From Candidatus Nanopelagicales bacterium (lineage in GTDB: Bacteria > Actinomycetota > Actinomycetes > S36-B12 > UBA5976), in contig JAURFT010000003.1 in NCBI GenBank assembly GCA_030834185.1, positions 1,848-65,847 on the forward strand: a stretch of DNA of 64,000 nt, given 5' to 3'. Positions within the stretch are counted from its first letter, which is position 1. Each line of letters opens with the position of its first letter. Positions 1 through 64,000 of this stretch are shown here, piece by piece. The notes beneath the pieces are model-generated. The model was not told the origin of the DNA. It saw only the letters and a program-made list of their open reading frames with translations, and ran no database searches. The position numbers were made by a program, and so were the translations under genes.

Positions 1-1391
1 GCTCACGGCGTCGAGCGGCAATTCAGCGAACGCTGCTACCGGTGTTACTGCATTGGTGGTCAACTGGTCCAAATCCAGATAAGTCGCTGCTGGCATTTCG
101 GCGCATCAGTGAAGCGCTTGGGGATTCGCCGTGGTTTTTAAGCTCACTTCGCGATGATGCTCAGGTGGCAGAGCGAGTAGCTAAAGTAACGTCAGCGAGC
201 GAATTTTTAGTAAATATGCTGCTGCGAGCACCTGAGACTCTTGCGATGCTGGCAGACAATGCTGAGCTTGTTCCAATCTCAGTTGAAGTATTAAATCAAG
301 AAGCAGCTGCAATAATCTCGCGCCATACCGCTGATCCGCAGCGAGCAGTTGGAGCGCTGCGAGCAATGCGGCGTCGTGAGTTAGTTCGGATCGCCACCGG
401 CGCTGTGCTTGAAATTTTAGATGTAGATCAAATTGGTGCAGCTATAACAACAGTTAATAAAGTTGTGCTGAATTCGACGTTAATTGTGGTTCAAGAAAAA
501 GTTGCAGCTGAAATATCTAAACCAGTGCCAACTGATTTTGCAATGATTGCAATGGGGCGCTTTGGGGGAGCCGAGCTTGGGTTTGGCAGTGATCTGGATT
601 TGATTTTTGTACACCGCCCACATGACGGTGTTGCTGAAACTGAGGCCACCCCAATTGCTACAAAAATTGCAGCTGAGATTAGAAGTTTGTTAATGGCCCC
701 GCACCCAGATCCGGCAATTGAGATTGATGCTGACCTGCGCCCGGAAGGCAAAAAAGGTGCGTTAGTAAGAACTTTGGATAGTTATCAAAGTTATTACGAT
801 AGATGGTCAATCAGCTGGGAGAGCCAGGCGCTGCTGCGGGCAGATTATGCTGCTGGTGACGAAAAACTGGCAGCTGATTTTCTAGAAGTAATAAATCCAC
901 TTCGCTGGCCCAGCAACGGCATGCCCGAAGCTGAGATTCGCGAAGTTCGATTGCTAAAAGCCCGCATGGAGGCAGAGCGACTACCTAAGGGCGCTGATCC
1001 TGTGCTGCATTTAAAACTCGGCAAAGGTGGGCTAAGCGATGTGGAGTGGGTTGCGCAGCTGATTCAGCTTCGGTTTGCTGGCGCGCATGCTGCCTTACAA
1101 AAAACCTCCACAATTGAAACACTACAAGCAGCTGTTGAATTAGCAATAATTACTCAAACCGATGCTGTGGTCTTAATGGACGCTTGGCGGATGAGCACCA
1201 AGATTAGAAATGCCATTACGCTGAGTTTGGGTAAAAACTCTGATTCAATTCCAATTGATCAACAAGATCTACGCAACGTTGCATTTCTGCTTGGTTACGC
1301 AACTGACAGTGCTAATTTAATGGTTGAGCAGTATCTGCGCACAGCGCGAAGATCTAGAGAGGTGTTTGAGCGGCTGTTTTACGATTCTTAA
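1..1391 (+). CDS. glnE: Glutamine synthetase adenylyltransferase GlnE, C-terminal part (5' end outside window)
   Basis: The frame is open from base 3 to the TAA at 1389-1391. The product carries the GlnE-type nucleotidyltransferase motif GRFGGAELGFGSDLDLIFVH. The neighbourhood includes glnA. Confidence 0.85.
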   Translation, partial: SRRRAAIQRTLLPVLLHWWSTGPNPDKSLLAFRRISEALGDSPWFLSSLRDDAQVAERVAKVTSASEFLVNMLLRAPETLAMLADNAELVPISVEVLNQEAAAIISRHTADPQRAVGALRAMRRRELVRIATGAVLEILDVDQIGAAITTVNKVVLNSTLIVVQEKVAAEISKPVPTDFAMIAMGRFGGAELGFGSDLDLIFVHRPHDGVAETEATPIATKIAAEIRSLLMAPHPDPAIEIDADLRPEGKKGALVRTLDSYQSYYDRWSISWESQALLRADYAAGDEKLAADFLEVINPLRWPSNGMPEAEIREVRLLKARMEAERLPKGADPVLHLKLGKGGLSDVEWVAQLIQLRFAGAHAALQKTSTIETLQAAVELAIITQTDAVVLMDAWRMSTKIRNAITLSLGKNSDSIPIDQQDLRNVAFLLGYATDSANLMVEQYLRTARRSREVFERLFYDS

Positions 1392-2494
1392 TCAGCTGGA
1401 ATTTGATCTAGCAGCTCTTGTGAAAGCGGAGTCTTCAGCGTCAAAATGGCTTTTAACCTAATTGGCAGCGGCAATCTGGTGTATCCGGCACTTTCAAGCG
1501 CACCTTGACCTTCACCTCGAATTACAAACCGAGCAAATGGCAGCGCACCGTTATCAACTGAGCTTTCGCATGCCATGACATGCGCAACACCAACAGCAGG
1601 CCAAGCAGATTTAAAGTTAGAGGGGTCAATTAACGGATCTGATAATGATTCATTGACTTTACCGCCATAACCAATTGTTGAAATTAATTGGTTTGGGTTA
1701 CCGCGATTCAGCGTTGCTGTAGCAAGCGATCTCATGGTGTAAACCGGCTCTGGTACTAAAATATCCCCATCATTAACAACCATATTTGCTACGTTTAAAC
1801 CATTAATAACTGCCGTGCCTAGCGACACAATTCCAAAACTACCTTCAATGTTATAAATCTCAGCAGCCATGTCATACAAAGTCTCAAAGTTTTGCTCACC
1901 GCGAACAATGTCGGCTGGTGGCAACTTGCCACCTCCTGCTTCATGCGCCCAAGTAGTCATAGCTAGCACAGCGGAGGACTTTTGTTTAGAACCTAATTTG
2001 ATAACTGGAACTGAATCAAGTTGAAAATCTGGATTCAGGGCCTGAATAATTGGATCGTTCCAGTTTGTTATAGAGCCATCAAGCAGCCCCCCAATTGCAA
2101 CGGCATCTAGAGCAAGCCCTTCAAGGCCAGTTACTTGTAACGAAATTGTGGCTGGGATTCCAAAGGCAGGGGAGATCAAGATTTCACTTGTAGGACAACG
2201 TTGATTAAATAAATTTATTTCTGCACTTGTTGGAGTGTGATCTGAGATAAGCACTTCAGCGGCCGGGTCATTAACTGAGAAGAACGCTGAATGATCAGGA
2301 CATGCGCCAGTTAAGCTGTCTGCGAGCAAGAAGAAGTTATCTGCTAGTTCAGCTGGTCCATCTACTGCAGTTGAAGCAACTTCACAATTAATAGTTGCCT
2401 CAGCTTGACCAGCTAGCACCTCAGGAGGCAGCGGCGGGGTGCAGGCTGAAATCAGCAGCGCTGCAATTACCAAAATTGCGCTTTTGATCTTCAC
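1388..2494 (-). CDS. PstS-like substrate-binding lipoprotein, divergent paralog
   Basis: GTG start at 2494 behind a G-rich SD. Lipoprotein signal MKIKSAILVIAALLISAC. Keeps the PstS-family motif GSITNWNDPIIQALNP, but the canonical RSDxSGTT anion loop reads KLGSKQKSSAVLAMTTW. Confidence 0.55.
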   Translation of the reverse strand: MKIKSAILVIAALLISACTPPLPPEVLAGQAEATINCEVASTAVDGPAELADNFFLLADSLTGACPDHSAFFSVNDPAAEVLISDHTPTSAEINLFNQRCPTSEILISPAFGIPATISLQVTGLEGLALDAVAIGGLLDGSITNWNDPIIQALNPDFQLDSVPVIKLGSKQKSSAVLAMTTWAHEAGGGKLPPADIVRGEQNFETLYDMAAEIYNIEGSFGIVSLGTAVINGLNVANMVVNDGDILVPEPVYTMRSLATATLNRGNPNQLISTIGYGGKVNESLSDPLIDPSNFKSAWPAVGVAHVMACESSVDNGALPFARFVIRGEGQGALESAGYTRLPLPIRLKAILTLKTPLSQELLDQIPAD

Positions 2495-2539
2495 CTACCC
2501 CCCATTTCTTGCTCTAATTAACTTAATCAATATTAACCT

Positions 2540-2576
2540 AAACAGCGCGAGCAGCTAGTAGCCGCTCGCGCTGTTT
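2540..2576 (-). terminator. Hairpin downstream of pstS (possible intrinsic terminator or attenuator before the pstS paralog)
   Basis: Perfect 13-bp inverted repeat AAACAGCGCGAGC / GCTCGCGCTGTTT with an 11-nt loop, 13 nt after the pstS stop. Only a short U run follows. Confidence 0.45.
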
Positions 2577-2588
2577 ATGGGTTTTGGA

Positions 2589-3614
2589 TTATGGCCTTGT
2601 CGCTTTTAGGACCTGACCTAATGCGTATGCCTGCATTTTGCCTGATAGCGCGTTGTACTTAACTGCAGCAGCTCGAGTTGGGCCGCATGTCTTTAGTACA
2701 TACTCAGCAAACTCAATCACACCTTTAACTGGCTTCTTTGGCATGATGTAGTAGGTGTAAACACCCAACTGATAAGCACCCTTGATCTTTGAAATTTTGT
2801 AACGTGGGTACACATAACCGCGAGAGCCTGGCAACGGCTGCGCTGCTAGGAACAAGTTGGTAGCTTGCAAAGTTGGAGCAATGAACTGCTTGGCACCATT
2901 TTGTAGTTTGGCTAGTGGTACACCACCGGTTGAAGCATCGGCGTAATCAACATAACCAATTGAGTTGGTGGTGTTCTTTACTGAAGTCATAACACCCTGG
3001 TTTTGAGGCGAGCCAATGCTGCCTGCTGGCTGAAATGCCGTGTTGAAAACACCTACTTCTTTCCAGTCGCTGGCATGGTTTGATAGATACTGGGTGAATG
3101 CCTGAGTGGTTCCAGATGAATCGGATCGATAAACCACCACAATTGAGGAATTTGGTAGCTTAGCATTTTTGTTTCGCTTCTTGATTGACTTGTCATTCCA
3201 TTTTGTTACTTTTCCACTAAAAATGTCAGTTACGTTCTTAGCGGTCAAATTAAGATTTCGAACACCTGGCACGTTGAAGGGTAGAGTCAGTGGCGCGCCA
3301 GCTAGCGGAATAAAAATGTAGTCTTTGGCTCGAGCTACTTGACTACCTGACCAATAACCATCACTCATCGCGAAGGCTGTGGTGCCAGCAAGCAGCTGAG
3401 CGCGGCCAGATCCGGATCCAACTGATCCATACTGCGCAACAGTAATTGCTGGTCGGGTTGCGTTGTACTGAGAAATGCATTCATCCATGAAGCCTTTTGC
3501 GAAGCTAGCTCCAGCACCTTTAATCTCAGTATTAGCTGAAGCGGCTGGGGTAAGCACGCTAACAACAAGGGCTGCTATGGCTAGCGCACTTGATAATTTA
3601 ATTACACGACGCAT
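2589..3614 (-). CDS. pstS: Phosphate ABC transporter substrate-binding protein PstS
   Basis: Start refined to ATG 3614, with SD GAAGGAG about 9 nt upstream, giving the signal peptide MRRVIKLSSALAIAALVVSVLTPAASA. Motifs GAGASF, VTKWND and YRSDSSGTT are present. Confidence 0.9.
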   Translation of the reverse strand: MRRVIKLSSALAIAALVVSVLTPAASANTEIKGAGASFAKGFMDECISQYNATRPAITVAQYGSVGSGSGRAQLLAGTTAFAMSDGYWSGSQVARAKDYIFIPLAGAPLTLPFNVPGVRNLNLTAKNVTDIFSGKVTKWNDKSIKKRNKNAKLPNSSIVVVYRSDSSGTTQAFTQYLSNHASDWKEVGVFNTAFQPAGSIGSPQNQGVMTSVKNTTNSIGYVDYADASTGGVPLAKLQNGAKQFIAPTLQATNLFLAAQPLPGSRGYVYPRYKISKIKGAYQLGVYTYYIMPKKPVKGVIEFAEYVLKTCGPTRAAAVKYNALSGKMQAYALGQVLKATRP

Positions 3615-3710
3615 AACTGCGTTCTCCTTCGTTTTGCCCATTCCGGGATGTGTGAAAAGTATGGGGTTAAAGCAACCAGTTGTTGATTTAGCAGCCAATT
3701 CAAGTTAGCC

Positions 3711-3732
3711 ATAAAGTGAACAATTAGTAAAC
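3711..3732 (-). promoter_or_regulatory. PHO-box-like tandem 11-nt direct repeats upstream of pstS
   Basis: On the pstS coding strand the sequence reads GTTTACTAATT GTTCACTTTAT, about 97 nt upstream of the ATG. The core GTTCA at 11-nt periodicity matches actinobacterial PhoP direct-repeat units. Confidence 0.5.
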
Positions 3733-3742
3733 TAAGTTGAGA

Positions 3743-4579
3743 TTAACCGAATCGTCCGTTTACGTAATCAGAAGTTCGCTGCTCAACTGGGTTTCCAAAA
3801 ATTTCAGCAGTAGGGCCATGCTCAACAGCAAAGCCTGGGTTGTTATCTTCAGAAAGGAAAAATGCAGTGTAATTGGCAACTCGCTGAGCTTGTTGCATAT
3901 TGTGAGTCACAATTACTACCGTCATAAATTCACTTAATTCACGAATTGTCTGCTCCACTCGAAGCGTAGAACCTGGATCTAAGGCTGAGCATGGCTCATC
4001 CATCAACAATACGTGCGGATCAATTGCTAGTGAGCGCGCAATGCATAGGCGCTGTTGTTGTCCACCAGAAAGCGAACCACCAGTGTTGTTGAGACGATCT
4101 TTAACTTCATTCCAGAGTCCTGCTTGCATTAAAGATTTTTCAACTAATTCATCATGATTGCTGTTGCTTAATTTAGCTAGTCGCAACCCAGAGAGCACAT
4201 TCTCACGAATTGTCATAGCTGGAAATGGATTTGGCTTCTGGAAAACCATACCGATTCGGAGTCGGACATCTACTGGGTTAACTGAAGGATCATAAATATC
4301 AGTTCCTTCAAAAATAACTTCACCAGCTAGGGCTGCGCTTGGAATTAGCTCGTGCATGCGGTTAAGCGTTCTAATGTAGGTGGATTTACCACAGCCAGAG
4401 GGGCCAATTAGCGCAGTCACCGAGTTTTTTGGGAAATTGAGATTTACATCAGCAAGCACCATTCGGGGACCAAACCAAACATGTAGATTCTTTGATGCCA
4501 GCACGACATCAGTATCTGGTACCCCAGACCCTTGAGTTTTTGGCGCTACAAATGGCATAGCCTCTACTGTACTAGTCAT
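3743..4579 (-). CDS. pstB: Phosphate ABC transporter ATP-binding protein PstB
   Basis: Walker A GPSGCGKST, signature LSGGQQQRL and Walker B LLMDEP. TAATG overlap with the pstA stop. Confidence 0.95.
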   Translation of the reverse strand: MTSTVEAMPFVAPKTQGSGVPDTDVVLASKNLHVWFGPRMVLADVNLNFPKNSVTALIGPSGCGKSTYIRTLNRMHELIPSAALAGEVIFEGTDIYDPSVNPVDVRLRIGMVFQKPNPFPAMTIRENVLSGLRLAKLSNSNHDELVEKSLMQAGLWNEVKDRLNNTGGSLSGGQQQRLCIARSLAIDPHVLLMDEPCSALDPGSTLRVEQTIRELSEFMTVVIVTHNMQQAQRVANYTAFFLSEDNNPGFAVEHGPTAEIFGNPVEQRTSDYVNGRFG

Positions 4580-5646
4580 TACTTACCCTTTCGCAGTCCT
4601 GTGCTCAACACTCGAGCTAGTGTGAAAAATATTATTACCAAAACCAACAGCACCAGCGCCGCCGAATAGGCACGAGCTTGCTCCGGCGCAAAGGGTTGTC
4701 TTACGCCGTTAAAGATATACAGCGGCAGCGCTGCCATCGGGCCATCTACTGGGTTGATATTGGTTTTGGCCGAACCAAAAATCGTAAACACCAGCGGAGC
4801 AGTCTCACCGACAACTCGAGCAATACCCAACAACATTGCAGTTATTAATCCCGCTTTGGCAGTTGGTATTACAACCATGCTCACAACTCGAGCCCGTGAA
4901 GCGCCAAGGGCTAGCGCAGCTGCACGAAGCTCCTCAGGCACTAGTCGCAGCACTTCTTCTGCGGTACGAGCAACAGTTGGCAGCATCAAAATTGTGTATG
5001 CCAACGCACCCATGGCGCCGTTGTATTCAGAGATATTGGTGAAAATTAAAGTTGCAAAAATGAACAATCCAGCAACAACTGATGGCACGCCGCTCATGGC
5101 TTGAACCAGACCTTGCACTAACACTCTGCTTCGCCCTCGAACTTCAGTTATATAAACTGCAGTTGCAATTCCAATTGGAACTGAAATTAGCGTTGCAATT
5201 CCAACAATAATTAGCGTACCTAAAATTGCATGCCCAATTCCACCATAGCCAAGCGGGGAAGTTGGCGTAATGAATTCGTTGTTCTGAATTAAAAATTGAA
5301 ACTTCAAAGCTTCAAAGCCTTTGGTCGCAACTGACCAAATCACCGAGCTCATCATGATTGCAACAAATGAAATGGCAAATCCGATAGCTGAAATCAGCAC
5401 GCCATCGCTTAGACCTCGACGTCCTCGATGGATCACGCCAGCTGCTGCACCTGCTGATATCTGCAAAATGATAAACAACACCCCTGCTAAAAAGCCAGAT
5501 AAAATTTCTAAAGCATTTGCAGTAAAAGCAATAAGTCCTGGTGCAATTGAGGCAACAACAACTATTAATACGTCATTTTTTGATTTACGTCGCCATGGCC
5601 GCTGCGGTGCAGGGGGTGATTGCAATGTTTGAGTTTGGGGATTCAT
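4579..5646 (-). CDS. pstA: Phosphate ABC transporter permease PstA
   Basis: Polytopic membrane protein with an EAA-type loop (ALGASRARVV). Positioned between pstC and pstB. Confidence 0.9.
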   Translation of the reverse strand: MNPQTQTLQSPPAPQRPWRRKSKNDVLIVVVASIAPGLIAFTANALEILSGFLAGVLFIILQISAGAAAGVIHRGRRGLSDGVLISAIGFAISFVAIMMSSVIWSVATKGFEALKFQFLIQNNEFITPTSPLGYGGIGHAILGTLIIVGIATLISVPIGIATAVYITEVRGRSRVLVQGLVQAMSGVPSVVAGLFIFATLIFTNISEYNGAMGALAYTILMLPTVARTAEEVLRLVPEELRAAALALGASRARVVSMVVIPTAKAGLITAMLLGIARVVGETAPLVFTIFGSAKTNINPVDGPMAALPLYIFNGVRQPFAPEQARAYSAALVLLVLVIIFFTLARVLSTGLRKGK

Positions 5647-6662
5647 TATTTGTCCGTCACAGTTGCGCGTGCGATGGTGGTGGCAATTACGTTTACTACT
5701 AATGTGATCACAAACAGCACTAAGCCGCCACCAAGCAGCGCTGAGATCTCAAGTGGATCAGCTTCGCTGAACTTAGCCACAATTAGCGATGCAATTGAGC
5801 CACCTTCTGGGTTAACAATCTTGTACCAGTTAATTGAGCCATAAGTTAAATTCAGAACATAGAAAACCGCAACTGTTTCACCAAGTGCTCGACCTAAGCC
5901 GAGCATGGTTGCTGCAACAATTCCGCTTTTGGCAAATGGAAAAGCCACATAGCGCAGCGTCGGCCATAATGTGCCACCTAAAGATTGGGCGGCATTAACT
6001 AGATCAGGCGGAGTTCGGCTAAGCACCTCGCGCGCAACTGAAGTGATAATTGGAGTCACCATTACTGCAAGCACAATGCCACCAATAATTGGCGTACCAA
6101 CCCAGATGCCAAGATCGTTTTTGAAAATGGGAATAAATCCAGCATTTGTAGTTAGCCATTCACCCCACTCCTTACCTTTAGCTGTAAGTGCTGAAATAGC
6201 CCAAAGTCCAAATACGATCGAGGGAATAGCTGCTAGAAAATCGATAATGTTACGCAACAGCCCTGCTACACCGCGTGGCGCAACAAAGACGATAAATACC
6301 GCCAACCCAAGCGAGACTGGCAACCCAATAAGAATTGCAATAATTGCAATTAAAATAGTCCCCCAAAGCATTGCTGCAACACCAAAGACTGGGTCTTCAA
6401 CAGTTTCGCCGCCAGCTGTAGATTTCGAATCCCACTCAGTTGTTGTTAAAAAATTCCAGAAGCCTTGATTTGTGATGGCTGGTAATGATTGATAGACCAA
6501 GAAAAACAAAATCAGCGAGAGCACAATTAGTGAGAAAAATGCCGCTGCCGTCATCCAACGGGCAAAGCGCCGGTCAGCTTTAGTTAGCTGGGCATTGCGA
6601 GGGATCGTTTTGGGCTGCGGGGGTTGGACGACCATGGGGAGAGAATTGCTTAATGAGGCCAA
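5646..6662 (-). CDS. pstC: Phosphate ABC transporter permease PstC
   Basis: Polytopic permease with an EAA loop (AAQSLGGTLWPTLRYV). First gene after the PHO box. The TTG start at 6662 is uncertain (alternative ATG 27 nt downstream). Confidence 0.9.
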   Translation of the reverse strand: MASLSNSLPMVVQPPQPKTIPRNAQLTKADRRFARWMTAAAFFSLIVLSLILFFLVYQSLPAITNQGFWNFLTTTEWDSKSTAGGETVEDPVFGVAAMLWGTILIAIIAILIGLPVSLGLAVFIVFVAPRGVAGLLRNIIDFLAAIPSIVFGLWAISALTAKGKEWGEWLTTNAGFIPIFKNDLGIWVGTPIIGGIVLAVMVTPIITSVAREVLSRTPPDLVNAAQSLGGTLWPTLRYVAFPFAKSGIVAATMLGLGRALGETVAVFYVLNLTYGSINWYKIVNPEGGSIASLIVAKFSEADPLEISALLGGGLVLFVITLVVNVIATTIARATVTDK

Positions 6663-6696
6663 TGCAGCGGGGCAATAGATTTGCCATTAGGGGAAT

Positions 6697-6718
6697 ATAA
6701 GGTGAACTCAAGGTGAAC
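6697..6718 (-). promoter_or_regulatory. PHO box (two tandem 11-nt units) upstream of pstC
   Basis: The coding strand reads GTTCACCTTGA GTTCACCTTAT. The first 9 nt are identical in both units, the period is 11 nt, and the site lies 34 nt upstream of the pstC start, directly after the phoU stop. Confidence 0.6.
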
Positions 6719-6722
6719 TAAT

Positions 6723-7403
6723 TTACAGATTTTCCATTCTGGTCATGGTTTCAATATCTGGCCCTGGTTCACCAGTAATTGAATGAACCACGCTCCTGGA
6801 TAGATTTACAGCGTGATCTCCAATGCGTTCCAAGAATCTTCCAACTAAGGCATACTGTAAAGCAATCTCAATCTCACAATTTCCACTTTTATTAGCTGCA
6901 AAAATCGCTTGTAAAAGATCGCGATGGGTAGCATCAAGCACGGAGTCAGTAGTCACGATCGAGTGAGCCAACGTGTCATCTTTTTTCTGATAAGCCTCAA
7001 CCGCATGCTTAAATTCAAAAGCAGCCTGTCGAGCCATCTCACCAATCAACTGAGATACAGCTGCATCAATTTTAAATCCAACCATTCTGATGGTTGCTTT
7101 GGCTATATTGACAATCAAGTCATGGCTTCGTTCGATATCAGCGATGATTCGAAGTGAAGAGATTGTTCGTCGCAGCTCTGGACCATTTGGTTTTTGCAGC
7201 GCTAAATGCAGATAGCAAAGTTGCTCTAAATCTTCAGCGATTTTATTAAATTTCTCGTCAGCCTTGATGATCTCCTCGGCAGTGATGGTGTCAGAGGCAA
7301 GCAGTGCAAGAGCAGCTTTTGGTAAATTGGCAACTAGCTCATTGCCAAGCAGCACAATGCCAGCTTCAACTTCCTCAATTTTGCTATGGAATGGCTGATT
7401 CAT
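6723..7403 (-). CDS. phoU: Phosphate signalling complex protein PhoU
   Basis: 226 aa with the two-repeat PhoU architecture (DxxVD-like helices; ERIGDHAVN motif). Adjacent to pstCAB. Confidence 0.9.
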   Translation of the reverse strand: MNQPFHSKIEEVEAGIVLLGNELVANLPKAALALLASDTITAEEIIKADEKFNKIAEDLEQLCYLHLALQKPNGPELRRTISSLRIIADIERSHDLIVNIAKATIRMVGFKIDAAVSQLIGEMARQAAFEFKHAVEAYQKKDDTLAHSIVTTDSVLDATHRDLLQAIFAANKSGNCEIEIALQYALVGRFLERIGDHAVNLSRSVVHSITGEPGPDIETMTRMENL

Positions 7404-7419
7404 GGGCAGATGTTAGCGG

Positions 7420-8199
7420 TTATTCATTAAAGGACTCAGGATTGAACCCAATTGGAGCAAAATCGGGTCGCTTTGGTTGTAGATGGTCACCTGAAGACCG
7501 ACCTTGCAGCCGCCGCAGCGCCCATGGCGCCATATGTTCTTTGAGCCATCTGGCATCGCTAATGCGACGCGCTGCCCAGTTTGGATCGGGAGGCAACTCA
7601 ATCTCCGGCCTACGCCAAGAGTCATCAGCTAGACCTAAGGCGTGCAACGCAGCTTTGGCCGCAAATTGATGACCAATACTTGACAGGTGCAGTCGGTCAT
7701 CGCTCCAGAATAAATCGTGATCAAATCCGCGCTCTGGCCAAAAGTCCACAACACTGCAATCGTATTTAGCAGCTAATTTAATAGTTTCATGATTCAAAAA
7801 CCGCAATCTTTCTCTAACTCCAGCCAGTTGTCCTCGATTTTCAGGGTCACCAAAAGCAACCACAAGAACATGAGCCCCTGATCTTCGCAGCTGCGAAATT
7901 CCATGCTCATAAAGTTTGATCACATTAACTGGATCCCAGTTTCGCCGCAGCGCATCATTTACACCGGCAGCAATAGTTACAAGATCGGGTTTCATTTCCA
8001 TAGCAAGCGGAATCTGTTCGTTAATAATTCGATTCATTTTTCTGCCACGTACAGCTAAATTGGCATATTTAAATTCTGAATCTGAAATCGCTAATTTTTC
8101 AGCAGTTCGATCTGCCCAACCACGATATGTGCCATCTGGGTAGGGATCAGAAAGCCCTTCCGAAAACGAATCACCTAAGGCTAGGTATTTTCCCCACAT
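7420..8199 (-). CDS. SGNH/GDSL-family hydrolase
   Basis: Block I LALGDSFSEG, block III AAGVND and block V DRLHLS. Confidence 0.8.
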   Translation of the reverse strand: MWGKYLALGDSFSEGLSDPYPDGTYRGWADRTAEKLAISDSEFKYANLAVRGRKMNRIINEQIPLAMEMKPDLVTIAAGVNDALRRNWDPVNVIKLYEHGISQLRRSGAHVLVVAFGDPENRGQLAGVRERLRFLNHETIKLAAKYDCSVVDFWPERGFDHDLFWSDDRLHLSSIGHQFAAKAALHALGLADDSWRRPEIELPPDPNWAARRISDARWLKEHMAPWALRRLQGRSSGDHLQPKRPDFAPIGFNPESFNE

Positions 8200-8364
8200 G
8201 ATCTAAGTGTATTTAAGGAAGCAGGCCTTCTTCTCGCGCCTGCTTGTATAACTGAGTTTTAATTATCGAGGCTGACGACGAGATGAAGGAGAGCGTCAAT
8301 AGGTTTGACATAGTTGAGGACTTTACCAACATACATATCCGTTGCTGAATAAATCATGGATCAG

Positions 8365-8979
8365 TTAAACATAGTCTCTAACGAATTGAGCAATTGCTTC
8401 TGCCATCATCTGCACAGCAATCGCAGCAAGCAGTAGTCCTGCTAGTTTTGTTGCAACAGTTACGCCACCCACTTTGAGCACTTTCATGATTGGAACAGCA
8501 AACCTCATGACGGCATATAGCACCAGATGCACGAGCAATATAGCTATAGCGATGGCACTGTAATCTAAAGCAGACTCAGCTTGACGAACAAAAACGATTG
8601 TTGCTGCAATAGCGCCAGGGCCGGCCAGTAAAGGAGTGCCAAGTGGCACCAACGCAACACTTACATCACTAATTTTTGTGGGTTCTGAATCTTTTCCAGT
8701 TAATAATTCCAGCGCCACAAGTAATAAAAGTAATCCACCTGAGGCTTGCAGTGCTGGCAGCGAGATATTCAAAAATCCTAAAATTTGATCACCAAAAATC
8801 GCGAACGCAACAATGACGCTAAAGGCCGTTAAAACAGCTTGCCTTGCGAGCTTCTTTTGTTTTGCAGGCGGCTGGTTGCTGACTAATCCCATAAAAACCG
8901 GCATAGTTCCAGGTGGGTCCATAATCACCAACAGCGTGACAAAAACTGTAAAGCCCAAAGTTAATATTGCAGTATCCAT
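8365..8979 (-). CDS. MarC-family integral membrane protein
   Basis: 204 aa with about 6 TM segments. The N-terminal IMDPPG motif is typical of the MarC/UPF0056 family. Confidence 0.75.
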   Translation of the reverse strand: MDTAILTLGFTVFVTLLVIMDPPGTMPVFMGLVSNQPPAKQKKLARQAVLTAFSVIVAFAIFGDQILGFLNISLPALQASGGLLLLLVALELLTGKDSEPTKISDVSVALVPLGTPLLAGPGAIAATIVFVRQAESALDYSAIAIAILLVHLVLYAVMRFAVPIMKVLKVGGVTVATKLAGLLLAAIAVQMMAEAIAQFVRDYV

Positions 8980-9870
8980 TTAGTCTGGGTAAACCGATCC
9001 GTCACCAGCTGGACTTGAGTTAAGTCGAGCTAGCTGATCATCAGTTAACTTAATATCCATACTTGCGATGGATGATTTTGCTGTAGAAATTTTTGTGAAG
9101 CCCGGAATTGGAACCATGCTTGGTGATTGCAGCTTTAACCATCGCAGCGCTATCTGTTGGGCTGTAGCTCCAACTTCATTTGCAACTTGCTGAAATTTTG
9201 GATACAACTCACCAAGATTCTTAGCGTCGTTCTCGCCACCTAGTGGCGACCAAGCCAAAAACGCAATTTCATCTCGGGCGCAGCGCTCGAGAACATCTGT
9301 GTGATCTCTGAAACGCGGGCTGCGCTCATTCTCAATTGCTGCAATCATCCCGCCAGTTTCTTGCTGCGCAATATCGTATTCGAGGGCAGTTACGTTCGAG
9401 AAGCCAATTCGTTTTGCAAGTCCGGCTTGATGCACCGCTACCATGGCCTTTGCTTGCTCGGCGAATGGTCGAGTGCGGTCAATTCTGTGGTGAAGAATTA
9501 AATCGGGAACAAAGCCTAATTTTTTTCCAGAGGCTTCAGCTGCCCGGAGAAGATGTTCTTTGCTGCCATTTCTGGACCACTGGGTTCCTTCACGAGTTAG
9601 TCCATTTTTGGTTACTACAACAATGTTTTCGCGTTCGCCATCCCATTGATCAAGCGCTTCGCGTACCACATTTTCATTATGCCCAATTTGATCAGCGCTA
9701 GGCGCATATACATCTGCGGTGTTGAGCAAGCTAATGCCGGAATTTAGGCAGTAATGAAGAACCTCAACAGCTACATCCAGGCTTGCACCAGGACGCGAAA
9801 AAGGCATTACCCCTACGCCAATCTCTGAGATCAATTTAGTGCTGGTGTTTGGCTTTGAGAATTTTTGCAT
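8980..9870 (-). CDS. Aldo/keto reductase
   Basis: AKR-like layout: an N-terminal block ending in NTADVY and a C-terminal IPGFTK block. Confidence 0.75.
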   Translation of the reverse strand: MQKFSKPNTSTKLISEIGVGVMPFSRPGASLDVAVEVLHYCLNSGISLLNTADVYAPSADQIGHNENVVREALDQWDGERENIVVVTKNGLTREGTQWSRNGSKEHLLRAAEASGKKLGFVPDLILHHRIDRTRPFAEQAKAMVAVHQAGLAKRIGFSNVTALEYDIAQQETGGMIAAIENERSPRFRDHTDVLERCARDEIAFLAWSPLGGENDAKNLGELYPKFQQVANEVGATAQQIALRWLKLQSPSMVPIPGFTKISTAKSSIASMDIKLTDDQLARLNSSPAGDGSVYPD

Positions 9871-9986
9871 GGCTTGAGATTAGCACCTAGGTTGGGATAA
9901 GTGACAACTCATTAAAATTAACAAGTTCATTTACCTAGATTGACACGACAATTGCCGGTCTTTGTGGTGCTTAGACCAAACTAGAA

Positions 9987-10631
9987 CTACAGTTTGGCTA
10001 CAGTTATTGCTATAGCTGCATAGTGGCAGAAGAACGCGGCAATTGTTAATGAATGAAACAACTCATGGAATCCAAAGTATTTCTGACTGAGCTTGGGCCG
10101 CTTGGTGGCGTAGATGATTGCGCCAACTGAATATAAAACACCTCCAGCCAGAATCAACCCAACAATTAAGCCACCAGCAGTTTGATAAAAATCAGGCAGA
10201 TACAGCAGCGCTGCCCAACCCAGGGCAATATAGATTGGAACATAAAGCCAACGTGGGGCTGTTAACCAGAAGATGCGAAATAACAGCCCAATCACTGAAC
10301 CACCCCAAACTAGCGATAGCAAAATAGTTGCGGTTCTTTCGTCAAGCCATAGCACCGTAAGCGGCGTATATGTTCCAGCGATAATCAGAAATATATTTGC
10401 ATGATCAAGTCGGCGCAGAACGCGCTTAACATTTGGGGTCCAATCAATTGTGTGATAAGTGGCTGAAACAGAAAAGAGTGCAACCGCACTTAATGTAAAT
10501 ATTGCTATGGTAAATCTGGCTTGCAAGGTTGGAGCAAGAATTACGAGCGCTGATCCAGCTAACATCGCTACAGGTGCTGTACCAAGATGCAGCCAGCCTC
10601 GCAGCAGTGGTGGGGTTTGCAAAGTATCCAA
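9987..10631 (-). CDS. Hemolysin III / PAQR-family membrane protein
   Basis: Seven predicted TM segments. Motifs LRRLDHANIFLIIAGTYTP and a C-terminal HELFHSLT are typical of HlyIII. Confidence 0.8.
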   Translation of the reverse strand: MDTLQTPPLLRGWLHLGTAPVAMLAGSALVILAPTLQARFTIAIFTLSAVALFSVSATYHTIDWTPNVKRVLRRLDHANIFLIIAGTYTPLTVLWLDERTATILLSLVWGGSVIGLLFRIFWLTAPRWLYVPIYIALGWAALLYLPDFYQTAGGLIVGLILAGGVLYSVGAIIYATKRPKLSQKYFGFHELFHSLTIAAFFCHYAAIAITVAKL

Positions 10632-10683
10632 AATGTTTTCCTAACCCCTATGCTCTGCGTTCTCTAACCCTAAGGGAGAAGCG

Positions 10684-11631
10684 ATGCAAAAGCGACCAAT
10701 TCCAATAATCTTGGATGTAGATACCGGCATAGATGATGCATTCGCTCTGCTACTGGCAGCAAAGCATCCTGATTTGAACTTGCTTGGGGTTTCCTGTGTA
10801 GATGGCAATTGCCCGCTTGATCAAGTGGTTGCTAACACGATGCTGGTGCTTGATGCTGCTGGCAGAGCGGATGTCCCGGTTGCAGCAGGTGCAGCACGGC
10901 CGTTAGTTGCAGAGCCAAATTATGCGTTAGCAGTTCATGGTGAAGATGGCCTGGGAAATATCAACTGGCCAAAATCCACCCGCAAGCCAGTTGATCAATT
11001 TGCAGTTGAATTCTTGCGTGATTTGATCTTGGGGCATCCAGAGAAAGTTACGCTAATTCCCGTTGCGCCATTAACAAATATTGCTTTACTGCTAACTGAA
11101 TATCCTGAAGTGATTGCGAATATTGAAAAGCTGGTAATTATGGGCGGCTCTGCTGGTTTAGGAAATGCCACAGCTTTAGCGGAATTTAATATTTGGCATG
11201 ACCCTGAGGCGGCACAGATAGTTTTTTCTGCTGACATACCAACTGTGATGTACGGGTTGGATGTTTTTTATGACGTACATATTGGTGAACTACAGTTAAC
11301 AAATTTAAAAAATTCTGAACTACCAGCTGCAAAACTAGCTGGTGAAATTGGAGAATTCATTGCTGGAATACTTGGCTACCCAATCACAATTGGAGATGCT
11401 GGTGCGGTTTGTGCAGTGATTGATCCAGCTGGACTAGAACTTGAAACTTATCCAACCGCAGTAATAACTGATAAAGGCCCAGCTCGCGGTATGACTGTTG
11501 TTGATCGACGACCATATCGAGACACAGTTGAGAATGAGCGGGCTCTGCCTGATGCTAGAGATGTTGCTGTTGCGCTTAAAGTCGACTCTGAGCGTTATGC
11601 AAAGCTTTGGCTACAAACTATTACTAGCTAA
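10684..11631 (+). CDS. Nucleoside hydrolase (IUNH family)
   Basis: N-terminal fingerprint ILDVDTGIDDAFAL (DxDxxxDD). Confidence 0.85.
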   Translation: MQKRPIPIILDVDTGIDDAFALLLAAKHPDLNLLGVSCVDGNCPLDQVVANTMLVLDAAGRADVPVAAGAARPLVAEPNYALAVHGEDGLGNINWPKSTRKPVDQFAVEFLRDLILGHPEKVTLIPVAPLTNIALLLTEYPEVIANIEKLVIMGGSAGLGNATALAEFNIWHDPEAAQIVFSADIPTVMYGLDVFYDVHIGELQLTNLKNSELPAAKLAGEIGEFIAGILGYPITIGDAGAVCAVIDPAGLELETYPTAVITDKGPARGMTVVDRRPYRDTVENERALPDARDVAVALKVDSERYAKLWLQTITS

Positions 11632-12859
11632 GTTTTGCTAGCCGCTGGAGAATTGGTGGGTGGGTGTAATGAACTTTCACATACCAAGGGTGCGGAGTTA
11701 AATTCGCCAACGAATCGGTTGAAATCTTTTTTAATGCATCTCTTAAGTGTTCGCTAGAATTGGGATACGTATCAATTGCAAACTTATCGGCTTGGAATTC
11801 ATTACGACGCGATAGGCCATTGTCTATTAATCCAAGAATGACTGAAACTGGTGTAAACAGCAAAAAGAATGCCAAAATACCGATATGAAAACTTGGTTCT
11901 GTAGCGCCAAGTGCTTCAGAAAGTAATGAATTGCCCAGCAACCAACCTAACAATGCAAACAGTACAAATGTTTGCAAATTAGACAACAAAAACATCGCAA
12001 GTGTGTGCTTGCGTTTGTAATGTCCAATTTCATGAGCTAGCACTGCAGTAATCTGAGGTGTGCTGAGTTTCTCAATCAGCGTGTCAAAAAGCACGATTGT
12101 TTTTGTTCTTCCCATGCCAGAGAAAAAAGCATTAGCTTTAGTTGAGCGCTTTGAGCCATCCATCACATACAACTTTGACATTGCGTAGCCTTGAGATTTG
12201 CAATACTTCTCAATTTCATCACGCAATTCGCCTTCAGGTACTGGTTGCAATTTATTAAAAAGCGGCAAAAATAATTTAGTACCAAACATAAAACTGAACA
12301 GCGAGAAGCCAGAAACTAGCGCCCATCCCATTAGCCAGAACCATTGTGGAATTTGCTGGTATATATAAATTATGGCAGTCAGCAGCGGTCCGCCAATTAG
12401 TAGCGATAAAACCGTTCCTTTAACGCGATCGGCAAAAAAAGTTTTTAAGGTTGTTTTGTTAAATCCATATTTAGCTTCAATTCTAAATATGTAATGTAGT
12501 GCAAATGGCAAATTTATAATCGAGGAAATTACACTCAGTAAAGCAATAAAAGCTAATGAAATAACTAATTCATTACTAAAATACTCTCTAACTAATTCAT
12601 CAAGCAGCGCAAACCAACTAAGTCCAAGTGCTGCAACGACAAGCAGCAAATTCACTGTCGAGTCAAATAGCCCAAATCGATATTTCTCACTGCTGTAATC
12701 AATTGATTTACGGTATTCGGCTTCATCGTAAAATTGTTTGACTTTCGGCTCGGTGGTGTTTTTGCTGGATCGATCATTTAAATAATCCAAAATTGTGTCA
12801 AGTAAAAAGTTGATCACAACCAAAAAGATCATGATTCCCAGTAAAAAGCTTGCTGTCAT
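11624..12859 (-). CDS. M48-family (Ste24-type) membrane zinc metalloprotease
   Basis: Multi-TM N-terminal half, then HEIGHYKRKH (HExxH) and a downstream NEFQADKFA glutamate motif. Confidence 0.8.
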   Translation of the reverse strand: MTASFLLGIMIFLVVINFLLDTILDYLNDRSSKNTTEPKVKQFYDEAEYRKSIDYSSEKYRFGLFDSTVNLLLVVAALGLSWFALLDELVREYFSNELVISLAFIALLSVISSIINLPFALHYIFRIEAKYGFNKTTLKTFFADRVKGTVLSLLIGGPLLTAIIYIYQQIPQWFWLMGWALVSGFSLFSFMFGTKLFLPLFNKLQPVPEGELRDEIEKYCKSQGYAMSKLYVMDGSKRSTKANAFFSGMGRTKTIVLFDTLIEKLSTPQITAVLAHEIGHYKRKHTLAMFLLSNLQTFVLFALLGWLLGNSLLSEALGATEPSFHIGILAFFLLFTPVSVILGLIDNGLSRRNEFQADKFAIDTYPNSSEHLRDALKKISTDSLANLTPHPWYVKVHYTHPPILQRLAKLS

Positions 12860-12922
12860 TGCTGTCCTCGATTTAGGTTATTAGTCAAGGATAGCGTGGC
12901 TGGGAGCTGATGCCTGAGAGAT

Positions 12923-12956
12923 AACAAAGGCCCCTAGCAAGCTAGGGGCCTTTGTT
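12923..12956 (-). terminator. Hairpin terminator after glnA
   Basis: AACAAAGGCCCCTAGC..GCTAGGGGCCTTTGTT, a near-perfect GC-rich palindrome 15 nt downstream of the glnA stop. T-rich flank on the plus side; the U tract on the minus side is weak. Confidence 0.6.
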
Positions 12957-12970
12957 CTGAGAGGAGGGTT

Positions 12971-14404
12971 TTAGCAGTCGTAATACATTTCAAACTCATA
13001 TGGATGCGGACGGAAGCGAATCGCATCTACTTCATTTTTGCGCTTGTATTCCAACCAGGTCTCAATCAGATCTGGGGTGAATACACCGCCGGCAGTCAAG
13101 TAGTCATTATCGCGCTCTAGCGCATCTAGCACCTCAGTAAGTGATCCTGGCACCTGAGCTACGTTCTTTGCTTCTTCAGGTGGCAGTTCGTAAAGGTCCT
13201 TATCAACTGGTGCTGGTGGTTCGTAGCGATTCTTGATGCCATCTAAGCCAGCCATCAGCATTGCCGAGAAAGCTAGATATGGATTAGCTGTTGGATCTGG
13301 CACGCGGAACTCAATTCGCTTGGCCTTAGGTGATGTGCCAGTGATTGGAATTCGAATGCATGCAGAACGGTTACGTGCTGAATAAACCAAGTTAACTGGT
13401 GCTTCATATCCTGGCACTAAGCGGTGGAATGAGTTAACAGATGGGTTTGTGAATGCTAGCAGCGATGGAGCATGCTTTAACAATCCACCGATATACCAAC
13501 GTGCAATATCTGATAGACCTGCATAGCCGGCTTCATCGTAAAACAGTGGCTTGCCACCGCTCCACAATGACTGATGACAATGCATACCTGAACCGTTATC
13601 ACCAAAAATTGGCTTTGGCATAAAGGTTGCGGTTTTGCCATTTTCCCAGGCTACATTTTTAATTACATATTTAAATTTCTGTACGTCATCAGCAGCTTTT
13701 AGCAGGGTATCAAATTTGTAGTTGATCTCTGCTTGGCCAGCAGTTCCTACTTCATGATGAGCACGTTCAACTTCAAGTCCAACTGCTTCTAGCGTGCGAA
13801 CCATCTCATCGCGAAGATCTGCAAATTGATCATTTGGACCTGTTGGGAAGTAGCCACCTTTAAAGCGTGTCTTGTAACCAAGGTTTGGTCCACCGTCAGC
13901 TTCAAATTCTTTGCCCATGTTCCAAGCGGCTTCAATCGAATCCACTTCATACATTGAGCCATTGGCTTTAGTTTGATATCGAACCGAGTCAAAGATATAA
14001 AACTCTGCTTCAGGTGCAAAAAATGCAGTATCAGCTATTCCTGATGCAGCTAAAAACTTCTCTGCTTTTGCGGCCACATTGCGTGGATCACGGCTGTAAG
14101 GCTCATCTGTGAATGGATCAACCACATTGAAATTTAGGGCAAGGGTTTTATTGATTCGGAATGGATCAATAAATGCACTTCGCACATCTGGCAGCAATTT
14201 CATATCTGATTCATTAATTGACTGGAATCCACGCACCGAAGATCCGTCAAACATCATGCCAACAGTAAACGCATCTTCAGTAAATGCGTGCGCTGGAATA
14301 TTAAAGTGCTGCATCTGGCCAATCAGATCGCAGAACCTAATATCAACAAATTCAACAGCTTCATCTTTGAGGTACTTTAAAATCTCCTCAGGCGACTTGA
14401 ACAT
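12971..14404 (-). CDS. glnA: Glutamine synthetase type I
   Basis: 477 aa. GS-I motifs are present, including the adenylylation-loop region NLYELPPEE (Tyr target) and the catalytic block [11 protein letters not shown]. Confidence 0.95.
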
Positions 14405-14464
14405 TTATCCTCCTCAGAAAACATCCTTGGTGTCTATCAACTGGCGTAACCTTAGATTATGCGA

Positions 14465-14502
14465 GTTTCAGCACCGATACTGAATTGTTTCTATCTGGTT
14501 AC
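14465..14502 (-). promoter_or_regulatory. GlnR-box-like operator upstream of glnA
   Basis: The glnA coding strand reads GTAAC-cagata-GAAAC-aattca-GTATC-ggtgct-GAAAC. This matches the a1-n6-b1-n6-a2-n6-b2 GlnR consensus gTnAc-n6-GaAAc, 61-98 nt upstream of the ATG. Confidence 0.6.
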
Positions 14503-14518
14503 AGATTAAGGTTCCCTC

Positions 14519-14989
14519 ATGGTAGATCGTCGAGATTGGGCTGGCTGGCTGCAAGGGCCGCGAAAATCCCTTGAAAGTCAGGGGTATGAGTTTGGGCACC
14601 CAGGGGAGCGGCTGAAAAGGCCAGAAACTGGGCCTGGCTCAATCGCTAGGTTTGGCCGCCGCCTTGCGGCGCTGAGCATTGATTGGCTCAGCGCTCTTTT
14701 ACTAGCCCGCGCCTTAAACGACCTGATCGAGCTTGAGTTAGGGATAGACCTGCTTACGCTGTTTATGTTCTTTGCGCACACCTTTATTTTTATCACGCTT
14801 TTTGGTGGCAGCTTTGGCCATCGCATAACAGGGATGCAGGTTCAGAGCCTTAATGGTGCGCGAATTGGAATATTTAAATCCGCAATTCGCCAATTTTTAG
14901 TTTGCCTTGTGGTGCCAGCTGTAATTTATGATCGCGATCAGCGCGGCTTGCATGACAGGTTAATAAAGGCCGTGCTGGTTCGAGTTTAA
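14519..14989 (+). CDS. RDD-family membrane protein
   Basis: RDD-type layout (RRLAALSIDW...DRDQRGLHDRL) with 2-3 TM segments. Same position as Rv2219A next to glnA1. Confidence 0.7.
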   Translation: MVDRRDWAGWLQGPRKSLESQGYEFGHPGERLKRPETGPGSIARFGRRLAALSIDWLSALLLARALNDLIELELGIDLLTLFMFFAHTFIFITLFGGSFGHRITGMQVQSLNGARIGIFKSAIRQFLVCLVVPAVIYDRDQRGLHDRLIKAVLVRV

Positions 14990-14991
14990 AG

Positions 14992-15669
14992 CTACTGTCG
15001 AGGCAGTCGGATATTTGTGCTCTTTGGCATTGGGCCTTTAGGGATTGGAATATTTGTGCCACCCACAGCTTCTAATTTTTTGCGAAGTGCTGCAGTTTCA
15101 TATTTGCTTAATTGCTTAGGTAATTTCTTTAACTTCTTTTGCAGATCTTTAATCCGAACTGTTGATGAAGAATTGCCAATTACAATTTCAGTTAGCGGAG
15201 CTTCTCCGATAAAACGCTGAGTGCGTTTACGCTCTCCAGCTAGCAGCGCACCAATTCCAGCGCCACCTTCAGCAATTAGCACAACTCCGGCGCGACTTAC
15301 AGTTCGGTGAACCATGTTTTGATTTCGATCAGCTGCAACGGCAGTTGCAATGGTCCATTTTCTGAGGTTCTGCACAATTGCAACTGCAGCGCCAGGCTGC
15401 CCCTCCATCTGAGCATATGCGGCGGACTCAGCTCGTTTACCAAAAACAAATAAAACCGCAATAATGCCAATCATTAATACCGATACGCTGAAGATGATCT
15501 GAAGCCATAAACCAGGAACTAGAAATACAACTAGCGCTCCAGCAATACCGATAGTAATTAAGAAAACTAAGAGCAAAATTAGCGGCAAGAACCGATCTGT
15601 TCGCTTGGTCATGCGATAAGCGGCAGCGATTTGGCGAATACGACCTTGTGGCATCTCGGAATTTGACAT
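14992..15669 (-). CDS. DUF4191 membrane protein
   Basis: 225 aa with two N-terminal TM helices. Conserved actinobacterial neighbour of lipA (Rv2219-like position). Confidence 0.65.
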   Translation of the reverse strand: MSNSEMPQGRIRQIAAAYRMTKRTDRFLPLILLLVFLITIGIAGALVVFLVPGLWLQIIFSVSVLMIGIIAVLFVFGKRAESAAYAQMEGQPGAAVAIVQNLRKWTIATAVAADRNQNMVHRTVSRAGVVLIAEGGAGIGALLAGERKRTQRFIGEAPLTEIVIGNSSSTVRIKDLQKKLKKLPKQLSKYETAALRKKLEAVGGTNIPIPKGPMPKSTNIRLPRQ

Positions 15670-15688
15670 AGCTGAACCCTAAAGGATG

Positions 15689-16657
15689 TTAGGTGTGCAT
15701 CAAGGTAGCGGTGCTGCCTTGTGCTCGGGCTGCAAGTGCTTGGGTGTACAGCCGGCCAGCTCGATACGAGGAGCGAACTAGCGGCCCTGACATAACCCCT
15801 GCAAAGCCAATATCTGTTGCTACCTGAGCTAGTTGGACAAATTCCTCTGGATGCACCCAGCGTTCAACTGGATGGTGCTTTGGGGATGGCCGTAAATACT
15901 GCGTGATAGTGATTAGCTCGCAGCCAGCATTGTGTAAATCCTGCAATGCAGTTTCAACTTCTGCAATCTCTTCGCCCATTCCTAAAATCAAGTTACTTTT
16001 AGTAATAAGTCCAGCAGTTCGCGCCTTGGTAATCACCTCAAGGGAGCGTTCATAACGAAATGCTGGCCGGATTCGTTTAAAAATTCGCGGCACAGTTTCA
16101 ACATTATGAGCCAATACTTCAGGATTTGAAGCAAACACTTCATTTAACTGTACATCGATAGAATTAAAATCTGGAATTAGCACTTCCACTTTACAACCAA
16201 GATTTACCGCATGAATTTGCTTTACAGTTTCAGCGTAAAGCCATGCGCCACCATCAGCTAAATCATCGCGCGCAACACCGGTCACGGTTGCGTATGCCAG
16301 ATCCATTGCTTTAACGCTATCTGCTACTCGGCGTGGCTCATCGGTATCAAGTGGTTGCGGTTTACCAGTATCGATTTGGCAAAAATCACAGCGCCTAGTG
16401 CAGGCATCGCCACCAATTAGAAAAGTAGCTTCAAGATCTTCCCAGCATTCATAAATATTTGGGCAGCCAGCTTCTTGGCAGACGGTATGAAGTTTCTGAC
16501 TTTGGACTAGGCCATGGATTCGGTTGAACTCAGGTCCGGTTTTAATTCGGCGCTTAATCCATTCTGGCTTTTTTTCAATTGGCACAGCCGAATTTCGCGC
16601 CTCAATGCGAAGCATTTTTTTGCCATCAGCACCAGTTTTAATCAAAGGTTCATTCAC
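15689..16657 (-). CDS. lipA: Lipoyl synthase
   Basis: Radical-SAM CTRRCDFC motif plus the N-terminal auxiliary cluster cysteines [12 protein letters not shown]. Confidence 0.95.
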
Positions 16658-16661
16658 GGCG

Positions 16662-17384
16662 TTATCTTACTTGAGGATTAAAGTTAATGGCATCTTTAAT
16701 AGCCGGAATCAGTTTTGCTTCAATGACAGTTAAGGCATCGGTTACAGAGATTTCTCGACCTAGCTCTTTGGTCAATGATGTGACTTCAGCATCTGGGATT
16801 CCGCAGGGAATAATTCGATCAAACCAACTTAGATCTGGGTTGCAGTTAAGTGCAAAACCATGCATCGAAACTCCTTTTGCAACTCGAATGCCAATCGCTG
16901 CAATTTTGCGCGGGGAATCAGCTAGCACCCAAACTCCAGATCTACCTTTGATGCGATCGGTCTTTAATCCAAATTCAGCGCACGTTGCAATTAACCCAGC
17001 TTCAATCGCTCGCACAAAACCCACCACGTTATAGCGTTCGCGCAGCGGCACAATTGGATAGCCAACTAACTGCCCTGGCCCGTGCCAGGTAATTCGGCCG
17101 CCGCGATCAACGTCAATGACTTTTGAGCCATCAATTGGGCGGTCTAGTGGCTGCGTCTGCGATCCTGCAGTGAAAATTGGCTCATGCTCAACGAGCACCA
17201 AGGTAGGGGGAGCAGCGCTGTCAGCAACTTCTTGATGCAGCTGCTGTTGCTTTCGCCATCCAGTTTCGTATTCCACCAACTGGGCACCGACTCCCCAGTT
17301 GGCGACCACCAGCTGGGTTTGCATACCTGAACAATAGCGGTGCACTAAGCAAGCAAAATCACAGTTGTCTATTGGAGTGCTCAA
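16662..17384 (-). CDS. lipB: Octanoyltransferase
   Basis: LipB motifs [17 protein letters not shown] and the catalytic PCG (IIPCGI). The start is uncertain: TTG at 17384 or ATG at 17324. Confidence 0.9.
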
Positions 17385-17448
17385 GGATGCGCTAACAGCT
17401 AGACCCTCTAGATTAAGCCCTTGAAACTATTCTGAGATTGGATTCTTT

Positions 17449-19605
17449 GTGTCGAAAACCAAGGTAAAAGGACGTCGCCAGGTATGGCTAGCAGTTTTGG
17501 TAATTGCGGTATGGCTGGGAATTAGCGCAGGCACCGGACCGCTGTTTGGTCAGCTATCTACAGTGCAGACAAACGATAACGCTGCTTTTTTGCCAGATAA
17601 TGCCGAATCAACGCTAGCTGGTGAAATCTCAAACAGATTTGCTTCAGCTGACTCAGATCAACTGCCTGCACTTTTACTTTTTTCAGGTGAAATCACCCCA
17701 GCTGCGTTAATTGAAATTAACGCATACCTGCAAGCTCTGCCAACCAAAACAATTCCAGGTACTAATCAAAAGCTTGCAGAATTTTTAGTGTCAGGCATCG
17801 GGTTAACTCCAATCCCAAGTCCAGATGGTAAGGCAGTGCTTGCAAGCTTGCCGCTAGATAACACTGCGCTTGAAAGTTTGCTATCAAACGGCGAAGAGGC
17901 GTTGCCAGGGATTGTGGAATTTATTCGTGAAGATGCTGAAGGCATTGCTGGTTTGGAATTTCATGTCACAGGTATTGGTGGCATTTTGGCAGATTTCTTT
18001 GGTGCATTTGGAGAAATTGATACAACGCTGCTGCAGACAACTCTTACAGTTGTAGCAATTATTTTGATATTTGTTTATAGATCACCGTTTTTATGGGTGC
18101 TGCCGCTGCTATCGGCTTTATTTGCTTTAATTACCGCAGGCGGAATTGTTTATCTATTGGCAAAAAATGATGTGATTGACCTAAACGGCCAGTCACAAGG
18201 AATTTTGTTTGTGTTAGTGATCGGTGCAGCAACAGACTATGCCTTGCTGCTTATTGCCAGATACCGAGAAGAGCTCCATCGTCATGAATCTCGCTTTGAT
18301 GCCATGCGAATAGCGTGGCGGGGAGTGGTAGAACCCATTTTGGCTTCCGGCTCAACTGTGATCGTTGGACTTATGGTGCTTTTGGTAAGCGAGCTTTCTA
18401 GCAATCGAGGCTTAGGTCCGGTTGGATCTGTTGGTATTGCCGTTTCCATGGTGACCATGCTGACTTTGCTGCCAGCGCTGTTATTGCTGGTTGGTAGAAA
18501 AGTATTTTGGCCGCGAATTCCAAAGTTTGGTGATCAAGATGAACGAATGTCGGGAATTTGGTCGAAAGTTGCCAGTCTTGTTGGAAATCATCCAAGACGA
18601 GTTTGGATTAGCACTGGCTTAATGCTTTCAATTTTCGCTGGATTTGCCACAACGCTAGATACAGATGGAATTCCATTTAGCGAGAGCTTCACGCAGCGAC
18701 CTGATTCGGTGATTGGCCAAGAGAAGTTAGAAGAATCCTTTCCAGGCGGCCAGGGGCAACCAACAATTGTTTTAACACCAACTGCAGATGTAGCTGCGGT
18801 AACTGAGGTATTAAACGGCATCGATGGCATTGAAAGCGTAACTGCAACTTTGGCTGGTCCAGTAATTCCAGGCGCACCGATACCAGCACCGAAGGTGGTT
18901 GATGGAATTATTCAGCTTGAAGCAACTTTGAGCTCAGCTGCAGATTCTGTTTCATCACGAGAATTGATACCTGATATTCGCGAACAGGTGAAAGCAATCA
19001 ATCCAGCGATATTAGTTGGCGGCACCACCGCCGTTGGCTATGACACCGATCAGGCATCTTCTAGAGATGTGCGGGTGATTATTCCAATTGTGCTTATTGT
19101 GATTGCTTTAATTTTGGCGCTGTTGTTAAGAAGCTTATTGTCAGCGGCGTTATTGCTAGTAACTGTGGTCTTATCGTTTGCGGCAACTTTAGGCGTATCG
19201 CAGCTGGTGTTTGAGCATGTATTTGGATTTAATGGATCCGATGCGGCATTCCCACTGTTTGCGTTTGTGTTCTTAGTTGCGCTGGGTATTGATTACAATA
19301 TTTTCTTGATGACTCGCGTTCGTGAAGAATCATTAAAAATTGGCACCCGGGCGGGAATTCTTAAAGGACTAACCGTTACCGGAGGCGTTATTACTTCAGC
19401 TGGAATAGTGCTCGCTGCAACTTTTGCGGTGCTTGGTGTGTTGCCGCTGGTGTTTTTAGCTCAGCTTGGATTTGCAGTGGCGTTTGGTGTGCTGCTTGAC
19501 ACCATCATTGTTAGAAGCTTACTAGTGCCAGCATTGGCCCATGAGCTAGGTTCAAAAATTTGGTGGCCAAGCAAGCTATGGCGAGATGAAAAAAATCTAG
19601 TTTAA
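17449..19605 (+). CDS. MMPL/RND-superfamily membrane transporter
   Basis: 718 aa with two 6-TM bundles, each followed by a soluble loop. MMPL-typical GIDYNIFLMTRVREE and ATDYALLLIARYREE motifs. Confidence 0.85.
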   Translation: MSKTKVKGRRQVWLAVLVIAVWLGISAGTGPLFGQLSTVQTNDNAAFLPDNAESTLAGEISNRFASADSDQLPALLLFSGEITPAALIEINAYLQALPTKTIPGTNQKLAEFLVSGIGLTPIPSPDGKAVLASLPLDNTALESLLSNGEEALPGIVEFIREDAEGIAGLEFHVTGIGGILADFFGAFGEIDTTLLQTTLTVVAIILIFVYRSPFLWVLPLLSALFALITAGGIVYLLAKNDVIDLNGQSQGILFVLVIGAATDYALLLIARYREELHRHESRFDAMRIAWRGVVEPILASGSTVIVGLMVLLVSELSSNRGLGPVGSVGIAVSMVTMLTLLPALLLLVGRKVFWPRIPKFGDQDERMSGIWSKVASLVGNHPRRVWISTGLMLSIFAGFATTLDTDGIPFSESFTQRPDSVIGQEKLEESFPGGQGQPTIVLTPTADVAAVTEVLNGIDGIESVTATLAGPVIPGAPIPAPKVVDGIIQLEATLSSAADSVSSRELIPDIREQVKAINPAILVGGTTAVGYDTDQASSRDVRVIIPIVLIVIALILALLLRSLLSAALLLVTVVLSFAATLGVSQLVFEHVFGFNGSDAAFPLFAFVFLVALGIDYNIFLMTRVREESLKIGTRAGILKGLTVTGGVITSAGIVLAATFAVLGVLPLVFLAQLGFAVAFGVLLDTIIVRSLLVPALAHELGSKIWWPSKLWRDEKNLV

Positions 19606-20333
19606 TTAAGTAAACCTGGCGCAAGCCTAACTTCAGTTACTTCACCGGCTGTTTTTTCAATCAAATAAGCAGCAGGTGAAGTAACTGGATCTAGATTTAA
19701 GCGGTCCGTAATTACTTCAACAGCAACTTCATCTTCATAAAGAATGCCAACTCGATCATCAGTTGCATAGACACGATCAAAAATATTTGTTTTAACCAAT
19801 TCGTGAACTAGCGGACGACGCTGAGCCTCTGAGTCATAATGCACGCCATTGCCAAACGGCAGCAGACCAAGTGCATTGGTAACTGGCTCTAACTTGGGCC
19901 CAAATGAATCAGTTGGTCCTCCAAGATGCCAACAAATCGAACCTGCGCTTACTCCACCTAAAATCTTTCCTGCTTCATAAGCTTCACGCATTGCGATATC
20001 AACGCCATGTAGCTGCCAAACAGAAAGCAAATTAGCAACTGATCCGCCACCAACCCAGATGACATCTGATTTCAAAATATGTTCACGAACCGGGGCATTG
20101 GGCTGCGTAAAAAGCTGTAGATGGGTAACGTCACAACCAAGTTCACTCATGGCTGCGTAAGAACGAGTCAAGTAGGCTGGATCATCTCCGCTGGCAGTGT
20201 GCACAAAGCAGATTCTTGGCCGCTGTTTACCGGTTAGTTCCAGCATTTTTAAAACAGTTTCTCCAGGCACCACAGATGTCCATCTATCAGTTGGCAGAAA
20301 GCCACCACTAGTTGCCATGATTCGACGCTTCAT
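19602..20333 (-). CDS. Peptidase E-like (S51 family) protein
   Basis: Ser-nucleophile context GGVSAGSICW and a downstream HYDSE. The start overlaps the stop of the upstream oxidoreductase. Confidence 0.7.
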   Translation of the reverse strand: MKRRIMATSGGFLPTDRWTSVVPGETVLKMLELTGKQRPRICFVHTASGDDPAYLTRSYAAMSELGCDVTHLQLFTQPNAPVREHILKSDVIWVGGGSVANLLSVWQLHGVDIAMREAYEAGKILGGVSAGSICWHLGGPTDSFGPKLEPVTNALGLLPFGNGVHYDSEAQRRPLVHELVKTNIFDRVYATDDRVGILYEDEVAVEVITDRLNLDPVTSPAAYLIEKTAGEVTEVRLAPGLLN

Positions 20334-21565
20334 TACTTCACATCCTTTAGTTGTTGAAATAATATTAAATCTGCAGCTTCGGAACCTGCAGCTATTGCAC
20401 CATTAATAGATGGAGTTGTAATGCCATCAGATGCAATATAAATCTGCTCTGCTGCTAGATGGGAATATTGCTTAGCTAATGAAGCATCAAACTGGGGTAG
20501 CGCCTTTGCGATTTGATAACATTTAATTAGTTGCAGGTCTGCGGGATTTAAGGTGTGCAACAAGGCAGCATGATCTGCTGCTGCACTGGACTGAGTATCT
20601 CCATACAGGCCAATGGCAGAAGCTGAGACCAAGTCATATCCAGTTGGCGCATAACTTCGGGCGGCATCAGTTAGCACAACTGAGTTAGCTAATAAACCAG
20701 GAGTAGTTGAGCCATCAACAGCCAGCAGTTTTGTTCTCGGTCCTCGATTTCGATGTTTTAATGCAAAATACCAAGTAGTCACACTTTTCATTGCTGCTGC
20801 TGGCTGATTCAGCAGCTGCGCTGTGGTTACTGGATCTGTTGCAACGACAATGTATTTTGGATTCCAAGACTTGCTTGTTGTTTTAACTTCACCTTTTGAA
20901 ATCGAAGTAACTTCAGTCTCAAAATCAATTAGGTCGGTTAAGCCTTTTGATAATTGAGTTGGTATTTCTTGCATGCCATATTTTGGAATGCCAGGTGAGC
21001 CGAGTAAAAAATACCTGAGCACTTGATCCAGCCAGCGCCGCGATACTTGCAGATCTTTATCCAAGAACACACCAGAAAGAAATGGCATGAGCAGTTCTTG
21101 TAAAAGCACTTCATTATTCACCGCGCCAATCAGTGCCCCTTTAGCTGAAACATCTGCCCGAGTTGCCAGTGAATCTGAATTTGAAGCTAAAGTTGCAATG
21201 CTGTATTTACCAAAGTCGAATAGCGCTTTTTTGTCAAAATGTTTGATGAAACTATATGAGTTTGCGATGCTGTTTCCAATTTCTATAACTTCATCATCAA
21301 GTAAAACCCGAATACCTTTGCGGAATTTTCGCAATTGCAGATCGCTCAAATTCAAAACTGATTTTGCTGCAGGGTAGGCTGGATTAAATAGTTGAAATCC
21401 ATGATCTAGTCGATAGCCATCAATTACATCAGTTTTAATTCGACCGCCAATTTTGTTGCTAGCTTCAAGAATTTTCACTGCCAAGCCGGCTCTAGTTAGT
21501 ACTTTTGCTGCAGTTAATCCAGCAAGTCCTGCGCCAACTACAACTACATCTGGCTGCGAACTCAT
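20333..21565 (-). CDS. FAD/NAD(P)-dependent amine-oxidase-like oxidoreductase
   Basis: N-terminal Rossmann fold VVVVGAGLAGLTAAKVL...LEASNKIGGR. Confidence 0.7.
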   Translation of the reverse strand: MSSQPDVVVVGAGLAGLTAAKVLTRAGLAVKILEASNKIGGRIKTDVIDGYRLDHGFQLFNPAYPAAKSVLNLSDLQLRKFRKGIRVLLDDEVIEIGNSIANSYSFIKHFDKKALFDFGKYSIATLASNSDSLATRADVSAKGALIGAVNNEVLLQELLMPFLSGVFLDKDLQVSRRWLDQVLRYFLLGSPGIPKYGMQEIPTQLSKGLTDLIDFETEVTSISKGEVKTTSKSWNPKYIVVATDPVTTAQLLNQPAAAMKSVTTWYFALKHRNRGPRTKLLAVDGSTTPGLLANSVVLTDAARSYAPTGYDLVSASAIGLYGDTQSSAAADHAALLHTLNPADLQLIKCYQIAKALPQFDASLAKQYSHLAAEQIYIASDGITTPSINGAIAAGSEAADLILFQQLKDVK

Positions 21566-22458
21566 TTGATTAAAGCGGACTTTAAGGCTTGGGCAATAGT
21601 TGGATGCTCAAAGCCAAAACCATTTCGCTGCAATACCGCTGGAATTACGCGAGAGCTACCAAGGACTTCTTGACTAAATTCCCCAAGTGCGGTTTTTAAA
21701 ATTAGGCTTGGAACTCCAATAGGCAGCATTGGCCTGTGTAACAATTTTGCCAGAGTTTTACTTACTTCATGGTTGGTCACTGGATTTGGTGCAGTTAAAT
21801 TAACTGGGCCAGATATCTCAGTTTTCTCGATTAGATATCTGATTGCGTTTATCTCATCGGTTAGCGAGATAAATGACCAGTATTGATCTCCGTTGCCAAG
21901 TGGCGAACCTAACCCAAATTTAAACAAAGGAACAAGCTTTGCCAGCGCACCACCTTTAGTGCTCATCACAAGTCCAGTTCGAGGGTGAACAACTCGAATC
22001 CCAGCATCACGTGCAGCATCAGCAGCAAGCTCCCAATCCCGCACAACTTCAGGCAAGAATCCAGCTGCACTGGCAGCTGTTTCATCAACTTTATTATCAC
22101 CGGTGTCGCCATACCAACCAATTGCAGATGCGCTGATAAGAACTTTAGGTTTGTCTGTTAATGCTGCAAGTGATCGAGCTATGGTTTGAGTACCTTGGAT
22201 TCGAGAATCTCGAATCTGCTTTTTATATTCAGAACTCCATCGCTTATCGCCAACGCCAGCGCCAGCAAGATGGACAACAGCATCTAAGTTTTCTAGCAAG
22301 GCTAGATTTTCTACTCCCTGAACTGGATCCCAACGAATCTCAGTTGCTGTGGCGACCGGTCTGCGGACCAATTTCAGCACTTGGATGTTAGCTGCAGCAA
22401 AAGAATCGCAGAGCGCTGCGCCAATCAGACCGGATGCACCAGTTACTGCAATTCGCAC
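21562..22458 (-). CDS. TIGR01777-family epimerase-like SDR (DUF1731 C-terminus)
   Basis: MRIAVTGASGLIG Rossmann start, about 298 aa. Same position as Rv2216 next to the E2 gene. Confidence 0.75.
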   Translation of the reverse strand: MRIAVTGASGLIGAALCDSFAAANIQVLKLVRRPVATATEIRWDPVQGVENLALLENLDAVVHLAGAGVGDKRWSSEYKKQIRDSRIQGTQTIARSLAALTDKPKVLISASAIGWYGDTGDNKVDETAASAAGFLPEVVRDWELAADAARDAGIRVVHPRTGLVMSTKGGALAKLVPLFKFGLGSPLGNGDQYWSFISLTDEINAIRYLIEKTEISGPVNLTAPNPVTNHEVSKTLAKLLHRPMLPIGVPSLILKTALGEFSQEVLGSSRVIPAVLQRNGFGFEHPTIAQALKSALIK

Positions 22459-23855
22459 TACAGTCCTAAATCAGCTTCGAAAGCGCCTGCTTCTAGTCTG
22501 GCTTTTAATGCAGATAGATATCTTGCGGCATCTGCGCCATCTACAAACCTATGGTCGTAGGAGAGCGACAAGTAGCACATTGATCGAATAGCTATTGATT
22601 CCGCACCAGTTTCATCTGAGACAACCGCTGGGCGCTTCACAACTGCACCAAGGCCCAAGATGGCACCGTTAGGCTGATTGATAATTGGAGTATCAAACAA
22701 TGCGCCACGGCTACCGGTATTTGTGATTGTGAAGGTACTGCCAGATAACTCATCTGGAGCTACTTGGGATTTACGAGTGCGTTCGGCGAGTTCAGCAATT
22801 CGTCGGCTGATTCCGGCGATTGAAAGATCTCCAACATTTCGCATGACTGGCACTAATAGACCACGCTCAGTATCAACGGCAATGCCAATATGTTCAGCAT
22901 CGTGATATGTAATTGTGCCAGCTTCAATATCCATTGATGCATTCACAATTGGATGCGCTTTTAAGCCTTCAACTGCAGCTTTAACAAAAAATGGCATGAA
23001 ACTTAACTTTGCACCTTCACGAGATTCGAAATCGCGCTTAACCATGTCACGAAGTCGAGCAATTCTGGTGATATCAACTTCAACAACTGTGGTTAGCTGC
23101 GCGCTTACCTGTAGTGACTCAACCATGCGTTGTGCAATTACTTTACGTAATCTAGACATGTTTTCGGTGCGACCACGCAACGGAGATTCTTGGATCGCTG
23201 CCGGAGCTGGTGTTGTAGCAGCAGCTGCTGCCTGCGGTGCAGCTGAACCAGCTGCTGCTTGAACGTCGGTTTTACGGATTCTTCCACCAACGCCAGTGCC
23301 AACTACTTTGTCTAGATTTACACCTAATTCATCTGCCATTTTTCGCACTAGCGGAGTTACATACGCGCCAGCGCTTACGGCTGGATCGGTATCGGCAACT
23401 GGAGTTGCTGCAGGAGCAGGTGCAGGAACTGCTGCAACTGGAGTTGGTGCAGGAGCAGGTGTTTGAGCAGGTGTTGGCGCTGGAGCAGGAGTTGCGGCAA
23501 CTGGAGTTGGTGCCGGGACTGGTTTAGGAGCTGGAACTGGAGCGGCCGCAACTGGAGTTGGAGCAGCTGGAGTTGGCGCAGGTGCAGGTATTGGAGCCAC
23601 TGGGGTAGCAGCACCGTTAGCTGCACCAATTACAGCAAGATCTGCGCCTACCAAAACGACTGCGTCAGTTGGAGCTAAAATTTCTAGTAGCACACCCGCA
23701 ACAGGAGCGGGAATCTCAGTATCAACTTTGTCAGTAGATACTTCTAACAATGGCTCATCCATTTCAACAGTGTCACCAACATTTTTCAACCATCTGGTCA
23801 CGGTGCCTTCAGTTACTGATTCGCCTAACGCTGGCATTACAACTCGTTGCGACAT
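22458..23855 (-). CDS. sucB: Dihydrolipoamide acyl(succinyl)transferase E2
   Basis: One lipoyl domain ([14 protein letters not shown]), a long Pro/Ala linker, a peripheral-subunit-binding domain ([13 protein letters not shown]) and the catalytic DHRFVDG motif. Confidence 0.9.
23380..23625 (-). repeat. Low-complexity internal DNA repeats encoding the Pro-Ala-Thr-Val linker of E2
   Basis: CAACTGGAGTTGG recurs three times (about 23435, 23500 and 23549) among GCAGGAGCAGGTG-type units. It encodes reiterated PAPTPVAA. Confidence 0.8.
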
Positions 23856-23894
23856 CTTTTCTTCCCTTCAACCTGTTATGGGTAACTCTATTAG

Positions 23895-25283
23895 TTAGTC
23901 ATGGACGTGTAGCGGCTTGCCGGCAAGCGCCATATGCGCCTCACCCATAGCCTCTGAAACCGTTGGATGGGCATGCAGCAGCGGAGCAACATCCTCAGGC
24001 ATTGCTTCCCAGTTGTAGATAAGTTGGGCTTCGGCGATCATCTCGCCGGCACGAGCTCCAACCATATGAATGCCAACAACAGGCCCATTTTTCTCACGAA
24101 TTAGTTTGATTAACCCTGCCGACTTTAAAATTTGAGTCTTACCGTTGCCAGCTAGGTCATATTTAAATGTGGCGATGTTTTCAGCACCAAATTTTTCAAC
24201 AGCCTGCGCTTCAGTAAGGCCCATCGATGCTACTTCTGGATCGCAGTAGGTGACTCTTGGAACACCTGCGTAATCAATTGGACGAGGATTTAAGCCAGCA
24301 ATCAATTCTGCTACCAAAATACCTTCTTGGAAGCCAACATGTGCAAGTTGTGGTCCTGGAATCAGATCCCCAACAGCAAAAACATTGGGCAAGTTGGTTC
24401 GACAGAATTGATCTACTGCAACGTGCTCGCCAGCAAACTCAACACCTACTTCTTCATAACCCATTCCTCGCGAACTTGGGCCGCGACCTACTGCAACAAG
24501 TAATAGGTCTGCCTCAAATTCCTTGCCATCTTCTAAAGTTACTTTCACACCAGCTGCAGATTTTGTAACAGATTGAAATCTAACTCCAACATTAAATTTG
24601 ATACCAACTCGGCGAAATGCCTTTTCTAATCCTTTGCTCATATCTGGATCATCGGCTGGAATTAATCTTGGCAACGCTTCAATGATTGTTACATCAGAGC
24701 CCAACGCATTCCAAGCACCGGCGAACTCCACACCAATTACGCCGCCGCCCAAGATAATTGTTCGAGCAGGGACGTGATCTAGATTTAAGCCATGCTCTGA
24801 GGTGATTACTTTTTCACCATCTATTTCAAGGCCAGGTAACGAACGAGAGTAGGAACCAGTTGCCAACACCACGTTTTTACCTTGCAGCTGCGTTCCGTTA
24901 ACCTCAACTGTATTTGCTGAGATTAATTTTCCGGCACCTTCAAAGTAGGTAACACCGCGATGTTTTACTAATCCTTGCAAGCCTTTGAAAAGTCGGCTAA
25001 CAACACCATCTTTATAGGAATTTACTGCAGCCATATCAATGCCAGTTAGGGTTGAGTTGATTCCAAATTCAGCAGAGTGTCGAACGGTATGAGCGACTTC
25101 ACCGGCATGCAGCAACGCTTTAGTAGGGATACAGCCTCGATGCAAGCAGGTGCCACCTAATTTGTCCTTCTCAACTAGCGCAACTTTTAACCCAAGCTGA
25201 CTAGCCCGCAGGGCACATGCATATCCGCCTGATCCGCCGCCAAGGATTACAACGTCAAAGAGTTCAGCCACAACTTCCTCCAA
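23895..25283 (-). CDS. lpdA: Dihydrolipoyl dehydrogenase E3
   Basis: FAD fold VVILGGGSGGY, redox-active disulfide GGTCLHRGCIPTK and the C-terminal HAHPTVSE motif. Confidence 0.95.
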   Translation of the reverse strand: MEEVVAELFDVVILGGGSGGYACALRASQLGLKVALVEKDKLGGTCLHRGCIPTKALLHAGEVAHTVRHSAEFGINSTLTGIDMAAVNSYKDGVVSRLFKGLQGLVKHRGVTYFEGAGKLISANTVEVNGTQLQGKNVVLATGSYSRSLPGLEIDGEKVITSEHGLNLDHVPARTIILGGGVIGVEFAGAWNALGSDVTIIEALPRLIPADDPDMSKGLEKAFRRVGIKFNVGVRFQSVTKSAAGVKVTLEDGKEFEADLLLVAVGRGPSSRGMGYEEVGVEFAGEHVAVDQFCRTNLPNVFAVGDLIPGPQLAHVGFQEGILVAELIAGLNPRPIDYAGVPRVTYCDPEVASMGLTEAQAVEKFGAENIATFKYDLAGNGKTQILKSAGLIKLIREKNGPVVGIHMVGARAGEMIAEAQLIYNWEAMPEDVAPLLHAHPTVSEAMGEAHMALAGKPLHVHD

Positions 25284-25360
25284 CTAAAATTTAGACCTAA
25301 TCCTCTCAGACCACCCAATTGAACTAGTGGCCAGATTGGCTACAGCAGCTGTTGCCTTAG

Positions 25361-26839
25361 TCACTTATTGGAAATGCGCCGGGCGAGCTCGACCATGGTC
25401 CGAATCGCAAAGCCAGTTGCGCCAATTGTGTTGTAGGCGTAAGCGGTGCCCTGGTTGTAGGCAGGTCCTGCAATATCTAGATGCACCCATGGCGTTTGCT
25501 TTGCGACAAACTCGCGTAAAAAGATGCCAGCTAACTGCATTCCGCCACCTTTTCCAGAGCCAATATTGGCAAGATCAGCGACCGACGAGTTAATCTCGTT
25601 GCGAAGAAATTCTGGCAACGGCATCGGCCACATATCCTCGCCAGCAGCTTGGGCTGCAGCATGCACTTCAGATCTAAAATCATCATTATTGGCCATAATC
25701 GCAGCAGTTCTAAGGCCCATACCTAAAACTTGGGCACCAGTTAAGGTCGCGATATCAATTATGTAATTAGGTTTGGTCTCGGCAGCTTTCACTAAGGCAT
25801 CTGCAAGAACAAGTCTGCCTTCAGCATCAGTGTTTAATACCTCAACAGTTTTGCCACCATAAATCTTCAAGACATCGCCAGGTCTGGTCGCGGTGCCGCT
25901 TGGCATATTTTCAGCTAACGCTGCCCAAGCGGTGACATGAACTTTTAAACCTAGTTCTGCAATTGCAATTATTGAAGCTACAACTGCGCCAGCACCGCTC
26001 ATATCAAATTTCATGTCATGCATATTTAAGCCAGGCTTAAGTGAAATTCCTCCAGTATCAAAAGTGATGCCCTTACCTACTAGCGCTACATGTTGTTTTG
26101 CGCCTTTTGGTTTGTATTCCAACTTCAACAATCTAGGTGGGCGAGATGATCCTTGGCCCACTCCCATGATGCCACCAAAACCTTCGGCAACTAATTTCTT
26201 TTCATCCCAGATTGCTGCGGTTATTGGTTTTGCCACAATGGCTTTTTTGACTCTGGCAACAAATTCAGCAGGCGGCAGGTGACTTGGTGGTGTGTTTCCT
26301 AAATCACGTGCAAAATGAATTGCCGATACCAGCTTGCTAATTTCAGTTGCCAGAAACTTACTGGCATGTGCTGAAAAAATCGTAAAACTGCTTACTGGAA
26401 GTTTCTGATCTGCTAATGATGAATTTCTAAATTCGTTGAAAGCATAAGCTGCAATCATGGCGCCTTCAGCAACTGCAACCGCATCTTGATCGTTAAGGTC
26501 GCGCAGTGCGTAGCTAACTTTTTTATTTCCAGCCAAATTTCGAGTTACATCTCCGGTGAGCTGACGAAGCTGCTCAGTTGAAGTCTCAGCACCAATTCCA
26601 ACTGCCAAAATAGATGTCGCACTGGCAATACCTGTGCCAGGAATTCTGGTTTGCTCTCCGTGTTTGCCCGTTGCGCCAAGCGCGCTCAGGGTGGTGATCA
26701 ATTTCTTTGCTTGAGCTGCAGTGATCGAGCGTGGCAGCACTTTGAGCTTGGAATCTACCGCTGAGATGCCCACCACTAAAACATCACCTGCGGCGGCAGC
26801 TGGGGCAGCGTTACTGAATTTTAAAGTTGGATTTGTCAT
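25361..26839 (-). CDS. pepA: Leucyl aminopeptidase (M17)
   Basis: M17 signature NTDAEGRLVLADAL and metal ligands in the VGKGITFDTGG block. Confidence 0.9.
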   Translation of the reverse strand: MTNPTLKFSNAAPAAAAGDVLVVGISAVDSKLKVLPRSITAAQAKKLITTLSALGATGKHGEQTRIPGTGIASATSILAVGIGAETSTEQLRQLTGDVTRNLAGNKKVSYALRDLNDQDAVAVAEGAMIAAYAFNEFRNSSLADQKLPVSSFTIFSAHASKFLATEISKLVSAIHFARDLGNTPPSHLPPAEFVARVKKAIVAKPITAAIWDEKKLVAEGFGGIMGVGQGSSRPPRLLKLEYKPKGAKQHVALVGKGITFDTGGISLKPGLNMHDMKFDMSGAGAVVASIIAIAELGLKVHVTAWAALAENMPSGTATRPGDVLKIYGGKTVEVLNTDAEGRLVLADALVKAAETKPNYIIDIATLTGAQVLGMGLRTAAIMANNDDFRSEVHAAAQAAGEDMWPMPLPEFLRNEINSSVADLANIGSGKGGGMQLAGIFLREFVAKQTPWVHLDIAGPAYNQGTAYAYNTIGATGFAIRTMVELARRISNK

Positions 26840-26876
26840 GACCCAAGCCTAGAGAAAATTTGGCATGGATGCAGGT

Positions 26877-27632
26877 TTAACTGCGAAGCAATAAAGCTGC
26901 AGTTCTCGCAAGACTGATTCCGGCTATGGCAGAGAGCCCATCCCCAGTAGCCACCTGATTGGCGGTGAGTGAAATCCAGTTTCGATGCCGGAAAATCTGC
27001 CCGCCAGCTGCTGATCTGGGCGTGTCAACCACAAAGAGCCAAGATCTTGCAGCTATTGAATTCTCATAAATAATCGATGCTGCCAACAGTGCTCTGGTGC
27101 CATCGATGATCACTGGGGTTTTTCTGCTCATCGCCGTTGCGATCTGCACCGCGAGCTCAACTATTGGCTCAACATCAAAAATTTCAATCAACTGCCAAAT
27201 ATCTACAGCATTCACCTGCTGATACAAGTTTTGCAAGGCAGCTATATCTGCCGACCAAAGCGCATCATCACTTGCACTAAAGCCACGAAGCTGAATGAAA
27301 TCTTTACCAGTAATCACGCGTGCAAATAGATACTCCACATTTGATAACTCATCACCAGCTGCAAAAGCAACAAGATCGGATGCGATAGGGGGTTTGTCAA
27401 AGATCTCGATGGAATTTGAATTGGCAGCCGCTGTTGTAAAGGCTGATGGATTAGCAATCACCAAAACTGTCTCTCTAGCTTGTGAATTTGTGGCAGCTAA
27501 CTCAGCTGCGAATCCAGCTAAAGCACCTGGAATGCCATCGAATTTCTTCATGGTGTCGCGTCTAGCAGCAGAATCTGCAAGCGAAATTTCTTCACACAGA
27601 GCGATTAGCTTGGCCAACTGTGGTGAACTCAC
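26877..27632 (-). CDS. CobT-like (nicotinate-nucleotide:DMB phosphoribosyltransferase-like) protein, short and divergent
   Basis: 251 aa versus about 350 for CobT. The C-terminal half resembles CobT (PVIIDGTRALLAAS versus PVLLDGFxSxAAAL; ATGDGLSAIAG versus RLGEGSGAALA). The ADHG and ELGxxNTT blocks are not recognisable. ATGA overlap with the upstream ECF S gene. Confidence 0.5.
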   Translation of the reverse strand: MSSPQLAKLIALCEEISLADSAARRDTMKKFDGIPGALAGFAAELAATNSQARETVLVIANPSAFTTAAANSNSIEIFDKPPIASDLVAFAAGDELSNVEYLFARVITGKDFIQLRGFSASDDALWSADIAALQNLYQQVNAVDIWQLIEIFDVEPIVELAVQIATAMSRKTPVIIDGTRALLAASIIYENSIAARSWLFVVDTPRSAAGGQIFRHRNWISLTANQVATGDGLSAIAGISLARTAALLLRS

Positions 27633-28417
27633 TTTACCTCCGCAACAAACTGAGCAGGTCTTGTAATCCGTCGAAGTGTACGCAGCATAGGCCTTGCGAC
27701 AACAAGCACGATCATAAAAGTAATAACAGCACGAGGAATATCAAAAGATAAACTAGTAACAACTGAAAATGAGACCAGTTTGACTAAATTGGTTCCAATT
27801 GATTCGCCAGGCACAAATGCAATTGCCAAATCACCTACAGCAGCAGTTGGCCAGAACCATAAATTTAATAGCAGCCCCACTGCAACCGCACTAATTGCGC
27901 CATAGGTTGCAAGCAAGGGAATTTCAAATTTGTTCTTTGAAATTGGAATCAGCCCAGCAAACAATCCAACCCAACCTGCAGCGAACATTTGAAACGGCAG
28001 CCAAGGGCCAATACCGCCAGTTATCAGAGCACTGCTTGCCATTCCTAAGCTGCCAGCACTAAATCCAATTACAGGTCCTAATGCGCGACCTGCAATCACA
28101 ATAAATGCCCACATTGGCTCAACTCCAAAAGCATGCGCTCCAATAACTCTTGCAGCTGCAATCAACGCAGAAAGTAATCCAAGTAATGCAATAGATTTAG
28201 AATTTAACGAACCAGCAGAAATTGCCGTTAGCACAACGAGCAATGCGATCGAGATAATAACTGCAGTGAGCACTGGGGCTAGCGATGCCGAGATTCCGGA
28301 GGCATTTGTAACAATTAAGGGCCAGCCAAAAGCAATTACCCCAACTAAAGAACCTAAAAATAGTAACGCAGGAGTTATGGCTAGATTAACTTTAGCCAGC
28401 AAGCTTGATGGCATCAA
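27629..28417 (-). CDS. ECF transporter substrate-specific (S) component
   Basis: 262 aa with about 6-7 TM segments. Lies in an operon with a duplicated EcfA and EcfT, and shows the actinobacterial ECF-S pattern GPWLPFQMFAAGWVG. Confidence 0.7.
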   Translation of the reverse strand: MMPSSLLAKVNLAITPALLFLGSLVGVIAFGWPLIVTNASGISASLAPVLTAVIISIALLVVLTAISAGSLNSKSIALLGLLSALIAAARVIGAHAFGVEPMWAFIVIAGRALGPVIGFSAGSLGMASSALITGGIGPWLPFQMFAAGWVGLFAGLIPISKNKFEIPLLATYGAISAVAVGLLLNLWFWPTAAVGDLAIAFVPGESIGTNLVKLVSFSVVTSLSFDIPRAVITFMIVLVVARPMLRTLRRITRPAQFVAEVK

Positions 28418-29999
28418 CTGCTTCTTCGATAGTTAACAAATTTAAGGGTGAAAAAACTCTAGATACTTGCGGAGAGAACGCAACCGAGTCAATTAGTACC
28501 TCACGCGCAGCGCCTTCAGCAATAACTTCTCCAGCTGAAAGCATTACAACCCGAGCATTTAGCTCTGCTACTAGCTCAACATCATGAGTAGCAATAACCA
28601 CAGAAGTACCTGAACACCCGATGCATCGCAGGGTAGCTAGCAATCTTGATTTGGCATCGTAATCCAAGCCACGAGTAGGTTCATCTAGCAAAAGTAATTT
28701 TGGCGCGCTAGCCATTGTTAAAGCTAACACCAATAAAAGTCGTTGCCCTTCAGATAAGTCATTCGGGGCAACTTCAAAATCTAGCTCTGGTAGAAATTGT
28801 GAGACCATTTTTGCAGTTGTTCCCTTTGGCAATTGCGCAGTTCGATCTGTAAATAAGCACTCCTGTTGCACTGTAGGGTGAAGTAATAAGTCAGCTGGTT
28901 CTTGAGGAACAAATCCAATCTGCCTAATAAAATCAAATCCATGTATTTTGGCCGGATCTTGGCTATTGATTTGAACTTGTCCAGTTAAAGGTTTAACCAG
29001 TCCTGCAAGCACACCCAGCAATGTAGATTTACCAGCACCATTTCTGCCAAGAATTGCTACGGTTTCATTTTTATATACTTCAAAATTCAAATTCTTCAGA
29101 GCCTGCATCGCTCCGTATCTCACACTAACTGCATTAGTGCTAGCAACTAATTCTTCATCTGCTCGATTAATTACTTGAGTAATATCATTCAGTTTTTGAA
29201 TTATTGAGTTTGTGAATTTTCTCGCCTCGCGAACTGAAAGCGGAAGCGGATTCCACCCCAAACGCTTTCCAAGCTGAACTACAGGGGGAGTAATCTCAGA
29301 CATCTGCATCATGGCAGCTGGGTCACCAAAACTAATTGGCATCGCATTTCCTGGCACATAGATAACAGAATCTGCAAATTGCAAAATTCGCTCTAGGCGA
29401 TGCTCTGCAGCAATAACAGTTATTCCAAGATCATGAACTAACCGCTGCAGCGCAGCTAGTACTTCTTCAGCGGCAGCTGGATCAAGTGCGCTGGTTGGTT
29501 CATCTAGTATCAAAACTTTTGGCCGGTTCACTAAAACCGAAGCAATTGCAACACGCTGCTGCTGCCCAGCCGATAGCGATTCAGTGGCCTGCTGCAATAT
29601 TTCAGTGAGACCCATCAGTTCAGCAGCCTCATCGATTCGCTGCCGCATTATTTTGGGATCTACCCCTAAGCATTCCATCGCGTATGCCATTTCATCTTCA
29701 ACCATGCTTGTGACAAAAGAATTGCGAGGATTTTGCGAAACCACACCAACTATTTCTGCAAGGTCACGAGGCTTGAATTGCTTTGTGTTGAATCCAAAAA
29801 TGTCCACATCCCCAGCCAGTAGGCCACCAGTTAAATGAGGAGAGACGCCATTGATTAAATTCAATAAAGTGGACTTACCCGATCCGGTTTTTCCAACAAC
29901 TAAATGAAATTCACCAGCAGCAAGCTGTGCCGAAAAATCCCTAATAACAACTGCGGCTTGGTCATGATAGGCAAAACTTACGGAATTGAAATTAATCAT
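28392..29999 (-). CDS. ECF transporter fused double ATPase (EcfA-EcfA')
   Basis: Two ABC cassettes: GKTGSGKST/LSAGQQQRV/LILDEP and GRNGAGKST/LSEGQRLLL/LLLDEP. Start refined to ATG 29999, which forms an ATGA overlap with the EcfT stop. Confidence 0.9.
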   Translation of the reverse strand: MINFNSVSFAYHDQAAVVIRDFSAQLAAGEFHLVVGKTGSGKSTLLNLINGVSPHLTGGLLAGDVDIFGFNTKQFKPRDLAEIVGVVSQNPRNSFVTSMVEDEMAYAMECLGVDPKIMRQRIDEAAELMGLTEILQQATESLSAGQQQRVAIASVLVNRPKVLILDEPTSALDPAAAEEVLAALQRLVHDLGITVIAAEHRLERILQFADSVIYVPGNAMPISFGDPAAMMQMSEITPPVVQLGKRLGWNPLPLSVREARKFTNSIIQKLNDITQVINRADEELVASTNAVSVRYGAMQALKNLNFEVYKNETVAILGRNGAGKSTLLGVLAGLVKPLTGQVQINSQDPAKIHGFDFIRQIGFVPQEPADLLLHPTVQQECLFTDRTAQLPKGTTAKMVSQFLPELDFEVAPNDLSEGQRLLLVLALTMASAPKLLLLDEPTRGLDYDAKSRLLATLRCIGCSGTSVVIATHDVELVAELNARVVMLSAGEVIAEGAAREVLIDSVAFSPQVSRVFSPLNLLTIEEAVDAIKLAG

Positions 30000-31048
30000 T
30001 TTGTTAACCCACCTGGTGGCTTTGGACAAATAATGATTGGGGAGAGCAGTAGCCCAAATATTACAAGTGATTTAACCAGTTCGTTAGTATTTAAAAGTAC
30101 AGAAACCATTACAAGCAGTATTGCAACAACAAGTAAAGAAAATTCAGTTTGACTAAATTCCAAGTTGCGATAAACAGTTCGCAATTTTAATTTACCACTT
30201 AGTGCAACAGAGATAACTATTAAGAAAATTGCTAACACCAAGATAGTCAAGTTAGTAATGCTCAATGGATTGCGCAGCAGTGAGGTGGTAGCTAAAATCA
30301 TTAGCATCATGCCAGCAATCAAAATTATTGAAACTGTCATGTTGTTGAATTTTGTTGTTTTAATTCTGCCAAATCCCTTCGATTCCATCGCATTCGCTAA
30401 CGTAACAGCGCGGTTGAGAGAGTTTTCGATTAGCGGGAAAAGTAAAGCGAGCTGGTGCCGTATTTTTCTTGCAGGTCTGCCACGTAGCGCTGCAGCTGTT
30501 TTTAATCGCTTGGCATCTGCGCTTAATGCGGGCAAAAACCCAAGCGCAATTACAGTTACTAATCCTGCTTCATAGACGGCATTTGGCAGTGATTTCAGCA
30601 ATAGACTGGGTGGAACGAGCGCAGCAGCCGCCGAAGCAGCAATGATAACTGTCGCCAGCTTGAAGCCATGAGCGATAGCTGCGACCAATCCAGTGCTTCC
30701 CACTTTTCCACCAAGTGAGATGCCGCCAAGCCAGTTTGGTAAATCTAAAACGGGTAAAGTCATTAACACAGGTCCGCCAAAATGAACCCCGAATATTAAT
30801 TCAATAACGATTCTAAACAGCACAATGAATATTGCCAACCTAATAAGCAGGCCAATTGCGTTAGACCATGATCGGGTCGATCTAAATGTAATAAGCACAG
30901 TCAAGATTGCAGTAAAAACTAAAACGTGTGTAATAAAGCTATTACTTAATATTGCCACAACGGCAGCTGATAATCCCCAACCCCACCAAGCCAACGGATG
31001 AACCCATCTGGATTCGCGTTGACTTGGGAAGAGTTGAGTTAACTGCAT
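29996..31048 (-). CDS. ECF transporter transmembrane (T) component, CbiQ family
   Basis: Polytopic protein with a conserved Arg-rich coupling-helix region (ALRGRPARKIR...ANAMESKGFG). Start refined to ATG 31048, 1 nt after the upstream stop. Confidence 0.8.
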   Translation of the reverse strand: MQLTQLFPSQRESRWVHPLAWWGWGLSAAVVAILSNSFITHVLVFTAILTVLITFRSTRSWSNAIGLLIRLAIFIVLFRIVIELIFGVHFGGPVLMTLPVLDLPNWLGGISLGGKVGSTGLVAAIAHGFKLATVIIAASAAAALVPPSLLLKSLPNAVYEAGLVTVIALGFLPALSADAKRLKTAAALRGRPARKIRHQLALLFPLIENSLNRAVTLANAMESKGFGRIKTTKFNNMTVSIILIAGMMLMILATTSLLRNPLSITNLTILVLAIFLIVISVALSGKLKLRTVYRNLEFSQTEFSLLVVAILLVMVSVLLNTNELVKSLVIFGLLLSPIIICPKPPGGLTK

Positions 31049-31049
31049 A

Positions 31050-31694
31050 TTATTTTTTGGTTCTACCGATGAAAAGCACAACTCCAACAACAACTAACAT
31101 GATTCCGGCGTAGATAAAAATATTTCCACCAGTGTCCATTTCGTCCGCTGCTTGCTCTACTGCTTCTACTGGTGTTTCATATGGTGTTGCTTCAACTTCA
31201 GCTATGTCGGGTACTTCAGTTCCACATTCAGTAAGCGGATAGCCATCTATGCCACAAACGAAACCACCATCTGCCCGCACATCAGCTGAGATTGCTAACG
31301 CATCAGCACTTGATCCACCAGCAGGCATGCTTACGCATTCAACTCGGTTTGGACGTGGAGTTTCAGCTGCAGGTGCTTGATCTGCATCACCAAAATCAAT
31401 AACAACAGCCACGCGCGTAATGCCTTCAGTAGCTGCTAAGTCAGGGCAAAGTTCAGCAAAATTTGGCACAGTTCGAGGCTCTGGTGTGTCGGTATCAGTA
31501 CCGATACCAAAACGCCATCCATCTACTGAGCCATCGGCTGGGATATTTTCAGCAGCTCCAACCATCGCCATTGTCCATGCGCCATCAGCTCCGGTAAAAA
31601 AACCCCAGTAACGGTATGACGCTGCACTAGCTGGTAAAGCTGATGCTGCGAGGAAAGAAATTGCGATAAGTACACGTAAAATATTTTTAAACAC
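31050..31694 (-). CDS. Exported, C-terminally membrane-anchored protein (SCO2322-like), first gene of the riboswitch-controlled operon
   Basis: Start refined to GTG 31694 (GGAG 5 nt upstream). This gives the signal peptide MFKNILRVLIAISFLAASALPASA. A C-terminal TM helix is followed by RTKK. The YRYWGFF...DGWRFG pattern is present. Confidence 0.6.
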   Translation of the reverse strand: MFKNILRVLIAISFLAASALPASAASYRYWGFFTGADGAWTMAMVGAAENIPADGSVDGWRFGIGTDTDTPEPRTVPNFAELCPDLAATEGITRVAVVIDFGDADQAPAAETPRPNRVECVSMPAGGSSADALAISADVRADGGFVCGIDGYPLTECGTEVPDIAEVEATPYETPVEAVEQAADEMDTGGNIFIYAGIMLVVVGVVLFIGRTKK

Positions 31695-31746
31695 TGATGC
31701 TCCGTTTCTTGACGGTCGCAAGCAGTAACGGGTTCAAACTGGAGAT

Positions 31747-31777
31747 AAAAAAGCCCTCACACTAAAAATGCGAGGGC
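31747..31777 (-). terminator. Intrinsic terminator of the riboswitch expression platform
   Basis: The minus strand reads GCCCTCGCA-tttttag-TGTGAGGGC followed by TTTTTT: a 9-bp stem with one G-U pair and a U6 tract, 53 nt upstream of the first CDS. Confidence 0.8.
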
Positions 31778-31940
31778 AAAGACCAGGTATTGGACTCCGC
31801 CCGCTGTCCACGACGGGTGTTGGTTGTCGCACACTTGCTAGGCACTCCGACTTATCGCTTGACTACTTGCGTAGGCGACCTACGGTTGCGGGACAGTGCC
31901 GGAATTCGACCGGCTTCCCCTAGACACTCAAGTGCATATT
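31747..31940 (-). promoter_or_regulatory. Cobalamin (B12) riboswitch
   Basis: The minus strand contains the conserved core TAGGGGAAGCCGGTCGAATTCCGGCACTGTCCCGCAACCGTAGG and a B12-box-like AAGTCGGAGTGCCTAGC. Closing-helix arms are GCACTTG...CTAGG / CCTAGCAAGTG, followed by a terminator. Confidence 0.85.
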
Positions 31941-31994
31941 CAGTTATGACTTAACCCTAGCTGCTCTAGCCATAAGATTTCTACTCCAGTTCGC

Positions 31995-33344
31995 GTGTTG
32001 CCGCTGCAGTATGTAAGGGGAGAGGCTTTGAGCGATCAGCCAAAAGAGAAATTGGGATCAAAGTATCGCCGACTTTTTAGCTCAGCTTTGGTATCAAATT
32101 TAGGTGATGGCATAACGATGGTCGCTTATCCATGGTTGGCATCCGCAGTTACCCGCTCACCAATACTTATCGCCCTGATAGCGGTGGCATCAAGATTGCC
32201 ATGGTTACTTTTTTCATTGCCCGCAGGAGTTATAACTGATCGCTTTGACCGCAAAAAGTTAATCATCAGCATGGATTTGCTTCGAGGGGTATTTACCTTG
32301 GGCATTGGAATTATGGTTCTGCTACAACAAACGAACCTACCTGGGTTGAACGAGTTAGCAAATACCCAGATCTCAACCAATTACTTTTTGTACTTTGTTT
32401 TATTGCTAGCAACTTTTGCAACTGGTTGCGCAGAAGTGCTGCGAGATAACTCAGCTCAAACAGTGCTGCCTGCAATAGTTGAAAAATCACAACTAGAAAA
32501 AGCAAATGGTCGACTGTGGTCGGCTGAATCTGTCATGAACACCTTTATTGGTCGACCGCTGGGTAGTTTTATTATTGGCTTTGCCATATTTCTTCCTTTC
32601 TTCATTAACGCTGGAACTTTTTTTATTGCGGCAGCATTGCTGGCTACAATTTCTGGAAGTTTTGCGGCGGCAAAGGTTTCAACAACTGAACAAAATTCGG
32701 CAAATTGGCGAAGCCAGCTTAAAGAGGGTTTAAGCTGGCTATGGCGGCATCCGTTGCTTCGACCATTGGCAATCATCCTTGGGCTTATAAACGGATTAAG
32801 TGCGATGTCAGCAGCAGCTTTTATTTTGTTTGCTCAAGAAATTTTAAACACCTCAGTTTTTGAATTCGCGCTACTGAGCACAGGTGCGGCTGCGGGTGGA
32901 ATCTTGGGTGGAGTTTTTGCGCATCGCATTTCAAAGCGCCTTGGGTCAGGCAGATCTTTGGGCCTAACTATGTTTATTGGTGGTGCGTTAATGATTGCTA
33001 CCGGCTTGGTCTCAAGTTGGTATTTAGTTTGGATTTTTAGTTTTGTTACTACATTTTTAATCATGCTTTGGAACGTAATAACGGTTTCGCTTCGGCAGCA
33101 AATAATTCCAGATCATTTATTAGGTCGAGTAAACAGCGCATACCGATTTTTTGGCTGGGGAATGATGCCAATTGGTTCGATAGTAGGTGGATTTGTTGTT
33201 GCTGCTGTTGAGTTAATCGGACCACGAGAGTGGGCGCTGCGCTCACCATTTTTAGTTGGTGGTGCGCTCAGCCTGGTGTTATTTGCGTTTGCGCGCCAAA
33301 TACTTACAACTGAACGGATCGAAGCAGCTAGAGCAGGCGGTTAA
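31995..33344 (+). CDS. MFS transporter (EntS/DUF894-like)
   Basis: 12 predicted TM segments and the MFS loop motif ITDRFDRKK. A likely better start is TTG 32028, behind a strong SD (AAGGGGAGAGG). Confidence 0.8.
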   Translation: MLPLQYVRGEALSDQPKEKLGSKYRRLFSSALVSNLGDGITMVAYPWLASAVTRSPILIALIAVASRLPWLLFSLPAGVITDRFDRKKLIISMDLLRGVFTLGIGIMVLLQQTNLPGLNELANTQISTNYFLYFVLLLATFATGCAEVLRDNSAQTVLPAIVEKSQLEKANGRLWSAESVMNTFIGRPLGSFIIGFAIFLPFFINAGTFFIAAALLATISGSFAAAKVSTTEQNSANWRSQLKEGLSWLWRHPLLRPLAIILGLINGLSAMSAAAFILFAQEILNTSVFEFALLSTGAAAGGILGGVFAHRISKRLGSGRSLGLTMFIGGALMIATGLVSSWYLVWIFSFVTTFLIMLWNVITVSLRQQIIPDHLLGRVNSAYRFFGWGMMPIGSIVGGFVVAAVELIGPREWALRSPFLVGGALSLVLFAFARQILTTERIEAARAGG

Positions 33345-34339
33345 GCTCGAGGATTGGGTGAGACTGTTTGTTTAACATCGCGCTCAACAACACTGGCAAC
33401 GACATCATCTATTTTTTTCATCACTGCATCATCGAGCACAACATCAATTGCTTTGATGTTGTCAACAATTTGATCTGGACGACTTGCGCCAACAATGGCT
33501 GAGGCAACGTTAGGATTCTTGAGCACCCATGCAATAGCAAGTTGTCCCATGCTAATTCCCAAATCAGCTGCAATTGGCTTTAGATTCTGAACTGCATTTA
33601 ATACGTCATCTCGCATCCAGCGTTCAATCATTCGGGCACCGCCAGCATCAGTTGCACGTGAACCAGCAGGAGCAGGCTGTCCTGGCAGGTACTTGCCAGT
33701 GAGCACACCTTGGGCCATTGGAGACCAAACAATTTGTGAGATGCCATTTTTTACAGATGTTGGAACAACTTCACCTTCGATAACCCGCCACAGCATTGAG
33801 TACTGAGGCTGGTTGGAAACAATTTTGTCGAAGTTCATTTGCTTTGCGATATCAACTGCAGCTTGAATCTGCTCTGCGCTCCATTCAGAGACGCCAATAT
33901 AAAGTGCCTTACCAGAGCGAACAATGTCTTCAAAAGCTCGCATTGTTTCTTCAAGAGGTGTTTCGTGATCAAAGCGATGTGCTTGATACAGATCAACATA
34001 ATCTACTTTTAAACGTCGTAGCGACCCATTAATGGCCTCCATGACATGCTTGCGTGATAAACCGCGATCATTAACACCTTCACCAATTGGCCAATAAACT
34101 TTTGTGAACAGCTCAATACCTTCGCGACGAAAACCCTTAATAGCATCTGCAAGCACAACTTCAGCTTTGGTTCCGGCATAAACATCTGCGGTATCAAAAG
34201 TTGTGATGCCATGTTCATAAGCAGCATGCACTGTCTTTATCGCTTGATCTGCTTCAACCTGGCTACCATGAGTTAACCAGTTGCCGTATGAAATCGCTGA
34301 TACTTTAAATCCGCTGTTTCCTAGGAATCGATACTGCAT
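33341..34339 (-). CDS. Aldo/keto reductase (Kv-beta-like subfamily)
   Basis: MQYRFLGNSGFKVSAISYGNW start, TFDTADVY motif, 332 aa. Confidence 0.85.
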   Translation of the reverse strand: MQYRFLGNSGFKVSAISYGNWLTHGSQVEADQAIKTVHAAYEHGITTFDTADVYAGTKAEVVLADAIKGFRREGIELFTKVYWPIGEGVNDRGLSRKHVMEAINGSLRRLKVDYVDLYQAHRFDHETPLEETMRAFEDIVRSGKALYIGVSEWSAEQIQAAVDIAKQMNFDKIVSNQPQYSMLWRVIEGEVVPTSVKNGISQIVWSPMAQGVLTGKYLPGQPAPAGSRATDAGGARMIERWMRDDVLNAVQNLKPIAADLGISMGQLAIAWVLKNPNVASAIVGASRPDQIVDNIKAIDVVLDDAVMKKIDDVVASVVERDVKQTVSPNPRA

Positions 34340-34341
34340 GA

Positions 34342-34890
34342 TCAGTTACCTGCTTTCTTTTCGATGGGCTTGCCGCCAATTCGTACTTTTGGAGCAGGTA
34401 GTCGCATTCGACGCATTTGTAGCGCCCGACTTACTGCGTACCAACCAATTCTTCTTGTGTCTGGAGTCTTGCCAAATTTAGCTGCAACTCTGCGTCGAAC
34501 TCTAAAAATCATGGCAATTAGGTCTGTAGCAAGAAATACCATCATGAATAACCAAACTAGGTAAATCAATTGCTGCACTGCCAAAACTGGAACCAATGAT
34601 GCTGCCAACACCAGAATTGCAAATGGTAGGAAAATTTCTCCAGCACTCCATCTGCTATCTACTGTGTCACGTACAAAAGAGCGAATCGGACCTTGATCTC
34701 GGGGTGGGAAATATTTCTCGTCATTATCCTTTAAACCTTGGCGCATTTTGGCCGCAGTTTCGCGCTGTTGGGCTCGCATTAACTTCCGAGCGGCCTTGCG
34801 GTCAACTGAAGCTTTTAGTTGTTGCTTTCGGGCTGCTTGAGACTCTTTGCGCTTTGGGGTTGGTCTACCTTTGCCTGATGATTCATTCAC
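34342..34890 (-). CDS. DUF3043 membrane protein
   Basis: Basic N-terminus GKGRPTPKRKESQAARK followed by two TM helices. Rv2206-like position next to glycerate kinase. Confidence 0.65.
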   Translation of the reverse strand: MNESSGKGRPTPKRKESQAARKQQLKASVDRKAARKLMRAQQRETAAKMRQGLKDNDEKYFPPRDQGPIRSFVRDTVDSRWSAGEIFLPFAILVLAASLVPVLAVQQLIYLVWLFMMVFLATDLIAMIFRVRRRVAAKFGKTPDTRRIGWYAVSRALQMRRMRLPAPKVRIGGKPIEKKAGN

Positions 34891-34915
34891 TCCTTAAGTC
34901 TAGGCGGAACCAGCC

Positions 34916-36040
34916 ATGCGTGTCTTAGTTGTCCCAGATTCCTTCACTGGCACCCTTTCCGCCTCCGAAGCCGCAGCTGCCATCACTTCTGGCTGGCGGG
35001 ATGCCGCACCTCACGATGAGCTCATTTCACTGGCGATGTCAGATGGTGGCCCGGGGTTTGTGGCAGCGATGCTAACAAGCGAAAATTATCAAAGCGAAAC
35101 ATTCCAAGTGACTGATTTGCAAGGTCAACTTGTATCAATAGATGTTGCCATTAGTTCTACTAATCCCAAAACTGTTTTTATTGAATCAGCTCAAATTGTT
35201 GGAACGCAGCTTGTTGCATCTAACCCAGTTCGAAGTCCTGGAAGTTACTCCAGTTTTGGAATTGGGGAAGCAATTCTTTGGGCAATTGCAAATCATGCTC
35301 AACGAATTGTGATTGGGCTTGGTGGCACTGCGTTAATAGATGGTGGCGCTGGAATGCTGGCTGCATTAGGTGCGCAACCAAAATCAAAGTTGATGCAAGG
35401 CGGTTTAGCATTAGCGCAGGTCACTGAAATTAATTTGTCGGCTCCTATCGCTAATTTGGCTGGAGTTGAATTAGTTGTAGCTGCAGATGTAGATGTACCG
35501 CTGCTTGGATCACGCGGAGCTGCACTTGGTTTTGGTCTGCAAAAGGGCGCAACCGCTGTACAGCAAGCTGAGCTTGAAGCAGCATTAACTAATTACAGTT
35601 CAATGATGCCAAAACGAATCGATGGCAAAGATGCAGCTTTGATGCTGGGAGCAGGAGCTGCAGGTGGGATTGGCTATGCGGCGTTAGCGTTAGGCGGAAC
35701 TAAGGTTCCAGGTTTTAATTACGTCGCAGCAGCAGTTGAGCTGCTTGAGCAGGTGGCAGTTGCTGATTTGGTCATAACTGGTGAAGGCAGTTTTGATTGG
35801 CAGAGCATGCAAGGAAAAGCAGTCTCACAGCTGGCAGCAATCTGCGCAGCTGCAGGCAAGCCGCTGCTGGTGCTAGCAGGTCGCGTTGATGTTGGCAGGA
35901 GAGAGTGGTCTGCAATTGGAGTAGTTGGAGCCTATGGGTGCTCTGCTGATGGCGAGTTGCCCGATCAGCCGTATGAGGCGCTAGTTAGCCTTGCCAATAG
36001 AGTTGCCAGAACATTTTCACCGGTTTCATGGCAGACTTAG
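34916..36040 (+). CDS. Glycerate kinase
   Basis: Starts MRVLVVPDSFTGTLSA (the canonical motif reads DSFKG) and has a C-terminal ITGEGSFDWQSMQGK block. Confidence 0.85.
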   Translation: MRVLVVPDSFTGTLSASEAAAAITSGWRDAAPHDELISLAMSDGGPGFVAAMLTSENYQSETFQVTDLQGQLVSIDVAISSTNPKTVFIESAQIVGTQLVASNPVRSPGSYSSFGIGEAILWAIANHAQRIVIGLGGTALIDGGAGMLAALGAQPKSKLMQGGLALAQVTEINLSAPIANLAGVELVVAADVDVPLLGSRGAALGFGLQKGATAVQQAELEAALTNYSSMMPKRIDGKDAALMLGAGAAGGIGYAALALGGTKVPGFNYVAAAVELLEQVAVADLVITGEGSFDWQSMQGKAVSQLAAICAAAGKPLLVLAGRVDVGRREWSAIGVVGAYGCSADGELPDQPYEALVSLANRVARTFSPVSWQT

Positions 36041-36061
36041 CCCCTGACGCAAGGAGAGATT

Positions 36062-36406
36062 ATGACTGTTGAAGCAAACACCACATCTGTACAGCTAACT
36101 GATGCTGCAGCTGTGAAGGTAAAAACATTGCTGGACCAAGAAGGTCGAGATGATTTGAACCTACGCGTAGCAGTTCAGCCTGGCGGCTGCAGCGGACTTA
36201 AGTATCAATTATTTTTTGATGATCGCGCTATGGATGGTGATGTCATTAATGACTTCAGCGGCGTAAAAGTTGTTGTAGACAAGATGAGCGTTCCATACCT
36301 ATCAGGTGCAGTAGTTGATTTCGTTGACTCCATTGAAAAGCAGGGATTTACGATCGATAATCCAAATGCTGGTGGATCATGCGCCTGTGGTGACTCTTTC
36401 CACTAA
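36062..36406 (+). CDS. HesB/IscA/ErpA-family iron-sulfur cluster insertion protein
   Basis: 114 aa with cysteines in GGCSG and a C-terminal CACGDSF motif. Confidence 0.9.
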   Translation: MTVEANTTSVQLTDAAAVKVKTLLDQEGRDDLNLRVAVQPGGCSGLKYQLFFDDRAMDGDVINDFSGVKVVVDKMSVPYLSGAVVDFVDSIEKQGFTIDNPNAGGSCACGDSFH

Positions 36407-36429
36407 CCACAAATTAATCTACTTTAACT

Positions 36430-37401
36430 ATGCGCATTATTGTTGCGGGCTCTATTGCCACGGATCACTTAATGCGTTTTCCAGGAAAATTCACTGACTC
36501 CTTAGTTGCCGATCAATTGTCTAATGTGTCGTTGTCATTTTTAGTCGATGATCTTGTAGTGCATCGAGGTGGATCAGGGGCCAACATTGCGTTTGGTTTG
36601 GGAAGCCTTGGCCTTAACCCAATTTTGATCGGTGCGGTTGGTTTGGATTTTCAAGATTACAGATCCTGGTTAGAGCGACATGGCGTTGATTGTGAAAGCA
36701 TTCATGTCAGCGAGGTTGCGCAGACGGCAAGATTTGTCTGCACAACAGATGAAGCGCAGAACCAAATTGCTTCTTTTTATGCCGGCGCAATGAGTGAAGC
36801 GCGAAATGTAGAGCTAAGCCCAACTGTTAGTCGCATAACTGAAGCTCCGCTGATCATAATTGGTCCAGATGATCCAGAGGCAATGCTTCGACATACAGAT
36901 GAATGTCGGCAACGTGGCTACGAATTTGCAGCTGACCCAAGTCAGCAACTTGCTCGAATGGATGGCGATCAAATTCGATTGTTAATCGATGGTGCTAAAT
37001 ACTTGTTTACAAATGAATATGAAGCAGCGCTTACTGAACAAAAAACAGGCTGGTCTGCAACTGAGATTTTGCAACGGGTTGAATTTCGAATTACAACGCT
37101 GGGTGCAAAAGGCGCTCGCATTGAAGCTGCTAGCGGAGCTGTAACTGAAGTGGGCTGCCCCAAGGAGCGAACCTTGGCCGATCCAACTGGGGTTGGCGAT
37201 GGGTTCCGAGCTGGCTTCCTAGCTGGGGTAGCAAAGGGCCTAAACCACGAGCGAGCAGCCCAAATTGGTGCGACATTGGCCACATTAGTTATCGAGAACG
37301 TTGGCCCACAGGAGTATCGCTTTGAGGAAAATGACTTTATTTCAAGGATTTTGGCCACTTATGGCGAACTGGCCGCTGAGGAGATTTCCGCAGTCTTATG
37401 A
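36430..37401 (+). CDS. PfkB-family carbohydrate/adenosine kinase
   Basis: GGSGANIA and DPTGVGDGFRAGF (PfkB signature 2). Position equivalent to adoK (Rv2202c). Confidence 0.8.
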   Translation: MRIIVAGSIATDHLMRFPGKFTDSLVADQLSNVSLSFLVDDLVVHRGGSGANIAFGLGSLGLNPILIGAVGLDFQDYRSWLERHGVDCESIHVSEVAQTARFVCTTDEAQNQIASFYAGAMSEARNVELSPTVSRITEAPLIIIGPDDPEAMLRHTDECRQRGYEFAADPSQQLARMDGDQIRLLIDGAKYLFTNEYEAALTEQKTGWSATEILQRVEFRITTLGAKGARIEAASGAVTEVGCPKERTLADPTGVGDGFRAGFLAGVAKGLNHERAAQIGATLATLVIENVGPQEYRFEENDFISRILATYGELAAEEISAVL

Positions 37402-37454
37402 GGGAACTGCGCTAGCCTTAGCTCGAATCCAACTTAACTAGGAGGACTGTCCCT

Positions 37455-38276
37455 GTGGCTGGCCAGCATTCAACGATGAGGCGAGTAGTTACGTTACTTG
37501 CACTGCTTCCACTTCTTGCTTCCTGCGGCATGGTTGCTGACAACGAGTTCACTCGACTTGGGTTTCCTGAACCAGCAACTGAAGAAGGCCCGGGGATTAT
37601 CACGCTTTGGCAAGGCTTTTGGATAGTTGCGATTGCGGTTGGTCTGTTAGTTATTGGATTGCTAGTTTTTGCGTCTATTAAGTATCGACGTAGATCTGAT
37701 GATGAAGTTCCAGATCAAGTTAGATATAACATTCCAATTGAAATTTTGTACACAGTAGTGCCACTTATTATTGTGCTGGCGCTTTTCGGATTTACCGCAA
37801 AAGAACAAAATAAATTAACAGCGCTATCAGATGAATACACACACGTAGTAAACGTAGTTGGATTCCGTTGGTCGTGGGCTTTTAATTACATTGATAATGA
37901 TGTTTACGAGACAGGCACACCTGGTGTGGTACCAACTTTATATTTGCCAGTTGATGAAAAAGTAAGATTTGAATTAACCTCGCCGGATGTTTTGCACTCT
38001 TTTTGGATTCCATCTTTCTTGTTTAAAATGGATATCGTGCCTGGAGCAATCAACAGATTTGAGCTAACGCCTGATCGAGTTGGAACTTTTGTTGGTAAAT
38101 GTGCCGAGCTATGTGGTCAAGACCACGCTCGAATGTTGTTTAATGTCAAAGTTGTTGATCGTGCTGAATATGACCAATATATTGCAAGCTTAGAAACCAA
38201 AGGCCAAACCGGAATGATTCCACCTGGCATCTTGCCACGAAATGAATCAATTACAAATGCAGGAGCAAGTCGATGA
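37455..38276 (+). CDS. ctaC: Cytochrome c oxidase subunit II
   Basis: GTG start behind AGGAGG, lipobox LLASCG and the CuA site HSFWIP...[12 protein letters not shown]. Confidence 0.95.
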
Positions 38277-39964
38277 CCACATTAGATGATCGTCCATTAA
38301 CTGAATCAGCGACACCAAGGCCCCGTAGGTACACCAAGGGTCAGGCATTTGTTAAGTGGATTACCAGCACCGATCACAAGACTATTGGGTACATGTATCT
38401 AATTACTTCATTTGCATTTTTTGGAATTGCCGGACTTATGGCGCTTGTCATTCGAGCTGAGCTAGCTCAGCCAGGATTGCAGTTTGTTTCCAATGAGCAG
38501 TACAACCAGTTATTTACAATGCATGGAACCATCATGTTGTTCTTGTTTGCAACTCCACTTTTTGTTGGTTTTGGTAATGTGATTATGCCGTTGCAAATCG
38601 GTGCACCTGATGTGGCATTTCCAAGGCTTAACATGCTTGGATTTTGGCTGTTTTTATTTGGTGGATTAATAGTCTTAATGGGATTTTTCACTCCAGGTGG
38701 AGCTGCAGCTTTTGGTTGGTTTGCCTACACGCCGCTATCTACCGCAGCATATAGCCCAGGCGTTGGTGGCGATTTATGGATTATGGGACTGACTCTTAGC
38801 GGGCTAGCTACCATTTTAGGATCGGTAAACTTCATCACCACGCTGCTAACCATGCGCGCTCCTGGTATGACGATGTTTAGAACCTCGATTTTTACCTGGA
38901 CAATTTTTATTACCTCAGTATTGGTATTAATCGCATTCCCAATTCTTGCCGCAGCTTTAATGGGTTTATTTTTGGATAGAAACTTTGGCACCTTGATCTT
39001 TGATCCAGCCCACGGCGGTGCCATTTTGTGGCAGCATCTATTTTGGTTCTTTGGGCATCCTGAGGTTTATATTATTGCGCTGCCATTTTTTGGAATTGCC
39101 TCAGAGATCTTGCCAGTGTTTTCTCGTAAGCCAGTTTTTGGTTATAAAGGCTTGGTTTATGCAACAATGGCAATTGCTGCGCTTTCAGTTGCAGTGTGGG
39201 CGCACCATATGTATGTAACGGGTGCAGTTTCATTATCATTTTTCGCGCTCACAACTATGTTAATTGCGGTTCCAACTGGAGTTAAATTCTTTAACTGGAT
39301 TGGCACCATGTGGCGCGGCTCTATTTCGTTTGAAACTCCGATGCTTTGGACGCTTGGATTTTTGACCACATTCTTATTTGGTGGCCTAACTGGCGTAATG
39401 CTGGCAGCGCCGGCAATTGATTTCCATGTTTCGGATTCCTATTTTGTGGTGGCGCATTTCCACTACACCGTATTTGGCACGGTAGTGTTTATGATGTTTG
39501 CAGGTTTTTATTTCTGGTGGCCAAAAATGACTGGTCGCATGCTGGATGAAAAGCTAGGCAAGCTGCATTTCTGGCTATTATTTATTGGTTTCCACACGAC
39601 GTTTTTAGTGCAGCATTGGTTAGGTGCAGAAGGCATGCCGCGCCGCTACAGCGACTATTTAGCAAGTGATGGCTTCACAACATTAAACGTGATCTCTTCG
39701 GTGGGTGCAGCTATTTTGGGCCTATCGACGCTGCCTTGGCTGTATAACGTTTATCGAACTTGGCGATTTGCACCAAAGGTAACAACTGATGATCCTTGGG
39801 GTTGGGGAATGTCGCTGGAGTGGGCAACAAGCTGTCCGCCACCTCGATACAACTTTGTACAGATTCCTCGAATTCGAAGCGAACGTCCGGCTTTTGATCT
39901 TCATCATCCAGAATATGGAGATGATCCAAATACGAATCCGAACTTAGCTGGAAAGAGTCACTGA
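38273..39964 (+). CDS. ctaD: Cytochrome c oxidase subunit I
   Basis: 563 aa. Heme-copper oxidase motifs WFFGHPEVY and HHMY, and 12 TM helices. Confidence 0.97.
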
Positions 39965-40365
39965 TGAAATCTGGTGGCATGCTTTATATGGCAGGAGCAC
40001 TTTTTTACTTCGCAGTTTCTGCAATTTATTTTGTTTGGACCGGTGAAGTTGTTGGCACAACTGGACTGTTGCTAACTGGCTTTCTAGCGCTGCTAACCGG
40101 CTTTTATGTGCTCTTTACAGTTCGTCGATTAGGTGAAGGTCCAGAAGATCTTGAAGATGCTGAGATCGCAGATGCTGATCCAGACTATGGTTTTTATTCA
40201 CCAAGCTCCTGGTGGCCGCTACCGGTGGCATTTAGCGCAGCGGTGATCTCAGTTGGGCTGATTTTTGCAGTCTGGCTAGTGCTGCTTGGTGTAATTACTT
40301 TGTTTATTAGCTTGGGCGGTTGGATGCTTGAGTACTACCGAGGCCCTAGGTTGCCTGAAGCTTAA
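39964..40365 (+). CDS. ctaF: Cytochrome c oxidase subunit IV (actinobacterial CtaF)
   Basis: 133 aa with 4 TM helices. Directly follows ctaD with a TGATG overlap. Confidence 0.8.
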   Translation: MKSGGMLYMAGALFYFAVSAIYFVWTGEVVGTTGLLLTGFLALLTGFYVLFTVRRLGEGPEDLEDAEIADADPDYGFYSPSSWWPLPVAFSAAVISVGLIFAVWLVLLGVITLFISLGGWMLEYYRGPRLPEA

Positions 40366-40993
40366 TAGTTGTAACCGCATTAGCAGAGATTTGTTGTGCC
40401 AGCCTGGCATTTAAGCTGGCAGCAGCTGCAGCGCCGATAAATAATGGCAAAGCTGCGCCAGCTTTTGCCGGCAGCAATTTACTTCCCACCTTAATAATTA
40501 CTCGCTGGGATAGTTTGTTGTTCAAATTCGCAAGAAAGTTATCCGCTACATCAGTTGTTTTGCTCAACTCATTTGGTTCGCCAAGAAATGAACTAAGCAC
40601 AGTAAGGCGTCTGAGTTCAATATCGTCTAACTGCAGGTCATGTAAGGCGGCAATTAATAAAATGTGATTAACGCTCACTTTGCCAAAAAAATATAGATCA
40701 GCGGCAGTGCTTCCTATAGTGCTTAAAAAACCAAAAAAGGGTGCAGCAGCTATCGCACCAGATGCTGCACCAGCTGCGCTAACTTGAATCAGGTAATTAT
40801 TTGTGGCGTTCTTAATAAGTTGGTCTTGGGTGAAGTTTGGATTTTCGCTGCGCAAGCGTGCTGCAGCTGCCCAGGACTTTGCATATTGATCAGCTATAGC
40901 AGCATCTCCACCTCGAAGGAAAACACTGCCTAGCTGTTTGACTGCATCAGATTTTGAGTTCACCTCAGAAGGGTAGATCATCACCTGTATCAA
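40346..40993 (-). CDS. Hypothetical protein, possibly EcsC-like; third gene of the nuclease operon
   Basis: 215 aa with two Gly/Ala-rich hydrophobic stretches (AAGAASGAIAAAPFFGFLSTIGSTAADLYFFG; AGAALPLFIGAAAAAS). The block IAALHDLQLDDIELRR recalls EcsC-family proteins. The start (TTG 40993 or ATG 40981) overlaps the end of the upstream gene. The 3' end overlaps ctaF by 20 nt. Confidence 0.4.
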   Translation of the reverse strand: MIQVMIYPSEVNSKSDAVKQLGSVFLRGGDAAIADQYAKSWAAAARLRSENPNFTQDQLIKNATNNYLIQVSAAGAASGAIAAAPFFGFLSTIGSTAADLYFFGKVSVNHILLIAALHDLQLDDIELRRLTVLSSFLGEPNELSKTTDVADNFLANLNNKLSQRVIIKVGSKLLPAKAGAALPLFIGAAAAASLNARLAQQISANAVTTIKLQAT

Positions 40994-42722
40994 CCGCTTC
41001 CACCAAGGCTAGGGCTCGGACTAACGCATCTATGGCAACAGGCTGCGTAGTTATGACCTCACCGGTAACCAGATCTACCTCAAGGCCGTCAGCTAGTTTC
41101 TCTGTAGTAGTTTGCGGATTAGTTACCCGCTGATCGCACCAAGCGCTAACCGGGCAGCTCAAGCAAGCTGTTCCCGGATTGGGTGCAAAGCTCTCATCAT
41201 GATGTAGCTGATCGAAATTTATGGCAATTGAACGGCGAGCAGCAAGCACGATGCTTGCATCTGCAACATCAAATGAAATTAGCTTTCCTGATTCAGGGGT
41301 TAATAGCTCCAATTCGACAAATCCGCCGACCTCTTCTTGTATGCAAATTGCAAATGCAACCTGCGGATACAACAATAAATATTCATTAGCCGTTAGTTCT
41401 TGAATAACGGCTGTAGTTTTTAATTCACGCCAAATTGGCACACCAGCTCGAGTGCCAAGCTCATCAGCTCGAGTTGTGATTACCACATCAGCATCGCTAT
41501 CCCAAACCGTCTTAGATTGCTCGCTTTCTAGTTTGGTATAACTGTGTTGATATGGGCAGAGCGCAAAATGACTAGTTATCCAGTTGCGAGCTTGATCTAG
41601 ATAGGTTATTGGCCAACCCAGACTTTCTGCTATTTCACCCAGCTGTCCAGCTGGCAGGTCAGCGGCGGTGCAGGCTTGTTCGCGTTGGTGCGCTTTCATG
41701 ATCCATTCATGAACCGCGTTACCTCGATCGATGGCCGCATTTGATTCGAAAGCTTTTTTAGGAAGTTTCAAGACATATGTTAAGAAATACTGATAGTTAC
41801 ACCTTTGATACGAACTTAGCATCGAGCGCGAGAGGGATTTAGAGATTTTACCTGCGGTTGGAAGTCCTAGGAATCCTGGAATTTTTACAATTGCAGGGCA
41901 ACTAATTCGAAACCGACACTCAACGCAGTTATTGCCTGGCTGAAATTCAGGAGCCAACAAAAAATCTTGAACAATGGTTGAAACTCCGCCAACAAATGCC
42001 GCCGCAGATGACGCATCCCCATCAAAAAGCGTGGCAGCTGAACTATCCAAGCAACCAATTTGGCGCACTCTAACTCTGAGCGGGGGATTAGTTGGCAGCG
42101 TCTGGTGTGGGTCGGTCCAGCGGGCAATCGGCCCATCGGTGATGGCCCCATTTAATAAAATATTTACAGCCGCTATCAATTGGTTTCTATCTCGAGTAGT
42201 TTGGGCATCTCGATAGCAGAATAATCTAAGTTCTCTAATGGTTTTATCTACGCTTTGATAAAAAACACCCCAGTTGGTGAGCTCTAATCGCTGATTATCA
42301 GTAGTTGCGACACAAACAAAATCTGCAGTTGGCTGCATCACTTGGTCAACAGCTAAATCTTCAGCAGCAAAATCTTCAGTGGCATTTAGGGCATTTTGCA
42401 CCATTGTTTTTGCAGCTAATAAACTCGGTTCAGTCGCATCAGTACCAAGCTCTGCCGCAATTACTTCAGCTAGATTCGTCGGTGTTCGCTGTGCTGCTAA
42501 CACAGTGCGCGCTGCACCTAATAAAAATACTGCTCGGGGATCTTTGCGCTGGGACCAATCGCGGGCCTCGGTGTAAAGTCCAACATAGGCTTTAGCAACT
42601 TTTTCGACAGCGCAGCTTCCAGTTACATTTTTAAGGGCAGATGAACTAACTCGGATTAATGATGCCGATCCATTAGTTTTCCATGGTGGTTGCCACAGTT
42701 GTAGATCAGCTAGATTAATCAT
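40965..42722 (-). CDS. Tandem two-module PD-(D/E)XK (Cas4/AddB-type, 4-Cys) nuclease-like protein with an SSB-tail-like C-terminus
   Basis: Module 2: C308, GNAVH338, D420, E433-L-K435, C520-x2-C523-x5-C529. Module 1: C37 and C266-x2-C269-x5-C275, but D134...E147-L-T149 (no Lys). Ends ...DTGDDLPF. Confidence 0.6.
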   Translation of the reverse strand: MINLADLQLWQPPWKTNGSASLIRVSSSALKNVTGSCAVEKVAKAYVGLYTEARDWSQRKDPRAVFLLGAARTVLAAQRTPTNLAEVIAAELGTDATEPSLLAAKTMVQNALNATEDFAAEDLAVDQVMQPTADFVCVATTDNQRLELTNWGVFYQSVDKTIRELRLFCYRDAQTTRDRNQLIAAVNILLNGAITDGPIARWTDPHQTLPTNPPLRVRVRQIGCLDSSAATLFDGDASSAAAFVGGVSTIVQDFLLAPEFQPGNNCVECRFRISCPAIVKIPGFLGLPTAGKISKSLSRSMLSSYQRCNYQYFLTYVLKLPKKAFESNAAIDRGNAVHEWIMKAHQREQACTAADLPAGQLGEIAESLGWPITYLDQARNWITSHFALCPYQHSYTKLESEQSKTVWDSDADVVITTRADELGTRAGVPIWRELKTTAVIQELTANEYLLLYPQVAFAICIQEEVGGFVELELLTPESGKLISFDVADASIVLAARRSIAINFDQLHHDESFAPNPGTACLSCPVSAWCDQRVTNPQTTTEKLADGLEVDLVTGEVITTQPVAIDALVRALALVEAVDTGDDLPF

Positions 42723-43663
42723 TATTCACTCAATTCAAGCGGGAGTAAATCTAGCGGGTTTGGTTCAGCTGCTACGGCGGAAATTTTGCGCTGCAAACCA
42801 GTTTGGCTTAACAGCTGCTGCGATGCGGCTGAACCAGGTGGTGGTGAAGTTTTTTGGTGGGCGGGGCATACTGGTTTAAACGGGCAGTAACTGCACAGCC
42901 GAGATGGTTGCGCTAGCCATTTGGCGGTTTTAAATGACTCATCAATCTGAGAGCGAGTTTCCACAAGCACCTCAGTTACCCGCTCTATTGCCGCTGGATA
43001 CACAGGTCTGCGGACAGCTTGTTTATCCGGAAGAAAAAGCAGCTCAACTTCTTCAACGCCTGGATCTGAACCATCATTTATCGCTGCTGCATAAAACATT
43101 ACCTGCTGCACATAATCATCCAGCGGAGCTCCCGTGGGCTTTTTCCCAGTCTTGTAGTCGGTAACTCGGTCAACTGGTTTTCTAGTTCTACGATCTAACC
43201 TGCCATGAAATAAAACGCCAGCAAGCTGGGCATCTACATCAGATTCGATATCTTTTAAATCAACCTCAATCTCAGTTGGTTTCTCAAGCTCAAAATATCC
43301 CGTGAGTGCTAAATCAGCTCGTTTGCGAACATCGTCACGATTTGCACCACGGCCTAGATGTTCATACTCAGGCTTCAGTAACAAATCTTTACCAATGGTG
43401 CCCATGATCGCCCAAGCGTTCTCAAAGCTTCGATCAGGCTGTGGTAATCGATACAAGCCTTCTAAAGTGTCATGCACAATTGTTCCAGCCGCTAAAGCTG
43501 GGGTTGGTGGTTCGCGCCAACCCAGTAAATATGAAAACCAATATCGCAGCGCACATTTCCGAAAGGCTGAAATCTGGGTTGGCGATAATCTGATACTGGG
43601 ATTGCCAGCATCAGTTAAATCAACATCTACTTCAATAGATTGAAATCCGTTCCTTGCGCTCAT
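42722..43663 (-). CDS. Cas4/AddB-type PD-(D/E)XK nuclease with a 4-Cys (Fe-S) signature
   Basis: C37, G60-x3-H64, GRLD157, D169-Y-K171, Q187-x3-Y191 and C257-x2-C260-x5-C266. TAATG overlap with the downstream gene. Confidence 0.75.
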   Translation of the reverse strand: MSARNGFQSIEVDVDLTDAGNPSIRLSPTQISAFRKCALRYWFSYLLGWREPPTPALAAGTIVHDTLEGLYRLPQPDRSFENAWAIMGTIGKDLLLKPEYEHLGRGANRDDVRKRADLALTGYFELEKPTEIEVDLKDIESDVDAQLAGVLFHGRLDRRTRKPVDRVTDYKTGKKPTGAPLDDYVQQVMFYAAAINDGSDPGVEEVELLFLPDKQAVRRPVYPAAIERVTEVLVETRSQIDESFKTAKWLAQPSRLCSYCPFKPVCPAHQKTSPPPGSAASQQLLSQTGLQRKISAVAAEPNPLDLLPLELSE

Positions 43664-43686
43664 CTAGGCTCACTTAATTATTAGTT

Positions 43687-43714
43687 ACCCTACGGTACGC
43701 GCAGCCAGTGACAA
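43687..43714 (-). promoter_or_regulatory. Candidate sigma-A promoter of the nuclease operon
   Basis: The minus strand reads TTGTCA, a 16-nt spacer, then TAGGGT (TANNNT-type -10), 24 nt upstream of ATG 43663. This is a pattern match only. Confidence 0.3.
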
Positions 43715-43747
43715 TTACCAGTAAATCAACCTATTTTTTCCACCTAT

Positions 43748-44134
43748 TTAGGAATTTGCGCCGCTTAAGGTAAGGGCAAGCTGATCCCAGCGGGCCATTT
43801 CACAGCCATCAGTTCGAGTAAATTTGCGTTTGATCGGCGCACCAGCCCAGCGCCCAGTAACAATTGCCGTTTGTTCGCCGCCGTAAATTTTGGTGCAGAT
43901 CTCAGATTTTGGTGGCTTCTTAAATGGCAGCACTGCCGCTTTAAGTTCAGTGCATGCCAGTTTCGCCGCTGGATGGTTGCCAGCAGCAGGTCGACATTGC
44001 AATCTCCAATGCACAGCTTTTGCATCTGCAGCTGATTTATAGCTAATTTTTAGCTGGTAGTTCTGATTTGCAAAACTAGGGGAGAAGCTCAAATTAAAAC
44101 AACAAACTAAAACAACAATAACTAATTTTCGCAT
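43748..44134 (-). CDS. Secreted subtilisin-inhibitor-like (SSI-domain) protein
   Basis: A signal peptide followed by the SSI pattern LQCRPAAGNHPAAKLAC...CTKIYGGEQTAIVTGRWAGAPIKRKFTRTDGCEMARW, with two Cys pairs. Confidence 0.7.
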   Translation of the reverse strand: MRKLVIVVLVCCFNLSFSPSFANQNYQLKISYKSAADAKAVHWRLQCRPAAGNHPAAKLACTELKAAVLPFKKPPKSEICTKIYGGEQTAIVTGRWAGAPIKRKFTRTDGCEMARWDQLALTLSGANS

Positions 44135-45450
44135 CAGATCCTCGCTGGTTGATCATTGCCAGCTTCTGCAATGGCTTGTCGAATATTCACTCTAGCTAAA
44201 AGCAGTCCACCTGCAATAAAGAATACAATCAACGCCAAAATTGAAGTTCGGTAACTTCCAGTTAAAGTTAAGCTTAAACCAAATAAGAATGTACCTATCC
44301 AAGATGTGCCGCGCTCTGCAATCTCGTAAACCGCAAAATACTGAGCTTCCTGAGTTTTTGGAATCATCTGACTAAACAGTGATCGTGATAAAGCTTGTGA
44401 GCCTCCAAGCACTAAACCAATTAAGGCTGCAAGTAGGTAGTAAAAAATAGCTTCTTCTTTGGGTATGAAATAAGCCATAATCACCGCAAAAGTCCAAACC
44501 ACTAACGAAACTAACAAAACTTTTCGGCTACCAAATATTGCAGCAGCTTTACCTAGCGAGAGCGCACCAGCAAGCGCTACAAACTGCACAATCAAGATGG
44601 CTAAAATTAAATCAGATTGTGGAAGTAAAAGCTCAATTGCAGCATAAGTGCCAGCTAGCGCGATTACAGTTTGAATGCCATCGTTATACAGCAAATAGGC
44701 GATTAAAAATTTTAGTGTTTGTGGATACTTTCGTGCATCTTTAGCAGTTGCAACCAGTTGGCCAATAGTGAGCTTGAGATTGCTCACCCCCATTTTTCCT
44801 TGGGATCGATTCAACCCAGTAAGTCCGCGTAGCGATACCAATGTGAAAAGCAACCACCAGGTACCAGCGCTAACAATTGAGATTCGTACCGCAAAAGATT
44901 CTGCGATACCAATTGATTCGGCTGTTAAAAATAGCGCAACGTTTGCCAGCAGCAAACTTCCGCCGCCAAGATATCCAAGCCCCCAGCCTTTAGACGAAAC
45001 AGCATCGCGCTGATCAGCTGTTGCGATATCTGGTAGGTAGGAGTTATAAACCACAATTGATGAGCCAAATGCCACATTTGCAATCACTAAAAGTAATGAA
45101 CCAAATTGGTAGGTATCTGCAGTAACAAAATACATCAACATCGTTGCAACAGATCCCAGCAGCGCAAATGCGCCAAGCAGATTAGTTCTGCTTTTAACAT
45201 GATCAGCAAGCGCTCCTACTATGGGCAGCGTAATTACTTGCAACAGCACTGAAATTGAGATCGTGTAGGGAAATAAGCTCTCAGCTGCCATTGGAATACC
45301 CAGCACCGAGATAAACCCATTGCTGTTGGCCTGGTCCTGCGCTAATCCAGTTAGGTATGGCCCAAGAAAAACCGAGATAACAGTGGTTGAGAAGGCGGAA
45401 TTGGCAAAGTCATACATATACCAAGAGCGCTGAATGCGGTTTGATCTCAT
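44134..45450 (-). CDS. MFS transporter (UMF1/Atg22-like)
   Basis: 438 aa, 12 TM segments, N-terminal SWYMYDFANSAF motif. Confidence 0.8.
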   Translation of the reverse strand: MRSNRIQRSWYMYDFANSAFSTTVISVFLGPYLTGLAQDQANSNGFISVLGIPMAAESLFPYTISISVLLQVITLPIVGALADHVKSRTNLLGAFALLGSVATMLMYFVTADTYQFGSLLLVIANVAFGSSIVVYNSYLPDIATADQRDAVSSKGWGLGYLGGGSLLLANVALFLTAESIGIAESFAVRISIVSAGTWWLLFTLVSLRGLTGLNRSQGKMGVSNLKLTIGQLVATAKDARKYPQTLKFLIAYLLYNDGIQTVIALAGTYAAIELLLPQSDLILAILIVQFVALAGALSLGKAAAIFGSRKVLLVSLVVWTFAVIMAYFIPKEEAIFYYLLAALIGLVLGGSQALSRSLFSQMIPKTQEAQYFAVYEIAERGTSWIGTFLFGLSLTLTGSYRTSILALIVFFIAGGLLLARVNIRQAIAEAGNDQPARI

Positions 45451-45498
45451 GGGCCTAGTTTGGCCAATAAAACCAATTTAGTCTCTTAAAACACTGAA

Positions 45499-47202
45499 TT
45501 AATGACTTTTTGTTGGCTCTGGTAAATCATGGGTAATCTCAAGCCCCAACGCCTGCGCCTCTTGCAGCTCGTGCACCGCATGGTGCTTGGCGGCCTCAAG
45601 TTCAGCGATGGTTGGCATTGGGATTTGATCAACATACCACCAGCGATTCAAGCGGTGCTGCAGCTTCTTAGCCCAAAGCTTTGGCGTTTTAACGCCGCTT
45701 TGATCAACTTCAGCTGGAGGTTGCAACATTGGCAGCTCAGTGCGCGCCAGCAACACAGCTTTAACATTGTCGCTTAGCGGTTCGTGGACCTCAATGAACT
45801 CACCACTTGGCAAGCGAAGCAATCTACCAGTTGGATCACCATGCAGTAAGCGTTCTTTGTCGCTGTGCTGCAAGGACAAACAGATGCGCTTAGTAATCAC
45901 AAAAGCTAGCGGCGGAGCTACAAAAATCGCTACTCGAATAAGTCTAGTCATATCGTTAATTGATAAATCCAACATCTGCGCGATGATGTCATTTCCGCCA
46001 GCAATCCAAAGCAGGCCATAAAACGTTAACGACATCACGCCAATTCCGGTTCGATTTGGATTATTGCGTGGTCGCTCCAAGATGTGGTGCGCGCGGTTGT
46101 CGCCAGTAATCCACTGCTCAATCCATGGATACAGCGCCAGCAGCGTAAACATGATGCCAGGCACCACAACTGCAGGAATCAAAATATTTAAACTCAACGT
46201 GCCAATGCCAGCGATCACAATTTCCCAGTTTGGCATGATGCGAGTGCCACCATCAAGCCATCCGATATACCAGTCAGGTTGCGAGCCAGCAGTAACTTGA
46301 TCAGGCATATAAGGGCCATATGCCCAAAGTGGGTTAATAGTTACTAATCCTGCTAGCAGCACTAAAAATCCAAATACAATAAAGAAGAAGCCACCAGCTT
46401 TTGCCATATAAGCTGGCATTAGCGGATACCCAACCACGTTGTTATTGGTGCGACCTGGGCCTGGATACTGAGTGTGCTTTTGGAACCAGACCAACATTAA
46501 ATGTGCGGTTATTAGAGCTAACATAATTCCTGGAATTATCAGCACGTGAAGCGTGTAAAGCCGCGACATGAAATCAAGTCCAGGAAATTCGCCACCAAAA
46601 ACTAAGAATGACACATAAGTGCCAATGACCGGAATTGCCAACGCGATGCCAGAGGCGATTCGAATGCCAGTTCCGCTAAGTAGATCATCTGGCAATGAGT
46701 AGCCAGAAAAACCTTCAAAAATTGCCAGCACTAGCAGGCCAACGCCAATCACCCAATTTAACTCGCGAGGTTTGCGAAACGCACCAGTGAAGAAAACTCG
46801 GAGCAGGTGAACTGTGATTGCAGCTACAAACAGCAGCGCACCCCAGTGGTGAACCTGACGCATCAATAGCCCGCCTCGAACATCAAATGAGATTTCCAGC
46901 GTTGAGGCATATGCCTCACTCATTTTGATTCCTTTAAGCGGTAGATATGAGCCATCGTAAACAATTTCAATTAGGGATGGCTTATAAAAAAATGTTAAAT
47001 AAACACCAGAAAGCAACAAAATTATAAATGAGTAAAGTGCAATCTCGCCGAGCATAAAGGACCAATGGTCAGGGAACACCTTCTTGATGTTGCGCTTGAT
47101 GAAGCCAGATGTGCCATAGCGTTCGTCTAGATACTTAATGCCGCCATCGATTGATTTATCAACAGGTCCGCGGGTGATCTCAGTGCTCATTAACGCTCCC
47201 AA
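45499..47202 (-). CDS. qcrB: Cytochrome bc1 complex cytochrome b subunit
   Basis: 567 aa. Heme-ligand histidine contexts (RQVHHWGALLF, LYTLHVLIIP) and the actinobacterial C-terminal extension. Confidence 0.95.
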   Translation of the reverse strand: MGALMSTEITRGPVDKSIDGGIKYLDERYGTSGFIKRNIKKVFPDHWSFMLGEIALYSFIILLLSGVYLTFFYKPSLIEIVYDGSYLPLKGIKMSEAYASTLEISFDVRGGLLMRQVHHWGALLFVAAITVHLLRVFFTGAFRKPRELNWVIGVGLLVLAIFEGFSGYSLPDDLLSGTGIRIASGIALAIPVIGTYVSFLVFGGEFPGLDFMSRLYTLHVLIIPGIMLALITAHLMLVWFQKHTQYPGPGRTNNNVVGYPLMPAYMAKAGGFFFIVFGFLVLLAGLVTINPLWAYGPYMPDQVTAGSQPDWYIGWLDGGTRIMPNWEIVIAGIGTLSLNILIPAVVVPGIMFTLLALYPWIEQWITGDNRAHHILERPRNNPNRTGIGVMSLTFYGLLWIAGGNDIIAQMLDLSINDMTRLIRVAIFVAPPLAFVITKRICLSLQHSDKERLLHGDPTGRLLRLPSGEFIEVHEPLSDNVKAVLLARTELPMLQPPAEVDQSGVKTPKLWAKKLQHRLNRWWYVDQIPMPTIAELEAAKHHAVHELQEAQALGLEITHDLPEPTKSH

Positions 47203-48233
47203 AAACTAGGGCCAATTGGCTCTTGAAAATCTGATAACGCAACTAAATAACCTTCTTCATCCACGCCTAGCGGTAGCTGTGGTAGTCGGCGAGCTGCCGG
47301 GCCAAAAACCACATTTCCCGAATCTGCCAAGTCAAAGGTGGACTGATGACATGGACATAGCAAATGATGGGTGCGATGTTCATAAAGCGCAATCGGACAA
47401 CCCACATGGGTGCAGATTTTGGAGTAGGCGATGATGCCTTGATAGTCCCAACCTTCACCTTGCGAGGTACGCAGTTGCTCTGGGGTCATGCGAACAACCA
47501 AGATTGAGGTTTTAGCTCGGGCATTTAGGTTGTGATTCTCCTCTTCCCAGGCATGCAGGTTCTCTGGATGGGCAGAAACTAAGGATCCAACTGAAAAATC
47601 TTCTGGACGTAGATATCGACCAGTTGGGTCAGTTACTAATCGCATGCCTTTAGTCCATAAAGTTTCACGCAGCTCATTTTTTGGCATTGGTCCAAAATCC
47701 AGCGCCAAAATAACCGCTGGAAGTGGCAACACTGCAAGTGCGGTGAGTAATGAACGACGAACAATTTTGCGAGTTGCAAATCCTGATTCAATTCCACCTT
47801 CGCGAATCTCTTGCATTACAGATTCACGAATTTGATTGCTAGATGCGTAGGAGTGGCGAGACTGAATTACTTCATCATCTGGCATCAGTTTACGCGCCCA
47901 ATGAATAGCACCAGTTCCGATCAGGAAAATTGCCAAACCTAAAGTCACACCCAAGGCCAAGTTTGATGCCTGTGTTACTCCAGCTCCTGGAACTCTGATG
48001 AATTTATCAACTGGAATTGCAAAAAAAGTAATTGTTGCTAACACCGTGAACACAGCTGAGAGTAAAAACATAATTGAAACTTGACGCTCTGCTCTGCCAG
48101 CAGCAATTGGATCCACATCTGCACGTCGCAGAACGTGCAGCGGCAGTTGGCTGTTTGGTAAACGAACCTCTGAACTTGTTTGCGTTACCGGTACTACCTG
48201 ATTATCAGTTTCATTATGCTCGTTGCTGCTCAC
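47190..48233 (-). CDS. qcrA: Cytochrome bc1 complex Rieske iron-sulfur subunit
   Basis: Rieske motifs CTHVGC and CPCHQS, with N-terminal TM helices. Confidence 0.95.
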   Translation of the reverse strand: MSSNEHNETDNQVVPVTQTSSEVRLPNSQLPLHVLRRADVDPIAAGRAERQVSIMFLLSAVFTVLATITFFAIPVDKFIRVPGAGVTQASNLALGVTLGLAIFLIGTGAIHWARKLMPDDEVIQSRHSYASSNQIRESVMQEIREGGIESGFATRKIVRRSLLTALAVLPLPAVILALDFGPMPKNELRETLWTKGMRLVTDPTGRYLRPEDFSVGSLVSAHPENLHAWEEENHNLNARAKTSILVVRMTPEQLRTSQGEGWDYQGIIAYSKICTHVGCPIALYEHRTHHLLCPCHQSTFDLADSGNVVFGPAARRLPQLPLGVDEEGYLVALSDFQEPIGPSFWER

Positions 48234-49057
48234 TTGGCCTTAACTCCAATCCAGATTGCCACCATTAATAATGCCCCAATGCCAACTGTCCAAAGAAAGA
48301 GCCCTTCAGTAACTGGACCATATCTACCAAGTTCAAGTCCGCCTGGATTTGGAGAATCCTTTAAGTATTCGATGTACTTCAATATCGCTTGCTTTTCTTC
48401 CACGTTCAAAGTTTGATCATTAAATATTGGCATTGCCTGCGGGCCGGTGATCATCGCTTCGTAAATTTGTTCAGGAGTTGCCAGCATCAGCGTTGGGGCG
48501 TATTTGCCTTCGGTGAGCGCACCGCCTCTGCCTGAGAATGAATGACACTGGGCACAGTTGGCTCGAAAAAGCTCGCCACCTTCAGCTAAATCTGCGCCAG
48601 CCCAATTTAGTTGAGCAGCAGTTGGAATCGCTGGACCAGGACTTAGCGAAGCTACATACGCAGCTAGCTGCAGCGTCTGCTCTTCGGTGTACTGCGGCTT
48701 ATTTCGCATAACTTGAGCGCCTGGGGCTGCCATTGGCATTCGACCTGTTGCAACTTGAAAATGCACAGAAGCCGCACCAACTCCAATCAATGTTGGACCA
48801 TCTGAAGCGCCTTGCGCATTTAAACCGTGGCAGGTTGCGCAACCAGTTGCAAATAATCGCTTGCCAGCATCAATGCTGGCTGGATCATTAAGAATTGCTG
48901 CTGCTGAAACAGAATCCTTGGCGACTTTATTTGCAGCAGTTGCTCCAATTGAATAAAGACCACCGGTGATGATCAATCCAACTAGCATCAGCACAAATAA
49001 AACTGCTGGGTGCTTACGGTATTTACTAATTCCTACCGTGCCCATTGCTTTAGCCAC
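48230..49057 (-). CDS. qcrC: Cytochrome bc1 complex diheme cytochrome c subunit
   Basis: Two CxxCH sites (CATCHG, CAQCHS) and a C-terminal TM anchor. Confidence 0.95.
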   Translation of the reverse strand: MAKAMGTVGISKYRKHPAVLFVLMLVGLIITGGLYSIGATAANKVAKDSVSAAAILNDPASIDAGKRLFATGCATCHGLNAQGASDGPTLIGVGAASVHFQVATGRMPMAAPGAQVMRNKPQYTEEQTLQLAAYVASLSPGPAIPTAAQLNWAGADLAEGGELFRANCAQCHSFSGRGGALTEGKYAPTLMLATPEQIYEAMITGPQAMPIFNDQTLNVEEKQAILKYIEYLKDSPNPGGLELGRYGPVTEGLFLWTVGIGALLMVAIWIGVKAK

Positions 49058-49072
49058 TTGATCCTCTCTTAA

Positions 49073-49666
49073 TTACTTTAATAAATAAATTGCAGCAAAT
49101 AGCGCGATCCAAACAACGTCAACAAAGTGCCAGTAATACGAAACAACTACAGCAGATGTAACTTGGCCATGCGTAAATCTTCTAGTTTGATAACTGCGTA
49201 GTAACACATAAAGGAAAGCAATCAAGCCACCAGTTACATGCAGCGCGTGAAATCCTGTCGTGACATAAAACATTGAGCCATATGGATCGGTAGACATTAG
49301 CAATCCATATTGAACTAATTCAGCATATTCGTAAACCTGACCTGAGACAAAATATGCACCCATGAAAAAAGTAATTACAGTCCAGCGTCTAAATAACTTT
49401 ACGTCGCCGCGCTCTGCCGCAAATACGCCTAACTGAGCTGTAACAGAGGAGAGCACCAAGATTGTGGTGTTGAACGCTGCAAAAGGAACATTCAATAATT
49501 CAGTGCGCTCTGCCCATAGTTCAGGGCTAACTGACCTTGCGGTAAAAAACATCGCAAATAGGCCAGCAAAAAACATCAACTCGCTCGCTAGCCAAACCAC
49601 AGTTCCAACAGCAGTTTTTGAGGGACGGGCTGGATGAGGCGTAGGAGTTGGGGTCAGAGTTTCCAT
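49073..49666 (-). CDS. ctaE: Cytochrome c oxidase subunit III
   Basis: 197 aa, 5 TM helices, motifs FHALHVTGG and YWHFVDVVW. Confidence 0.95.
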
Positions 49667-49727
49667 GGGGGTATCTTGCCATTAAATCAGCTTTGTGAGG
49701 TGAATGGTCTACCCGAAATGGCTTGGA

Positions 49728-49745
49728 TTGTTAGCAATCTAACAA
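49728..49745. promoter_or_regulatory. Inverted repeat in the ctaE / receiver-trpD divergent region (candidate operator)
   Basis: TTGTTAG-caat-CTAACAA, a perfect 7-bp inverted repeat, 62 nt upstream of ctaE and 71 nt upstream of the receiver-like gene. Confidence 0.25.
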
Positions 49746-49815
49746 AGCCCGATAGGCTCAACCTGCTCAATAAACTCATTTAACAGCCATAATTGCGTCT
49801 AGAAAGGCCTACCTG

Positions 49816-50226
49816 ATGCAAGAAGCCACGAAAACACTGGAAATCTTGGTTTACAGCCACGATTCAGCTTTCCGCCGAGATATCAGCGCAGCGCTTGGAA
49901 AGCGACCTGCTGCTGATCTCGATGAGGTCTCAATTCAAGATGTGGCAACTGCGCCAATGTTCTGGCAGCGACTCGAAAAGCAAAAATATGACCTCGTGAT
50001 AGTTGACGCTGACGCAAACCCAGCTGGTGGCTTAGGTCTTGCTAGGCAAGCCAAAGATGAAATTTTTAACTGCCCACCATTTTTGGCCGTAATTGCCCGC
50101 GCGCAAGATGCATGGTTGGCCACGTGGTCTAAAGCTGAAGCTGTAGTGCCCAAGCCACTTGATCCATTTGTGCTCGCTGAAACTGCAGCGACGCTGCTTC
50201 GACACAGAACATCGATCTCCCAATAA
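49816..50226 (+). CDS. Stand-alone receiver-domain-like protein (atypical acidic pocket)
   Basis: 136 aa. The beta3 strand DLVIVDAD and the beta5 PKP are present, but beta1 ends in SHD instead of DD and beta4 lacks Thr/Ser (LAVIAR). Confidence 0.5.
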   Translation: MQEATKTLEILVYSHDSAFRRDISAALGKRPAADLDEVSIQDVATAPMFWQRLEKQKYDLVIVDADANPAGGLGLARQAKDEIFNCPPFLAVIARAQDAWLATWSKAEAVVPKPLDPFVLAETAATLLRHRTSISQ

Positions 50227-50229
50227 ATA

Positions 50230-51285
50230 ATGCTTTTTCCTGAAATTTCAAAGCTAGTTGCTAATCGCATTGACCTTGACTTTCAAACCAGTAAATCCCT
50301 AATGGGTTTAATTATGGATAATCAACTCAGCGATGAGCAGATTAAAGAAATAATTTTAGGGTTAAAAACTAAAGGTGAAGCGGCAGCTGAGGTCACAGGT
50401 TTTGTGGCAGCAATGTTGGAACGCAGTTCGCTAATTGAGGTACCAGAAGTTTGTTTGGACATTGTTGGCACAGGTGGAGATCAATCGGGCTCAGTGAACA
50501 TCTCGACAACTGCTGCCTTAGTTGCAGCAGCAACTGGGATAAAAGTTATAAAGCATGGCAATCGAGCCGCAAGCAGCAAATCTGGTTCAGCAGATGTGCT
50601 CGAAGCTCTTGGAATTTATCTGAATATGAATGATATTCAGATAAAAGAATGTGCAGATGAAGTTGGTATTGCATTTTGTTTTGCGCCTCAATTTCATCCA
50701 GCTATGAAAAATGTTGCTGCAGTTCGAAAAGAAATTGGGCTACCAACAATTTTCAATATCTTAGGTCCGCTGGCAAACCCAGCCCAGCCGACCTCGATGG
50801 TAGTTGGCGTGGCTGATGCAGCTCGTGCCGAGTTAATGGCGAAAGTGCTAAGTGAACGAGGCTGTGTTGGGTTTATGGTTCATGGCGATGATGGATTAGA
50901 TGAAATTACAATCACTACAACTTCAACTATCTGGCAGTTTGGAAAAAATATATTTGAGAAACAAGTTTTTGTTCCAACTGAATTTGATATACCTTTTGCA
51001 AAAAGCGAATTACTTAACGGTGGCGATGCTCTGGAAAATGCCGAAAAACTCATTGCTGCTTTAGACCCCACCCAACTAAATCCCACAGTTGTGGCAATTC
51101 GAAATGCTGTGATTTTAAACGCAGCTGCTGGCATTTTGGCACACCAAATTAAAGTTTTGGCAGCTTCACGATTAGTTACCAATGCCCAATGGCAAGAGGC
51201 AATTACAGCGGCTGCAGCTGTCATCAATAGCGGTGCTGCTTTAGAAAAATTAAGGAATTGGCAGAAATTCTGCGCTGTCAGCTAG
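50230..51285 (+). CDS. trpD: Anthranilate phosphoribosyltransferase
   Basis: Motifs DIVGTGGD, KHGNRA(A)SS and SGSADVLEALG. Confidence 0.93.
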   Translation: MLFPEISKLVANRIDLDFQTSKSLMGLIMDNQLSDEQIKEIILGLKTKGEAAAEVTGFVAAMLERSSLIEVPEVCLDIVGTGGDQSGSVNISTTAALVAAATGIKVIKHGNRAASSKSGSADVLEALGIYLNMNDIQIKECADEVGIAFCFAPQFHPAMKNVAAVRKEIGLPTIFNILGPLANPAQPTSMVVGVADAARAELMAKVLSERGCVGFMVHGDDGLDEITITTTSTIWQFGKNIFEKQVFVPTEFDIPFAKSELLNGGDALENAEKLIAALDPTQLNPTVVAIRNAVILNAAAGILAHQIKVLAASRLVTNAQWQEAITAAAAVINSGAALEKLRNWQKFCAVS

Positions 51286-52899
51286 CGCTGCTGCTAAATC
51301 TGGCAAGCTCATTAACAGTTCAGCTTCACCAATTGCCGCTGGCGCATCATCAAAGTTCGCCAGTGATTTAGCTGGAAGAATTCCGCGTGCTTCAACCAGC
51401 TCTGCAGTCGTCAGCATTGCATTAATTACCTCAGGTAGCCTGCTATCATCTGCTGCAGCTGCAGTGGCAACAAGGCGTCCGTATTTAATGACATGAATCT
51501 CAACTCCAGTTTGAGTTTTGTTCTGAGAGACAAATAGATCTAGCTTCACTATTTTACGTAGCTTTGAAATTCTATTTGCAGCCCGATCAAGACCAATCCA
51601 GGCCCGTTTAAGTTTTTCAGCATCTTCAAATCTTTCACTTGCCGATAGTTGTTGCAGCTTCTCCCTTATGGCTTGATCGATATTTGCTGTATTTCCATTC
51701 ATAACTAATTCAACTTCTTTGACTAAACCTAAATAGTCATTTAGATCAGCTGATTGGCATGGCATCACACAATGATTCATCTCACCTCGAATGCAACCAG
51801 GATGATTTGGCCTGGTGTTTAACTTGTCGATGCAAGTGCGTAATTGAAAATGATTATTTATAAAATCTTGCAACTCGCTGGCAATTGCCTTTTTATTAAA
51901 TGGGCCTAGCGCTGGCTGTTCTAACTCTGGTGGATTTTTTGAAACTATTAATCTTGGAACTACATCATTGGTGAAATATATCCACCAAATTTTCTCAGGG
52001 TTTCGAGCAACTTTGTTTGCAGGCGGTCGATGCTGTGCGATGAGCCGCAGTTCACGTACCCGAGCTTCGGTAGCAGTTGTACAAATCACAGTAGAAACAG
52101 ATGTAGTAATTGCTACTACATTTCGAACATGATTGCGCTGTTCGCTTTTAGTAAAGTAACTTCTTACTCGTTTTTTTAAATCCTGACTCACTCCGACATA
52201 TAAAACTGTCCCTTGCGCATCCTTAAGCAAATAGCATCCTGGAAGATTAGGGAGTTGATCGGCAAGTTTTGATTTCGCGCGCACCTGTTCAGAAATTTTT
52301 GGCGAAACTTCTTGAAGCTCATCTAAGTCATGCACACCAAGTCTGCCCAGGCGTTCAAGCAGGGCATGAAATACCTCAACTGTTGCCCGAGCATCAGCGA
52401 GAGCCCGGTGATTTGGTTGCACTGTGGTGCCAAATTGCTGAGCTAGCGTGGCCAATTTGCGATTTCTTACTTCATCGCGGCCCAGTGCTACTTTTGCCAG
52501 CTGCACTGTGTCTAAGGCTTTTGGTAGATCCCAAGAGTAGCCATGGCGAATCGCAGCGCATCTGAGAAATCCAATATCAAATCGAGCGTTATGTGCAACG
52601 GGTATTGCACCAGCCATGAACTCAAAAAAACTAGGTAGCACCTGGTCTATCCGGGGAGCTGTTGTAGTCATGCTGGTTGATATCCCAGTTAGGATCTCAA
52701 TATTTATTGGAATTGCAACACCTGGATTCACCAAGGTTTGAAACTCACCTAATATTTCGCCACCTTTGACTTTAACAATGCCAATTTCAGTGATTGCATT
52801 CAAATCTGGGCTGCCACCTGTTGTTTCAATATCCAAAATAGCAAAAGTCACTTCATGCAGCGGCATGGCGAGCTCATCGAATGAAATTTGTTGTTGCAC
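51250..52899 (-). CDS. DEDD (DnaQ-like) exonuclease fused to a GIY-YIG (UvrC/Cho-like) nuclease domain
   Basis: Exo I motif ILDIETTG and HNARFD, then HRALADA. The GIY-YIG region is GCYLLKD...VLYVGVS. Rv2191-like position beside trpD. Confidence 0.8.
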   Translation of the reverse strand: MQQQISFDELAMPLHEVTFAILDIETTGGSPDLNAITEIGIVKVKGGEILGEFQTLVNPGVAIPINIEILTGISTSMTTTAPRIDQVLPSFFEFMAGAIPVAHNARFDIGFLRCAAIRHGYSWDLPKALDTVQLAKVALGRDEVRNRKLATLAQQFGTTVQPNHRALADARATVEVFHALLERLGRLGVHDLDELQEVSPKISEQVRAKSKLADQLPNLPGCYLLKDAQGTVLYVGVSQDLKKRVRSYFTKSEQRNHVRNVVAITTSVSTVICTTATEARVRELRLIAQHRPPANKVARNPEKIWWIYFTNDVVPRLIVSKNPPELEQPALGPFNKKAIASELQDFINNHFQLRTCIDKLNTRPNHPGCIRGEMNHCVMPCQSADLNDYLGLVKEVELVMNGNTANIDQAIREKLQQLSASERFEDAEKLKRAWIGLDRAANRISKLRKIVKLDLFVSQNKTQTGVEIHVIKYGRLVATAAAADDSRLPEVINAMLTTAELVEARGILPAKSLANFDDAPAAIGEAELLMSLPDLAAALADSAEFLPIP

Positions 52900-52948
52900 T
52901 CACTAAACCTAATGCCACATCCGGACAAATGTTGGGTATCCTGCCGCC

Positions 52949-53188
52949 ATGACAATTCCAAATATCCCAGATGCACAATCAAGATGGCGCTGTACTAGAT
53001 GCGGAAATCTGACCAGATTTGATGTAATACGTGAGCAGCGGGCAAATGAATTCTGGCATTTTGACTTGGCTGGAAATCATATTGTTGAAGATCAAGAGCT
53101 AGTTATTGATGAACTTAAAGATGTAAGGTGTAGGTGGTGCGGTGCTGGAGCAGCAGTTGAGCTGATTGCTCGAATCGATGAGGAATAG
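52949..53188 (+). CDS. Small zinc-ribbon-like protein
   Basis: 79 aa with CTRCG and CRWCG pairs about 50 residues apart. Confidence 0.5.
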   Translation: MTIPNIPDAQSRWRCTRCGNLTRFDVIREQRANEFWHFDLAGNHIVEDQELVIDELKDVRCRWCGAGAAVELIARIDEE

Positions 53189-53190
53189 CG

Positions 53191-54192
53191 TTGGAGCTAA
53201 ATCGAGTTGCGGTAATGGGAACTGGCTCTTGGGGAACGGTTTTTGCAAAATTATTAGATGAGAATCTAATTCCTGTTAATTTATGGGGTTCAAATCCAGA
53301 GCTACTAGTTGAAATAGCAGCTTCTAGAACTAATCCAAAATATCATCCTGAATTAAAGTTTTCCAAAATGCTAAATGTTGCAAGCAATCCAAAAATCGCG
53401 CTGCAAGACGCCCCGTTAGTTGTGCTGGCCATGCCAGCGCAGCGGTTACGTGTAAATTTAAATGAATGGGCAGCTGATATTGGACCAGATGCAGTTGTAG
53501 TTAGTTTGATTAAAGGCTTAGAACATGATTCAGGAAAACGAGTAAGTGAGGTTGTAGCAGAATTTATCCCGAATAAATTCGCAGTAATTAGTGGCCCTAA
53601 TCTTGCATCTGAAATAGCAGCAGGACAATTTGCTGCGGCCACTGTTGCCTCAGCTGATAGCGAAACCGCATTATTAGTTCAACAGCTCTGCTCTAGCGAA
53701 AAATATAAATTATTTCGAACAAATGATGTTACAGGTGTGGAAGTAGCAGGAACTACAAAAAATATTATTGCGCTTGCAACTGGAATTATTATTGGTCTTG
53801 GATTAGGCGAAAATTCGCAAGCTGCAATCATGACGCGGGGATTGGCCGAGATGGTACGCATTGGAGTGGCTGCAGGCGGTCATCATGAGACATTTTTAGG
53901 CCTAGCTGGCATTGGCGATTTGATTGCGACAAGTCAATCAGCCTTTTCACGAAATCGCAGTTTTGGTGTTTTGGTGGGAGAGGGCAAAAGTATTTCAACA
54001 GCAATGAGCTTAATTGGCCAAACTGTAGAAGCAATGAAATCAACCGAACCTATTTTACAAATAGCAGAAAAGCATCATATTTCAGTTCCAATCATTAGCC
54101 ATGTAGCTAATATTCTTAATGGCAAGTATCCAGCTTCTAGCATGTTAGAAGTATTTCAAAATGATAGTCATGAAATAGAGCAAACTATTTAA
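53191..54192 (+). CDS. gpsA: NAD(P)H-dependent glycerol-3-phosphate dehydrogenase
   Basis: TTG start. Motifs VMGTGSWGT (Rossmann), KGLE and NIIALATGI. Confidence 0.92.
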   Translation: MELNRVAVMGTGSWGTVFAKLLDENLIPVNLWGSNPELLVEIAASRTNPKYHPELKFSKMLNVASNPKIALQDAPLVVLAMPAQRLRVNLNEWAADIGPDAVVVSLIKGLEHDSGKRVSEVVAEFIPNKFAVISGPNLASEIAAGQFAAATVASADSETALLVQQLCSSEKYKLFRTNDVTGVEVAGTTKNIIALATGIIIGLGLGENSQAAIMTRGLAEMVRIGVAAGGHHETFLGLAGIGDLIATSQSAFSRNRSFGVLVGEGKSISTAMSLIGQTVEAMKSTEPILQIAEKHHISVPIISHVANILNGKYPASSMLEVFQNDSHEIEQTI

Positions 54193-55720
54193 TCAATTTT
54201 AAAAGTTCCTGCAAGTGTAAATTTTGTGCTAATTCAGCTTCGCTTCGCAGCAGCGCTAGCGGAGTTCTACGTCTTAATAAATCATCAGAATTAACCACAT
54301 GTTCTGTTTTAATAATGTGCTTAAGCTCGCCAACTGTGAAATATAAGCCCTCGAAAATCAACTTACTATTTAGCGGATCATCATTAAAAGATCTGGCAAT
54401 CTGAAAAGCAGTAGCTCCATGCCTTCGCCAAAGTTGTATTCCCAATTCCGCAGCATCACTGTGGAAATTAGCTAGCTGGGTTATCAATTCATTAGGTATA
54501 TCTGGATCTGATTCTCCGACCCAGTTTAAATTCTTTGTTGGTTGAATTCCAAGCTTGATGACCAACTCAGTTACTTCATGGCCAACATTTATGCAATCTG
54601 TAAGTTTGCCACCAAAGATTGAGATTGAGTTTAATTCCTTATTCAGTTCTACTTCATGCTTGCGTGAAAGCGAAACCCAATCAACTTTTTCTAGATTTGC
54701 AGATTTGTTCACAACTAGCGGGCGTACCCCACATCGTTCAGCAATGATGTCAGCTCTAACTAAATCTCGATCTAGATTTAAACAGCGGTTAGCTTGTGCT
54801 AGCAGGAAATCTCTATCTTCATCAGTGACTGTTACGCCTGCAGATTGAGCTGGAGTATCAGTTGTGCCGATAACGGTTCGATCGTGCATGGGTAGAACAT
54901 AAAAAAGCCGTCCGGCATCATCAAAGAATGCAAGTACTTTGTTATTGGTTTCAATGTGAGGAACTATTAAATGCACCCCTTTAGAAATTACAATTTCGTG
55001 ACCAGTTGGTATTTCAAATTGATCAGTTAATATTTTTGCATATGGACCTGCAGCATTGATCAAAACTTTAGCTTTAAAAGTTACTTCAGCTCCGCTTATC
55101 TTGTCTAACGCGGTTAGATCCCAGCCATTAGTTCTTGGGGTTGCTTTAATAATTTCAAAATAATTTAGCACTTTGGCATTGTGTGAACCTGCAGTTTTTA
55201 TGAACTCATAAACAAACCGCGCATCATTATCCAATAAAATAGCATCGCTGTATTGAATTGCGCCCTTAGTTGATGCTAGCCGTATGAATCTATTTATTTT
55301 AGAAATCCCAGAATTACTAAAAATTTTTGGACCTTGAGTTTTTAATCGTCCAAAAAACCAATACAAAGTTGACCCCAAAAATCCAAGCACTCGATTAAAA
55401 GGAGATGTTGGGCCAATTACTGCAAAGAAGGGAATTTGTTTGACGCGATTAGGATATTTTGCAAGTAACTCATTACGAGACCGGCACAATGACCAAACCA
55501 GGCGGAATTCATAATCTTGCAAGTATTTAATGCCGCCCCAAATCATGTTTGATGATTCTTGGCTTGTCATGCTGGCAAAATCATTGGCTTCAGCTAGGAC
55601 GACATTGATGCCCCGAGCCGAAAGTGCAGCAACTGCAACGGCGCCATTAATTCCACCACCGATCACAACGGCATCGATTTCTTCGACTAATGCCGCTAAG
55701 GTTTGGTCTCGGTTAAGCAT
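54185..55720 (-). CDS. glpD: FAD-dependent glycerol-3-phosphate dehydrogenase
   Basis: N-terminal FAD fold VVIGGGINGAVAVAALSARG, 511 aa. Divergent from glpK. Confidence 0.85.
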   Translation of the reverse strand: MLNRDQTLAALVEEIDAVVIGGGINGAVAVAALSARGINVVLAEANDFASMTSQESSNMIWGGIKYLQDYEFRLVWSLCRSRNELLAKYPNRVKQIPFFAVIGPTSPFNRVLGFLGSTLYWFFGRLKTQGPKIFSNSGISKINRFIRLASTKGAIQYSDAILLDNDARFVYEFIKTAGSHNAKVLNYFEIIKATPRTNGWDLTALDKISGAEVTFKAKVLINAAGPYAKILTDQFEIPTGHEIVISKGVHLIVPHIETNNKVLAFFDDAGRLFYVLPMHDRTVIGTTDTPAQSAGVTVTDEDRDFLLAQANRCLNLDRDLVRADIIAERCGVRPLVVNKSANLEKVDWVSLSRKHEVELNKELNSISIFGGKLTDCINVGHEVTELVIKLGIQPTKNLNWVGESDPDIPNELITQLANFHSDAAELGIQLWRRHGATAFQIARSFNDDPLNSKLIFEGLYFTVGELKHIIKTEHVVNSDDLLRRRTPLALLRSEAELAQNLHLQELLKLIK

Positions 55721-55786
55721 GTGGCTAAGCCTAGATAGGTTTTAGTTTTCAGGCTTCGCTTTAAGTCACAGCTAACTGAGGCTTTG

Positions 55787-55830
55787 GTAACGCAGTAGTA
55801 ACGATATTGATAACAAGAAGGTAACAAGAA
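55787..55830 (+). promoter_or_regulatory. Array of four 11-12-nt-phased GTAAC-type direct repeats in the glpD-glpK control region
   Basis: GTAACgcagta GTAACgatattg ATAACaagaag GTAACaagaa. This includes a perfect TAACAAGAA x2 with an 11-nt period, ending 21 nt before the glpK ATG. Confidence 0.4.
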
Positions 55831-55850
55831 CTGTTAGATGGAGCGCGATT

Positions 55851-57338
55851 ATGGGCCTATTAGCTATTGATGCTGGCACTACCAGCGTTACAGCGCTGGT
55901 AATAGGAGATCGAGGCGAGGTTTTAGCTCGTGGCAATGCTGAATTCCCGCAGCATTTCCCGCAGCCTGGCTGGGTTGAGCATGATCCTGATGAAATCTGG
56001 CAAGCAACGCTCTCGGCAGTAGGCGCTGTGATAGCGGCGGTTGGGGCGGCGCAGATCTCGGCAATTGGAATCACTAATCAGCGTGAAACTGTGATGGTTT
56101 GGGATCGCGCAACGTTTAGCGGACCTCGACGCGGCATTGTTTGGCAGGACCGTAGATCTTCAGATTTAGTGGTAGAGCTGCGCAATACTGGTATCGAGCA
56201 ATTTGTTCGCGAAAAAACCGGACTTGGCCTAGATCCATATTTCTCTTCTACTAAATTTTTATGGCTGGCTAAAAATGATAAAGAGATATGGCAAGGTGTT
56301 CTCGCTGGAAAATTTGTAGTTGGTACAGTAGATACGTTTTTAATCTCGCGCATGACTAAAGGTGCGGTTCACGTAACTGATGCATCAAATGCATCTCGAA
56401 CTCAATTATTAAATCTCAAATCTGGCGACTGGGATAATGAGTTGTTAGAAATTTTCCAAGTGCCTCGAGATATTTTGCCTGAAGTTGTCTCGTCCTATGG
56501 CGTTGTTGGTAAAACTGATCCAGCTGAGTTTTTAGGTTTAACGCTGCCAATAGCAGGAATAGCAGGAGATCAACAAGCAGCACTATTTGGGCAAGTGGCA
56601 TTTGATATAGGCGATAGTAAATGTACATATGGAACTGGATCATTTATTTTGTACAACACAGGAGATGAACTAAAAATCTCAGATCGTGGGCTGCTTTCTA
56701 CCATTGCTTGGCAAGAACCATCTGGAAAGTTAACTTATGCTCTCGAGGGCGCAGTTTTTGTAACTGGAGCAGCAGTGCAATGGCTACGAGATGGACTTGG
56801 CATTATCAAAAGCGCAGCTGAGATTGAAGCGTTAGCGAGCAGGGTTGATTCAACTGATGGCGTAGTTTTTGTGCCAGCACTATCTGGCCTTGGCGCACCG
56901 TATTGGGATCCGTATGCTCGAGGATCAATTCAAGGCATTACTCGTGGCACTACTGCAGCTCATATTGCGCGCGCGACGCTGGAAGCAATTGCATTTCAGG
57001 TGCGAGATGTAGTTGAAGAAATGGTAAAAGATACGCAACGCCCGCTGGCTCAATTGCGTGTTGATGGTGGTGCGGCAGCTAATAATTTATTGATGCAGAT
57101 GCAAGCAGATATTCTAAAAGTTCCAGTAGTGCGAGGTATAACTTTGGAATCGACGGGGATTGGTGCAGCATTTTTAGCCGGTCTTGGCACTGGGGTTTGG
57201 GCAGATAAAGATGAGCTTCGAAGCAGCATTGGAATAGATCGTGAATTTACTCCAGCTGGCCGAGATGAATGGGAATATGTGAGATGGAAGCGCGCTGTGC
57301 AGCGATCCCAAAACTGGGTGGAACGAGGAAGTAATTGA
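55851..57338 (+). CDS. glpK: Glycerol kinase
   Basis: The N-terminus LAIDAGTTS, plus GITNQRET and FGQ motifs. 495 aa. Confidence 0.95.
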
Positions 57339-58318
57339 ATCACGTAAAGCCAGAACGCAATCTTGCACTAGAGCTAGTTCGCGTCACAGAGGCAGCAGCG
57401 CTCGCTGCGGCCCCGTGGGTAGGTCGAGGAGATAAGCAGCTGGCAGATGATGCTGCCGTAAAAGCAATGCGTTTTATCTTGAGCTCGGTTGATATTTCTG
57501 GTGTTGTTGTTATTGGTGAGGGCGAAAAAGACAATGCGCCATGGTTGTTCAATGGTGAAAAAGTAGGAAACGGCTTAGGACCGCAAGTTGATGTAGCGGT
57601 GGATCCCATTGATGGAACAGCATTGACGGCAAATGGGCAGTTAAATGCTATTTCAGTTATCGCAGTTGCTGACCGTGGCAGCATGTATTCGCCTTCCTCG
57701 GTTTTTTATATGGACAAAATTGTGGTTGGTTCAGGTGCTGAAGGTGCAATTGATATCGATGCTCCAGTTTCAGTTAATCTGGCAAATGTTGCCAAAGCAA
57801 AATCCAAACGGTTAGCTGATATCACTGTGATGGTGCTAAACCGACCTCGTAATTTTGAATTAATAAATCAAATCCGGATGGCTGGCTCGCGAATTCGGTT
57901 AATCCAAGATGGCGATGTTGCGGCAGCTGTAATGGCAGCACGCCCAGATACTGGCGTGGATCTATTAATGGGAATAGGCGGCACCCCTGAGGGTGTGATT
58001 GCAGCTTGCGCACTTAAAACATTAGGAGGAGCAATTCAAGCCAGGTTAGCTCCGCAATTGCCAACTGAGATTGCCAATGCGGCTGAAGAGGGCATGGATC
58101 TGCGGCAGGTGCTTACCATGAATGACTTGGTTCGAAGCGACAATGCATTTTTTGCAGCAACAGGAATTACAGATGGTGAGCTGTTAACCGGAGTGCGCTA
58201 TCAATCTGGCGGGGCTACAACAGAATCGATCGCTCTTCGCTCTCGAAGCGGCACAGCTCGAAGGGTGTTTGGGGAGCATCGCCCCGAAAAACTAGTGGGC
58301 TTGCTAGATTCCATTTAA
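57335..58318 (+). CDS. glpX: Class II fructose-1,6-bisphosphatase
   Basis: Motifs VAVDPIDGT and GGTPEGV. ATGA-type overlap with glpK. Confidence 0.92.
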
Positions 58319-58347
58319 TTGTCAGACCAACTGTTTACGCTGTAGCC

Positions 58348-58572
58348 ATGAACCAACTACCACGGATCAACCAACCTGCGGTGATCAAGATCGATTGCGA
58401 CAGTTGTCAGGTTAGATTTATTGAGTGCAGCGACTGCGTGGTTGCAGCATTGATAGGTGCTCCAACCGAATTATCAGGTGCAGACTTAGCTTTGATCTCA
58501 GTGCTAAGTAAATCTGGCCTGGTCTCACCGCTTCGATTAGTCCTAGACAACTCAGAACAAGCTACGGAATGA
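58348..58572 (+). CDS. Small Cys-rich hypothetical protein
   Basis: 74 aa with CDSC...CSDC pairs near the N-terminus. Coding status is unverified. Confidence 0.35.
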   Translation: MNQLPRINQPAVIKIDCDSCQVRFIECSDCVVAALIGAPTELSGADLALISVLSKSGLVSPLRLVLDNSEQATE

Positions 58573-59032
58573 CAACTACCGGGGTGCCAACTTTGGCAAA
58601 CTTATAAAGGGATTTGGCATTACTTACTCGTTGCCTAACGCAGCCATCAGATAGTGGCGTGCCTAGTTGCCGATCGGTTTGTGCAAAAGTTCCATCTGCG
58701 TAACGGGGGATATCGTGAAATCCAATGTTGGAATTTTTTCCACGATCAAATCTGACCATATAGTTCATGGTTGCATTGCCCAAATATGAAGTTGTGGTGC
58801 GAGACTTAGAGAAAACTTTGTAATTGCCAGGTTTGTGATGATAGTCAAATCGAGAACCTGAAACAAGATAAGTTTTCACCCAGCCAGCAGATTCATTAAC
58901 TAACCAAACTCGCTGCAATGAAATATCAAACACAATGCGATCACCCATTGAGCTGCCTGCAGTTGGTGAAGCAGATGCAGTTTGCGGCAATAGCAGCAAA
59001 GCCGCAATCAGCATCACCATAAATTTCCTCAC
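58562..59032 (-). CDS. L,D-transpeptidase (YkuD domain)
   Basis: A signal peptide, then the catalytic context GFHDIP...SDGCVRQ. Confidence 0.8.
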   Translation of the reverse strand: MRKFMVMLIAALLLLPQTASASPTAGSSMGDRIVFDISLQRVWLVNESAGWVKTYLVSGSRFDYHHKPGNYKVFSKSRTTTSYLGNATMNYMVRFDRGKNSNIGFHDIPRYADGTFAQTDRQLGTPLSDGCVRQRVSNAKSLYKFAKVGTPVVVIP

Positions 59033-59093
59033 AGGCCGATCATAAAAGCCATAGCTGCTGGTTGCATGGTGACAAACCGAGTAAATTGACCTC

Positions 59094-60221
59094 GTGCCTA
59101 GAACTTTGGTGATAACTAATGATTTTCCGCCTCGAAAGGGTGGAATTCAGACATTTGTCAGTCAGCTGCTCTCAGAGTTAGATCCAAACTCAATCGTGGT
59201 TTATACCTCAAATTGGTCTGGTGCAACTGAGTATGACAAGAAACTTACTTATGAAGTTATTCGTGCAGATACTTTAGTGATGCTACCAACGCCCAAGCAT
59301 CTGCGTAAAGCAAAACAGTTAGCAGATCAGCATCAATGCGATCAGGTGCTCTTTGGCGCATTAGCGCCGCTGGCATTGATGAGTAAAGCTCTTAAGCGAG
59401 CTGGGATAAAAAATATAGTTGCTATAACTCACGGGCATGAAGCGGGTTGGGCTAAAATTCCAATCTTGCGTTGGGTTCTTAAGCGCTGTGGAAAGCATGT
59501 TGATGTTGTTACCTACCTAACAAATTACACAAAACAAAAGATTTCACCCTTGCTAGGAACGCAAGCGAAGCTAATTAAGTTAACCCCTGCGGTGGATTCA
59601 AATAGATTTGCACCATATTCAATAGATGCAAAAAATGAGCTTAGAAAAGAATTTAATTTAGAGGGCAAAACAGTATTGCTAGGACTCTCAAGATTAATGC
59701 CCCGCAAGGGCTTTGACTCTGTAATTAGGCTGATGCCAAAATTAGTTGATAAACATCCAGATTTAATTTTTTTAGTTGCAGGTAGCGGACCCGATCAAAA
59801 AAGATTATTAAATCTGACTTCGAAAAATAAAGTAACTGAATATGTAAAATTTCTTGGTTCCATAAATTTTGAGGCACTGCCAGATATTTACAATTTAGCA
59901 GACCTATTTGTCATGCCCTGCAGAAGCCGTTATAACGGATTAGATATTGAAGGTTTTGGAATTGTTTACTTAGAAGCTGCTGCAAGTGGCGTTGCTGTTT
60001 TAGCTGGAGCAAGTGGAGGTGCAGTTGAAGCTATAATTGCCGGTCAAACAGGAGAATTAGTTTCTGAGAAAAACCTTTTTGAACAATTGGACAAATTTTT
60101 AAGTGACTCACAGCTAAGGACTAGGTTTGGTAACGCTGGCAGAGAATGGGTGAAAGAAGAGTTTGGCTTAAACTCAAGGGGAAAAATTCTGCAAACTCAA
60201 TTAGAAAGTAGAAACACATGA
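59094..60221 (+). CDS. GT4-family glycosyltransferase (PimB-like)
   Basis: GTG start, an N-terminal FPPRKGGIQ block and a C-terminal EGFGIVYLEAAASG (EX7E region). Rv2188c-like position. Confidence 0.8.
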   Translation: MPRTLVITNDFPPRKGGIQTFVSQLLSELDPNSIVVYTSNWSGATEYDKKLTYEVIRADTLVMLPTPKHLRKAKQLADQHQCDQVLFGALAPLALMSKALKRAGIKNIVAITHGHEAGWAKIPILRWVLKRCGKHVDVVTYLTNYTKQKISPLLGTQAKLIKLTPAVDSNRFAPYSIDAKNELRKEFNLEGKTVLLGLSRLMPRKGFDSVIRLMPKLVDKHPDLIFLVAGSGPDQKRLLNLTSKNKVTEYVKFLGSINFEALPDIYNLADLFVMPCRSRYNGLDIEGFGIVYLEAAASGVAVLAGASGGAVEAIIAGQTGELVSEKNLFEQLDKFLSDSQLRTRFGNAGREWVKEEFGLNSRGKILQTQLESRNT

Positions 60222-60652
60222 GTAGCGCACCTGCCTTAGAAATTGTAATTCAGTCACCGCTGCCTGACGTAATTGAAGTTCTACTTGATTTTAATGGTTA
60301 TCCAGCATGGTCAGGTTTAGATAATATGACGGTGGTTTCACGCTCAGCAGATCTGGCCCAAACGGTAATCAGATTTGAGATTTCTGCTGCTGGCTTAACG
60401 GATGCGGTGCAGATAATGGTCACTAAATCAGATGACAGCACTTTGGAATGGGAATTGGTTGAATCAGATTTGCTAACTGAATTAACGGGCGTTTTTCGGT
60501 TAATTGCGCTCGATAGCAGCAGCTGTGCGGTAGCGTATGAACTTGAGCTTAGGTTTAAAAATCCGCTTTTTAATGCAATGAAAAAATCAGCTGAGGTGCA
60601 GATGGCGCAGAAGATATTAAATAGACTCAGCGAACGAATGGTTCAAATATGA
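60218..60652 (+). CDS. SRPBCC-superfamily (polyketide cyclase/dehydrase-like) protein
   Basis: 144 aa with the motif YPAWSG. Overlaps both neighbouring genes. Confidence 0.55.
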   Translation: MSSAPALEIVIQSPLPDVIEVLLDFNGYPAWSGLDNMTVVSRSADLAQTVIRFEISAAGLTDAVQIMVTKSDDSTLEWELVESDLLTELTGVFRLIALDSSSCAVAYELELRFKNPLFNAMKKSAEVQMAQKILNRLSERMVQI

Positions 60653-61590
60653 GTTTAACTATTGGTGTTGATATCGGTGGAACAAAAATTGCAATTGGCG
60701 TGATAACTGAGTCTGGTGAAATTCTGCGGCGCGAACACATTAGCTCTCCAGCAAATGATAGAACCAAGATGCTTGCAGCTGTAATTGCTGGCATAAATAG
60801 ACTTCGTGCGGAAAATGATGTAACTGCAATTGGCATCTCAGCTGCTGGTTTAATCAATCGCGAACGAGATCAAATTATGTTCTCTCCAAACGTGGATTTA
60901 ACTGGTTCAGCAATCAAAAGTGAAGTTGAGCTAGCTACGGGCCTGCCAGTGCTGCTCGAAAATGATGCCAACAGTGCAGCTTGGGGAGAGTATAAGCATG
61001 GCGCTGGAGTTGGATATTCAAATATTGTTCTATTGACTATTGGAACTGGATTAGGGTGCGGAATTGTCATTGATGACAAATTGTTAATTGGCGGATATGG
61101 CATGGCTGCAGAAGCAGGGCATATGGTGATTAAGCCAGATGGGCAATTATGTGGCTGTGGCCAACGAGGATGTTTAGAACAATATGCAAGTGGCCAGGCA
61201 CTAACTCGAAGTGCTCGAACTTTTGTGGCAAGTGGCAGCCCAGGCGCTGACACGCTTTTTAGATCCTGCGGTGGTGATGTCACGTTGTTAACCGGCCAGA
61301 TGGTCACAGCTGCAGCCCTAAATGGAGATCCAGCGTCAATAGCGATCCTGGCTGACGCCGGAAAATGGTTGGGATACGGCATGGCTGCTGTTGCTGCGAT
61401 GCTTGATCCCGAGATCTTTATTGTCGGAGGTGGCGGTGGTGATGCTGGTGATTTGATACTTGATCCAGCTCGTACGGCTTTTGAGCAGAGATTAGCGGCA
61501 AAAGATCACCGTCCAATGGCGAAAATTGTCTCGGCAAAGTTGGGCAATGATGCCGGCATGGTGGGTGTGGCAGACTTGGCCAGGTTATGA
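60649..61590 (+). CDS. ROK-family glucokinase
   Basis: N-terminal IGVDIGGTKIA, the ROK signature, and the zinc motif GHMVIKPDGQLCGCGQRGCLE. Confidence 0.9.
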   Translation: MSLTIGVDIGGTKIAIGVITESGEILRREHISSPANDRTKMLAAVIAGINRLRAENDVTAIGISAAGLINRERDQIMFSPNVDLTGSAIKSEVELATGLPVLLENDANSAAWGEYKHGAGVGYSNIVLLTIGTGLGCGIVIDDKLLIGGYGMAAEAGHMVIKPDGQLCGCGQRGCLEQYASGQALTRSARTFVASGSPGADTLFRSCGGDVTLLTGQMVTAAALNGDPASIAILADAGKWLGYGMAAVAAMLDPEIFIVGGGGGDAGDLILDPARTAFEQRLAAKDHRPMAKIVSAKLGNDAGMVGVADLARL

Positions 61591-62552
61591 AGAAAATTTT
61601 GCTACTAGCTGTCGCACTGCTTTTAACTGCCTGCGCAAATAACACTGATGTTCTGAATGTTCAAACCAAACAGATTGAAGAAAAGACATTTACTGTTGGC
61701 AAGGATATTTATCTGATAACTAAACCCAATCAAGATGAGCGCACAGTTAAGGCGATGGAGACTGCTGCCAAGCAAGCAGCAGAACGGTTTAACTATGCAG
61801 TTGAGACATACATTCCAACTTCTGTAGATGATGCTGTTAAGAATTTAAAATCACTCTCAGGTAAAGAGAATATAGCTGGCATTGTTATTGCTGCTGATGG
61901 TGCAAAAATGGGCAAAACGCTTTCACAGGTTTCTGGTACCGGAATTCCAATTGTCGGCATTGGCGAAAACTCAGCAGCTGCGCTGCCATTTGGTGCGCTG
62001 GGCTTTGTTGGGGTCACTGATGCCGGAACTGGTAACGCGGTTGGATCGCGGTTTAAAGCATTGAACAAAAAAAGCTTATTATGTATCACCTCAACCAGTG
62101 CAGCTAAAAGCCGCGAAGTGGCACTTTGTAGAGAAGCTGGAGATATTTTAAAAAGTTCAGCTGTAATTTCAGTTAAGGTATCGGCCAAAGCTGCCCCGGA
62201 GAGTATTCGAAAAGCAATTGCAGGCGATAAAGATGTAGATGCCATTTTGTTGGCAAATCCAAAACTTAGTGGCATTTTCAACAAGGCACGTGAAAATGTA
62301 GTTCGAAAATTAACTGTCGGGGTTATGGGATATTCAGAAACATTAGAGAATGAGCTTCGAAATGGTCAGATTTTATTTATGACTGACAATCAAGAAGCAA
62401 TGCAGGCGCGATATGCAGTAGATATGTTGGGCACGTTTTTAACAACCGCGGGACGAGTTGGTAATGGCACGCCAGTGCTAACAGGGCCAGATATTGTTAC
62501 TGCTGCAACAATTGATGCAGTAGTGCTAGCCCGTAAGCAGTATCAACGTTAG
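61587..62552 (+). CDS. Lipoprotein with a periplasmic-binding-protein (type I, sugar-binding-like) fold
   Basis: Lipobox LLLTAC. 321 aa with an alternating alpha/beta pattern. ATGA overlap with the glucokinase stop. No permease gene is adjacent. Confidence 0.5.
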   Translation: MKKILLLAVALLLTACANNTDVLNVQTKQIEEKTFTVGKDIYLITKPNQDERTVKAMETAAKQAAERFNYAVETYIPTSVDDAVKNLKSLSGKENIAGIVIAADGAKMGKTLSQVSGTGIPIVGIGENSAAALPFGALGFVGVTDAGTGNAVGSRFKALNKKSLLCITSTSAAKSREVALCREAGDILKSSAVISVKVSAKAAPESIRKAIAGDKDVDAILLANPKLSGIFNKARENVVRKLTVGVMGYSETLENELRNGQILFMTDNQEAMQARYAVDMLGTFLTTAGRVGNGTPVLTGPDIVTAATIDAVVLARKQYQR

Positions 62553-63304
62553 CTTAATTTTGTTTTAGATTTAATGAAATTTATTGAGTGCCTATGGATT
62601 TCATCCATCTCATAATCCAAAGTTGCTACATGATATGAGCGCTCAAGAAAAATTTGCTCAAGATGCATTGGTGGAGTTGAAATATTTCGATAAATTAACT
62701 CTGAACTTTTTGGTGGAACAATATGATCTTTATGACTTGTAAAAATTAGTGTTGGAGTTGTAACTAAATGTAATCCTTTGCGAACATCTTGCCATAGATC
62801 TAACATCGAAGCTGCTGCTACTACTGGCGTGCGATCGTATGAGTATTCGTTTGTAGCTGGTTTAGCAATATCGTTTCCAACCGCAGGGACGCTGGGAATT
62901 ATCTTTCCAAGCACTGGTGCCAACTTAAGAAGTTTATTTTTTGCAAGTATCGCAGGATTAACCAGTAGCAACCCGCTTATTTCAGGTTGATGCTGAGCTA
63001 ATCTGAGCGCTAGCGCACCACCCATCGATAACCCAGCGATAAAAACATTTGAGCAATCTGCTGCTAACTTTAAATAGGAGAGATGAGCAGCTGCGTACCA
63101 TTGGTGCCAAGTGGTTTGATTTAAATCTTGCCATTTGGTGGCGTGGCCCGGCAGCACTGGCAGTTCAACTGAATAATTCTGCTCAATTAGGTGCTCAGCC
63201 CATGGCCGCATGGATGCTGGTGAGCCAGTAAATCCGTGCAGCAGCAAAACTCCCACATCTGATTTACGAGAGCTCAGCGGTGCAGTTAAATGATTCATTT
63301 GCAC
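62549..63304 (-). CDS. Alpha/beta hydrolase (carboxylesterase/lysophospholipase-like)
   Basis: An HGFTGSP oxyanion block, the nucleophile elbow GLSMGG and a C-terminal SYHVAT histidine. Confidence 0.8.
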   Translation of the reverse strand: MQMNHLTAPLSSRKSDVGVLLLHGFTGSPASMRPWAEHLIEQNYSVELPVLPGHATKWQDLNQTTWHQWYAAAHLSYLKLAADCSNVFIAGLSMGGALALRLAQHQPEISGLLLVNPAILAKNKLLKLAPVLGKIIPSVPAVGNDIAKPATNEYSYDRTPVVAAASMLDLWQDVRKGLHLVTTPTLIFTSHKDHIVPPKSSELIYRNISTPPMHLEQIFLERSYHVATLDYEMDEIHRHSINFIKSKTKLS

Positions 63305-63378
63305 TCCTTACGCTAGGGGAATGATGGTAGGGCGGGGGGCCTTAGCTTGTCAGCCTGAATGGGTCGTAGTTTTTGCCC

Positions 63379-64000
63379 GTGGCCATTGATGACGAACGAC
63401 TCGAAACGCCCGTATATTGGTTGCTTCGATATGGAAGCTTAGGGCCGTTAGTAAATCTGCTTTACACCCCTTGGATTGAGGGCGCTGAAAATATTCCTAA
63501 AACTGGTGCAGCAATTTTAGCTCCAAACCACCTATCTTTTATAGATTCCATCGTGGTGCCATTGGCAACTTCGCGACGAGTAACCTTTTTGGCCAAATCC
63601 GAATACTTTGAAGGCAAGGGCCTTAAAGGATTTGCGATGCGAACCTTTTTTAGAAGCGCAGGACAAATACCAGTTGAGCGAGGAACTTCAAGAGCATCAA
63701 ATGCGCTAACTGCTGCTGCCAAAGTGCTCCAAAACGGCGGCTTAATTGCGCTGTATCCAGAGGGGACCAGATCACCCACTGGCATGCTTTATAAAGGTCG
63801 AACTGGTGTGGCGCGGCTTGCGCTAGAGAACAAAGTTCCAGTAATTCCAATTGGGCTACATGGCACAAGAGAGGTCCAACCCCCAGAGCGAAATATGCCA
63901 AAGCTAGGACGTGTTGGTATAAAAATTGGGAAGCCATTGGATTTCTCGCATTTGTACGAGCAGCGAACAGAGCGTGACACACTGCGAGCTGTTACTGATG
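63379..64000 (+). CDS. plsC: 1-acyl-sn-glycerol-3-phosphate acyltransferase (PlsC family), 3' end outside window
   Basis: Not in the ORF track because there is no stop in the window. Frame 1 is open from the stop at 63367-63369, with a GTG at 63379. Motifs NHLSFIDS (HX4D) and YPEGTRS. Confidence 0.8.
   Translation, partial: MAIDDERLETPVYWLLRYGSLGPLVNLLYTPWIEGAENIPKTGAAILAPNHLSFIDSIVVPLATSRRVTFLAKSEYFEGKGLKGFAMRTFFRSAGQIPVERGTSRASNALTAAAKVLQNGGLIALYPEGTRSPTGMLYKGRTGVARLALENKVPVIPIGLHGTREVQPPERNMPKLGRVGIKIGKPLDFSHLYEQRTERDTLRAVTD

Follow-up and report, generated by a model that had tools for sequence, protein, structure and literature searches.

A cobalamin-clan riboswitch upstream of a five-gene ECF operon, probably for corrinoid import, in a Nanopelagicales actinobacterium

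On the minus strand of a 64-kb stretch of actinobacterial DNA (the window, i.e., the whole of the sequence analyzed), five tightly coupled genes lie downstream of a cobalamin (Cbl) riboswitch and a terminator. They probably form a B12-repressed uptake operon for a group-I-like ECF transporter, which most likely imports complete corrinoids for an organism that does not make B12. From its genomic context, we assign cobalamin as the most likely substrate of the importer and cobinamide as a possible one.

Among freshwater bacterioplankton, the acI actinobacteria (Nanopelagicales) are the most abundant, and they are auxotrophic for B12. The operon is the one entry point for B12 that can be seen in them, and it matters for how the vitamin circulates in lakes and for the cultivation of these bacteria. 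The source of the window is itself a freshwater acI-type actinobacterium, of the low-GC Nanopelagicales lineage type. According to the accessible text of Kang et al. 2017 (Sci Rep 7:42252, PMC5301498), B12 synthesis is missing from acI genomes, for which an ECF module preceded by a riboswitch was proposed as the cobalamin transporter, a genome-based prediction made in one sentence. Both the lineage type and the inference are the same as here; that text describes neither the expression platform nor SCO2322, the truncated CobT-like gene, or the distribution across Actinomycetota. The claim of a preliminary description of this DNA, that the operon would set how a streamlined planktonic actinobacterium obtains B12, had thus been made before for acI genomes. 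Because the idea has been published for acI and B12 import by ECF systems has been shown experimentally elsewhere, our finding is confirmatory rather than surprising, and only the two odd accessory genes are new.

The riboswitch aptamer

Scanning the whole window with cmscan gave a single match above the gathering threshold, to RF01689 (AdoCbl-II), at 31934-31832 on the minus strand (45.1 versus 36.5 bits, E = 1.3e-7), which places the aptamer in clan CL00101. The preliminary description had proposed RF00174 as the model with which to verify the riboswitch. That model had no match in the window at its gathering score (31.5 bits), and it appears only at E ≤ 10, where two lower-scoring matches of the same clan overlap RF01689 and are suppressed under it. 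Identity at the level of the clan is nevertheless solid, and the aptamer core quoted earlier (GGGAAGCCGGTCGAATTCCGGCACTGTCCCGCAACCGTAGG) was found at about 31919-31879 on the minus strand. The aptamer, which has a short two-stem P6 accessory arm (31879-31854, minus strand), fits RF01689 better than RF00174; relative to the RF01689 model, a 31-nt accessory arm replaces a 5-nt loop. As Johnson and colleagues reportedly found in 2012, aptamers of the RF01689 type prefer methyl- or aquo-cobalamin over AdoCbl, and the exact effector (AdoCbl versus MeCbl or HOCbl) is therefore not fixed by the class assignment.

The 250-nt leader keeps approximately 90% identity among relatives in which synonymous sites have reached saturation (pS 0.65 to 0.82). 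At 47 pairs, 99.7% of the cells are paired in an alignment of 13 relatives, compared with 34 to 40% in slid controls. Compensatory double changes are found in these relatives at three pairs, affecting the GCCGG/CCGGC hairpin and each of the two accessory stems, and the core helices show the covariation expected of clan CL00101. The B. subtilis btuF riboswitch and the env8/AdoCbl-variant class (RF01689) share with the present element a four-way-junction core, an accessory arm of two stems only, a P13 hairpin coupled through a kissing loop, and an intrinsic terminator.

Directly 5′ of the aptamer, a CATAACT block (31948-31942, minus strand) is identical in all 12 relatives aligned that far, and the sequence farther upstream varies. 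A sigma-70 consensus scan detected no promoter at the block, which may correspond to a -10 or transcription-start element.

The expression platform

The aptamer is followed by a P13/L13 regulatory hairpin (CCCG-UCGUGGACAG-CGGG; 31817-31800, minus strand) that is invariant in 13 relatives. We propose that the GGA of L13 (31809-31807) kisses the UCC of L5 (31893-31891, minus strand). A homologous GUCGWGGA hairpin is present in distant loci, and the variable position of L5 (CUG-N-CCC) covaries with that of L13 (GG-N′), with U:A in 26 of 31 loci and A:U in 15 of 23 (54 loci, phylogenetically non-independent), as expected of the L5-L13 kissing loop in clan CL00101. Coupling through the L5-L13 kissing loop is established for Cbl riboswitches (PMC9600662).

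In RNAfold predictions, a candidate antiterminator (31802-31774, minus strand) pairs GGGCGGAG (31802-31795) with CUUUGCCC (31781-31774). It is part of the minimum free energy structure of the nascent transcript and is mutually exclusive with both P13 and the terminator; the constrained antiterminator and terminator states have energies of -28.1 and -30.4 kcal/mol, respectively, a gap of 2.3 kcal/mol. The terminator-like hairpin, GCCCUCGCA/UGUGAGGGC followed by U6 (31777-31747, minus strand), was recovered by a pattern scan, with its stem at 31777-31753, the T-run at 31752-31747 and a hairpin energy of -16.6 kcal/mol, which bears out the 9-bp-stem terminator noted earlier. The stem is kept in all 13 relatives, seven of its nine pairs being invariant and the other two varying with pairing preserved. 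At the sequence level the element thus has the conserved GC-rich hairpin and U-run of an intrinsic terminator. P13, L13, and the terminator do not vary within the close clade and hence show no covariation there.

From these elements we infer an OFF switch that senses Cbl and acts by transcription termination. In the cobalamin-bound aptamer, L5 would pair with L13 and lock the CGGG 3′ strand of P13, so that the antiterminator helix could not form; the GC-rich hairpin and U6 would form instead, and transcription would halt ahead of gene 1. Without B12, the antiterminator would form and the five translationally coupled genes would be expressed.

Termination may not be the sole layer of control. 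The 52 nt that separate the U-run from the start codon (31746-31695, minus strand) are near invariant, an extra feature relative to the short-P6 Cbl riboswitches (btuF, env8); they include the Shine-Dalgarno sequence (SD; GGAG at 31703-31700), which a CCGUU/AACGG pairing identified from the alignment and folds is able to occlude. This suggests additional or alternative translational control. One could go further and suppose that control is mainly translational, or Rho-dependent, and that the hairpin-plus-U element is incidental or a secondary layer, as the U-run is weaker or interrupted in 3 of the 13 relatives (L016, L093, and L099) and U-rich terminators are mostly absent from high-GC relatives. 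We consider this unlikely, because the terminator stem is conserved with pair-preserving changes, the antiterminator competes against both P13 and the terminator, and locus L025, from a second acI lineage, has an independent terminator at the same place, with the same antiterminator/terminator design in a different sequence.

The transporter and its substrate

The families of the five genes were confirmed by Pfam and NCBIfam matches, in agreement with the dedicated ECF operon described previously. Gene 1 (31694-31050; all genes are on the minus strand) codes for a 214-residue SCO2322-family protein (NF040672, 147.7 bits against a cutoff of 85) and gene 2 (31048-29996) for a 350-residue T component of the EcfT/CbiQ type (PF02361, 39.7 versus 25 bits), whose C-terminal extension of about 100 residues adds some four transmembrane segments according to its hydropathy profile. 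Gene 3 (29999-28392) specifies a fused EcfA-EcfA′ ATPase of 535 residues with two ABC_tran domains. Its best-scoring NCBIfam models are ECF ATPases 1 and 2 (TIGR04520, 309.9; TIGR04521, 301.2), with scores slightly below the equivalog cutoffs of 315 and 330. Gene 4 (28417-27629) encodes the S component (PF12822, 33.8 bits versus a gathering score of 30.7), of 261 or 262 residues depending on whether translation starts at ATG 28414 or TTG 28417, and gene 5 (27632-26877) encodes a 251-residue truncated CobT-derived protein with a weak DBI_PRT match. With a T component, two ATPase domains, and an S component of its own, the module makes up a dedicated, group-I-like ECF system. The 1-nt junction of genes 1 and 2 (TAAtATG) and the ATGA overlap of genes 2 and 3 had been described correctly; the 26-nt overlap of the S gene holds for the TTG start and becomes 23 nt from the ATG, and the supposed second ATGA overlap, between genes 4 and 5, is in fact GTGA.

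A search for homologues of the S component returned about 2000. Among 26 members of the family, 15 match PF12822 and 7 match PF07155; no other family was matched, and PF01891 was found in none of the 26. The N terminus reads MPSSLL and lacks MHIxxG, so the earlier statement that this protein is not CbiM stands; as the operon has no CbiN gene either, we rejected a CbiMNQO cobalt transporter. Searches of PDB chains at E ≤ 10 with the single sequence and with a 26-sequence profile, a sequence-only comparison against a library presumed to include ECF-CbrT, revealed no similarity to CbrT, BtuM, or other solved S components, and they did not place the protein with ECF-CbrT. Like the system proposed here, the latter, from Lactobacillus delbrueckii, and the "CbrUVT" systems of comparative genomics are ECF-type ABC corrinoid importers; ECF-CbrT has been shown experimentally to import Cbl and Cbi (PMC5997447), a function predicted from B12 context before its proof. 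ECF-CbrT uses a shared group-II ECF module, whereas the present system is dedicated, with EcfAA′ fused and EcfT extended, includes two extra conserved genes, and has an S component with no sequence match to those in the PDB.

The SCO2322-EcfT-EcfAA′-S module is present in all 80 sampled Actinomycetota loci and in 316 confirmed stretches overall. Rfam models detected a Cbl-clan riboswitch in 11 of 15 loci, and a strict regular expression placed an aptamer core just upstream in at least 56 of the 80. Right after the S gene, cobU, cobT, or cobS occurs in 33 of the 62 loci with enough downstream sequence. This comparative evidence favors corrinoid import, which the preliminary description had named as the likeliest role; the riboswitch, the terminator, the dedicated ECF operon, and the non-CbiM S component of that description hold as well. 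As the module is found in hundreds of Actinomycetota species, under riboswitch control and with cobU, cobT, and cobS as linked genes, it is a candidate B12/cobinamide importer of non-mycobacterial actinobacteria. No gene for a B12-dependent enzyme, which would establish a need for B12, was detected in the 64-kb window.

The other role named earlier, uptake of a lower ligand or its riboside (DMB/alpha-ribazole), with the CobT-like protein activating or handling the base, has fared less well, and we judge it very improbable. There is a precedent in CblT, a lower-ligand importer regulated by a Cbl riboswitch (PMC8123684); in CblT/CblS-dependent alpha-ribazole salvage, as here, a riboswitch-regulated importer of the S-component type is found near lower-ligand genes. 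Translational coupling joins the CobT homologue to the S component, and the module adjoins cobT and cobS in many relatives. However, the CobT-like protein lacks the AGDHG, GxMGIGNTT, and HRSxEP motifs and obtains NCBIfam scores of 16 to 26, against the more than 300 required, and in the 64-kb window we found no cobS, cobU, or CblS-like kinase gene, so that an imported base could not be attached. Loss of the catalytic motifs and of those for phosphate binding, together with the absence of cobS and cobU nearby, makes this alternative unlikely for the present organism. Even cobinamide salvage is missing from most Nanopelagicales, being kept only by a few Planktophila strains (PMC12817590).

The operon also resembles CbiMNQO/NikMNQO in its CbiQ-like T component and CbiO-like ATPases, in having extra small subunits, and in the Cbl-riboswitch control that such systems show in some genomes. 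Metal ECF systems, as Rodionov reportedly described in 2006, have additional extracytoplasmic or membrane subunits. The transporter could accordingly be a B12-repressed importer of cobalt or another metal, with SCO2322 as a CbiN- or NikK-like extracytoplasmic accessory, given that Cbl riboswitches often control cobalt transporters, that the T component falls into the "cobalt transport" CbiQ family, that cbiO-type models match the ATPase, and that SCO2322 carries four invariant Cys residues. We hold this to be very improbable. The S component is neither CbiM nor NikM, the genes linked to the module are cobU, cobT, and cobS rather than chelatase genes, and the invariant residues of SCO2322 are aromatic or Cys instead of forming a His/Asp/Glu metal site. 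B12-regulated cobalt import would moreover be purposeless in acI, which lacks corrin synthesis (PMC5301498). Also very improbable, by analogy with metE or nrdAB regulation, is transport not of B12 itself but of a metabolite that the cell requires only under B12 scarcity: B12-independent isozymes are also repressed by Cbl riboswitches and the S-component family has no assigned substrate, but the module persistently lies beside nucleotide-loop assembly genes across Actinomycetota, a CobT-derived gene is retained in the operon, and the neighbors point to no alternative substrate.

The two accessory proteins

The new elements of the operon are the SCO2322 ectodomain and the CobT relic, both uncharacterized. 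On a speculative reading, which we hold less likely than not, they are working partners of the S component in the main B12 uptake system of Actinomycetota. The exported, membrane-anchored ectodomain of SCO2322 would act as an extracytoplasmic corrinoid-capture subunit, and the motif-less CobT derivative as a cytoplasmic receiver or chaperone that recognizes the nucleotide loop of imported cobalamin. By the textbook rule, ECF transporters operate without a binding protein. If true, the proposal would provide an exception to this rule, a case of an enzyme recycled into a ligand-handling subunit during loss of a salvage pathway, and the main, so far uncharacterized, B12 uptake system of Actinomycetota, Streptomyces included.

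The gene 1 protein has a signal peptide and a C-terminal transmembrane anchor, and the YRYW motif and the four Cys are invariant in the alignment of SCO2322 proteins; relatives of the gene 1 protein also match PF28005. An AlphaFold2 (AF2) model (pLDDT 86) predicts a fold for which Foldseek found no counterpart in the PDB. A transcobalamin beta-domain or DUF4430-like fold for the ectodomain was rejected, as the best PDB match had E = 2.1 and a TM score of 0.15. Our literature search turned up no mention of SCO2322.

The gene 5 protein is soluble, about 100 residues shorter than CobT, and not a full-length CobT by its scores: the Pfam DBI_PRT match (28.4 bits) covers the C-terminal half only (profile positions 175 to 318), and the two NCBIfam CobT models give 26.3 and 16.1 bits against cutoffs of 306 and 319. 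In sequence searches the gene-5 profile found no CobT in the PDB, and only 2 clusters of 1.84 billion representatives match at E < 1e-10. The AF2 model (pLDDT 79) nevertheless predicts a CobT fold, the top 27 Foldseek matches all being CobT or ArsAB (E = 5e-7, TM 0.64 to 0.72); S. enterica CobT is represented by 1D0S and 1L4E. The gene 5 protein keeps the PVxxDG motif and the C-terminal helix. In contrast with the NaMN:DMB phosphoribosyltransferase CobT, the AGDHG region, the GxMGIGNTT loop, and the HRSxEP motif are lost, and GEG is changed to GDG in all 15 family members, so that neither the loop nor the catalytic Glu is retained. The corresponding Glu residues of CobT are presumably E174 and E317; titles of PDB entries list E174A and E317A mutants. 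Because the GIGNTT loop and other motifs are missing, the protein is probably not an active phosphoribosyltransferase, as judged from its sequence. Gene 5 occupies the ancestral cobT position, adjoining pepA, and its pN/pS ratio of 0.26 to 0.31 indicates purifying selection.

Riboswitch and candidate termination switch

A scan of the whole 64-kb window with cmscan against Rfam 15 returned a single match above a gathering score, RF01689 (AdoCbl-II, clan CL00101), at positions 31934-31832 of the minus strand (45.1 bits versus a gathering score of 36.5, E 1.3e-7). Membership of this clan bears out the cobalamin riboswitch proposed in the preliminary description, and the aptamer core quoted there is present in the window sequence. 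The model suggested for checking it, RF00174, did not reach its gathering score and appeared only among lower-scoring, suppressed clan matches at E<=10. The aptamer differs from the RF01689 model in having 31 nt of inserted sequence where the model has a 5-nt loop.

We aligned the leader with those of 13 relatives. Scanning metagenome contigs for exact matches to the invariant segment of P13, the regulatory hairpin 3′ of the aptamer, yielded only four loci, and further leaders came from contigs encoding the relatives. The proteins are only 60-90% identical. Despite saturated synonymous sites (pS 0.65-0.82), the ~250-nt leader is ~90% identical across the 13 relatives. The structure that we scored combines the Rfam core helices with a two-stem P6 accessory arm (31879-31854), the downstream hairpin and the terminator. 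Its pairing reaches 99.7%, compared with 34-40% in slid controls. Both accessory stems and the GCCGG/CCGGC hairpin contain compensatory double changes.

The P13 hairpin, CCCG-UCGUGGACAG-CGGG (31817-31800, minus strand), is invariant, and its counterpart in distant orthologous loci is a GUCGWGGA-loop hairpin directly 3′ of the aptamer. Over 54 loci, the variable base of aptamer loop L5 (CUG-N-CCC) changes in concert with the base that follows GG in L13, the loop of P13, with U facing A in 26 of 31 cases and A facing U in 15 of 23. This covariation identifies a predicted L5-L13 kissing loop, a coupling device well known from cobalamin riboswitches (PMC9600662). A pairing of the GCCGG-UCGAAUU-CCGGC loop with CGACC near the Shine-Dalgarno (SD) sequence was dropped in favor of L5 UCC of CUGUCCCGCA with L13 GGA, because the latter pair shows covariation.

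The terminator hairpin followed by six U residues, also part of the initial reading, was recovered by a pattern scan on the minus strand (stem 31777-31753, T-run 31752-47) and folds at -16.6 kcal/mol. Seven of its nine pairs are invariant in the 13 relatives, and the other two change on one side with pairing kept. Folding of the nascent transcript revealed a candidate antiterminator on the same strand, in which GGGCGGAG (31802-31795), made of the P13 3′ strand and the purines that follow it, pairs with CUUUGCCC (31781-31774), which shares bases with the 5′ arm of the terminator. Folding energies are -28.1 kcal/mol for the antiterminator state and -30.4 kcal/mol for the terminator state. The same arrangement of three parts, built from different sequences, recurs at a locus from a second acI lineage (L025). 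From the kissing loop and the competition between P13, antiterminator and terminator, we infer an OFF switch: cobalamin binding would allow the kissing loop to form and lock P13, which would block the antiterminator and result in termination.

The 52 nt from the U-run to the start codon (31695-31746) are almost invariant in the 13 relatives, again despite saturated synonymous sites, and a CCGUU/AACGG pairing in this segment can occlude the SD sequence. A second, translational layer of control may therefore operate in addition to termination. A further caveat is that the terminator U-run is imperfect in three of the 13 aligned relatives.

The ECF module and its likely substrate

The riboswitch is followed by five minus-strand open reading frames of the families initially named. 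The first encodes a member of the SCO2322 family (NF040672, 147.7 bits) and the second a CbiQ/EcfT protein (PF02361). The third product carries two ABC domains, with ECF ATPase models as its best matches, the fourth is an S component (PF12822), and the fifth is a CobT-like protein of 251 residues whose match to DBI_PRT covers only the C-terminal half of that model (28.4 bits). Among the described junctions, TAAtATG and the first ATGA stand. The S-gene overlap is 23 nt from an ATG start or 26 nt from a TTG start, and the last junction is GTGA rather than ATGA. The most likely start of gene 1 is GTG 31694, 6 nt past GGAG, rather than the upstream TTG. Aptamer, terminator and all five reading frames having been recovered, the feature is real and was correctly read, and the preliminary description is confirmed with these small corrections.

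The SCO2322 family is characterized by a signal peptide, a YRYW motif, four invariant Cys residues, and a C-terminal transmembrane anchor with a basic tail. Its ectodomain was confidently modeled by AF2 (pLDDT ~95), and a Foldseek search of the PDB returned no fold match (best E 2.1, TM 0.15). The idea of a transcobalamin-beta/DUF4430-like B12 binder is therefore unsupported. The homologue from Streptacidiphilus carbonis (P0184) is labeled "cobalamin biosynthesis Mg chelatase CobN" by JGI, which is probably an annotation artifact; neither ChlH nor CobN was matched in the fold search. At ~350 residues in the window and 350-386 in relatives, EcfT is unusually long, its C-terminal third (29996-30330) adding ~100 residues with ~4 predicted transmembrane segments past the CbiQ domain. 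This extension might contact the SCO2322 anchor.

Searching a single genome for each GTDB species with an SCO2322 profile gave 316 confirmed stretches, and 80 loci were retrieved, all from Actinomycetota or from metagenome-assembled genomes (MAGs) plausibly of that phylum. By tblastn, the order SCO2322-EcfT-EcfAA′-S is constant wherever the contig reaches that far. A riboswitch of the cobalamin clan (RF00174, RF01482 or RF01689) lies directly upstream in 11 of 15 sampled loci, and a strict regular expression found the aptamer core upstream in at least 56 of the 80; the true figure may be higher, because several loci are cut short on that side. Downstream genes were called by tblastn with reference CobU, CobT and CobS, naive clustering of reading frames being too noisy in high-GC loci. 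At least one of these genes occurs within 4.5 kb of the S gene in 33 of 62 loci with >=3 kb of downstream sequence, three of the 33 having just a truncated cobT-like gene; pepA is nearby in 27 loci.

Some loci carry additional genes. A fusion of a metallo-beta-lactamase domain (Lactamase_B_2) with CobU directly follows the S gene in L010 (6232-7713) and ~30 other loci; we know of no description of such a fusion. In Streptomycetales and some MAGs, the SCO2322 gene is preceded by a gene for a secreted alpha/alpha-toroid protein resembling squalene-hopene cyclases and prenyltransferases (L007 6562-8004, L008 6742-8004, L010 654-1730). The riboswitch then stands upstream of that gene, which the window does not have.

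Members of the S-component family match generic S-component Pfam families and not CbiM, in agreement with the earlier exclusion of a CbiM system. Searches of PDB sequences with the single sequence and with a profile showed no similarity to solved S components, including CbrT, BtuM and RibU. Import of corrinoids, one of the two roles previously proposed, is favored over that of cobalt or the lower ligand, because of riboswitch control, linkage to nucleotide-loop (salvage) genes, and retention of the module in acI. Members of acI have no B12 synthesis (PMC5301498), and mostly lack even cobinamide salvage (PMC12817590). ECF-CbrT, which imports both cobalamin and cobinamide, provides a precedent (PMC5997447). 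Neither cob genes nor genes for B12-dependent enzymes turned up when all 64 kb of the window were screened. The best explanation, which we consider probable, is a B12-repressed ECF corrinoid importer controlled by a kissing loop and an antiterminator.

The CobT-like fifth gene

The family of the fifth protein is narrow, with 16 clusters in a word-indexed search and E<1e-10 matches to 2 of 1.84 billion representatives. Its AF2 model (pLDDT 79) matches only the CobT and ArsAB folds (TM 0.64-0.72, ~14% identity), and its profile found no CobT among PDB sequences. Kinship with CobT is visible solely by fold search and by an HMM that aligns in two pieces with actinobacterial CobTs, in which residues 6-53 and 87-247 align with residues 7-56 and 179-342 of the full-length CobTs of two loci, L066 and L073. 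Since CobT-CobS-PepA come after the ECF module in both, the window gene occupies the ancestral cobT position, with cobS gone. This synteny, cobT-cobS...pepB-dlaT-lipB-lipA-glnA, is also that of Mycobacterium tuberculosis.

In the alignment, the AGDHG region, the GxMGIGNTT loop and the HRSxEP motif are missing and GEG is replaced by GDG, which makes an active NaMN:DMB phosphoribosyltransferase very unlikely. Nevertheless, its pN/pS of 0.26-0.31 is the same as for EcfA and the S component, the family keeps many polar residues unchanged, and two other lineages have independently shortened CobT-like proteins (~200-250 residues) at the same post-S position. One of these lineages is represented by L024 (7845-8495) and L025 (10045-10695), the other by L085 (14168-15091). 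Judged by these sequence features, the gene encodes a functional protein and is not a pseudogene. The 1.84-billion-protein library also holds many CobT-like proteins of 240-300 residues with GDG and without GIGNTT.

Published systems and genomic setting

ECF "CbrUVT/CbrT" systems figure among the B12 transporters known from comparative genomics. For acI genomes, Kang et al. (PMC5301498) had already proposed a riboswitch-preceded ECF module as the cobalamin transporter, and our main finding is a rediscovery of this published prediction of a known system type. The family-specific S component, the obligatory SCO2322 partner, the extended EcfT, the CobT relic, and the wide distribution of the module in Actinomycetota appear undescribed in searchable papers; a literature search by name found no paper mentioning SCO2322.

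The window (~45% GC) is a classical actinobacterial core region, with glnE, pst-phoU, glnA, lipA, lipB, sucB, lpdA, pepA, cta, qcr, trpD and glp. Among named relatives, the closest are MAGs of Candidatus Nanopelagicales (acI), and an identical cluster is present on a 219-kb metagenome contig. The CobT-like gene is separated from pepA-lpdA-sucB by 37 nt (26840-26876) with no terminator-like site. For two minus-strand reading frames, 1388-2494 and 40346-40993 (368 and 215 residues), Pfam gave no match at E<=1e-5. Two adjacent proteins of the PD-(D/E)XK nuclease superfamily (585 and 313 residues) are encoded at 40965-43663 (minus strand), flanked by the respiratory clusters cta and qcr. Divergent from the riboswitch operon, with a shared intergenic region of 423 nt, is a plus-strand MFS_3 gene (32118-33344; EntS-like "transmembrane secretion effector"), a conserved neighbor of the operon across the clade (L001, L096-L102).

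Follow-up and report, generated by a model that had tools for sequence, protein, structure and literature searches.

[quoted passage not shown] The new point is the tail: an SSB-like tip, fully acidic in most lineages, is present on complete B proteins of the pair type and is missing from the B homologs linked to pPIWI-RE operons. Bacteria use the SSB tail to recruit partner enzymes. The reading favoured here, which we hold tentatively, is that A and B could form a motor-less dual Fe-S nuclease that docks onto SSB-client proteins, with a role in defence or conflict as the most likely one.

Gene arrangement in the ctaF-qcrB slot

All coordinates are positions within the window, i.e. the whole stretch of 64,000 nt that was analysed. 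The locus lies on its minus strand, where three chained genes (A, B and C) are wedged between ctaCDF and qcrCAB. Its features are as follows.

43664..43747, minus strand: spacer of 84 bp between an SSI-like gene and ORF A, containing the candidate promoter TTGTCA-16-TAGGGT
42722..43663, minus strand: ORF A, 313 aa, predicted single-domain Cas4-family Fe-S PD-(D/E)XK nuclease (Pfam PDDEXK_1)
42720..42724, minus strand: TAATG junction read off the sequence, at which the A stop overlaps the B start; translational coupling
41847..42722, minus strand: N-terminal half of ORF B, aa 1-292, with its own Cys staple C37 + C266/C269/C275 (weak hhalign matches)
41118..41846, minus strand: predicted C-terminal nuclease domain of ORF B, aa 293-535, with the second staple C308 + C520/C523/C529 (PDDEXK_1)
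40986..41117, minus strand: C-terminal extension of ORF B, aa 536-579, with a 'DGxxVDxxTGE' element and a short helix (C-termini compared across six lineages)
40968..40985, minus strand: SSB-C-terminal-tip-like tail at the end of ORF B, G-D-D-L-P-F then stop
40346..40981, minus strand: ORF C, 211-aa Ala/Gly-rich helical protein overlapping the end of ORF B by 17 nt

The preliminary description of this DNA had placed the three ORFs on the minus strand at 42722..43663 (A), 40965..42722 (B) and 40346..40993 (C), with A and B sharing TAATG and the start of C falling inside the last codons of B, and all of this was recovered. Of the two starts proposed for C, ATG 40981 fits; since all ORF C homologs begin with MIY, it is taken as the real start. 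Only housekeeping genes lie within about 10 kb on either side of the trio, and the reported absence of helicase, ATPase, methylase, cas and recombinase genes and of a repeat array from that interval was borne out. The trio had also been given its own promoter. The TTGTCA-16-TAGGGT string does exist upstream of ORF A, but a consensus promoter scan left it unflagged, and promoter-like matches in the region are no commoner than in shuffles. No minus-strand terminator was predicted in the spacer and, because the trio forms the end of a co-directional array (ctaE-qcrCAB-MFS-SSI-A-B-C), a promoter of its own stays a candidate only. Other actinobacteria fill this slot differently, and A, B or C was found at none of 33 of their ctaF-qcrB junctions.

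Nuclease domains and the SSB-like tail

Residues 25-267 of ORF A match Pfam PDDEXK_1 at E = 4.8e-30 and 105.7 bits (cut-off 22), well outside what chance would give. Each motif position named earlier for the Cas4/AddB-type signature proved correct (C37, G60xxxH64, GRLD157, D169-Y-K171, Q187xxxY191 and C257-x2-C260-x5-C266). Among 12 orthologs, C37, H64, D157, D169-x-K171, Y191, C257, C260 and C266 are invariant and Q187 is nearly so, and this conservation extends to orthologs as distant as 33% identity. By these sequence criteria ORF A is an Fe-S nuclease of the Cas4 family, complete in its motifs. Its closest solved sequence relatives are the nuclease domains of AdnAB (6ppu, 7sjr). Proteins of the A type are also found alone, adjoining nuo.

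ORF B, the larger member of the pair (585 aa), does carry the C...CxxCx5C staple twice, and both copies vary hardly at all among about 120 representatives of the family. Residues 296-530 match PDDEXK_1 at E = 5.8e-17, and in hhalign the C-terminal domain matches the ORF A family over 233 columns (98% probability, E = 4.5e-14). A possible misalignment of the D/ExK and Cys positions was checked by profile alignment, which placed both proteins in register with Cas4/AddB-type nucleases: D420, E433-x-K435, Q454 and the Cys residues of B fall onto D157, D169-x-K171, Q187 and C37/257/260/266 of A. These residues of B are kept in at least 117 of 122 sequences, with the exception of Q454 (92/122), and the domain is predicted to be an intact A-like Cas4-family nuclease. 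The N-terminal half gave weak hhalign matches confined to its two Cys-bearing ends (E = 3e-4 to the N-terminus of A and 9e-5 to the end of the B C-domain), and has E164-x-R/W/H166 in place of the usual ExK of the fold. It is probably a degenerate Cas4-like copy that retains the Cys staple, with a structural or DNA-binding part to play.

The extension with the 'DGxxVDxxTGE' element is specific to pair-type B proteins, as judged from the C-termini of six A-B lineages, and leads into the tail. The terminal residues PF are found in all seven complete pair-type B proteins, and the full acidic tip in six of the seven lineages (DDLPF, DEDIPF, DDDPPPF, DDDVPF and DDEPPF), the seventh, L026, ending in PF with a weakly acidic tail. 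In the family at large, PF forms the C-terminal end of 48 of 121 full-length representatives, 42 of these having at least two acidic residues in the last eight. In a control set of 2,707 ORFs, 18 had such a tip, and every one was a B protein. The tail is also carried by two of the three B proteins linked to an ImmA/IrrE protease and by B proteins with no A partner (L019, L023). None of three pPIWI-RE-linked B proteins has it, and their operons encode a DinG-type helicase. The tail thus occurs in 9/10 helicase-less contexts (the exception being L022) vs 0/3 helicase-encoding pPIWI-RE operons (Fisher p = 0.014), a correlation drawn from 13 loci that are phylogenetically not independent.

The last residues of pair-type B proteins reproduce the SSB motif, including the obligatory terminal Phe, after a linker; the tip is DDDIPF in the SSB of Escherichia coli (PMC5872125) and DDEPPF in that of mycobacteria (PMC7847540, PMC3575820). 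ORF B differs from SSB in having no OB fold, and client docking by its tail is a prediction. The mycobacterial tip binds and activates ClpX (PMC7847540) and is not bound by mycobacterial RecO (PMC3575820), so the client set of actinobacteria is not simply that of E. coli.

From these features we infer that A and B may act as two subunits of one enzyme, in which A would supply one active PD-(D/E)XK site and the C-terminal domain of B the second. By analogy with the nuclease modules of AddAB/AdnAB and with Cas4/ACE1, such a complex would be expected to cut or trim ssDNA at DNA ends. The flexible extension of B, ending in ...DDLPF, may take the place of a helicase of its own by docking onto a host protein that reads the SSB tail, which may be a helicase or translocase among the SSB clients, or a different client, for instance ClpX. 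Two AF2 jobs gave low-confidence monomers only.

Distribution and relation to known systems

The preliminary description had treated the trio as the unit. C is missing from every A-B locus outside the window clade, whereas A followed by B was found in actinobacteria of eight divergent lineages (L001-L005, which make up the window clade, L009, L010-12, L013/14, L015/16, L017/18, L025 and L026). The proteins of these lineages share about 30-45% identity with those of the window, and their A partners are orthologous (E = 1e-48 to 1e-75). The two genes overlap by 1-8 nt in seven of the eight, L025 having a 5-nt gap, and the neighbourhoods in different lineages are mutually unrelated. The B family is small, with 222 clusters (50% identity) in a set of 1.84 billion representatives, and the patterns of the window clade were matched by 5 of 185,579 species genomes. 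In five species-level genomes of this clade the trio is syntenic and its C-B-A order is kept, even with the SSI gene swapped for an ABC transporter; B has diverged to 60% identity, and the respiratory genes on either side diverge more slowly than A, B and C do. The pair is best read as stably inherited in this Nanopelagicales-type clade, as a resident of a variable ctaF-qcrB slot. Six of the eight A-B loci lie outside recognisable defence islands, among housekeeping or metabolic genes. In one lineage, whose population is very abundant (799 member sequences in its sequence cluster), the pair lies inside the dcw cluster, and in L009 a Bil system flanks it on one side and a ThsA gene on the other. 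Phage and viral contigs yielded no relatives. To the eye, the gene next to the pair in L013 looks like one for an HhH-type glycosylase; neither Pfam nor PADLOC gives a match for it.

More distant homologs of B stand at the head of pPIWI-RE operons, adjoining McrBC/AIPR or TIR/AbiE genes, or belong to cassettes with PIN-like and ImmA genes that adjoin DRT UG22, MmeI-like or DUF262 genes in defence islands, two of these cassettes being plasmid-borne. Because B is common to both kinds of locus, A-B would most likely serve to attack the ends of foreign DNA, from phages or plasmids, and the pair probably represents a module for defence or conflict, by now fixed in this lineage.

The pPIWI-RE system was described as a triad of REase, DinG helicase and pPIWI-RE (Burroughs et al. 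2013, PMC3702460). ORF B is homologous to its accessory protein PprPDDEXK (PDLC02423), which residues 143-534 match in PADLOC at E = 6.8e-49. It has about 30% identity to P0012 and agrees with the accessory protein in its two domains, its two staples and its invariant catalytic residues. The window locus differs in having no pPIWI-RE, REase or DinG-type helicase gene and in pairing B with the Cas4-like ORF A, and pPIWI-RE-linked B proteins lack the 50-70 aa extension with its SSB-like tip. The earlier statement that no described system could be named therefore holds for the composition of the locus, which is new, but not for its B component, which is already catalogued.

With AddAB/AdnAB, the pair shares the Cas4-type PD-(D/E)XK fold with a 1+3 Cys iron staple, two predicted nuclease sites and, presumably, a two-subunit assembly; AdnAB chains are the best PDB sequence matches of ORF A. 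No SF1 motor domain is found in A, in B or nearby. ATP-driven translocation and regulation of the Chi type cannot operate here in the same form. With Cas4, ACE1 and ACE2 (PMC12094033), A and B share the D...DxK motif and the iron staple and probably the habit of small stand-alone enzymes acting on ssDNA ends, but Cas1/Cas2 and pAgo partners are absent, and ORF B is a tandem, two-staple protein of twice the size. There is a precedent for pairing in defence between a Cas4-family nuclease, ACE1, and a protein of the PIWI family; many ACE genes are found where the genome has no pAgo (PMC12094033), and B likewise is found both with pPIWI-RE and without it.

Competing explanations

A housekeeping role is somewhat unlikely, though a serious contender. 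The pair would then be a minimal nuclease for break resection, recombination or gap repair in streamlined actinobacteria, doing the work of the nuclease half of AdnAB or RecBCD, with the tail tying it into the normal genome-maintenance network. Synteny like that of the trio, kept while B has diverged to 60% identity, is seldom seen in defence genes and agrees with a role in maintenance; the dcw location, the housekeeping surroundings of most A-B loci, the AdnAB relatives of ORF A, the A-type proteins beside nuo and the glycosylase-like neighbour in L013 point the same way, and enzymes of repair and replication typically interact with the SSB tip. Against this stand the great rarity of the B family and of the clade's patterns, the absence of the pair from all 33 other actinobacterial slots, the defence operons and plasmid islands around other B genes, the Bil-ThsA locus and the faster divergence of A, B and C. 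It is unlikely, too, that the tail is regulatory rather than a helicase hook, whether as an autoinhibitory pseudo-substrate folding onto the DNA-binding groove of A or B, as a ClpX-binding or degron-like signal setting the nuclease level, or as a decoy sensing phage proteins aimed at the host SSB tail. The ClpX activity of the mycobacterial tip, the long and poorly predicted linker and the ImmA/IrrE-linked B proteins with a tail are in keeping with this, and the presence of tail and A partner together in 7/7 complete pairs would equally fit a tail that binds A. The tails of the A-less B proteins argue against A as the sole target, and it is the operons with a DinG-type helicase of their own whose B proteins lack the tail, as helicase recruitment predicts.

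That A and B are a solo Cas4, leftovers of CRISPR adaptation or an AddAB/AdnAB operon shorn of its helicase is so improbable as to be effectively refuted. Weak Cas4 and AddB profile matches do occur, but the scores lie far under the cut-offs (34 against 65 for the cas4 equivalog TIGR00372, and 17-20 against 486-904 for the NCBIfam AddB models), in line with the earlier view that the locus does not fit AddAB, AdnAB, RecBCD or CRISPR adaptation. No cas1, cas2 or array lies within 10 kb, and the intact, conserved genes recurring as a pair in eight lineages are not a pattern of decay.

The original proposal of one novel three-component system, with an EcsC-like ORF C as an integral part, is doubtful. 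It draws on the 17-nt overlap of C with B and on the constant C-B-A order, but homologs of ORF C were detected only within the same Nanopelagicales-type clade, at identities of at least 53%, and at no A-B locus outside it. The EcsC likeness stands in part: 6 of 16 ORF C homologs give collinear partial matches to EcsC (PF12787) and the Gly/Ala-rich helical composition is similar, but all matches are sub-threshold (best E = 0.005, 16.9 bits against a Pfam cut-off of 30.4), the window's own protein gives none, and EcsA/EcsB ABC-transporter genes are not beside ORF C. We know of no established function for the EcsC family. ORF C showed no clear transmembrane segment, and its poor AF2 model gave no significant match in a fold search. 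It is best read as a clade-specific add-on, co-transcribed with B, and could be a regulator or an anchor. Elsewhere, the genes downstream of A-B include those for a glycosyltransferase, an aldehyde dehydrogenase and ThsA, among others.

Gene order and the conserved A–B pair

Three chained minus-strand open reading frames (ORFs), A, B and C, lie between the respiratory ctaCDF and qcrCAB genes, where the preliminary description had placed them. Together with the neighbouring genes discussed here, they are arranged as follows.

40346–40993 as first called, minus strand: ORF C (revised start ATG 40981, 211 aa)
40965–42722, minus strand: ORF B (585 aa)
42722–43663, minus strand: ORF A (313 aa)
43748–44134, minus strand: SSI-like secreted subtilisin-inhibitor gene
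44134–45450, minus strand: Atg22-like MFS transporter gene
50230–51285, plus strand: trpD
51250–52899, minus strand: RNase_T (DnaQ-like) and GIY-YIG fusion gene

The A/B junction reads GAATAATGATT, in which the ATG start of B shares bases with the TAA stop of A. The start of C lies inside the final codons of B, and since all 15 aligned C homologues begin with MIY or MTY, ATG 40981 is taken as the true start, which leaves a B/C overlap of 17 nt. Within 40965–40981, codons 1–6 of C (MIYPSE) and the tip of B (DDLPF plus stop) occupy the same nucleotides in different frames, so that constraint on the tail of B may partly explain the conserved N-terminus of C (MIYxSD/E).

The flanks within about 10 kb consist of housekeeping genes, i.e. 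ctaC/D/F, qcrC/A/B, ctaE, trpD, an Rv2191-like DnaQ plus GIY-YIG protein, sugar kinases and an Fe-S assembly protein. As had been claimed for this neighbourhood, no helicase, ATPase, methylase, cas gene, recombinase or repeat array is found within that distance of the trio. The trio forms the tail end of a co-directional array, ctaE-qcrCAB-MFS-SSI-A-B-C. A candidate promoter had been proposed for it; this site was not flagged by a consensus scan, which yielded no separate promoter or terminator, and promoter-like matches in the region did not exceed the shuffled background. The RNase_T and GIY-YIG fusion gene, which adjoins trpD 7.5 kb from the trio, presumably corresponds to the trpD-Rv2191 arrangement of M. 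tuberculosis; it is a conserved neighbour with no sign of linkage to the trio.

The order ctaF / C-B-A / (SSI) MFS qcrB is kept in five related genomes of Nanopelagicales type, with identities of 72–80% for A, 60–72% for B and 58–63% for C, and of 79–95% for the respiratory genes. At contig L004 an amino-acid ABC transporter stands in place of the SSI gene and the trio is retained. A further 33 actinobacterial contigs on which ctaF and qcrB occur together have a convergent ctaF-qcrB junction of only 0.03–3.4 kb, and none of them has a homologue of A, B, C, the SSI gene or the MFS gene. This comparison shows the respiratory genes as a constant frame whose slot varies in content, and the trio as lineage-specific cargo that has been stably inherited since. 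The same slot holds the SSI-like gene (Pfam E = 8e-11; hydrophobic N-terminus; 54–57% identical in relatives) and the Atg22-like transporter gene (E = 6e-92), both co-directional with the trio.

Outside this clade, an A orthologue (E = 1e-48 to 1e-75) lies directly upstream of a B gene, with an overlap of 1–8 nt, at contigs L009, L010–12, L013/14, L015/16 and L017/18, where B is 31–35% identical to that of the window. Three of the four distant A homologues examined are likewise followed by a B gene (L009; L025, with a partial B after a 5-nt gap; and L026), and the fourth stands alone beside nuo. The recurrence in other genomes that the preliminary description had set as a test is thus observed for A and B. 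Outside the clade it is not observed for C, which has no counterpart beside the other A-B pairs by tblastn or phmmer, and whose homologues, none below 53% identity, belong to a single clade. The conserved unit is therefore the A-B pair and not the trio.

ORF C encodes an Ala/Gly-rich helical protein. It had been called possibly EcsC-like: the window protein gives no match to EcsC (PF12787), and 6 of 16 homologues give collinear, sub-threshold matches, the highest score being 16.9 bits (cut-off 30.4). ORF C has no convincing transmembrane segment (maximum 19-residue Kyte-Doolittle score 1.53), which leaves a membrane location unsupported. The AF2 model built from 16 sequences has a mean pLDDT of 57, and Foldseek, used cautiously with it, returned nothing at E below 0.4.

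The neighbourhoods of the pair are mutually unrelated: miscellaneous metabolism at L011, a GmrSD_C gene at L013 and regulators at L025 and L026. At L015 and L017 the pair lies inside the dcw cluster, between ftsZ and ftsQ. These two contigs represent another lineage of freshwater actinobacteria, in which about 7 kb (L015 6251–13369; L017 6229–13414) with pntAA-pntAB-pntB, A, B and an aldehyde dehydrogenase gene are inserted in opposite orientation to dcw. The B cluster of this lineage holds 799 member sequences, which marks an abundant population. Finally, the 8-kb contig L009 carries a compact defence island (305–8035), in which A-B has on one side a Bil-type ubiquitin-like conjugation system (BilD, E = 9e-13; BilC, E = 3e-12; with genes of the Y4jH-like and DUF2604 types) and on the other the beginning of a ThsA gene of the Thoeris type (SIR2/STALD, E = 5e-22).

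Predicted nuclease domains and their relation to named systems

ORF A matches Pfam PDDEXK_1 (PF12705) with E = 4.8e-30 and 105.7 bits (cut-off 22). Every motif residue assigned to it in the preliminary description lies at its assigned position and is invariant or nearly so among orthologues down to 33% identity. The catalytic motif (D157 and D169-Y-K171) is invariant, and C37, C257, C260 and C266 form the arrangement of one N-terminal Cys and a C-terminal CxxCx5C defined as an iron staple (PMC12094033). By sequence, its closest solved relatives are the mycobacterial AdnAB nuclease domains. Judged on these residues, ORF A is a complete single-domain Cas4-family nuclease. A stand-alone A-type nuclease (39% identity) is present at L021 245–1111, with no B gene, upstream of a menaquinone-type methyltransferase gene and the nuo operon. 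A-type proteins are thus not confined to the pair, and some of them may be housekeeping enzymes.

ORF B matches PDDEXK_1 over residues 296–530 (E = 5.8e-17; 62.9 bits against the cut-off of 22). Its conservation was assessed in 121 near-full-length family representatives plus the query. Both of the staples previously proposed for it, C37/C266/C269/C275 and C308/C520/C523/C529, are essentially invariant, as are D408, D420, E433, K435, H345, C351 and C389, and the catalytic D420 and E433-L-K435 of the C-domain, aligned to the residues of A, are kept in at least 117 of the 122 sequences. A profile-profile comparison shows this domain to be homologous to the entire ORF A family over 233 columns (E = 4.5e-14; 98% probability), and D420, E433-x-K435, Q454 and the four Cys are in register with D157, D169-x-K171, Q187 and C37/257/260/266 of A. 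The N-terminal half gives a weak profile match, confined to its two Cys-bearing ends, and has E164-x-R/W/H where the fold normally has ExK, so that the catalytic motif is absent there. This half is probably a degenerate, non-catalytic duplicate that retains the iron staple. Residues 345–389 (window 41556–41690) include H345, C351, H385 and C389, which do not vary in the B family and might provide the active C-terminal domain with a disulfide or a third metal site. The AF2 model of B (8 sequences) is of low confidence (mean pLDDT 49), and Foldseek with this model gave RecE, SSO0001 Cas4, ACE1 (an Argonaute-associated Cas4), MGME1, AdnAB, AddAB and Dna2 as best matches. No solved structure was matched by the B profile in a sequence search.

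Both proteins exceed the threshold of the Cas4/PDDEXK_1 iron-staple class and carry its motif and Cys residues, with the exception of the motif in the N-domain of B. Assignment to more specific systems fails, in agreement with the preliminary description. For CRISPR Cas4, the TIGR00372 equivalog score is 34.1 against a cut-off of 65, and no cas genes or repeat arrays occur within 10 kb. For AddAB, AdnAB and RecBCD, the AddB/RexB models score 12–20 bits against cut-offs of 486–904, no helicase lies within 10 kb, and the domain search of A and B gave PDDEXK_1 only, with no SF1 motor domain. ORF B does match the PADLOC model PDLC02423 ‘PprPDDEXK’ (E = 6.8e-49; residues 143–534), i.e. the accessory PD-(D/E)XK type of the pPIWI-RE (‘Ppr’) system. 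However, the genes of that system (pPIWI_RE_Y/REase, the DinG-type pPIWI_RE_Z helicase and the pPIWI-RE protein) are absent from the window and from every A-B locus. The closest functional precedent for a Cas4-family enzyme that works with a PIWI-family protein is ACE1 (PMC12094033); like ACE genes, many B genes occur without a PIWI partner. A-B is not a new class of system. Its fold and chemistry are ordinary; its composition, a motor-less dual nuclease with a mimic of the SSB tail, and its genomic behaviour are not. In open-access papers and preprints, no description was found of PprPDDEXK, of an SSB-tip mimic on a nuclease or of the A-B pair, including in Nanopelagicales.

The SSB-like tail and the contexts of the B family

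The window B protein ends in TGDDLPF and its close homologues in DDLPF or DDVPF; more distant relatives end in DEDIPF, DDDVPF, DDEPPF, DDDPPPF or DEEFPF. The C-terminal interaction tip of E. coli SSB is DDDIPF (PMC5872125) and that of mycobacterial SSB is GGGDDEPPF (PMC7847540, PMC3575820). In sequence, the tail of B equals this SSB-Ct motif of acidic residues followed by hydrophobic-Pro-Phe at the C-terminus. B has no SSB/OB-fold Pfam match, and is a nuclease with an SSB-like tail rather than an SSB. A PF ending is present in 48 of the 121 full-length representatives, 42 of them with two or more acidic residues among their final eight. In a control set of 2,707 ORFs, each 150 aa or longer and drawn from all DNA analysed, the acidic-PF tip occurs in 18, all of which are B proteins, and is absent from the other 2,689.

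The B family comprises 222 clusters at E ≤ 0.001 (exhaustive HMMER pass, 1.84 billion representatives), and matches in a pattern scan of species genomes were limited to 5 close relatives. When the family was clustered, the window B fell in one cluster of 16, of which 15 are tailed. A phage or prophage origin is not supported: there was no tblastn match in 50,697 phage records and there were no B or C relatives in IMG/VR, ORF A giving generic matches to ‘exonuclease’ families of PHROG.

Genomic contexts of B were surveyed by the exhaustive representative search and 12 targeted contig look-ups. The homologue P0012 (30% identical to B) is the first gene of an operon with pPIWI_RE_Y/REase, the pPIWI_RE_Z helicase and the pPIWI-RE protein, a context that makes the name PprPDDEXK clear; the same B-first operon is found for the homologue P0078 and on the Streptomyces rimosus plasmid pSRIMHP. 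These operons adjoin McrBC/AIPR or TIR/AbiE genes. The original account describes pPIWI-RE as a three-gene operon and does not mention a B-type fourth gene (Burroughs et al. 2013; PMC3702460). At L006 7881–16884, L020 7256–16512 and L024 8692–17070, the actinobacterial operons consist of four genes, a two-staple B-type gene followed by REase, helicase and pPIWI-RE; upstream of those at L006 and L020 is a large, divergently oriented N6-methyltransferase gene. In a third context, B occurs with a homologous protein of about 270 aa (weak PIN_4 match; C-terminal CxxC pairs) and a divergent ImmA/IrrE metallopeptidase (L019 1216–4975; L022 8983–12685; L023 9091–12662). Two of these three copies, L022 and L023, are on plasmids, of Streptomyces albidoflavus and Rhodococcus antarcticus. 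The cassettes lie beside DRT UG22 and MmeI-like genes, or an EcoRI-type methyltransferase and DUF262, in a defence-island-like setting, and possibly represent an undescribed candidate system.

The tip is distributed unevenly over these contexts. All 7 complete pair-type B proteins, i.e. those encoded beside an A, end in PF (that of L026 only weakly acidic), and they share a ‘DGxxVDxxTGE’ element and a short helix ahead of the tip. It is also present in 2 of 3 ImmA-context proteins and in none of 3 linked to pPIWI-RE, whose operons encode their own DinG-type helicase. The resulting difference between helicase-less contexts (9/10) and helicase-encoding operons (0/3) gives a Fisher p of 0.014 for a small sample of loci that are not phylogenetically independent.

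Possible mechanism and role

By sequence, A and B together carry two intact Cas4-type active sites, one in A and one in the C-domain of B, and three iron-staple modules. They co-occur across lineages with their translational coupling conserved, and one subunit bears the SSB-tip motif. By analogy with AddB/AdnAB nuclease modules and Cas4/ACE1 enzymes, the two proteins would assemble into a heteromeric nuclease for ssDNA or DNA ends, and the tail of B would link this enzyme, which has no motor, to a reader of the SSB tip. The most economical guess for such a client is a helicase or translocase, given that the tail anticorrelates with helicases encoded in the operon; ClpX is a documented actinobacterial client of the SSB tip (PMC7847540). 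Alternatively, the tail may serve as an autoinhibitory element or a decoy.

The role of the pair leans to defence or conflict, given the other contexts of B, the island at L009 and a family that is both rare and patchy. A role in genome maintenance may also be envisaged; in its favour, most neighbourhoods are of the housekeeping kind, and two abundant freshwater lineages have long kept the pair in synteny. Reading all of this jointly, it is possible, though on balance doubtful, that A-B is a previously unrecognised motor-less actinobacterial anti-phage or anti-plasmid system. Its tail mimic would recruit an SSB-client helicase from the host to move a dual Fe-S nuclease along foreign DNA ends, or act as a decoy triggered when phage recombinases or SSB-hijackers seize the apparent host SSB tail. 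In freshwater Nanopelagicales-type bacteria the system would have been domesticated with a private EcsC-like partner and become fixed in the chromosome.

The tiny genomes of acI and Nanopelagicales bacteria hold few recognised defence systems. If A-B works as proposed, these extremely abundant, hard-to-culture freshwater lineages, and Actinomycetota more widely, would gain an added defence or repair module; a nuclease would be seen to acquire in trans, through imitation of the universal SSB docking peptide, either its motor or its control, a solution that could apply to other helicase-less nuclease operons; and the unexplained fourth gene of pPIWI-RE operons would be given a function. Were A-B instead a routine repair nuclease, it would still be a compact, motor-less alternative to end processing of the AdnAB/RecBCD type. 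The pair is a clean, rare and conserved two-gene module, and the specific hypothesis that a helicase-less nuclease couples to the SSB interaction network can be tested cheaply and directly.

Two further features concern the C-terminus of A. Past the last Cys (A residues about 257–313; window 42722–42895), the A family has a conserved ‘AP-x-PGS-xx-S-xxx-L-xxx-GL’ stretch, also present in stand-alone A-type proteins, in which P276, G277, S281, L285 and L290 are invariant. Several pair-type A proteins end in a short acidic/hydrophobic motif (LLPLELSE, LPFE), which may be another interaction peptide.

Follow-up and report, generated by a model that had tools for sequence, protein, structure and literature searches.

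Introduction

Recent work on ACE1, a Cas4-family nuclease, showed that it pairs with its pAgo as a heterodimer and serves it by trimming guides (PMC12094033; PDB 9IAB, 9IAC), which makes related proteins a timely subject. ACE1 and ACE2, at 278-313 aa, consist of a single module whose D-DxK motif is intact, and the pAgos that they accompany are long-A types from cyanobacteria and Bacillota (PMC12094033). pPIWI-RE is Argonaute-like, and Ppr is a defence operon usually headed by a gene of the family analysed here, PprPDDEXK. In five genera, including Streptomyces, Nocardia and Nocardiopsis, PprPDDEXK is the first gene of an operon ordered PDDEXK, REase, DinG helicase, pPIWI-RE. The description by Burroughs et al. 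(2013) is limited to a triad of genes that starts with the REase. Our searches of the literature for PprPDDEXK/pPIWI and for PIWI-RE returned no description of the PDDEXK component or of its architecture.

Sau3AI and the archaeal tRNA-splicing endonucleases with tandem repeats combine an active nuclease fold with an inactive second copy in one polypeptide, and there the inactive copy has a structural or substrate-binding role. Degenerate helicase or nuclease folds that are retained for DNA handling have a precedent in AddB and RecC. The dead nuclease fold of RecC is not known to carry an Fe-S cluster.

Here we analyse ORF B, an actinobacterial protein of 585 aa (Candidatus Nanopelagicales), within a 64-kb window, by which we mean the whole stretch of DNA studied. 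The Pfam annotation stops at one half of the protein, which is called just a PD-(D/E)XK family protein in records. Our analysis indicates that ORF B is probably a pseudo-dimeric nuclease of the Cas4/AdnA type, in which two RecB-like PD-(D/E)XK modules are joined in one chain.

Results

ORF B is a two-module member of the PprPDDEXK family

ORF B is encoded on the minus strand, from ATG to stop (Table 1), and the plus-strand frame over the same interval is riddled with stops. The strand had been left unstated in the first-pass annotation. The PADLOC-DB v2 profile PprPDDEXK (PDLC02423) matched residues 143-534 of ORF B (E 6.8e-49; profile positions 68-443 of 449), and its E values for Streptomyces and Nocardia relatives ranged from 1e-84 to 1e-104. 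This profile match places ORF B in PADLOC's PprPDDEXK family, with which it shares the two-module length and the conserved residues. Recognition of a second Cas4 fold in ORF B gives an architecture to the fourth, uncharacterised component that pPIWI-RE operons encode.

Table 1. Coordinates of ORF B, its modules and motifs, and the adjoining genes, counted from the first letter of the window.
Feature	Coordinates	Strand	Description
Downstream ORF, ~211 aa	40346..40981	-	No family match; probable ATG at 40981, 17-nt overlap with ORF B
ORF B	40965..42722	-	Two-module Cas4/RecB-like protein, PADLOC PprPDDEXK family; ORF call and profile match
DDLPF C-terminus	40968..40982	-	Resembles the SSB C-terminal tip
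Tail, residues 533-585	40968..41126	-	Low confidence (pLDDT 27-65); motif DGxxVDxxTGE[IV], amphipathic helix, terminal DDLPF
C-module, residues 293-532	41127..41846	-	Canonical Cas4/AdnA-type PD-(D/E)XK nuclease; Pfam, AdnA alignment, Foldseek
C520-x2-C523-x5-C529 (CLSCPVSAWC)	41136..41165	-	99% conserved; aligns with the AdnA C-ANC-PVRSSC motif
E433-L-K435	41418..41426	-	Motif III; E 98%, K 96% (218 representatives)
D420	41463..41465	-	Motif II Asp; 98% conserved (218 representatives)
Helical insertion with H345, C351, H385, C389	41556..41690	-	Putative extra (Zn?) site
H338	41709..41711	-	Motif GxAVH (GNAVH); 90% H, otherwise D (218 representatives)
C308	41799..41801	-	First C-module staple Cys; 100% conserved (218 representatives)
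Inter-module linker PGFLGLP, residues 282-288	41859..41879	-	Conserved among 218 representatives
N-module, residues 16-281	41880..42677	-	Catalytically degenerate Cas4/RecB-like fold; AF2 and Foldseek
C266-x2-C269-x5-C275 (CVECRFRISC)	41898..41927	-	N-module staple; aligned with C520/C523/C529
R163-E164-L-R166	42225..42236	-	Counterpart of the catalytic R-E-x-K strand, Arg for Lys; directly precedes helix 179-191
E147-L-T149	42276..42284	-	Dead ExK of the first-pass annotation; within the earlier strand 145-149
C37	42612..42614	-	First N-module staple Cys; after an SxSxL-like strand (IRVSSSAL), just before helix 38-45; pairs with C308 in hhalign
ORF A, 313 aa	42722..43663	-	Canonical single-module Cas4/RecB-family nuclease; PDDEXK_1 E 4.8e-30

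The AF2 model of full-length ORF B reached pLDDT 86.5 and pTM 0.82 and, in Foldseek, its leading targets were those of the N-half on its own. Both modules follow one order of elements: strand, SxSxL, Cys, helices, beta-meander, helix, two strands, helix, PGxxCxxCx5C. Between them lies a linker in which P282 (82%), G283 (91%), L285 (97%) and G286 (89%) are conserved. A viral two-module counterpart was sought in BFVD, where the matches were single-module RecB/Cas4 exonucleases with at most ~360 aligned columns.

Family conservation was counted over 218 full-length representatives in an automatic alignment, and a second, curated alignment comprised 42 sequences, with members down to 24% identity. 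The residues to which the first-pass annotation had drawn attention are all present (C37, C266/C269/C275, C308, C520/C523/C529, D134, E147-L-T149, H338, D420 and E433-L-K435). Its proposal that each module carries a C-Xn-CxxCx5C signature is borne out by the family: C266/C269/C275 are kept in 100% and C37 in 95% of the 218 representatives, the C-module set is about as constant (Table 1), and all eight cysteines are invariant in the curated alignment. Since these eight are at least 95% conserved across the 218 representatives, the staple pattern does not arise by chance. The description of a 'lone Cys' at the start of each module gave the right positions, C37 and C308, but was loosely worded, for the protein has 14 cysteines; among the others, C137, C169 and C224 are not conserved. 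From the cysteines, we predict that a separate [4Fe-4S] 'iron staple' probably pins each of the modules.

The C-terminal module is a canonical Cas4/AdnA-type nuclease

Pfam PDDEXK_1 (PF12705) matched residues 296-530 over its full length (profile 1-247 of 247), scoring 62.9 bits where the curated cutoff is 22 (E 5.8e-17). Foldseek matched the module to ACE1, RecE, AdnA and Cas4. Q454 is also kept, so that the catalytic set H338/D420/E433-x-K435/Q454 is 90-98% conserved. The module aligns by sequence with AdnA's nuclease domain, CxxCx5C included; E433 corresponds to D934, whose change to Ala gave the nuclease-dead D934A structures, and K435 to K936. Judged by these residues, the C-module is likely to be the ssDNA-cutting module of ORF B.

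The N-terminal module has a Cas4/RecB-like fold but lacks the catalytic Lys and His

Searches of Pfam, NCBIfam and the PDB with the N-half, as a single sequence and as a profile, gave nothing significant, and PDDEXK_1 left the N-halves of 29 of 31 members unmatched (the remaining two reached E 0.056). An exhaustive search of 1.84 billion representatives with the N-half profile recovered 275 proteins at E<=1e-3; among the 150 matches listed, nearly all were the same two-module family or its fragments, with no bridge to canonical Cas4. Reciprocal HMM searches between the two halves recovered mainly the PGxxCxxCx5C motif. As the half-to-half signal is weak, the homology of the N-module rests on its fold and not on its sequence.

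The fold was modelled with confidence (AF2 pLDDT 87.9, pTM 0.87). Foldseek matched the N-half in the PDB to ACE1 (9iab/9iac), AdnA (6ppr), Cas4 (4ic1, SSO0001), Exo5, MGME1 and Dna2, with a best E of 4.4e-6 and a probability of 1.0 to eight Cas4/AdnA/ACE1 chains, and the next matches were all RecB-family nucleases; the TM-scores against solved structures were just 0.40-0.49. On the basis of the model, the N-module is a second Cas4/RecB-like fold, as the first-pass annotation had supposed. One could read the missing Pfam and PDB sequence matches as the mark of a regulatory or Fe-S domain that has no relation to Cas4 and merely mimics its Cys spacing. We consider this extremely improbable in view of the uniform Foldseek result and of the SxSxL-Cys start motif and secondary-structure order, which agree with those of the C-module.

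Across the 218 representatives, the N-module has no conserved Lys anywhere and no conserved His in its long helix, where position 110 is variable, while the C-half retains H...D...ExK...Q. The claim that only the second module keeps a complete catalytic set is therefore upheld. What the N-module does conserve is a set of arginines (R24, R163, R166 and R218) and two or three acidic residues (E147, D159 and E164), and it may, judging from the latter, bind metal or have residual activity.

The catalytic strand of the N-module has Arg in place of Lys

The first-pass annotation had read D134...E147-L-T149 as the dead D...ExK. This register does not hold up in the family. D134 is unconserved, its column being gapped in 186 of the 218 representatives; position 149 is Y/T/C/F/A/W, with K in only 5/218; and E147-L-T149 lies two strands, that is one beta-hairpin, upstream of the strand preceding the QxxxY-type helix. 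In the HMM-HMM alignment of the two halves, R432-E433-L-K435 is faced by R163-E164-L-R166 and not by E147-L-T149. The same hhalign comparison pairs C37 with C308, Q181 with Q454, and the two CxxCx5C motifs with each other; its probability is low (19%, E 1.2e-3), and the register is based on it together with the order of secondary-structure elements. From this profile alignment and the order of strands and helices, the earlier register is probably wrong. We infer that the ExK strand of the N-module is R163-E164-L-R166 and that the motif II Asp and motif I His have been lost. Under this register, the substitution is from K to R, with W or H in some members, and not from K to T.

R163 and E164 are conserved in 95% of the 218 representatives, R166 in 82% (alternatives W or H), E147 in 85% and D159 in 84%. 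This is more than would be expected of a purely structural strand, and PD-(D/E)XK enzymes in which the Lys is replaced do exist, BamHI being an example. On this view the N-module would itself be active, either as a nuclease of non-canonical type or as an enzyme dependent on metal, working through E147, D159, E164 and R166 (His in some relatives), which would give ORF B two working sites. We judge this improbable. Position 166 is W or H in 29/218 members and W in the L019 homologue, the long helix offers no conserved His, D159 sits in a DG-type beta-turn, and PDDEXK_1 misses nearly all N-halves, as described above. D159 was also considered as the motif II Asp and set aside; it occupies the tight turn that joins strand 153-157 to strand 162-169. 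Our preferred reading remains a catalytically degenerate N-module.

The hhalign alignment further sets E147 opposite D420, which is at odds with simple hairpin geometry.

The two modules may have arisen by duplication or by fusion

The first-pass annotation described ORF B as a tandem duplication. That it holds two modules of one fold is correct, but an origin by duplication is not favoured over fusion. When the profiles were compared by hhalign, the N-half matched the C-half (E 1.2e-3) and the ORF A family (E 1.7e-3) about equally distantly, and the C-half was much closer to the ORF A family (E 2.5e-10). Therefore, a fusion of two Cas4-like genes is equally compatible with the distances. In such a scenario, two distinct genes, for instance an ORF A-like one and a catalytic partner, would have been joined, with the N-module decaying later; the overlapping neighbour pairs of Cas4-like genes found in this same system offer an obvious route. 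A released pseudo-enzyme copy that diverged fast would, however, wipe out the signal equally, and the two halves have a common PGxxCxxCx5C context with an alignable terminal region of ~90-110 residues. Nor was an intermediate found: N-half-only genes among the matches listed were mostly fragments on short contigs. Taking both sides together, we regard fusion as a serious contender, to which we give a little less than even weight.

ORF B is paired with a single-module nuclease in a conserved two-gene cassette

ORF A, immediately upstream, has an intact active site with H64, D157, D169-Y-K171 and Q187...Y191 conserved, along with C37/257/260/266. Its stop codon and the start codon of ORF B overlap by one base (TAATG), and the two genes are probably translationally coupled through these overlapping codons. 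The A-B pairing recurs in four other lineages (L018-L021), and the A-B subfamily forms a separate clade of ~29 representatives, 97% of which have the C-terminal tail. From the gene overlap and this recurrence, we infer a physical complex of ORF A and ORF B.

In the Nanopelagicales loci with recovered flanks, an ORF A-ORF B-ORF215 cassette lies in synteny between the qcr and cta operons, and the ORF downstream of ORF B is syntenic in all Nanopelagicales loci. ORF B is 60-95% identical across Nanopelagicales loci, at full length and with all catalytic and Cys residues intact. This arrangement differs from that of the PprPDDEXK operons: the window has none of the three partners, and the subclade that includes ORF B bears the tail and is paired with a Cas4-like gene of one module. 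In tblastn, three Streptomyces proteins (PprRE, PprDinG and PprPIWI) found nothing in the 64-kb window below E 2.6, and the three are also missing from the recovered flanks of the syntenic Nanopelagicales loci.

The missing partners, and the usual place of the family elsewhere, in defence islands beside type I R-M or ubiquitin-like systems, might suggest that the cassette is a decaying, functionless remnant of a pPIWI-RE defence island. We find this very unlikely, given the synteny and integrity of ORF B, the separate tail-bearing clade, and the Nanopelagicales genomes, which we take to be streamlined. Instead, the fixation of the A-B cassette in the Nanopelagicales core genome points to a DNA-end-processing or defence function without an Argonaute. 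The pair is thus a distinct two-gene nuclease cassette, with an SSB-tail-like tip, in the core genome of abundant freshwater bacteria.

The first-pass annotation had noted a protein with no motor. This is true of the 64-kb window, but most relatives are encoded beside a DinG-type helicase in pPIWI-RE operons. Neither ORF A nor ORF B has a helicase domain, PDDEXK_1 being the only Pfam family to reach its curated cutoff in them; in this, they and the window cassette differ from AdnAB, AddAB and RecBCD, which are helicase-nucleases.

The C-terminal tail resembles the tip of SSB

The tail of ORF B is conserved in close homologues, and 49/218 family representatives end in acidic-x-PF, among them the exact sequences DDEPPF and DDDIPF. 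The SSB-Ct tips are DDDIPF in E. coli and DDEPPF in M. smegmatis (PMC3575820, PMC5872125), so that these endings of the relatives are identical to SSB-Ct sequences quoted in PMC3575820. Going by this likeness, the tail may bring the nuclease to ssDNA-processing machinery or to a host helicase.

Comparison with known nucleases and a working model

ACE1/ACE2 are the closest structural match both of the N-half and of whole ORF B, with the iron-staple Cas4 fold common to both, and the relatives of ORF B are, like ACE1/ACE2, accessory nucleases whose genes accompany that of an Argonaute-type protein. In contrast, ORF B joins a degenerate module to an intact one, its relatives occur with pPIWI-RE, and sequence identity is only 12-14%. 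ORF B was rejected as an ACE1/ACE2 protein on account of its two modules and the lack of a pAgo in the window; the likeness is structural only. The CRISPR Cas4 proteins SSO0001 and Pcal_0546 have the same fold and the same 4-Cys staple. Assignment to CRISPR-associated Cas4 (TIGR00372) was nevertheless discarded, with ORF B unmatched and ORF A at 34.1 against a cutoff of 65 bits. No cas genes were called within ~10 kb on either side of the gene in two syntenic loci (L006/L007). Sau3AI and the tRNA-splicing endonucleases belong to other PD-(D/E)XK or endonuclease families and have no Fe-S cluster, and their likeness to ORF B is conceptual only. An AddB/RecC-type subunit was likewise excluded, with no helicase-like domain and an AddB NCBIfam score of 16.7 against a cutoff of 903.7. 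Unlike the dead fold of RecC, that of ORF B retains its cluster ligands.

We hypothesize that the N-module is a non-catalytic scaffold, in which the conserved R24, R163, R166 and R218, together with the Glu that is kept, may grip DNA, by a strand or an end, or else provide a docking site for a partner; the dead nuclease fold of RecC and the contact between ACE1 and its Argonaute are parallels for such a role. The N-module also offers a clean test of the role of the iron staple where catalysis is absent. A second, Lys-less Cas4 fold with its cluster predicts ~8 Fe per ORF B chain. ORF A and ORF B together would make up a nuclease that has no motor but two active sites, along with three clusters; AddAB and AdnAB likewise have two active nuclease sites.

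A more speculative model, which we put forward tentatively and hold to be rather unlikely as a whole, casts ORF A and ORF B as a minimal, motor-less analogue of AddAB/AdnAB, assembled from three Cas4-like modules and having two active sites along with three [4Fe-4S] clusters. Here, the dead N-module would split strands or recognise ends, and the tail would enter the pockets that bind SSB tails, its DDLPF/DDEPPF/DDDIPF tip borrowing a host helicase or SSB-coated ssDNA. pPIWI-RE would have recruited the same nuclease, and pPIWI-RE systems would use the two-module protein with DinG, either to generate guides or to degrade targets.

A putative additional metal site in the C-module

The C-module also contains a helical insertion (Table 1) in which H345, C351, H385 and C389 are 99-100% conserved among the 218 representatives, and these four residues may form an extra metal site.

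ORF B pairs two RecB-like folds

ORF B, which the first-pass annotation read as a tandem Cas4-like duplication whose first copy is inactivated but keeps its cysteines, is a single reading frame; the opposite-strand frame over the same interval is riddled with stops. The residues cited in that reading all lie where it placed them: C37, C266/C269/C275, C308, C520/C523/C529, D134, E147-L-T149, H338, D420 and E433-L-K435. The full length of the Pfam PDDEXK_1 model matched residues 296-530 (E 5.8e-17), and residues 1-292 had no Pfam match. NCBIfam yielded only sub-threshold AddB fragments for ORF B, and phmmer found no match among PDB sequences.

Features of the cassette and of two homologous loci
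Feature	Position	Strand	Description
erpA-like, PfkB kinase, ctaC-ctaD-ctaF	window 34916-40365	+	respiratory surroundings
Downstream ORF	window 40346-40981	-	~211 aa; overlaps ORF B end by 17 nt
ORF B	window 40965-42722	-	585 aa, two modules
ORF B ending DDLPF	window 40968-40982	-	terminus ...DTGDDLPF
C-module helical insertion	window 41556-41690	-	ORF B residues 345-389
ORF A	window 42722-43663	-	313 aa, one module
SSI-like gene	window 43748-44134	-	small, secreted-looking protein, subtilisin-inhibitor-like domain (E 8e-11); immediately upstream of ORF A
qcrB, qcrA	window 45499-48233	-	respiratory surroundings
Ppr locus L001	10001-19112		Streptomyces
A-B locus L019	305-7655		341 aa + 614 aa pair

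We modelled residues 1-292 with AlphaFold2 from a 31-sequence alignment (mean pLDDT 87.9, pTM 0.87). Foldseek against the PDB returned first ACE1 (9IAB/9IAC) and the AdnA nuclease domain (6PPR, 9NP6, 6PPU, 7SJR), with further matches to Cas4 SSO0001, Exo5, MGME1, Dna2, AddAB and RecE (best E 4.4e-6, probability 1.00, TM 0.40-0.49). The full-length model (pLDDT 86.5, pTM 0.82) retrieved the same targets. This confident model and its matches to Cas4, AdnA and ACE1 support a RecB-like fold for the N-terminal half, as first proposed. Both modules share one order of elements: a strand with an SxSxL-like motif, the first Cys (IRVSSSALKNVTGSC37 and KSLSRSMLSSYQRC308), helices including a long one, a beta-meander, a helix, two strands, a helix and PGxxCxxCx5C.

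ORF B thus combines a pair of Cas4-like folds with eight conserved cluster ligands. A curated alignment of 42 sequences, with identities as low as 24%, shows these eight cysteines to be invariant, together with H338, D420, E433 and K435. Among 218 full-length representatives, C266/269/275 and C308 are conserved in 100%, C520/523/529 in 99% and C37 in 95%.

The N-module has probably lost the nuclease active site

Profiles of the two halves aligned weakly in hhalign (E 1.2e-3, probability 19%) but kept register through the final 90-110 residues. Extended, the alignment paired C37 with C308, Q181 with Q454 and the two CxxCx5C motifs, and placed R163-E164-L-R166 opposite R432-E433-L-K435. This register agrees with the secondary structure: in both modules an R-E-x-[RK] strand (162-169; 428-436) immediately precedes the Q-bearing helix. 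E147-L-T149, previously taken as the dead ExK motif, lies two strands before it, one beta-hairpin upstream of the R-E-x-R strand, and D134 is not conserved, its column being a gap in 186 of the 218 sequences. The earlier residue positions hold; the register of the N-module triplet is probably wrong. One conflict within the hhalign register, E147 opposite D420, is disfavoured by simple hairpin geometry.

R163 and E164 are 95% conserved across the 218 members and R166 82% (W in 15, H in 14), while position 149 is Y/T/C/F/A/W, with K in only five. No conserved Lys was found anywhere in the N-module of these members, and no conserved His in its long helix. Neither finding that would have overturned the first-pass reading, a different fold or a conserved Lys elsewhere in module 1, was obtained. 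On our reading, the N-module keeps the Glu, has Arg in place of Lys and has lost both the Asp of motif II and the His of motif I, a probable arrangement read from the alignment and the order of strands. With E147, D159 and E164 conserved as acidic residues, the module may still bind metal. The core of the original interpretation, a second, degenerate Cas4-like fold that kept its cysteines, was right.

The two modules may have arisen by duplication or equally by fusion: the N profile aligns equally poorly with the C-half (E 1.2e-3) and with the ORF A family (E 1.7e-3), the C-half matches the ORF A family at E 2.5e-10, and reciprocal half-against-half HMM searches recovered mostly the Cys motif alone.

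The C-module resembles AdnA

The active site is intact in the C-module only (D420 98%, E433 98%, K435 96%, Q454 92% and H338 90% among the 218 representatives). The family profile aligns at the sequence level with the nuclease domain of M. smegmatis AdnA: E433 with D934, a column that reads Ala in the rows of nuclease-dead D934A structures, K435 with K936, and the three C-terminal Cys with C-ANC-PVRSSC. The C-module is thus predicted to be an AdnA-like active nuclease. Its helical insertion holds H345, C351, H385 and C389 (99-100% conserved), a candidate His2Cys2 (Zn?) site apart from the four-Cys staple and absent from the PDDEXK_1 description.

Relatives of ORF B belong to pPIWI-RE operons

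The first search gave near homologues (584-585 aa, 60-95% identity) and a single distant one, P0012 (30% identity). Close relatives trace to Candidatus Nanopelagicales and to unclassified Actinomycetota MAGs of lake origin. As a query, P0012 led to a large actinobacterial family of 520-600 aa, labelled 'PD-(D/E)XK nuclease family proteins', with members in Streptomyces, Kitasatospora, Nocardia, Amycolatopsis, Saccharopolyspora, Kribbella, Actinomadura and elsewhere. Searched exhaustively against 1.84 billion representatives, the N-half profile found only 275 proteins at E<=1e-3; among the 150 listed, nearly all are two-module proteins or fragments matched at the N-terminus, which marks the N-module as the signature of a single family. 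ORF B matches PADLOC-DB PprPDDEXK (E 6.8e-49) and is a member of that family.

This genomic context alters the picture of ORF B. The two-module gene heads a tight run of four genes in one orientation in Streptomyces (L001), Nocardia terpenica (L002), a soil metagenome contig (L003), Spirillospora (L004/L005) and Nocardiopsis (L015). Behind it come pPIWI_RE_Y plus REase, a pPIWI_RE_Z/DinG-type helicase and pPIWI-RE with X, MID and RNase H-like PIWI domains (in PADLOC-DB, the four are PprPDDEXK, PprRE, PprDinG and PprPIWI). In contrast, the original account of pPIWI-RE systems (PMC3702460) gives only a triad of genes, led by the REase; the extra gene is the two-module PDDEXK, and our literature search found no paper on this component. 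A divergent N6_Mtase gene (~710 aa) lies just upstream of the operon in L001 and L003, and a type I R-M system also adjoins it in L001.

The three Ppr partners had no tblastn match in the 64-kb window. The earlier remark that ORF B has no motor thus holds for this sub-lineage, but not for relatives encoded beside the DinG-type helicase. ACE1, the best structural neighbour, is a Cas4-family ssDNA endonuclease that forms a heterodimer with a long-A pAgo, whose DNA guides it trims (PMC12094033). In Ppr operons, the two-module protein may work alongside DinG and pPIWI-RE, perhaps producing or shortening guides like ACE1.

ORF A and ORF B form a conserved cassette

In Nanopelagicales the cassette comprises the SSI-like gene, ORF A, ORF B and ORF215, and is flanked by the qcrCAB and ctaCDF operons. 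The ORF A-ORF B-ORF215 core occurs at every locus with recovered flanks, and the SSI-like gene at all except L012. Such a stable core-genome site between respiratory operons is unusual for a gene family otherwise of defence islands. The SSI-like gene overlaps an MFS/ATG22-type transporter gene at the latter's stop codon. The downstream ~211-aa ORF is syntenic across all Nanopelagicales loci (57-63% identity) and missing from A-B pairs of other lineages. It has Ala/Gly-rich hydrophobic stretches and matched no family in Pfam, NCBIfam or PADLOC.

ORF A is a RecB/Cas4-family nuclease of the canonical, single-module kind (PDDEXK_1, E 4.8e-30), in which 24-26 of 26 relatives retain H64, D157, D169-Y-K171, Q187...Y191 and C37/C257/C260/C266. 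Residues 267-290, past the third staple Cys, form a conserved extension (P274-x-P276-G277...S281...L285...G289-L290) that recalls the PGxLG linker following the ORF B N-module staple and may be a docking element.

ORF A and ORF B are coupled genes: the stop of the former and the start of the latter overlap as TAATG, and a single-module plus two-module pair with a 4-nt overlap recurs on four unrelated contigs (L018, itself truncated, and L019-L021). In a rough neighbour-joining tree all A-B-context proteins fall in one clade of 29 representatives, which holds no known Ppr member. The L019 pair, whose second protein ends DDDPPPF, adjoins a ThiF/Prok-JAB/Y4jH-like/YukD-like ubiquitin-type cluster, which suggests a defence-island setting for the cassette outside Nanopelagicales. 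The L020 pair lies near a GmrSD_C gene.

The ORF B tail resembles SSB tips

An acidic-x(0-2)-PF ending like that of ORF B closes 49 of the 218 representatives and 97% of the A-B clade. Some end in exactly ...ADDEPPF or ...DDDIPF, their DDEPPF and DDDIPF being the exact tips of mycobacterial and E. coli SSB (M. smegmatis GADDEPPF, E. coli DFDDDIPF; PMC3575820; PMC5872125). The tail is of low confidence in the full-length model (pLDDT 27-65), as a flexible docking peptide would be. We infer that it may act as an SSB-Ct mimic.

Fold and gene families have been described before; what appears undescribed is the architecture of two modules with two staples, along with the A-B/SSB-tail cassette. We hypothesize that the N-module is a non-catalytic, cluster-stapled scaffold whose conserved Arg/Glu pocket (R24, R163, E164, R166, R218) would bind a DNA strand or end, or a partner. 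Together, ORF A and ORF B would supply a pair of nuclease sites, as AddAB and AdnAB do, and the tail would bring their complex to a helicase or to SSB-client machinery. In many representatives a conserved DGxxVDxxTGE[IV] hairpin motif precedes the acidic-PF ending.

Follow-up and report, generated by a model that had tools for sequence, protein, structure and literature searches.

We found that a nuclease of a Nanopelagicales bacterium, here named ORF B, carries at its free C-terminus the peptide DDLPF, which by its sequence falls in the class of the tips that end bacterial ssDNA-binding proteins (SSB). With a probability of roughly 55%, the tip serves to dock ORF B in a pocket that binds SSB tips, possibly one on a host helicase. 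In bacterial genome maintenance the SSB tip acts as the central hub peptide, and it is usually regarded as belonging to SSB proteins; the pockets that bind it recognise a free C-terminus. A search of the accessible literature for a nuclease with an SSB-like tip found none, and its sole match was DdrB ('SSB-like C-terminal'), which is itself an ssDNA-binding protein.

The DNA analysed is a stretch of 64,000 nucleotides, hereafter called the window, with a GC content of 45%. ORF B is located there in a fixed order of genes, qcrB, an Atg22-like MFS transporter, a subtilisin-inhibitor-like protein (SSI-like), ORF A, ORF B and ORF C, followed by ctaF, ctaD and ctaC on the strand opposite to that of qcrB. 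This synteny is repeated in 7 further Nanopelagicales loci. The orthologues of ORF B come only from Nanopelagicales (acI) genomes assembled from freshwater metagenomes, and ORF A and ORF B are a syntenic and apparently core gene pair of this order. There are no pPIWI-RE, REase or helicase genes among the neighbours of ORF B in the window. ORF B spans 40965..42722 on the minus strand and has 585 amino acids. The features that concern us are the following.

42722..43663, minus strand: ORF A (313 aa), by its matches a Cas4-like iron-sulfur nuclease with one lobe; its gene is the conserved partner of tipped ORF B proteins.
41838..42722, minus strand: N-terminal lobe of ORF B, a second nuclease-like lobe with invariant or nearly invariant columns and a confident AF2 model.
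41133..41837, minus strand: C-terminal lobe of ORF B, an active-looking Cas4/RecB-type PD-(D/E)XK nuclease.
40983..41135, minus strand: C-terminal extension of ORF B (residues ~530-580), with a conserved hairpin DGLEVDLxTGEII and a conserved helix VDALxRALALVE, then 2-3 variable residues.
40968..40982, minus strand: tip D581-D-L-P-F585, a short linear motif of the form acidic-x-Pro-Phe-COOH with which ORF B ends, its C-terminus being free.
40346..40981, minus strand: ORF C, ~211 aa, with a conserved ATG inside the tip codons of ORF B.

The C-terminal sequence of ORF B is ...VEAVDTGDDLPF. Read on the minus strand from 40991 to 40968, its last codons are gat aca ggt gat gat cta ccc ttc, which encode D578-T-G-D-D-L-P-F585, and the stop codon tga (40967..40965) directly follows F585. 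The ending DTGDDLPF that the earlier note gave for ORF B was the same when we reread this segment.

ORF B could be described, from its sequence and its predicted fold, as a two-lobed iron-sulfur nuclease of the Cas4/AdnAB type. The C-terminal lobe has the motif D420...E433-x-K435 and an iron-staple composed of C308, C520, C523 and C529 (numbering from Met1). D420, E433-x-K435 and the cysteines C308 and C520-x2-C523-x5-C529 are invariant or nearly so in 73 sequences, and Pfam PDDEXK_1 matches residues 296-530 with an E-value of 6e-17. This motif and these cysteines point to a Cas4/AddB-type active site with its iron-staple, and the lobe looks active. The N-terminal lobe has a cysteine cluster of its own, C37 and C266-x2-C269-x5-C275 in the same numbering, and carries E164-x-R166 in place of the expected E-x-K. 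Because of this replacement, we consider the N-terminal lobe to be a duplicate that is probably inactive. The PADLOC model PprPDDEXK matches residues 143-534 of ORF B with an E-value of 6.8e-49 (profile positions 68-443 of 449). AF2 with an alignment of 73 sequences gave a confident two-lobed model; it supersedes an earlier run with 12 sequences, which had a pLDDT of 59. The top Foldseek matches of ORF B are ACE1, AdnAB, RecE, Cas4 SSO0001 and AddB. ORF A matches Pfam PDDEXK_1 with an E-value of 5e-30 as well as Cas4. Among solved structures, the AdnAB nuclease domains come nearest to it in sequence, and its stop codon overlaps the start of ORF B in the sequence TGATG. Domain searches of the two proteins detected neither helicase nor ATPase domains, and their matches to AddAB/AdnAB are limited to the nuclease part of these enzymes. 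ORF A, with one Cas4-like lobe, and ORF B, with two, would together make a motor-less two-nuclease module, of which ORF B would be the large subunit.

The tip is strongly conserved. All 11 ORF B orthologues (60-95% identity) end in DD[LV]PF, with variable residues just before it (TG, AG, VV, QG, QV, SV, QT, ES, TT and NI). The earlier note had made its reading depend on conservation of the tail among orthologues, and the tip in fact extends far beyond them, always as the free C-terminus. A profile search of 1.84 billion representative proteins gave a family of 315 members; among the 150 matches listed, 56 of the 145 complete sequences end in PF. In these 56 representatives, P at position -2 and F at position -1 occur in 56/56, positions -4 to -6 are dominated by D or E, and position -3 is mostly P, I, A, D, F or L. 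A neighbour-joining tree was made from 130 core sequences with the tails removed and read as an unrooted bipartition, with 50 bootstraps. A division into 65 and 65 members was recovered in 50/50 bootstraps. The PF ending is found in 53 of the 65 members on one side and in 0 of the 65 on the other (Fisher p = 8e-25), and PF forms the last two residues in 53/53 of the tipped members. Clade counts from a midpoint-rooted tree were also tried; they were unstable under bootstrapping, and the unrooted bipartition was used instead. Since PF occurs on only one side of the 65/65 split, the tip is, as far as the tree of these sequences tells, a single gain that was kept among lineages now 25-30% identical, with about a dozen losses. 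The 12 members of the tipped clade that lack PF indicate that the tip is dispensable in some settings. The family alignment shows that the tail-less clade also lacks the C-terminal extension, while distant tipped relatives share its elements 'D..TGE[ILV]' and 'RALxLxA'. No family member was found in the phage collection that was searched, and four plasmid records hold one. The DNA pattern of CxWCPVxxWCP had one match in viral contigs, which was judged to be due to chance.

One could suppose that the tip has no function in ORF B and is conserved because the start of ORF C overlaps it, or is present by chance. In favour of this, the tip codons in the 8 Nanopelagicales loci are nearly invariant (GAT GAT CTA CC[CA] TTC) and hold the ATG of ORF C. 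This ATG (40981..40979), read in the +1 frame within GATGAT, occurs in 8/8 loci, so the overlap of the tip codons with the start of ORF C, which the earlier note had pointed out, holds throughout these loci. An alternative start of ORF C, GTG/ATG at 40963..40961, one nucleotide after the ORF B stop, is also present in 8/8. The reduced synonymous variation of the tip codons in these loci is attributable to the overlapping start, and part of the local nucleotide conservation thus appears to have a second cause. However, the one change seen in the tip codons, CCC/CCA, is synonymous in ORF B and gives P or H in ORF C. Moreover, the tip is kept in lineages with unrelated, non-overlapping downstream genes. 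ORF C was found with the A-B pair only in Nanopelagicales; elsewhere, the genes downstream of the pair differ in size and annotation, and the Rhodococcus neighbour, which was compared directly with ORF C, is unrelated to it. ORF C itself has no Pfam, NCBIfam, PADLOC or PHROG match, and no family match even at E = 5. As to chance, the amino-acid composition of the window predicts an ending of the form [DE][DE]xPF at 1.9e-5 per protein and any PF ending at 0.2%, and ORF B alone among the 48 long ORFs of the window has F as its final residue. The earlier note had allowed for a chance resemblance, and the conservation across the family shows that the tip is not one. A functionless tip is effectively refuted by its family-wide distribution.

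The earlier note had called the tip a near-copy of the SSB tip. This description is right for the pan-bacterial consensus DDDIPF/DDDLPF but not for the host, as the SSBs of Nanopelagicaceae end in [DE][DE][QA]PPF. Three samples of SSB were used for comparison. Mycobacterial SSBs, from a search with the OB domain of M. tuberculosis whose matches were Mycobacterium only, end in DDEPPF in 104/120. High-GC actinobacterial SSBs (n=80), from viral contigs scanned with an SSB alignment and assigned as actinobacterial with a GC content of 0.58-0.73, have xEPPF ends with the variants EAPF and EPAF. Low-GC SSBs from many phyla (n=80) have D or E at -5, mostly D or E at -4, then I, M, L or P, followed by PF. 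The nuclease tips span this range, with DDEPPF, DDDPPPF, DEDIPF, DDDVPF, EDDLPF, DEEFPF and DDEPAPF, and several of them (P0018, P0056, P0093 and P0123) are exactly DDEPPF. This mycobacterial form is also the tip in several high-GC relatives, and the plasmid protein of Rhodococcus antarcticus ends in DEDEPPPF. The SSB of the host group was found by scanning metagenomes with a low-GC codon pattern for GNLxxDPELRFT. Actinobacterial SSBs were recovered at 44-46% GC in the canonical rpsF-ssb-rpsR-rplI-dnaB operon, and near-identical SSB proteins bear the name Candidatus Nanopelagicaceae bacterium. A PPF end is present in 104/111 full-length relatives of these SSBs, in the form of ADEQPPF, SDDQPPF, ADDQPPF or SDDAPPF. 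In a comparison that holds at the level of order and family and not of one genome, the ORF B tip has L at -3 where the host SSB tip has P, and the register of the acidic pair is shifted. The matching of nuclease tips to host SSB tips covers acI and Rhodococcus. From its sequence, DDLPF is thus best placed in the SSB-tip class, where it resembles the E. coli/Bacillus form and is not a copy of the host's tip. Should the partner pockets in this lineage favour PPF, the nuclease tip might be a poor ligand for them, or its target might be something else. No OB-fold domain (Pfam PF00436) was found in ORF B, and its sole Pfam match is PDDEXK_1. A beta-clamp-binding motif (QLxLF type) was considered for the tip and set aside, as the invariant Pro at -2 and the acidic residues do not suit it.

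The strict conservation of the last two residues and their place at the extreme C-terminus could also be those of a tag for degradation or quality control, read by a protease adaptor that keeps a dangerous nuclease at a low level. The nucleases of defence systems are often tightly controlled. Such a degron of the form PF-COOH would, however, also destroy SSB, which is essential and abundant, and actinobacteria are not known to have a degron of this form. We regard this explanation as very improbable.

The AF2 model has a mean pLDDT of 92.4 and a pTM of 0.89, and its lowest-confidence stretch is the tip, residues 581-585 being the only ones below 50. The tip is therefore predicted to be free and not docked on ORF B itself. 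The C-terminal extension that precedes it has predicted strands at 540-542 and 548-550 and a predicted helix at 564-574, with block means of pLDDT of 82-85 for residues 531-570 and 73 for residues 571-580. The 50-residue extension is folded in the model made with 73 sequences, and there is no long intrinsically disordered linker in it; in other members of the tipped clade, the linker beyond the Cys cluster has 16-80 residues. The model thus predicts a DDLPF tip that is free and held close to the body of the protein.

This arrangement bears on the main rival explanation, in which the tip is an autoinhibitory pseudo-substrate that folds back into the ssDNA channel or the basic groove of either nuclease, ORF A or ORF B, where it would rival DNA for binding until a substrate or a signal displaces it. 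Acidic tails that end in an aromatic residue are classic mimics of DNA, and the predicted tethering of the tip near the protein body, with no long linker, would suit this role. In E. coli SSB and in gp2.5 of phage T7, the tail acts in this way on the DNA-binding cleft of its own protein. Furthermore, the cores of Cas4-type nucleases have a basic ssDNA channel (PMC12094033). However, AF2 gives the tip no confident place, with a pLDDT below 50 against 73-85 in the extension, and a generic DNA mimic would need neither a Pro-Phe end that is invariant in 53/53 members nor an exact DDEPPF. We consider autoinhibition unlikely as the explanation of the tip. It is compatible with docking on another protein; SSB tips do both.

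The gene contexts of the family, sampled in about 15 lineages, differ between the two clades. Tail-less members are in 5/5 sampled cases (Nocardiopsis, P0012, a Streptomyces rimosus plasmid, P0013 and P0094) the first gene of an operon that comprises the PDDEXK nuclease, a REase (Y domain), a helicase of ~1,100 aa (Z domain) and pPIWI-RE. The helicase with the Z domain is the one that Burroughs et al. 2013 place in the DinG family; in their paper, the pPIWI-RE system is a three-gene island and the PD-(D/E)XK nuclease is not mentioned (PMC3702460). The tip-bearing clade was found in such a pPIWI-RE/DinG-type helicase operon in 0 of ~10 sampled lineages, and the mutual exclusivity of the two contexts is complete within the ~15 sampled. 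The A-B pair with overlapping stop and start codons occurs in six lineages with unrelated neighbourhoods (acI, L219, L220, L221, L222 and L226). In L221, the pair is located inside the dcw cluster (GC 0.39), and in L226 it is convergent with an adjoining gene for a DinG/YoaA-family helicase. Four further lineages (L215, L216, L224 and L227) have ORF B with a protein of ~263 aa and an ImmA/IrrE peptidase; the Rhodococcus antarcticus and Streptomyces albidoflavus cases among them are plasmid-borne, and a third adjoins a Type ISP restriction enzyme. The S. albidoflavus relative of ORF B lacks PF.

These contexts weigh on the proposal that the tip is an assembly peptide within the system, which would bind ORF A (or, in Nanopelagicales, ORF C) and so keep the complex assembled. 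In its favour, at least six lineages have conserved ORF A and ORF B together, with translational coupling, and the start of ORF C overlaps the tip codons. Yet tipped ORF B is also found without ORF A, on the Rhodococcus plasmid and in L224 and L227, and a partnership with ORF C would be restricted to Nanopelagicales. The persistence of the same motif amid changing neighbours weakens this proposal, and we hold it to be quite unlikely, more so than autoinhibition.

The tail-less clade brings a DinG-type helicase with it, while the tipped clade has none in its operon and bears the peptide with which SSB draws in helicases and other clients. The most economical explanation is that the tip docks the A-B nuclease on another protein that has a pocket for SSB tips, plausibly a helicase. 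In this mechanism, DDLPF-COOH would project free from the folded protein as a functional short linear motif of the SSB-tip class. The terminal Phe with its carboxylate, together with the acidic flank, would insert into an SSB-tip-binding pocket on another protein, and the nuclease pair would thereby be tethered to one of the proteins of the host SSB interactome. As partner, a helicase would be the most attractive, for example one of the DinG/YoaA type, which could feed ssDNA to the nuclease. Cores of the ACE1 type in the Cas4 family thread ssDNA, and duplex DNA is not attacked without a helicase (PMC12094033). In E. coli, the DinG-family protein YoaA reaches SSB through chi (PMC12122834, PMC8378479). 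That the docking partner is indeed a helicase is nevertheless rather doubtful in our judgement. The suggestion of the earlier note that the tip makes up for the missing motor gene gains indirect support from the mutually exclusive gene contexts, and its suggestion that the tip competes with SSB is pure conjecture.

As to its origin, the ORF B of the module would descend from the PD-(D/E)XK accessory nuclease of pPIWI-RE defence operons. We tentatively propose, as a possible but far from certain history, that one branch lost the genes of its Argonaute-like and DinG-type helicase partners, became a chromosomal two-nuclease module, and gained a mimic of the SSB tail with which to borrow a host helicase or another SSB client. 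A nuclease family would then have retained this peptide over hundreds of millions of years, solely in the clade without a helicase of its own. If true, this would make ORF B the first nuclease to mimic the SSB tip, it would describe a route by which a component of a defence system was domesticated, or retained as a stealth defence, in the most abundant freshwater bacteria with their streamlined genomes, and it would mean that enzymes can join the SSB interactome by imitation and not by evolving a pocket. The A-B module, the tip and the split between the two clades appear to be undescribed, and a PADLOC model is the only catalogue entry for the family. The tip would give a cheap and direct experimental handle on this module, which is related to the pPIWI-RE systems, themselves barely studied.

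Among the closest known systems is the PprPDDEXK nuclease (PADLOC PDLC02423) of the pPIWI-RE islands (islands in PMC3702460), whose homology to ORF B covers both lobes, with the Cys clusters and D...ExK in common. The PprPDDEXK model matches ORF B with an E-value of 7e-49 and the Nocardiopsis relative with 1e-104. However, ORF B belongs to the sister clade, is paired with ORF A, and has gained the extension and the tip. The best structural match of the nuclease lobe of ORF B is ACE1 (PDB 9iab and 9iac; Foldseek E 6e-6), an Argonaute-associated iron-sulfur ssDNA endonuclease of the Cas4 family that works with a PIWI-fold protein and without a helicase (PMC12094033). ACE1 has an identity of only 12-13% with ORF B, from which it differs in having one lobe (~270 aa) and in forming a dimer with a long-A Argonaute; no SSB-like tip has been reported for it. 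AdnAB and AddAB share with ORF A and ORF B a pair of RecB/Cas4-type nuclease domains with iron-staples, but in those enzymes the nucleases are fused to SF1 helicase/ATPase domains, which ORF A and ORF B lack.

A precedent for an enzyme and an SSB that share acidic, Phe-ended tails is found in phage T7. Its gp4 helicase-primase and its SSB, gp2.5, have interchangeable acidic tails that end in Phe and bind the same partner surface, that of the DNA polymerase. This is a phage system with a different motif that has no Pro-Phe rule, and the partner is DNA polymerase. The tip of SSB itself (DDDIPF in E. coli, DDDLPF in Bacillus and DDEPPF in Mycobacterium) is like that of ORF B in its place at the extreme C-terminus, its Pro-Phe-COOH end, the 2-3 acidic residues upstream and a hydrophobic residue or Pro at -3. 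SSB has a long disordered linker rich in Gly, Pro and Gln, while ORF B has a folded extension of 50 residues, and the tip of ORF B is carried by a nuclease and not by an OB-fold ssDNA-binding protein. It could be described as a known docking motif on a new carrier.

The two-lobed nuclease ORF B (585 aa), which ends in the SSB-like tip DDLPF, lies with ORF A, a single-lobe Cas4-like nuclease of 313 aa, and the next gene, ORF C, in the following arrangement.

Window 40346-40993: ORF C, about 211 aa
Window 41838-42722, minus strand: N-terminal lobe of ORF B
Window 42722-42770: acidic-hydrophobic peptide at the C-terminal end of ORF A, also found in loci L001, L004, L005 and L007
Window 43748-44134: subtilisin-inhibitor-like (SSI) protein, directly upstream of the A-B-C genes

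The N-terminal lobe of ORF B has a second Cx2Cx5C cluster, composed of C266, C269 and C275 plus C37 (Met1 numbering), and its E-x-K is replaced by E-x-R. Together, these two features of the sequence suggest that the lobe is an internally duplicated, inactivated Cas4-like lobe that would carry its own iron-sulfur cluster.

The codons of the ORF B tip contain a conserved ATG of ORF C, and a second conserved start codon for this gene is located 1 nt past the ORF B stop. ORF C, which includes hydrophobic Ala/Gly-rich stretches, matched nothing in Pfam, NCBIfam, PADLOC or PHROGs, and its linkage to the A-B pair is seen in Nanopelagicales only. The SSI-like gene, whose product has an N-terminus resembling a signal peptide, is found directly 5' of A-B-C in every Nanopelagicales locus examined.

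Two distant lineages, L222 and L226, have an A-B pair in which ORF B also ends in acidic-x-Pro-Phe, with the following neighbours.

L222 7887-9416: HIRAN plus DUF2510 protein, 509 aa, immediately 3' of the tipped pair
L226 8841-11156: DinG/YoaA-family helicase, convergent to the tipped pair

A TIR-domain gene is also close to the pair in L222, a setting that may point to genes for DNA-end sensing or defence. The helicase gene of L226 is broken into two ORFs, possibly by an assembly frameshift; the upstream genes encode a CoiA-like nuclease, Endonuclease VII and a 5'-nucleotidase.

Actinobacterial-type SSB genes were found in 80 viral-classed contigs from IMG/VR (L010-L089). Their products share 76-89% identity with the OB domain of M. 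tuberculosis, and nearly all have host-like xEPPF tips. Either the contigs come from prophages or host DNA, or else the SSBs belong to phages and retain the host tip. Two metagenome contigs (L113 and L157, GC 0.37) from very low-GC genomes encode actinobacterial-type SSBs with the C-termini ESEETPF and TNEEAPF; the residue at -3 of the SSB tip therefore varies within Actinobacteria.

In all ORF A homologues compared, the segment P.PGS..S...L...GL.R[RK], directly C-terminal of the Cys cluster, is conserved. The conserved acidic-hydrophobic peptide that closes ORF A in Nanopelagicales, [DE][FL]LP[LIM][ED][LM][SN][DE] (for example, DLLPLELSE), is only weakly conserved in distant homologues, and its L-x-L-x-L spacing bears a loose resemblance to beta-clamp-binding hexapeptides.
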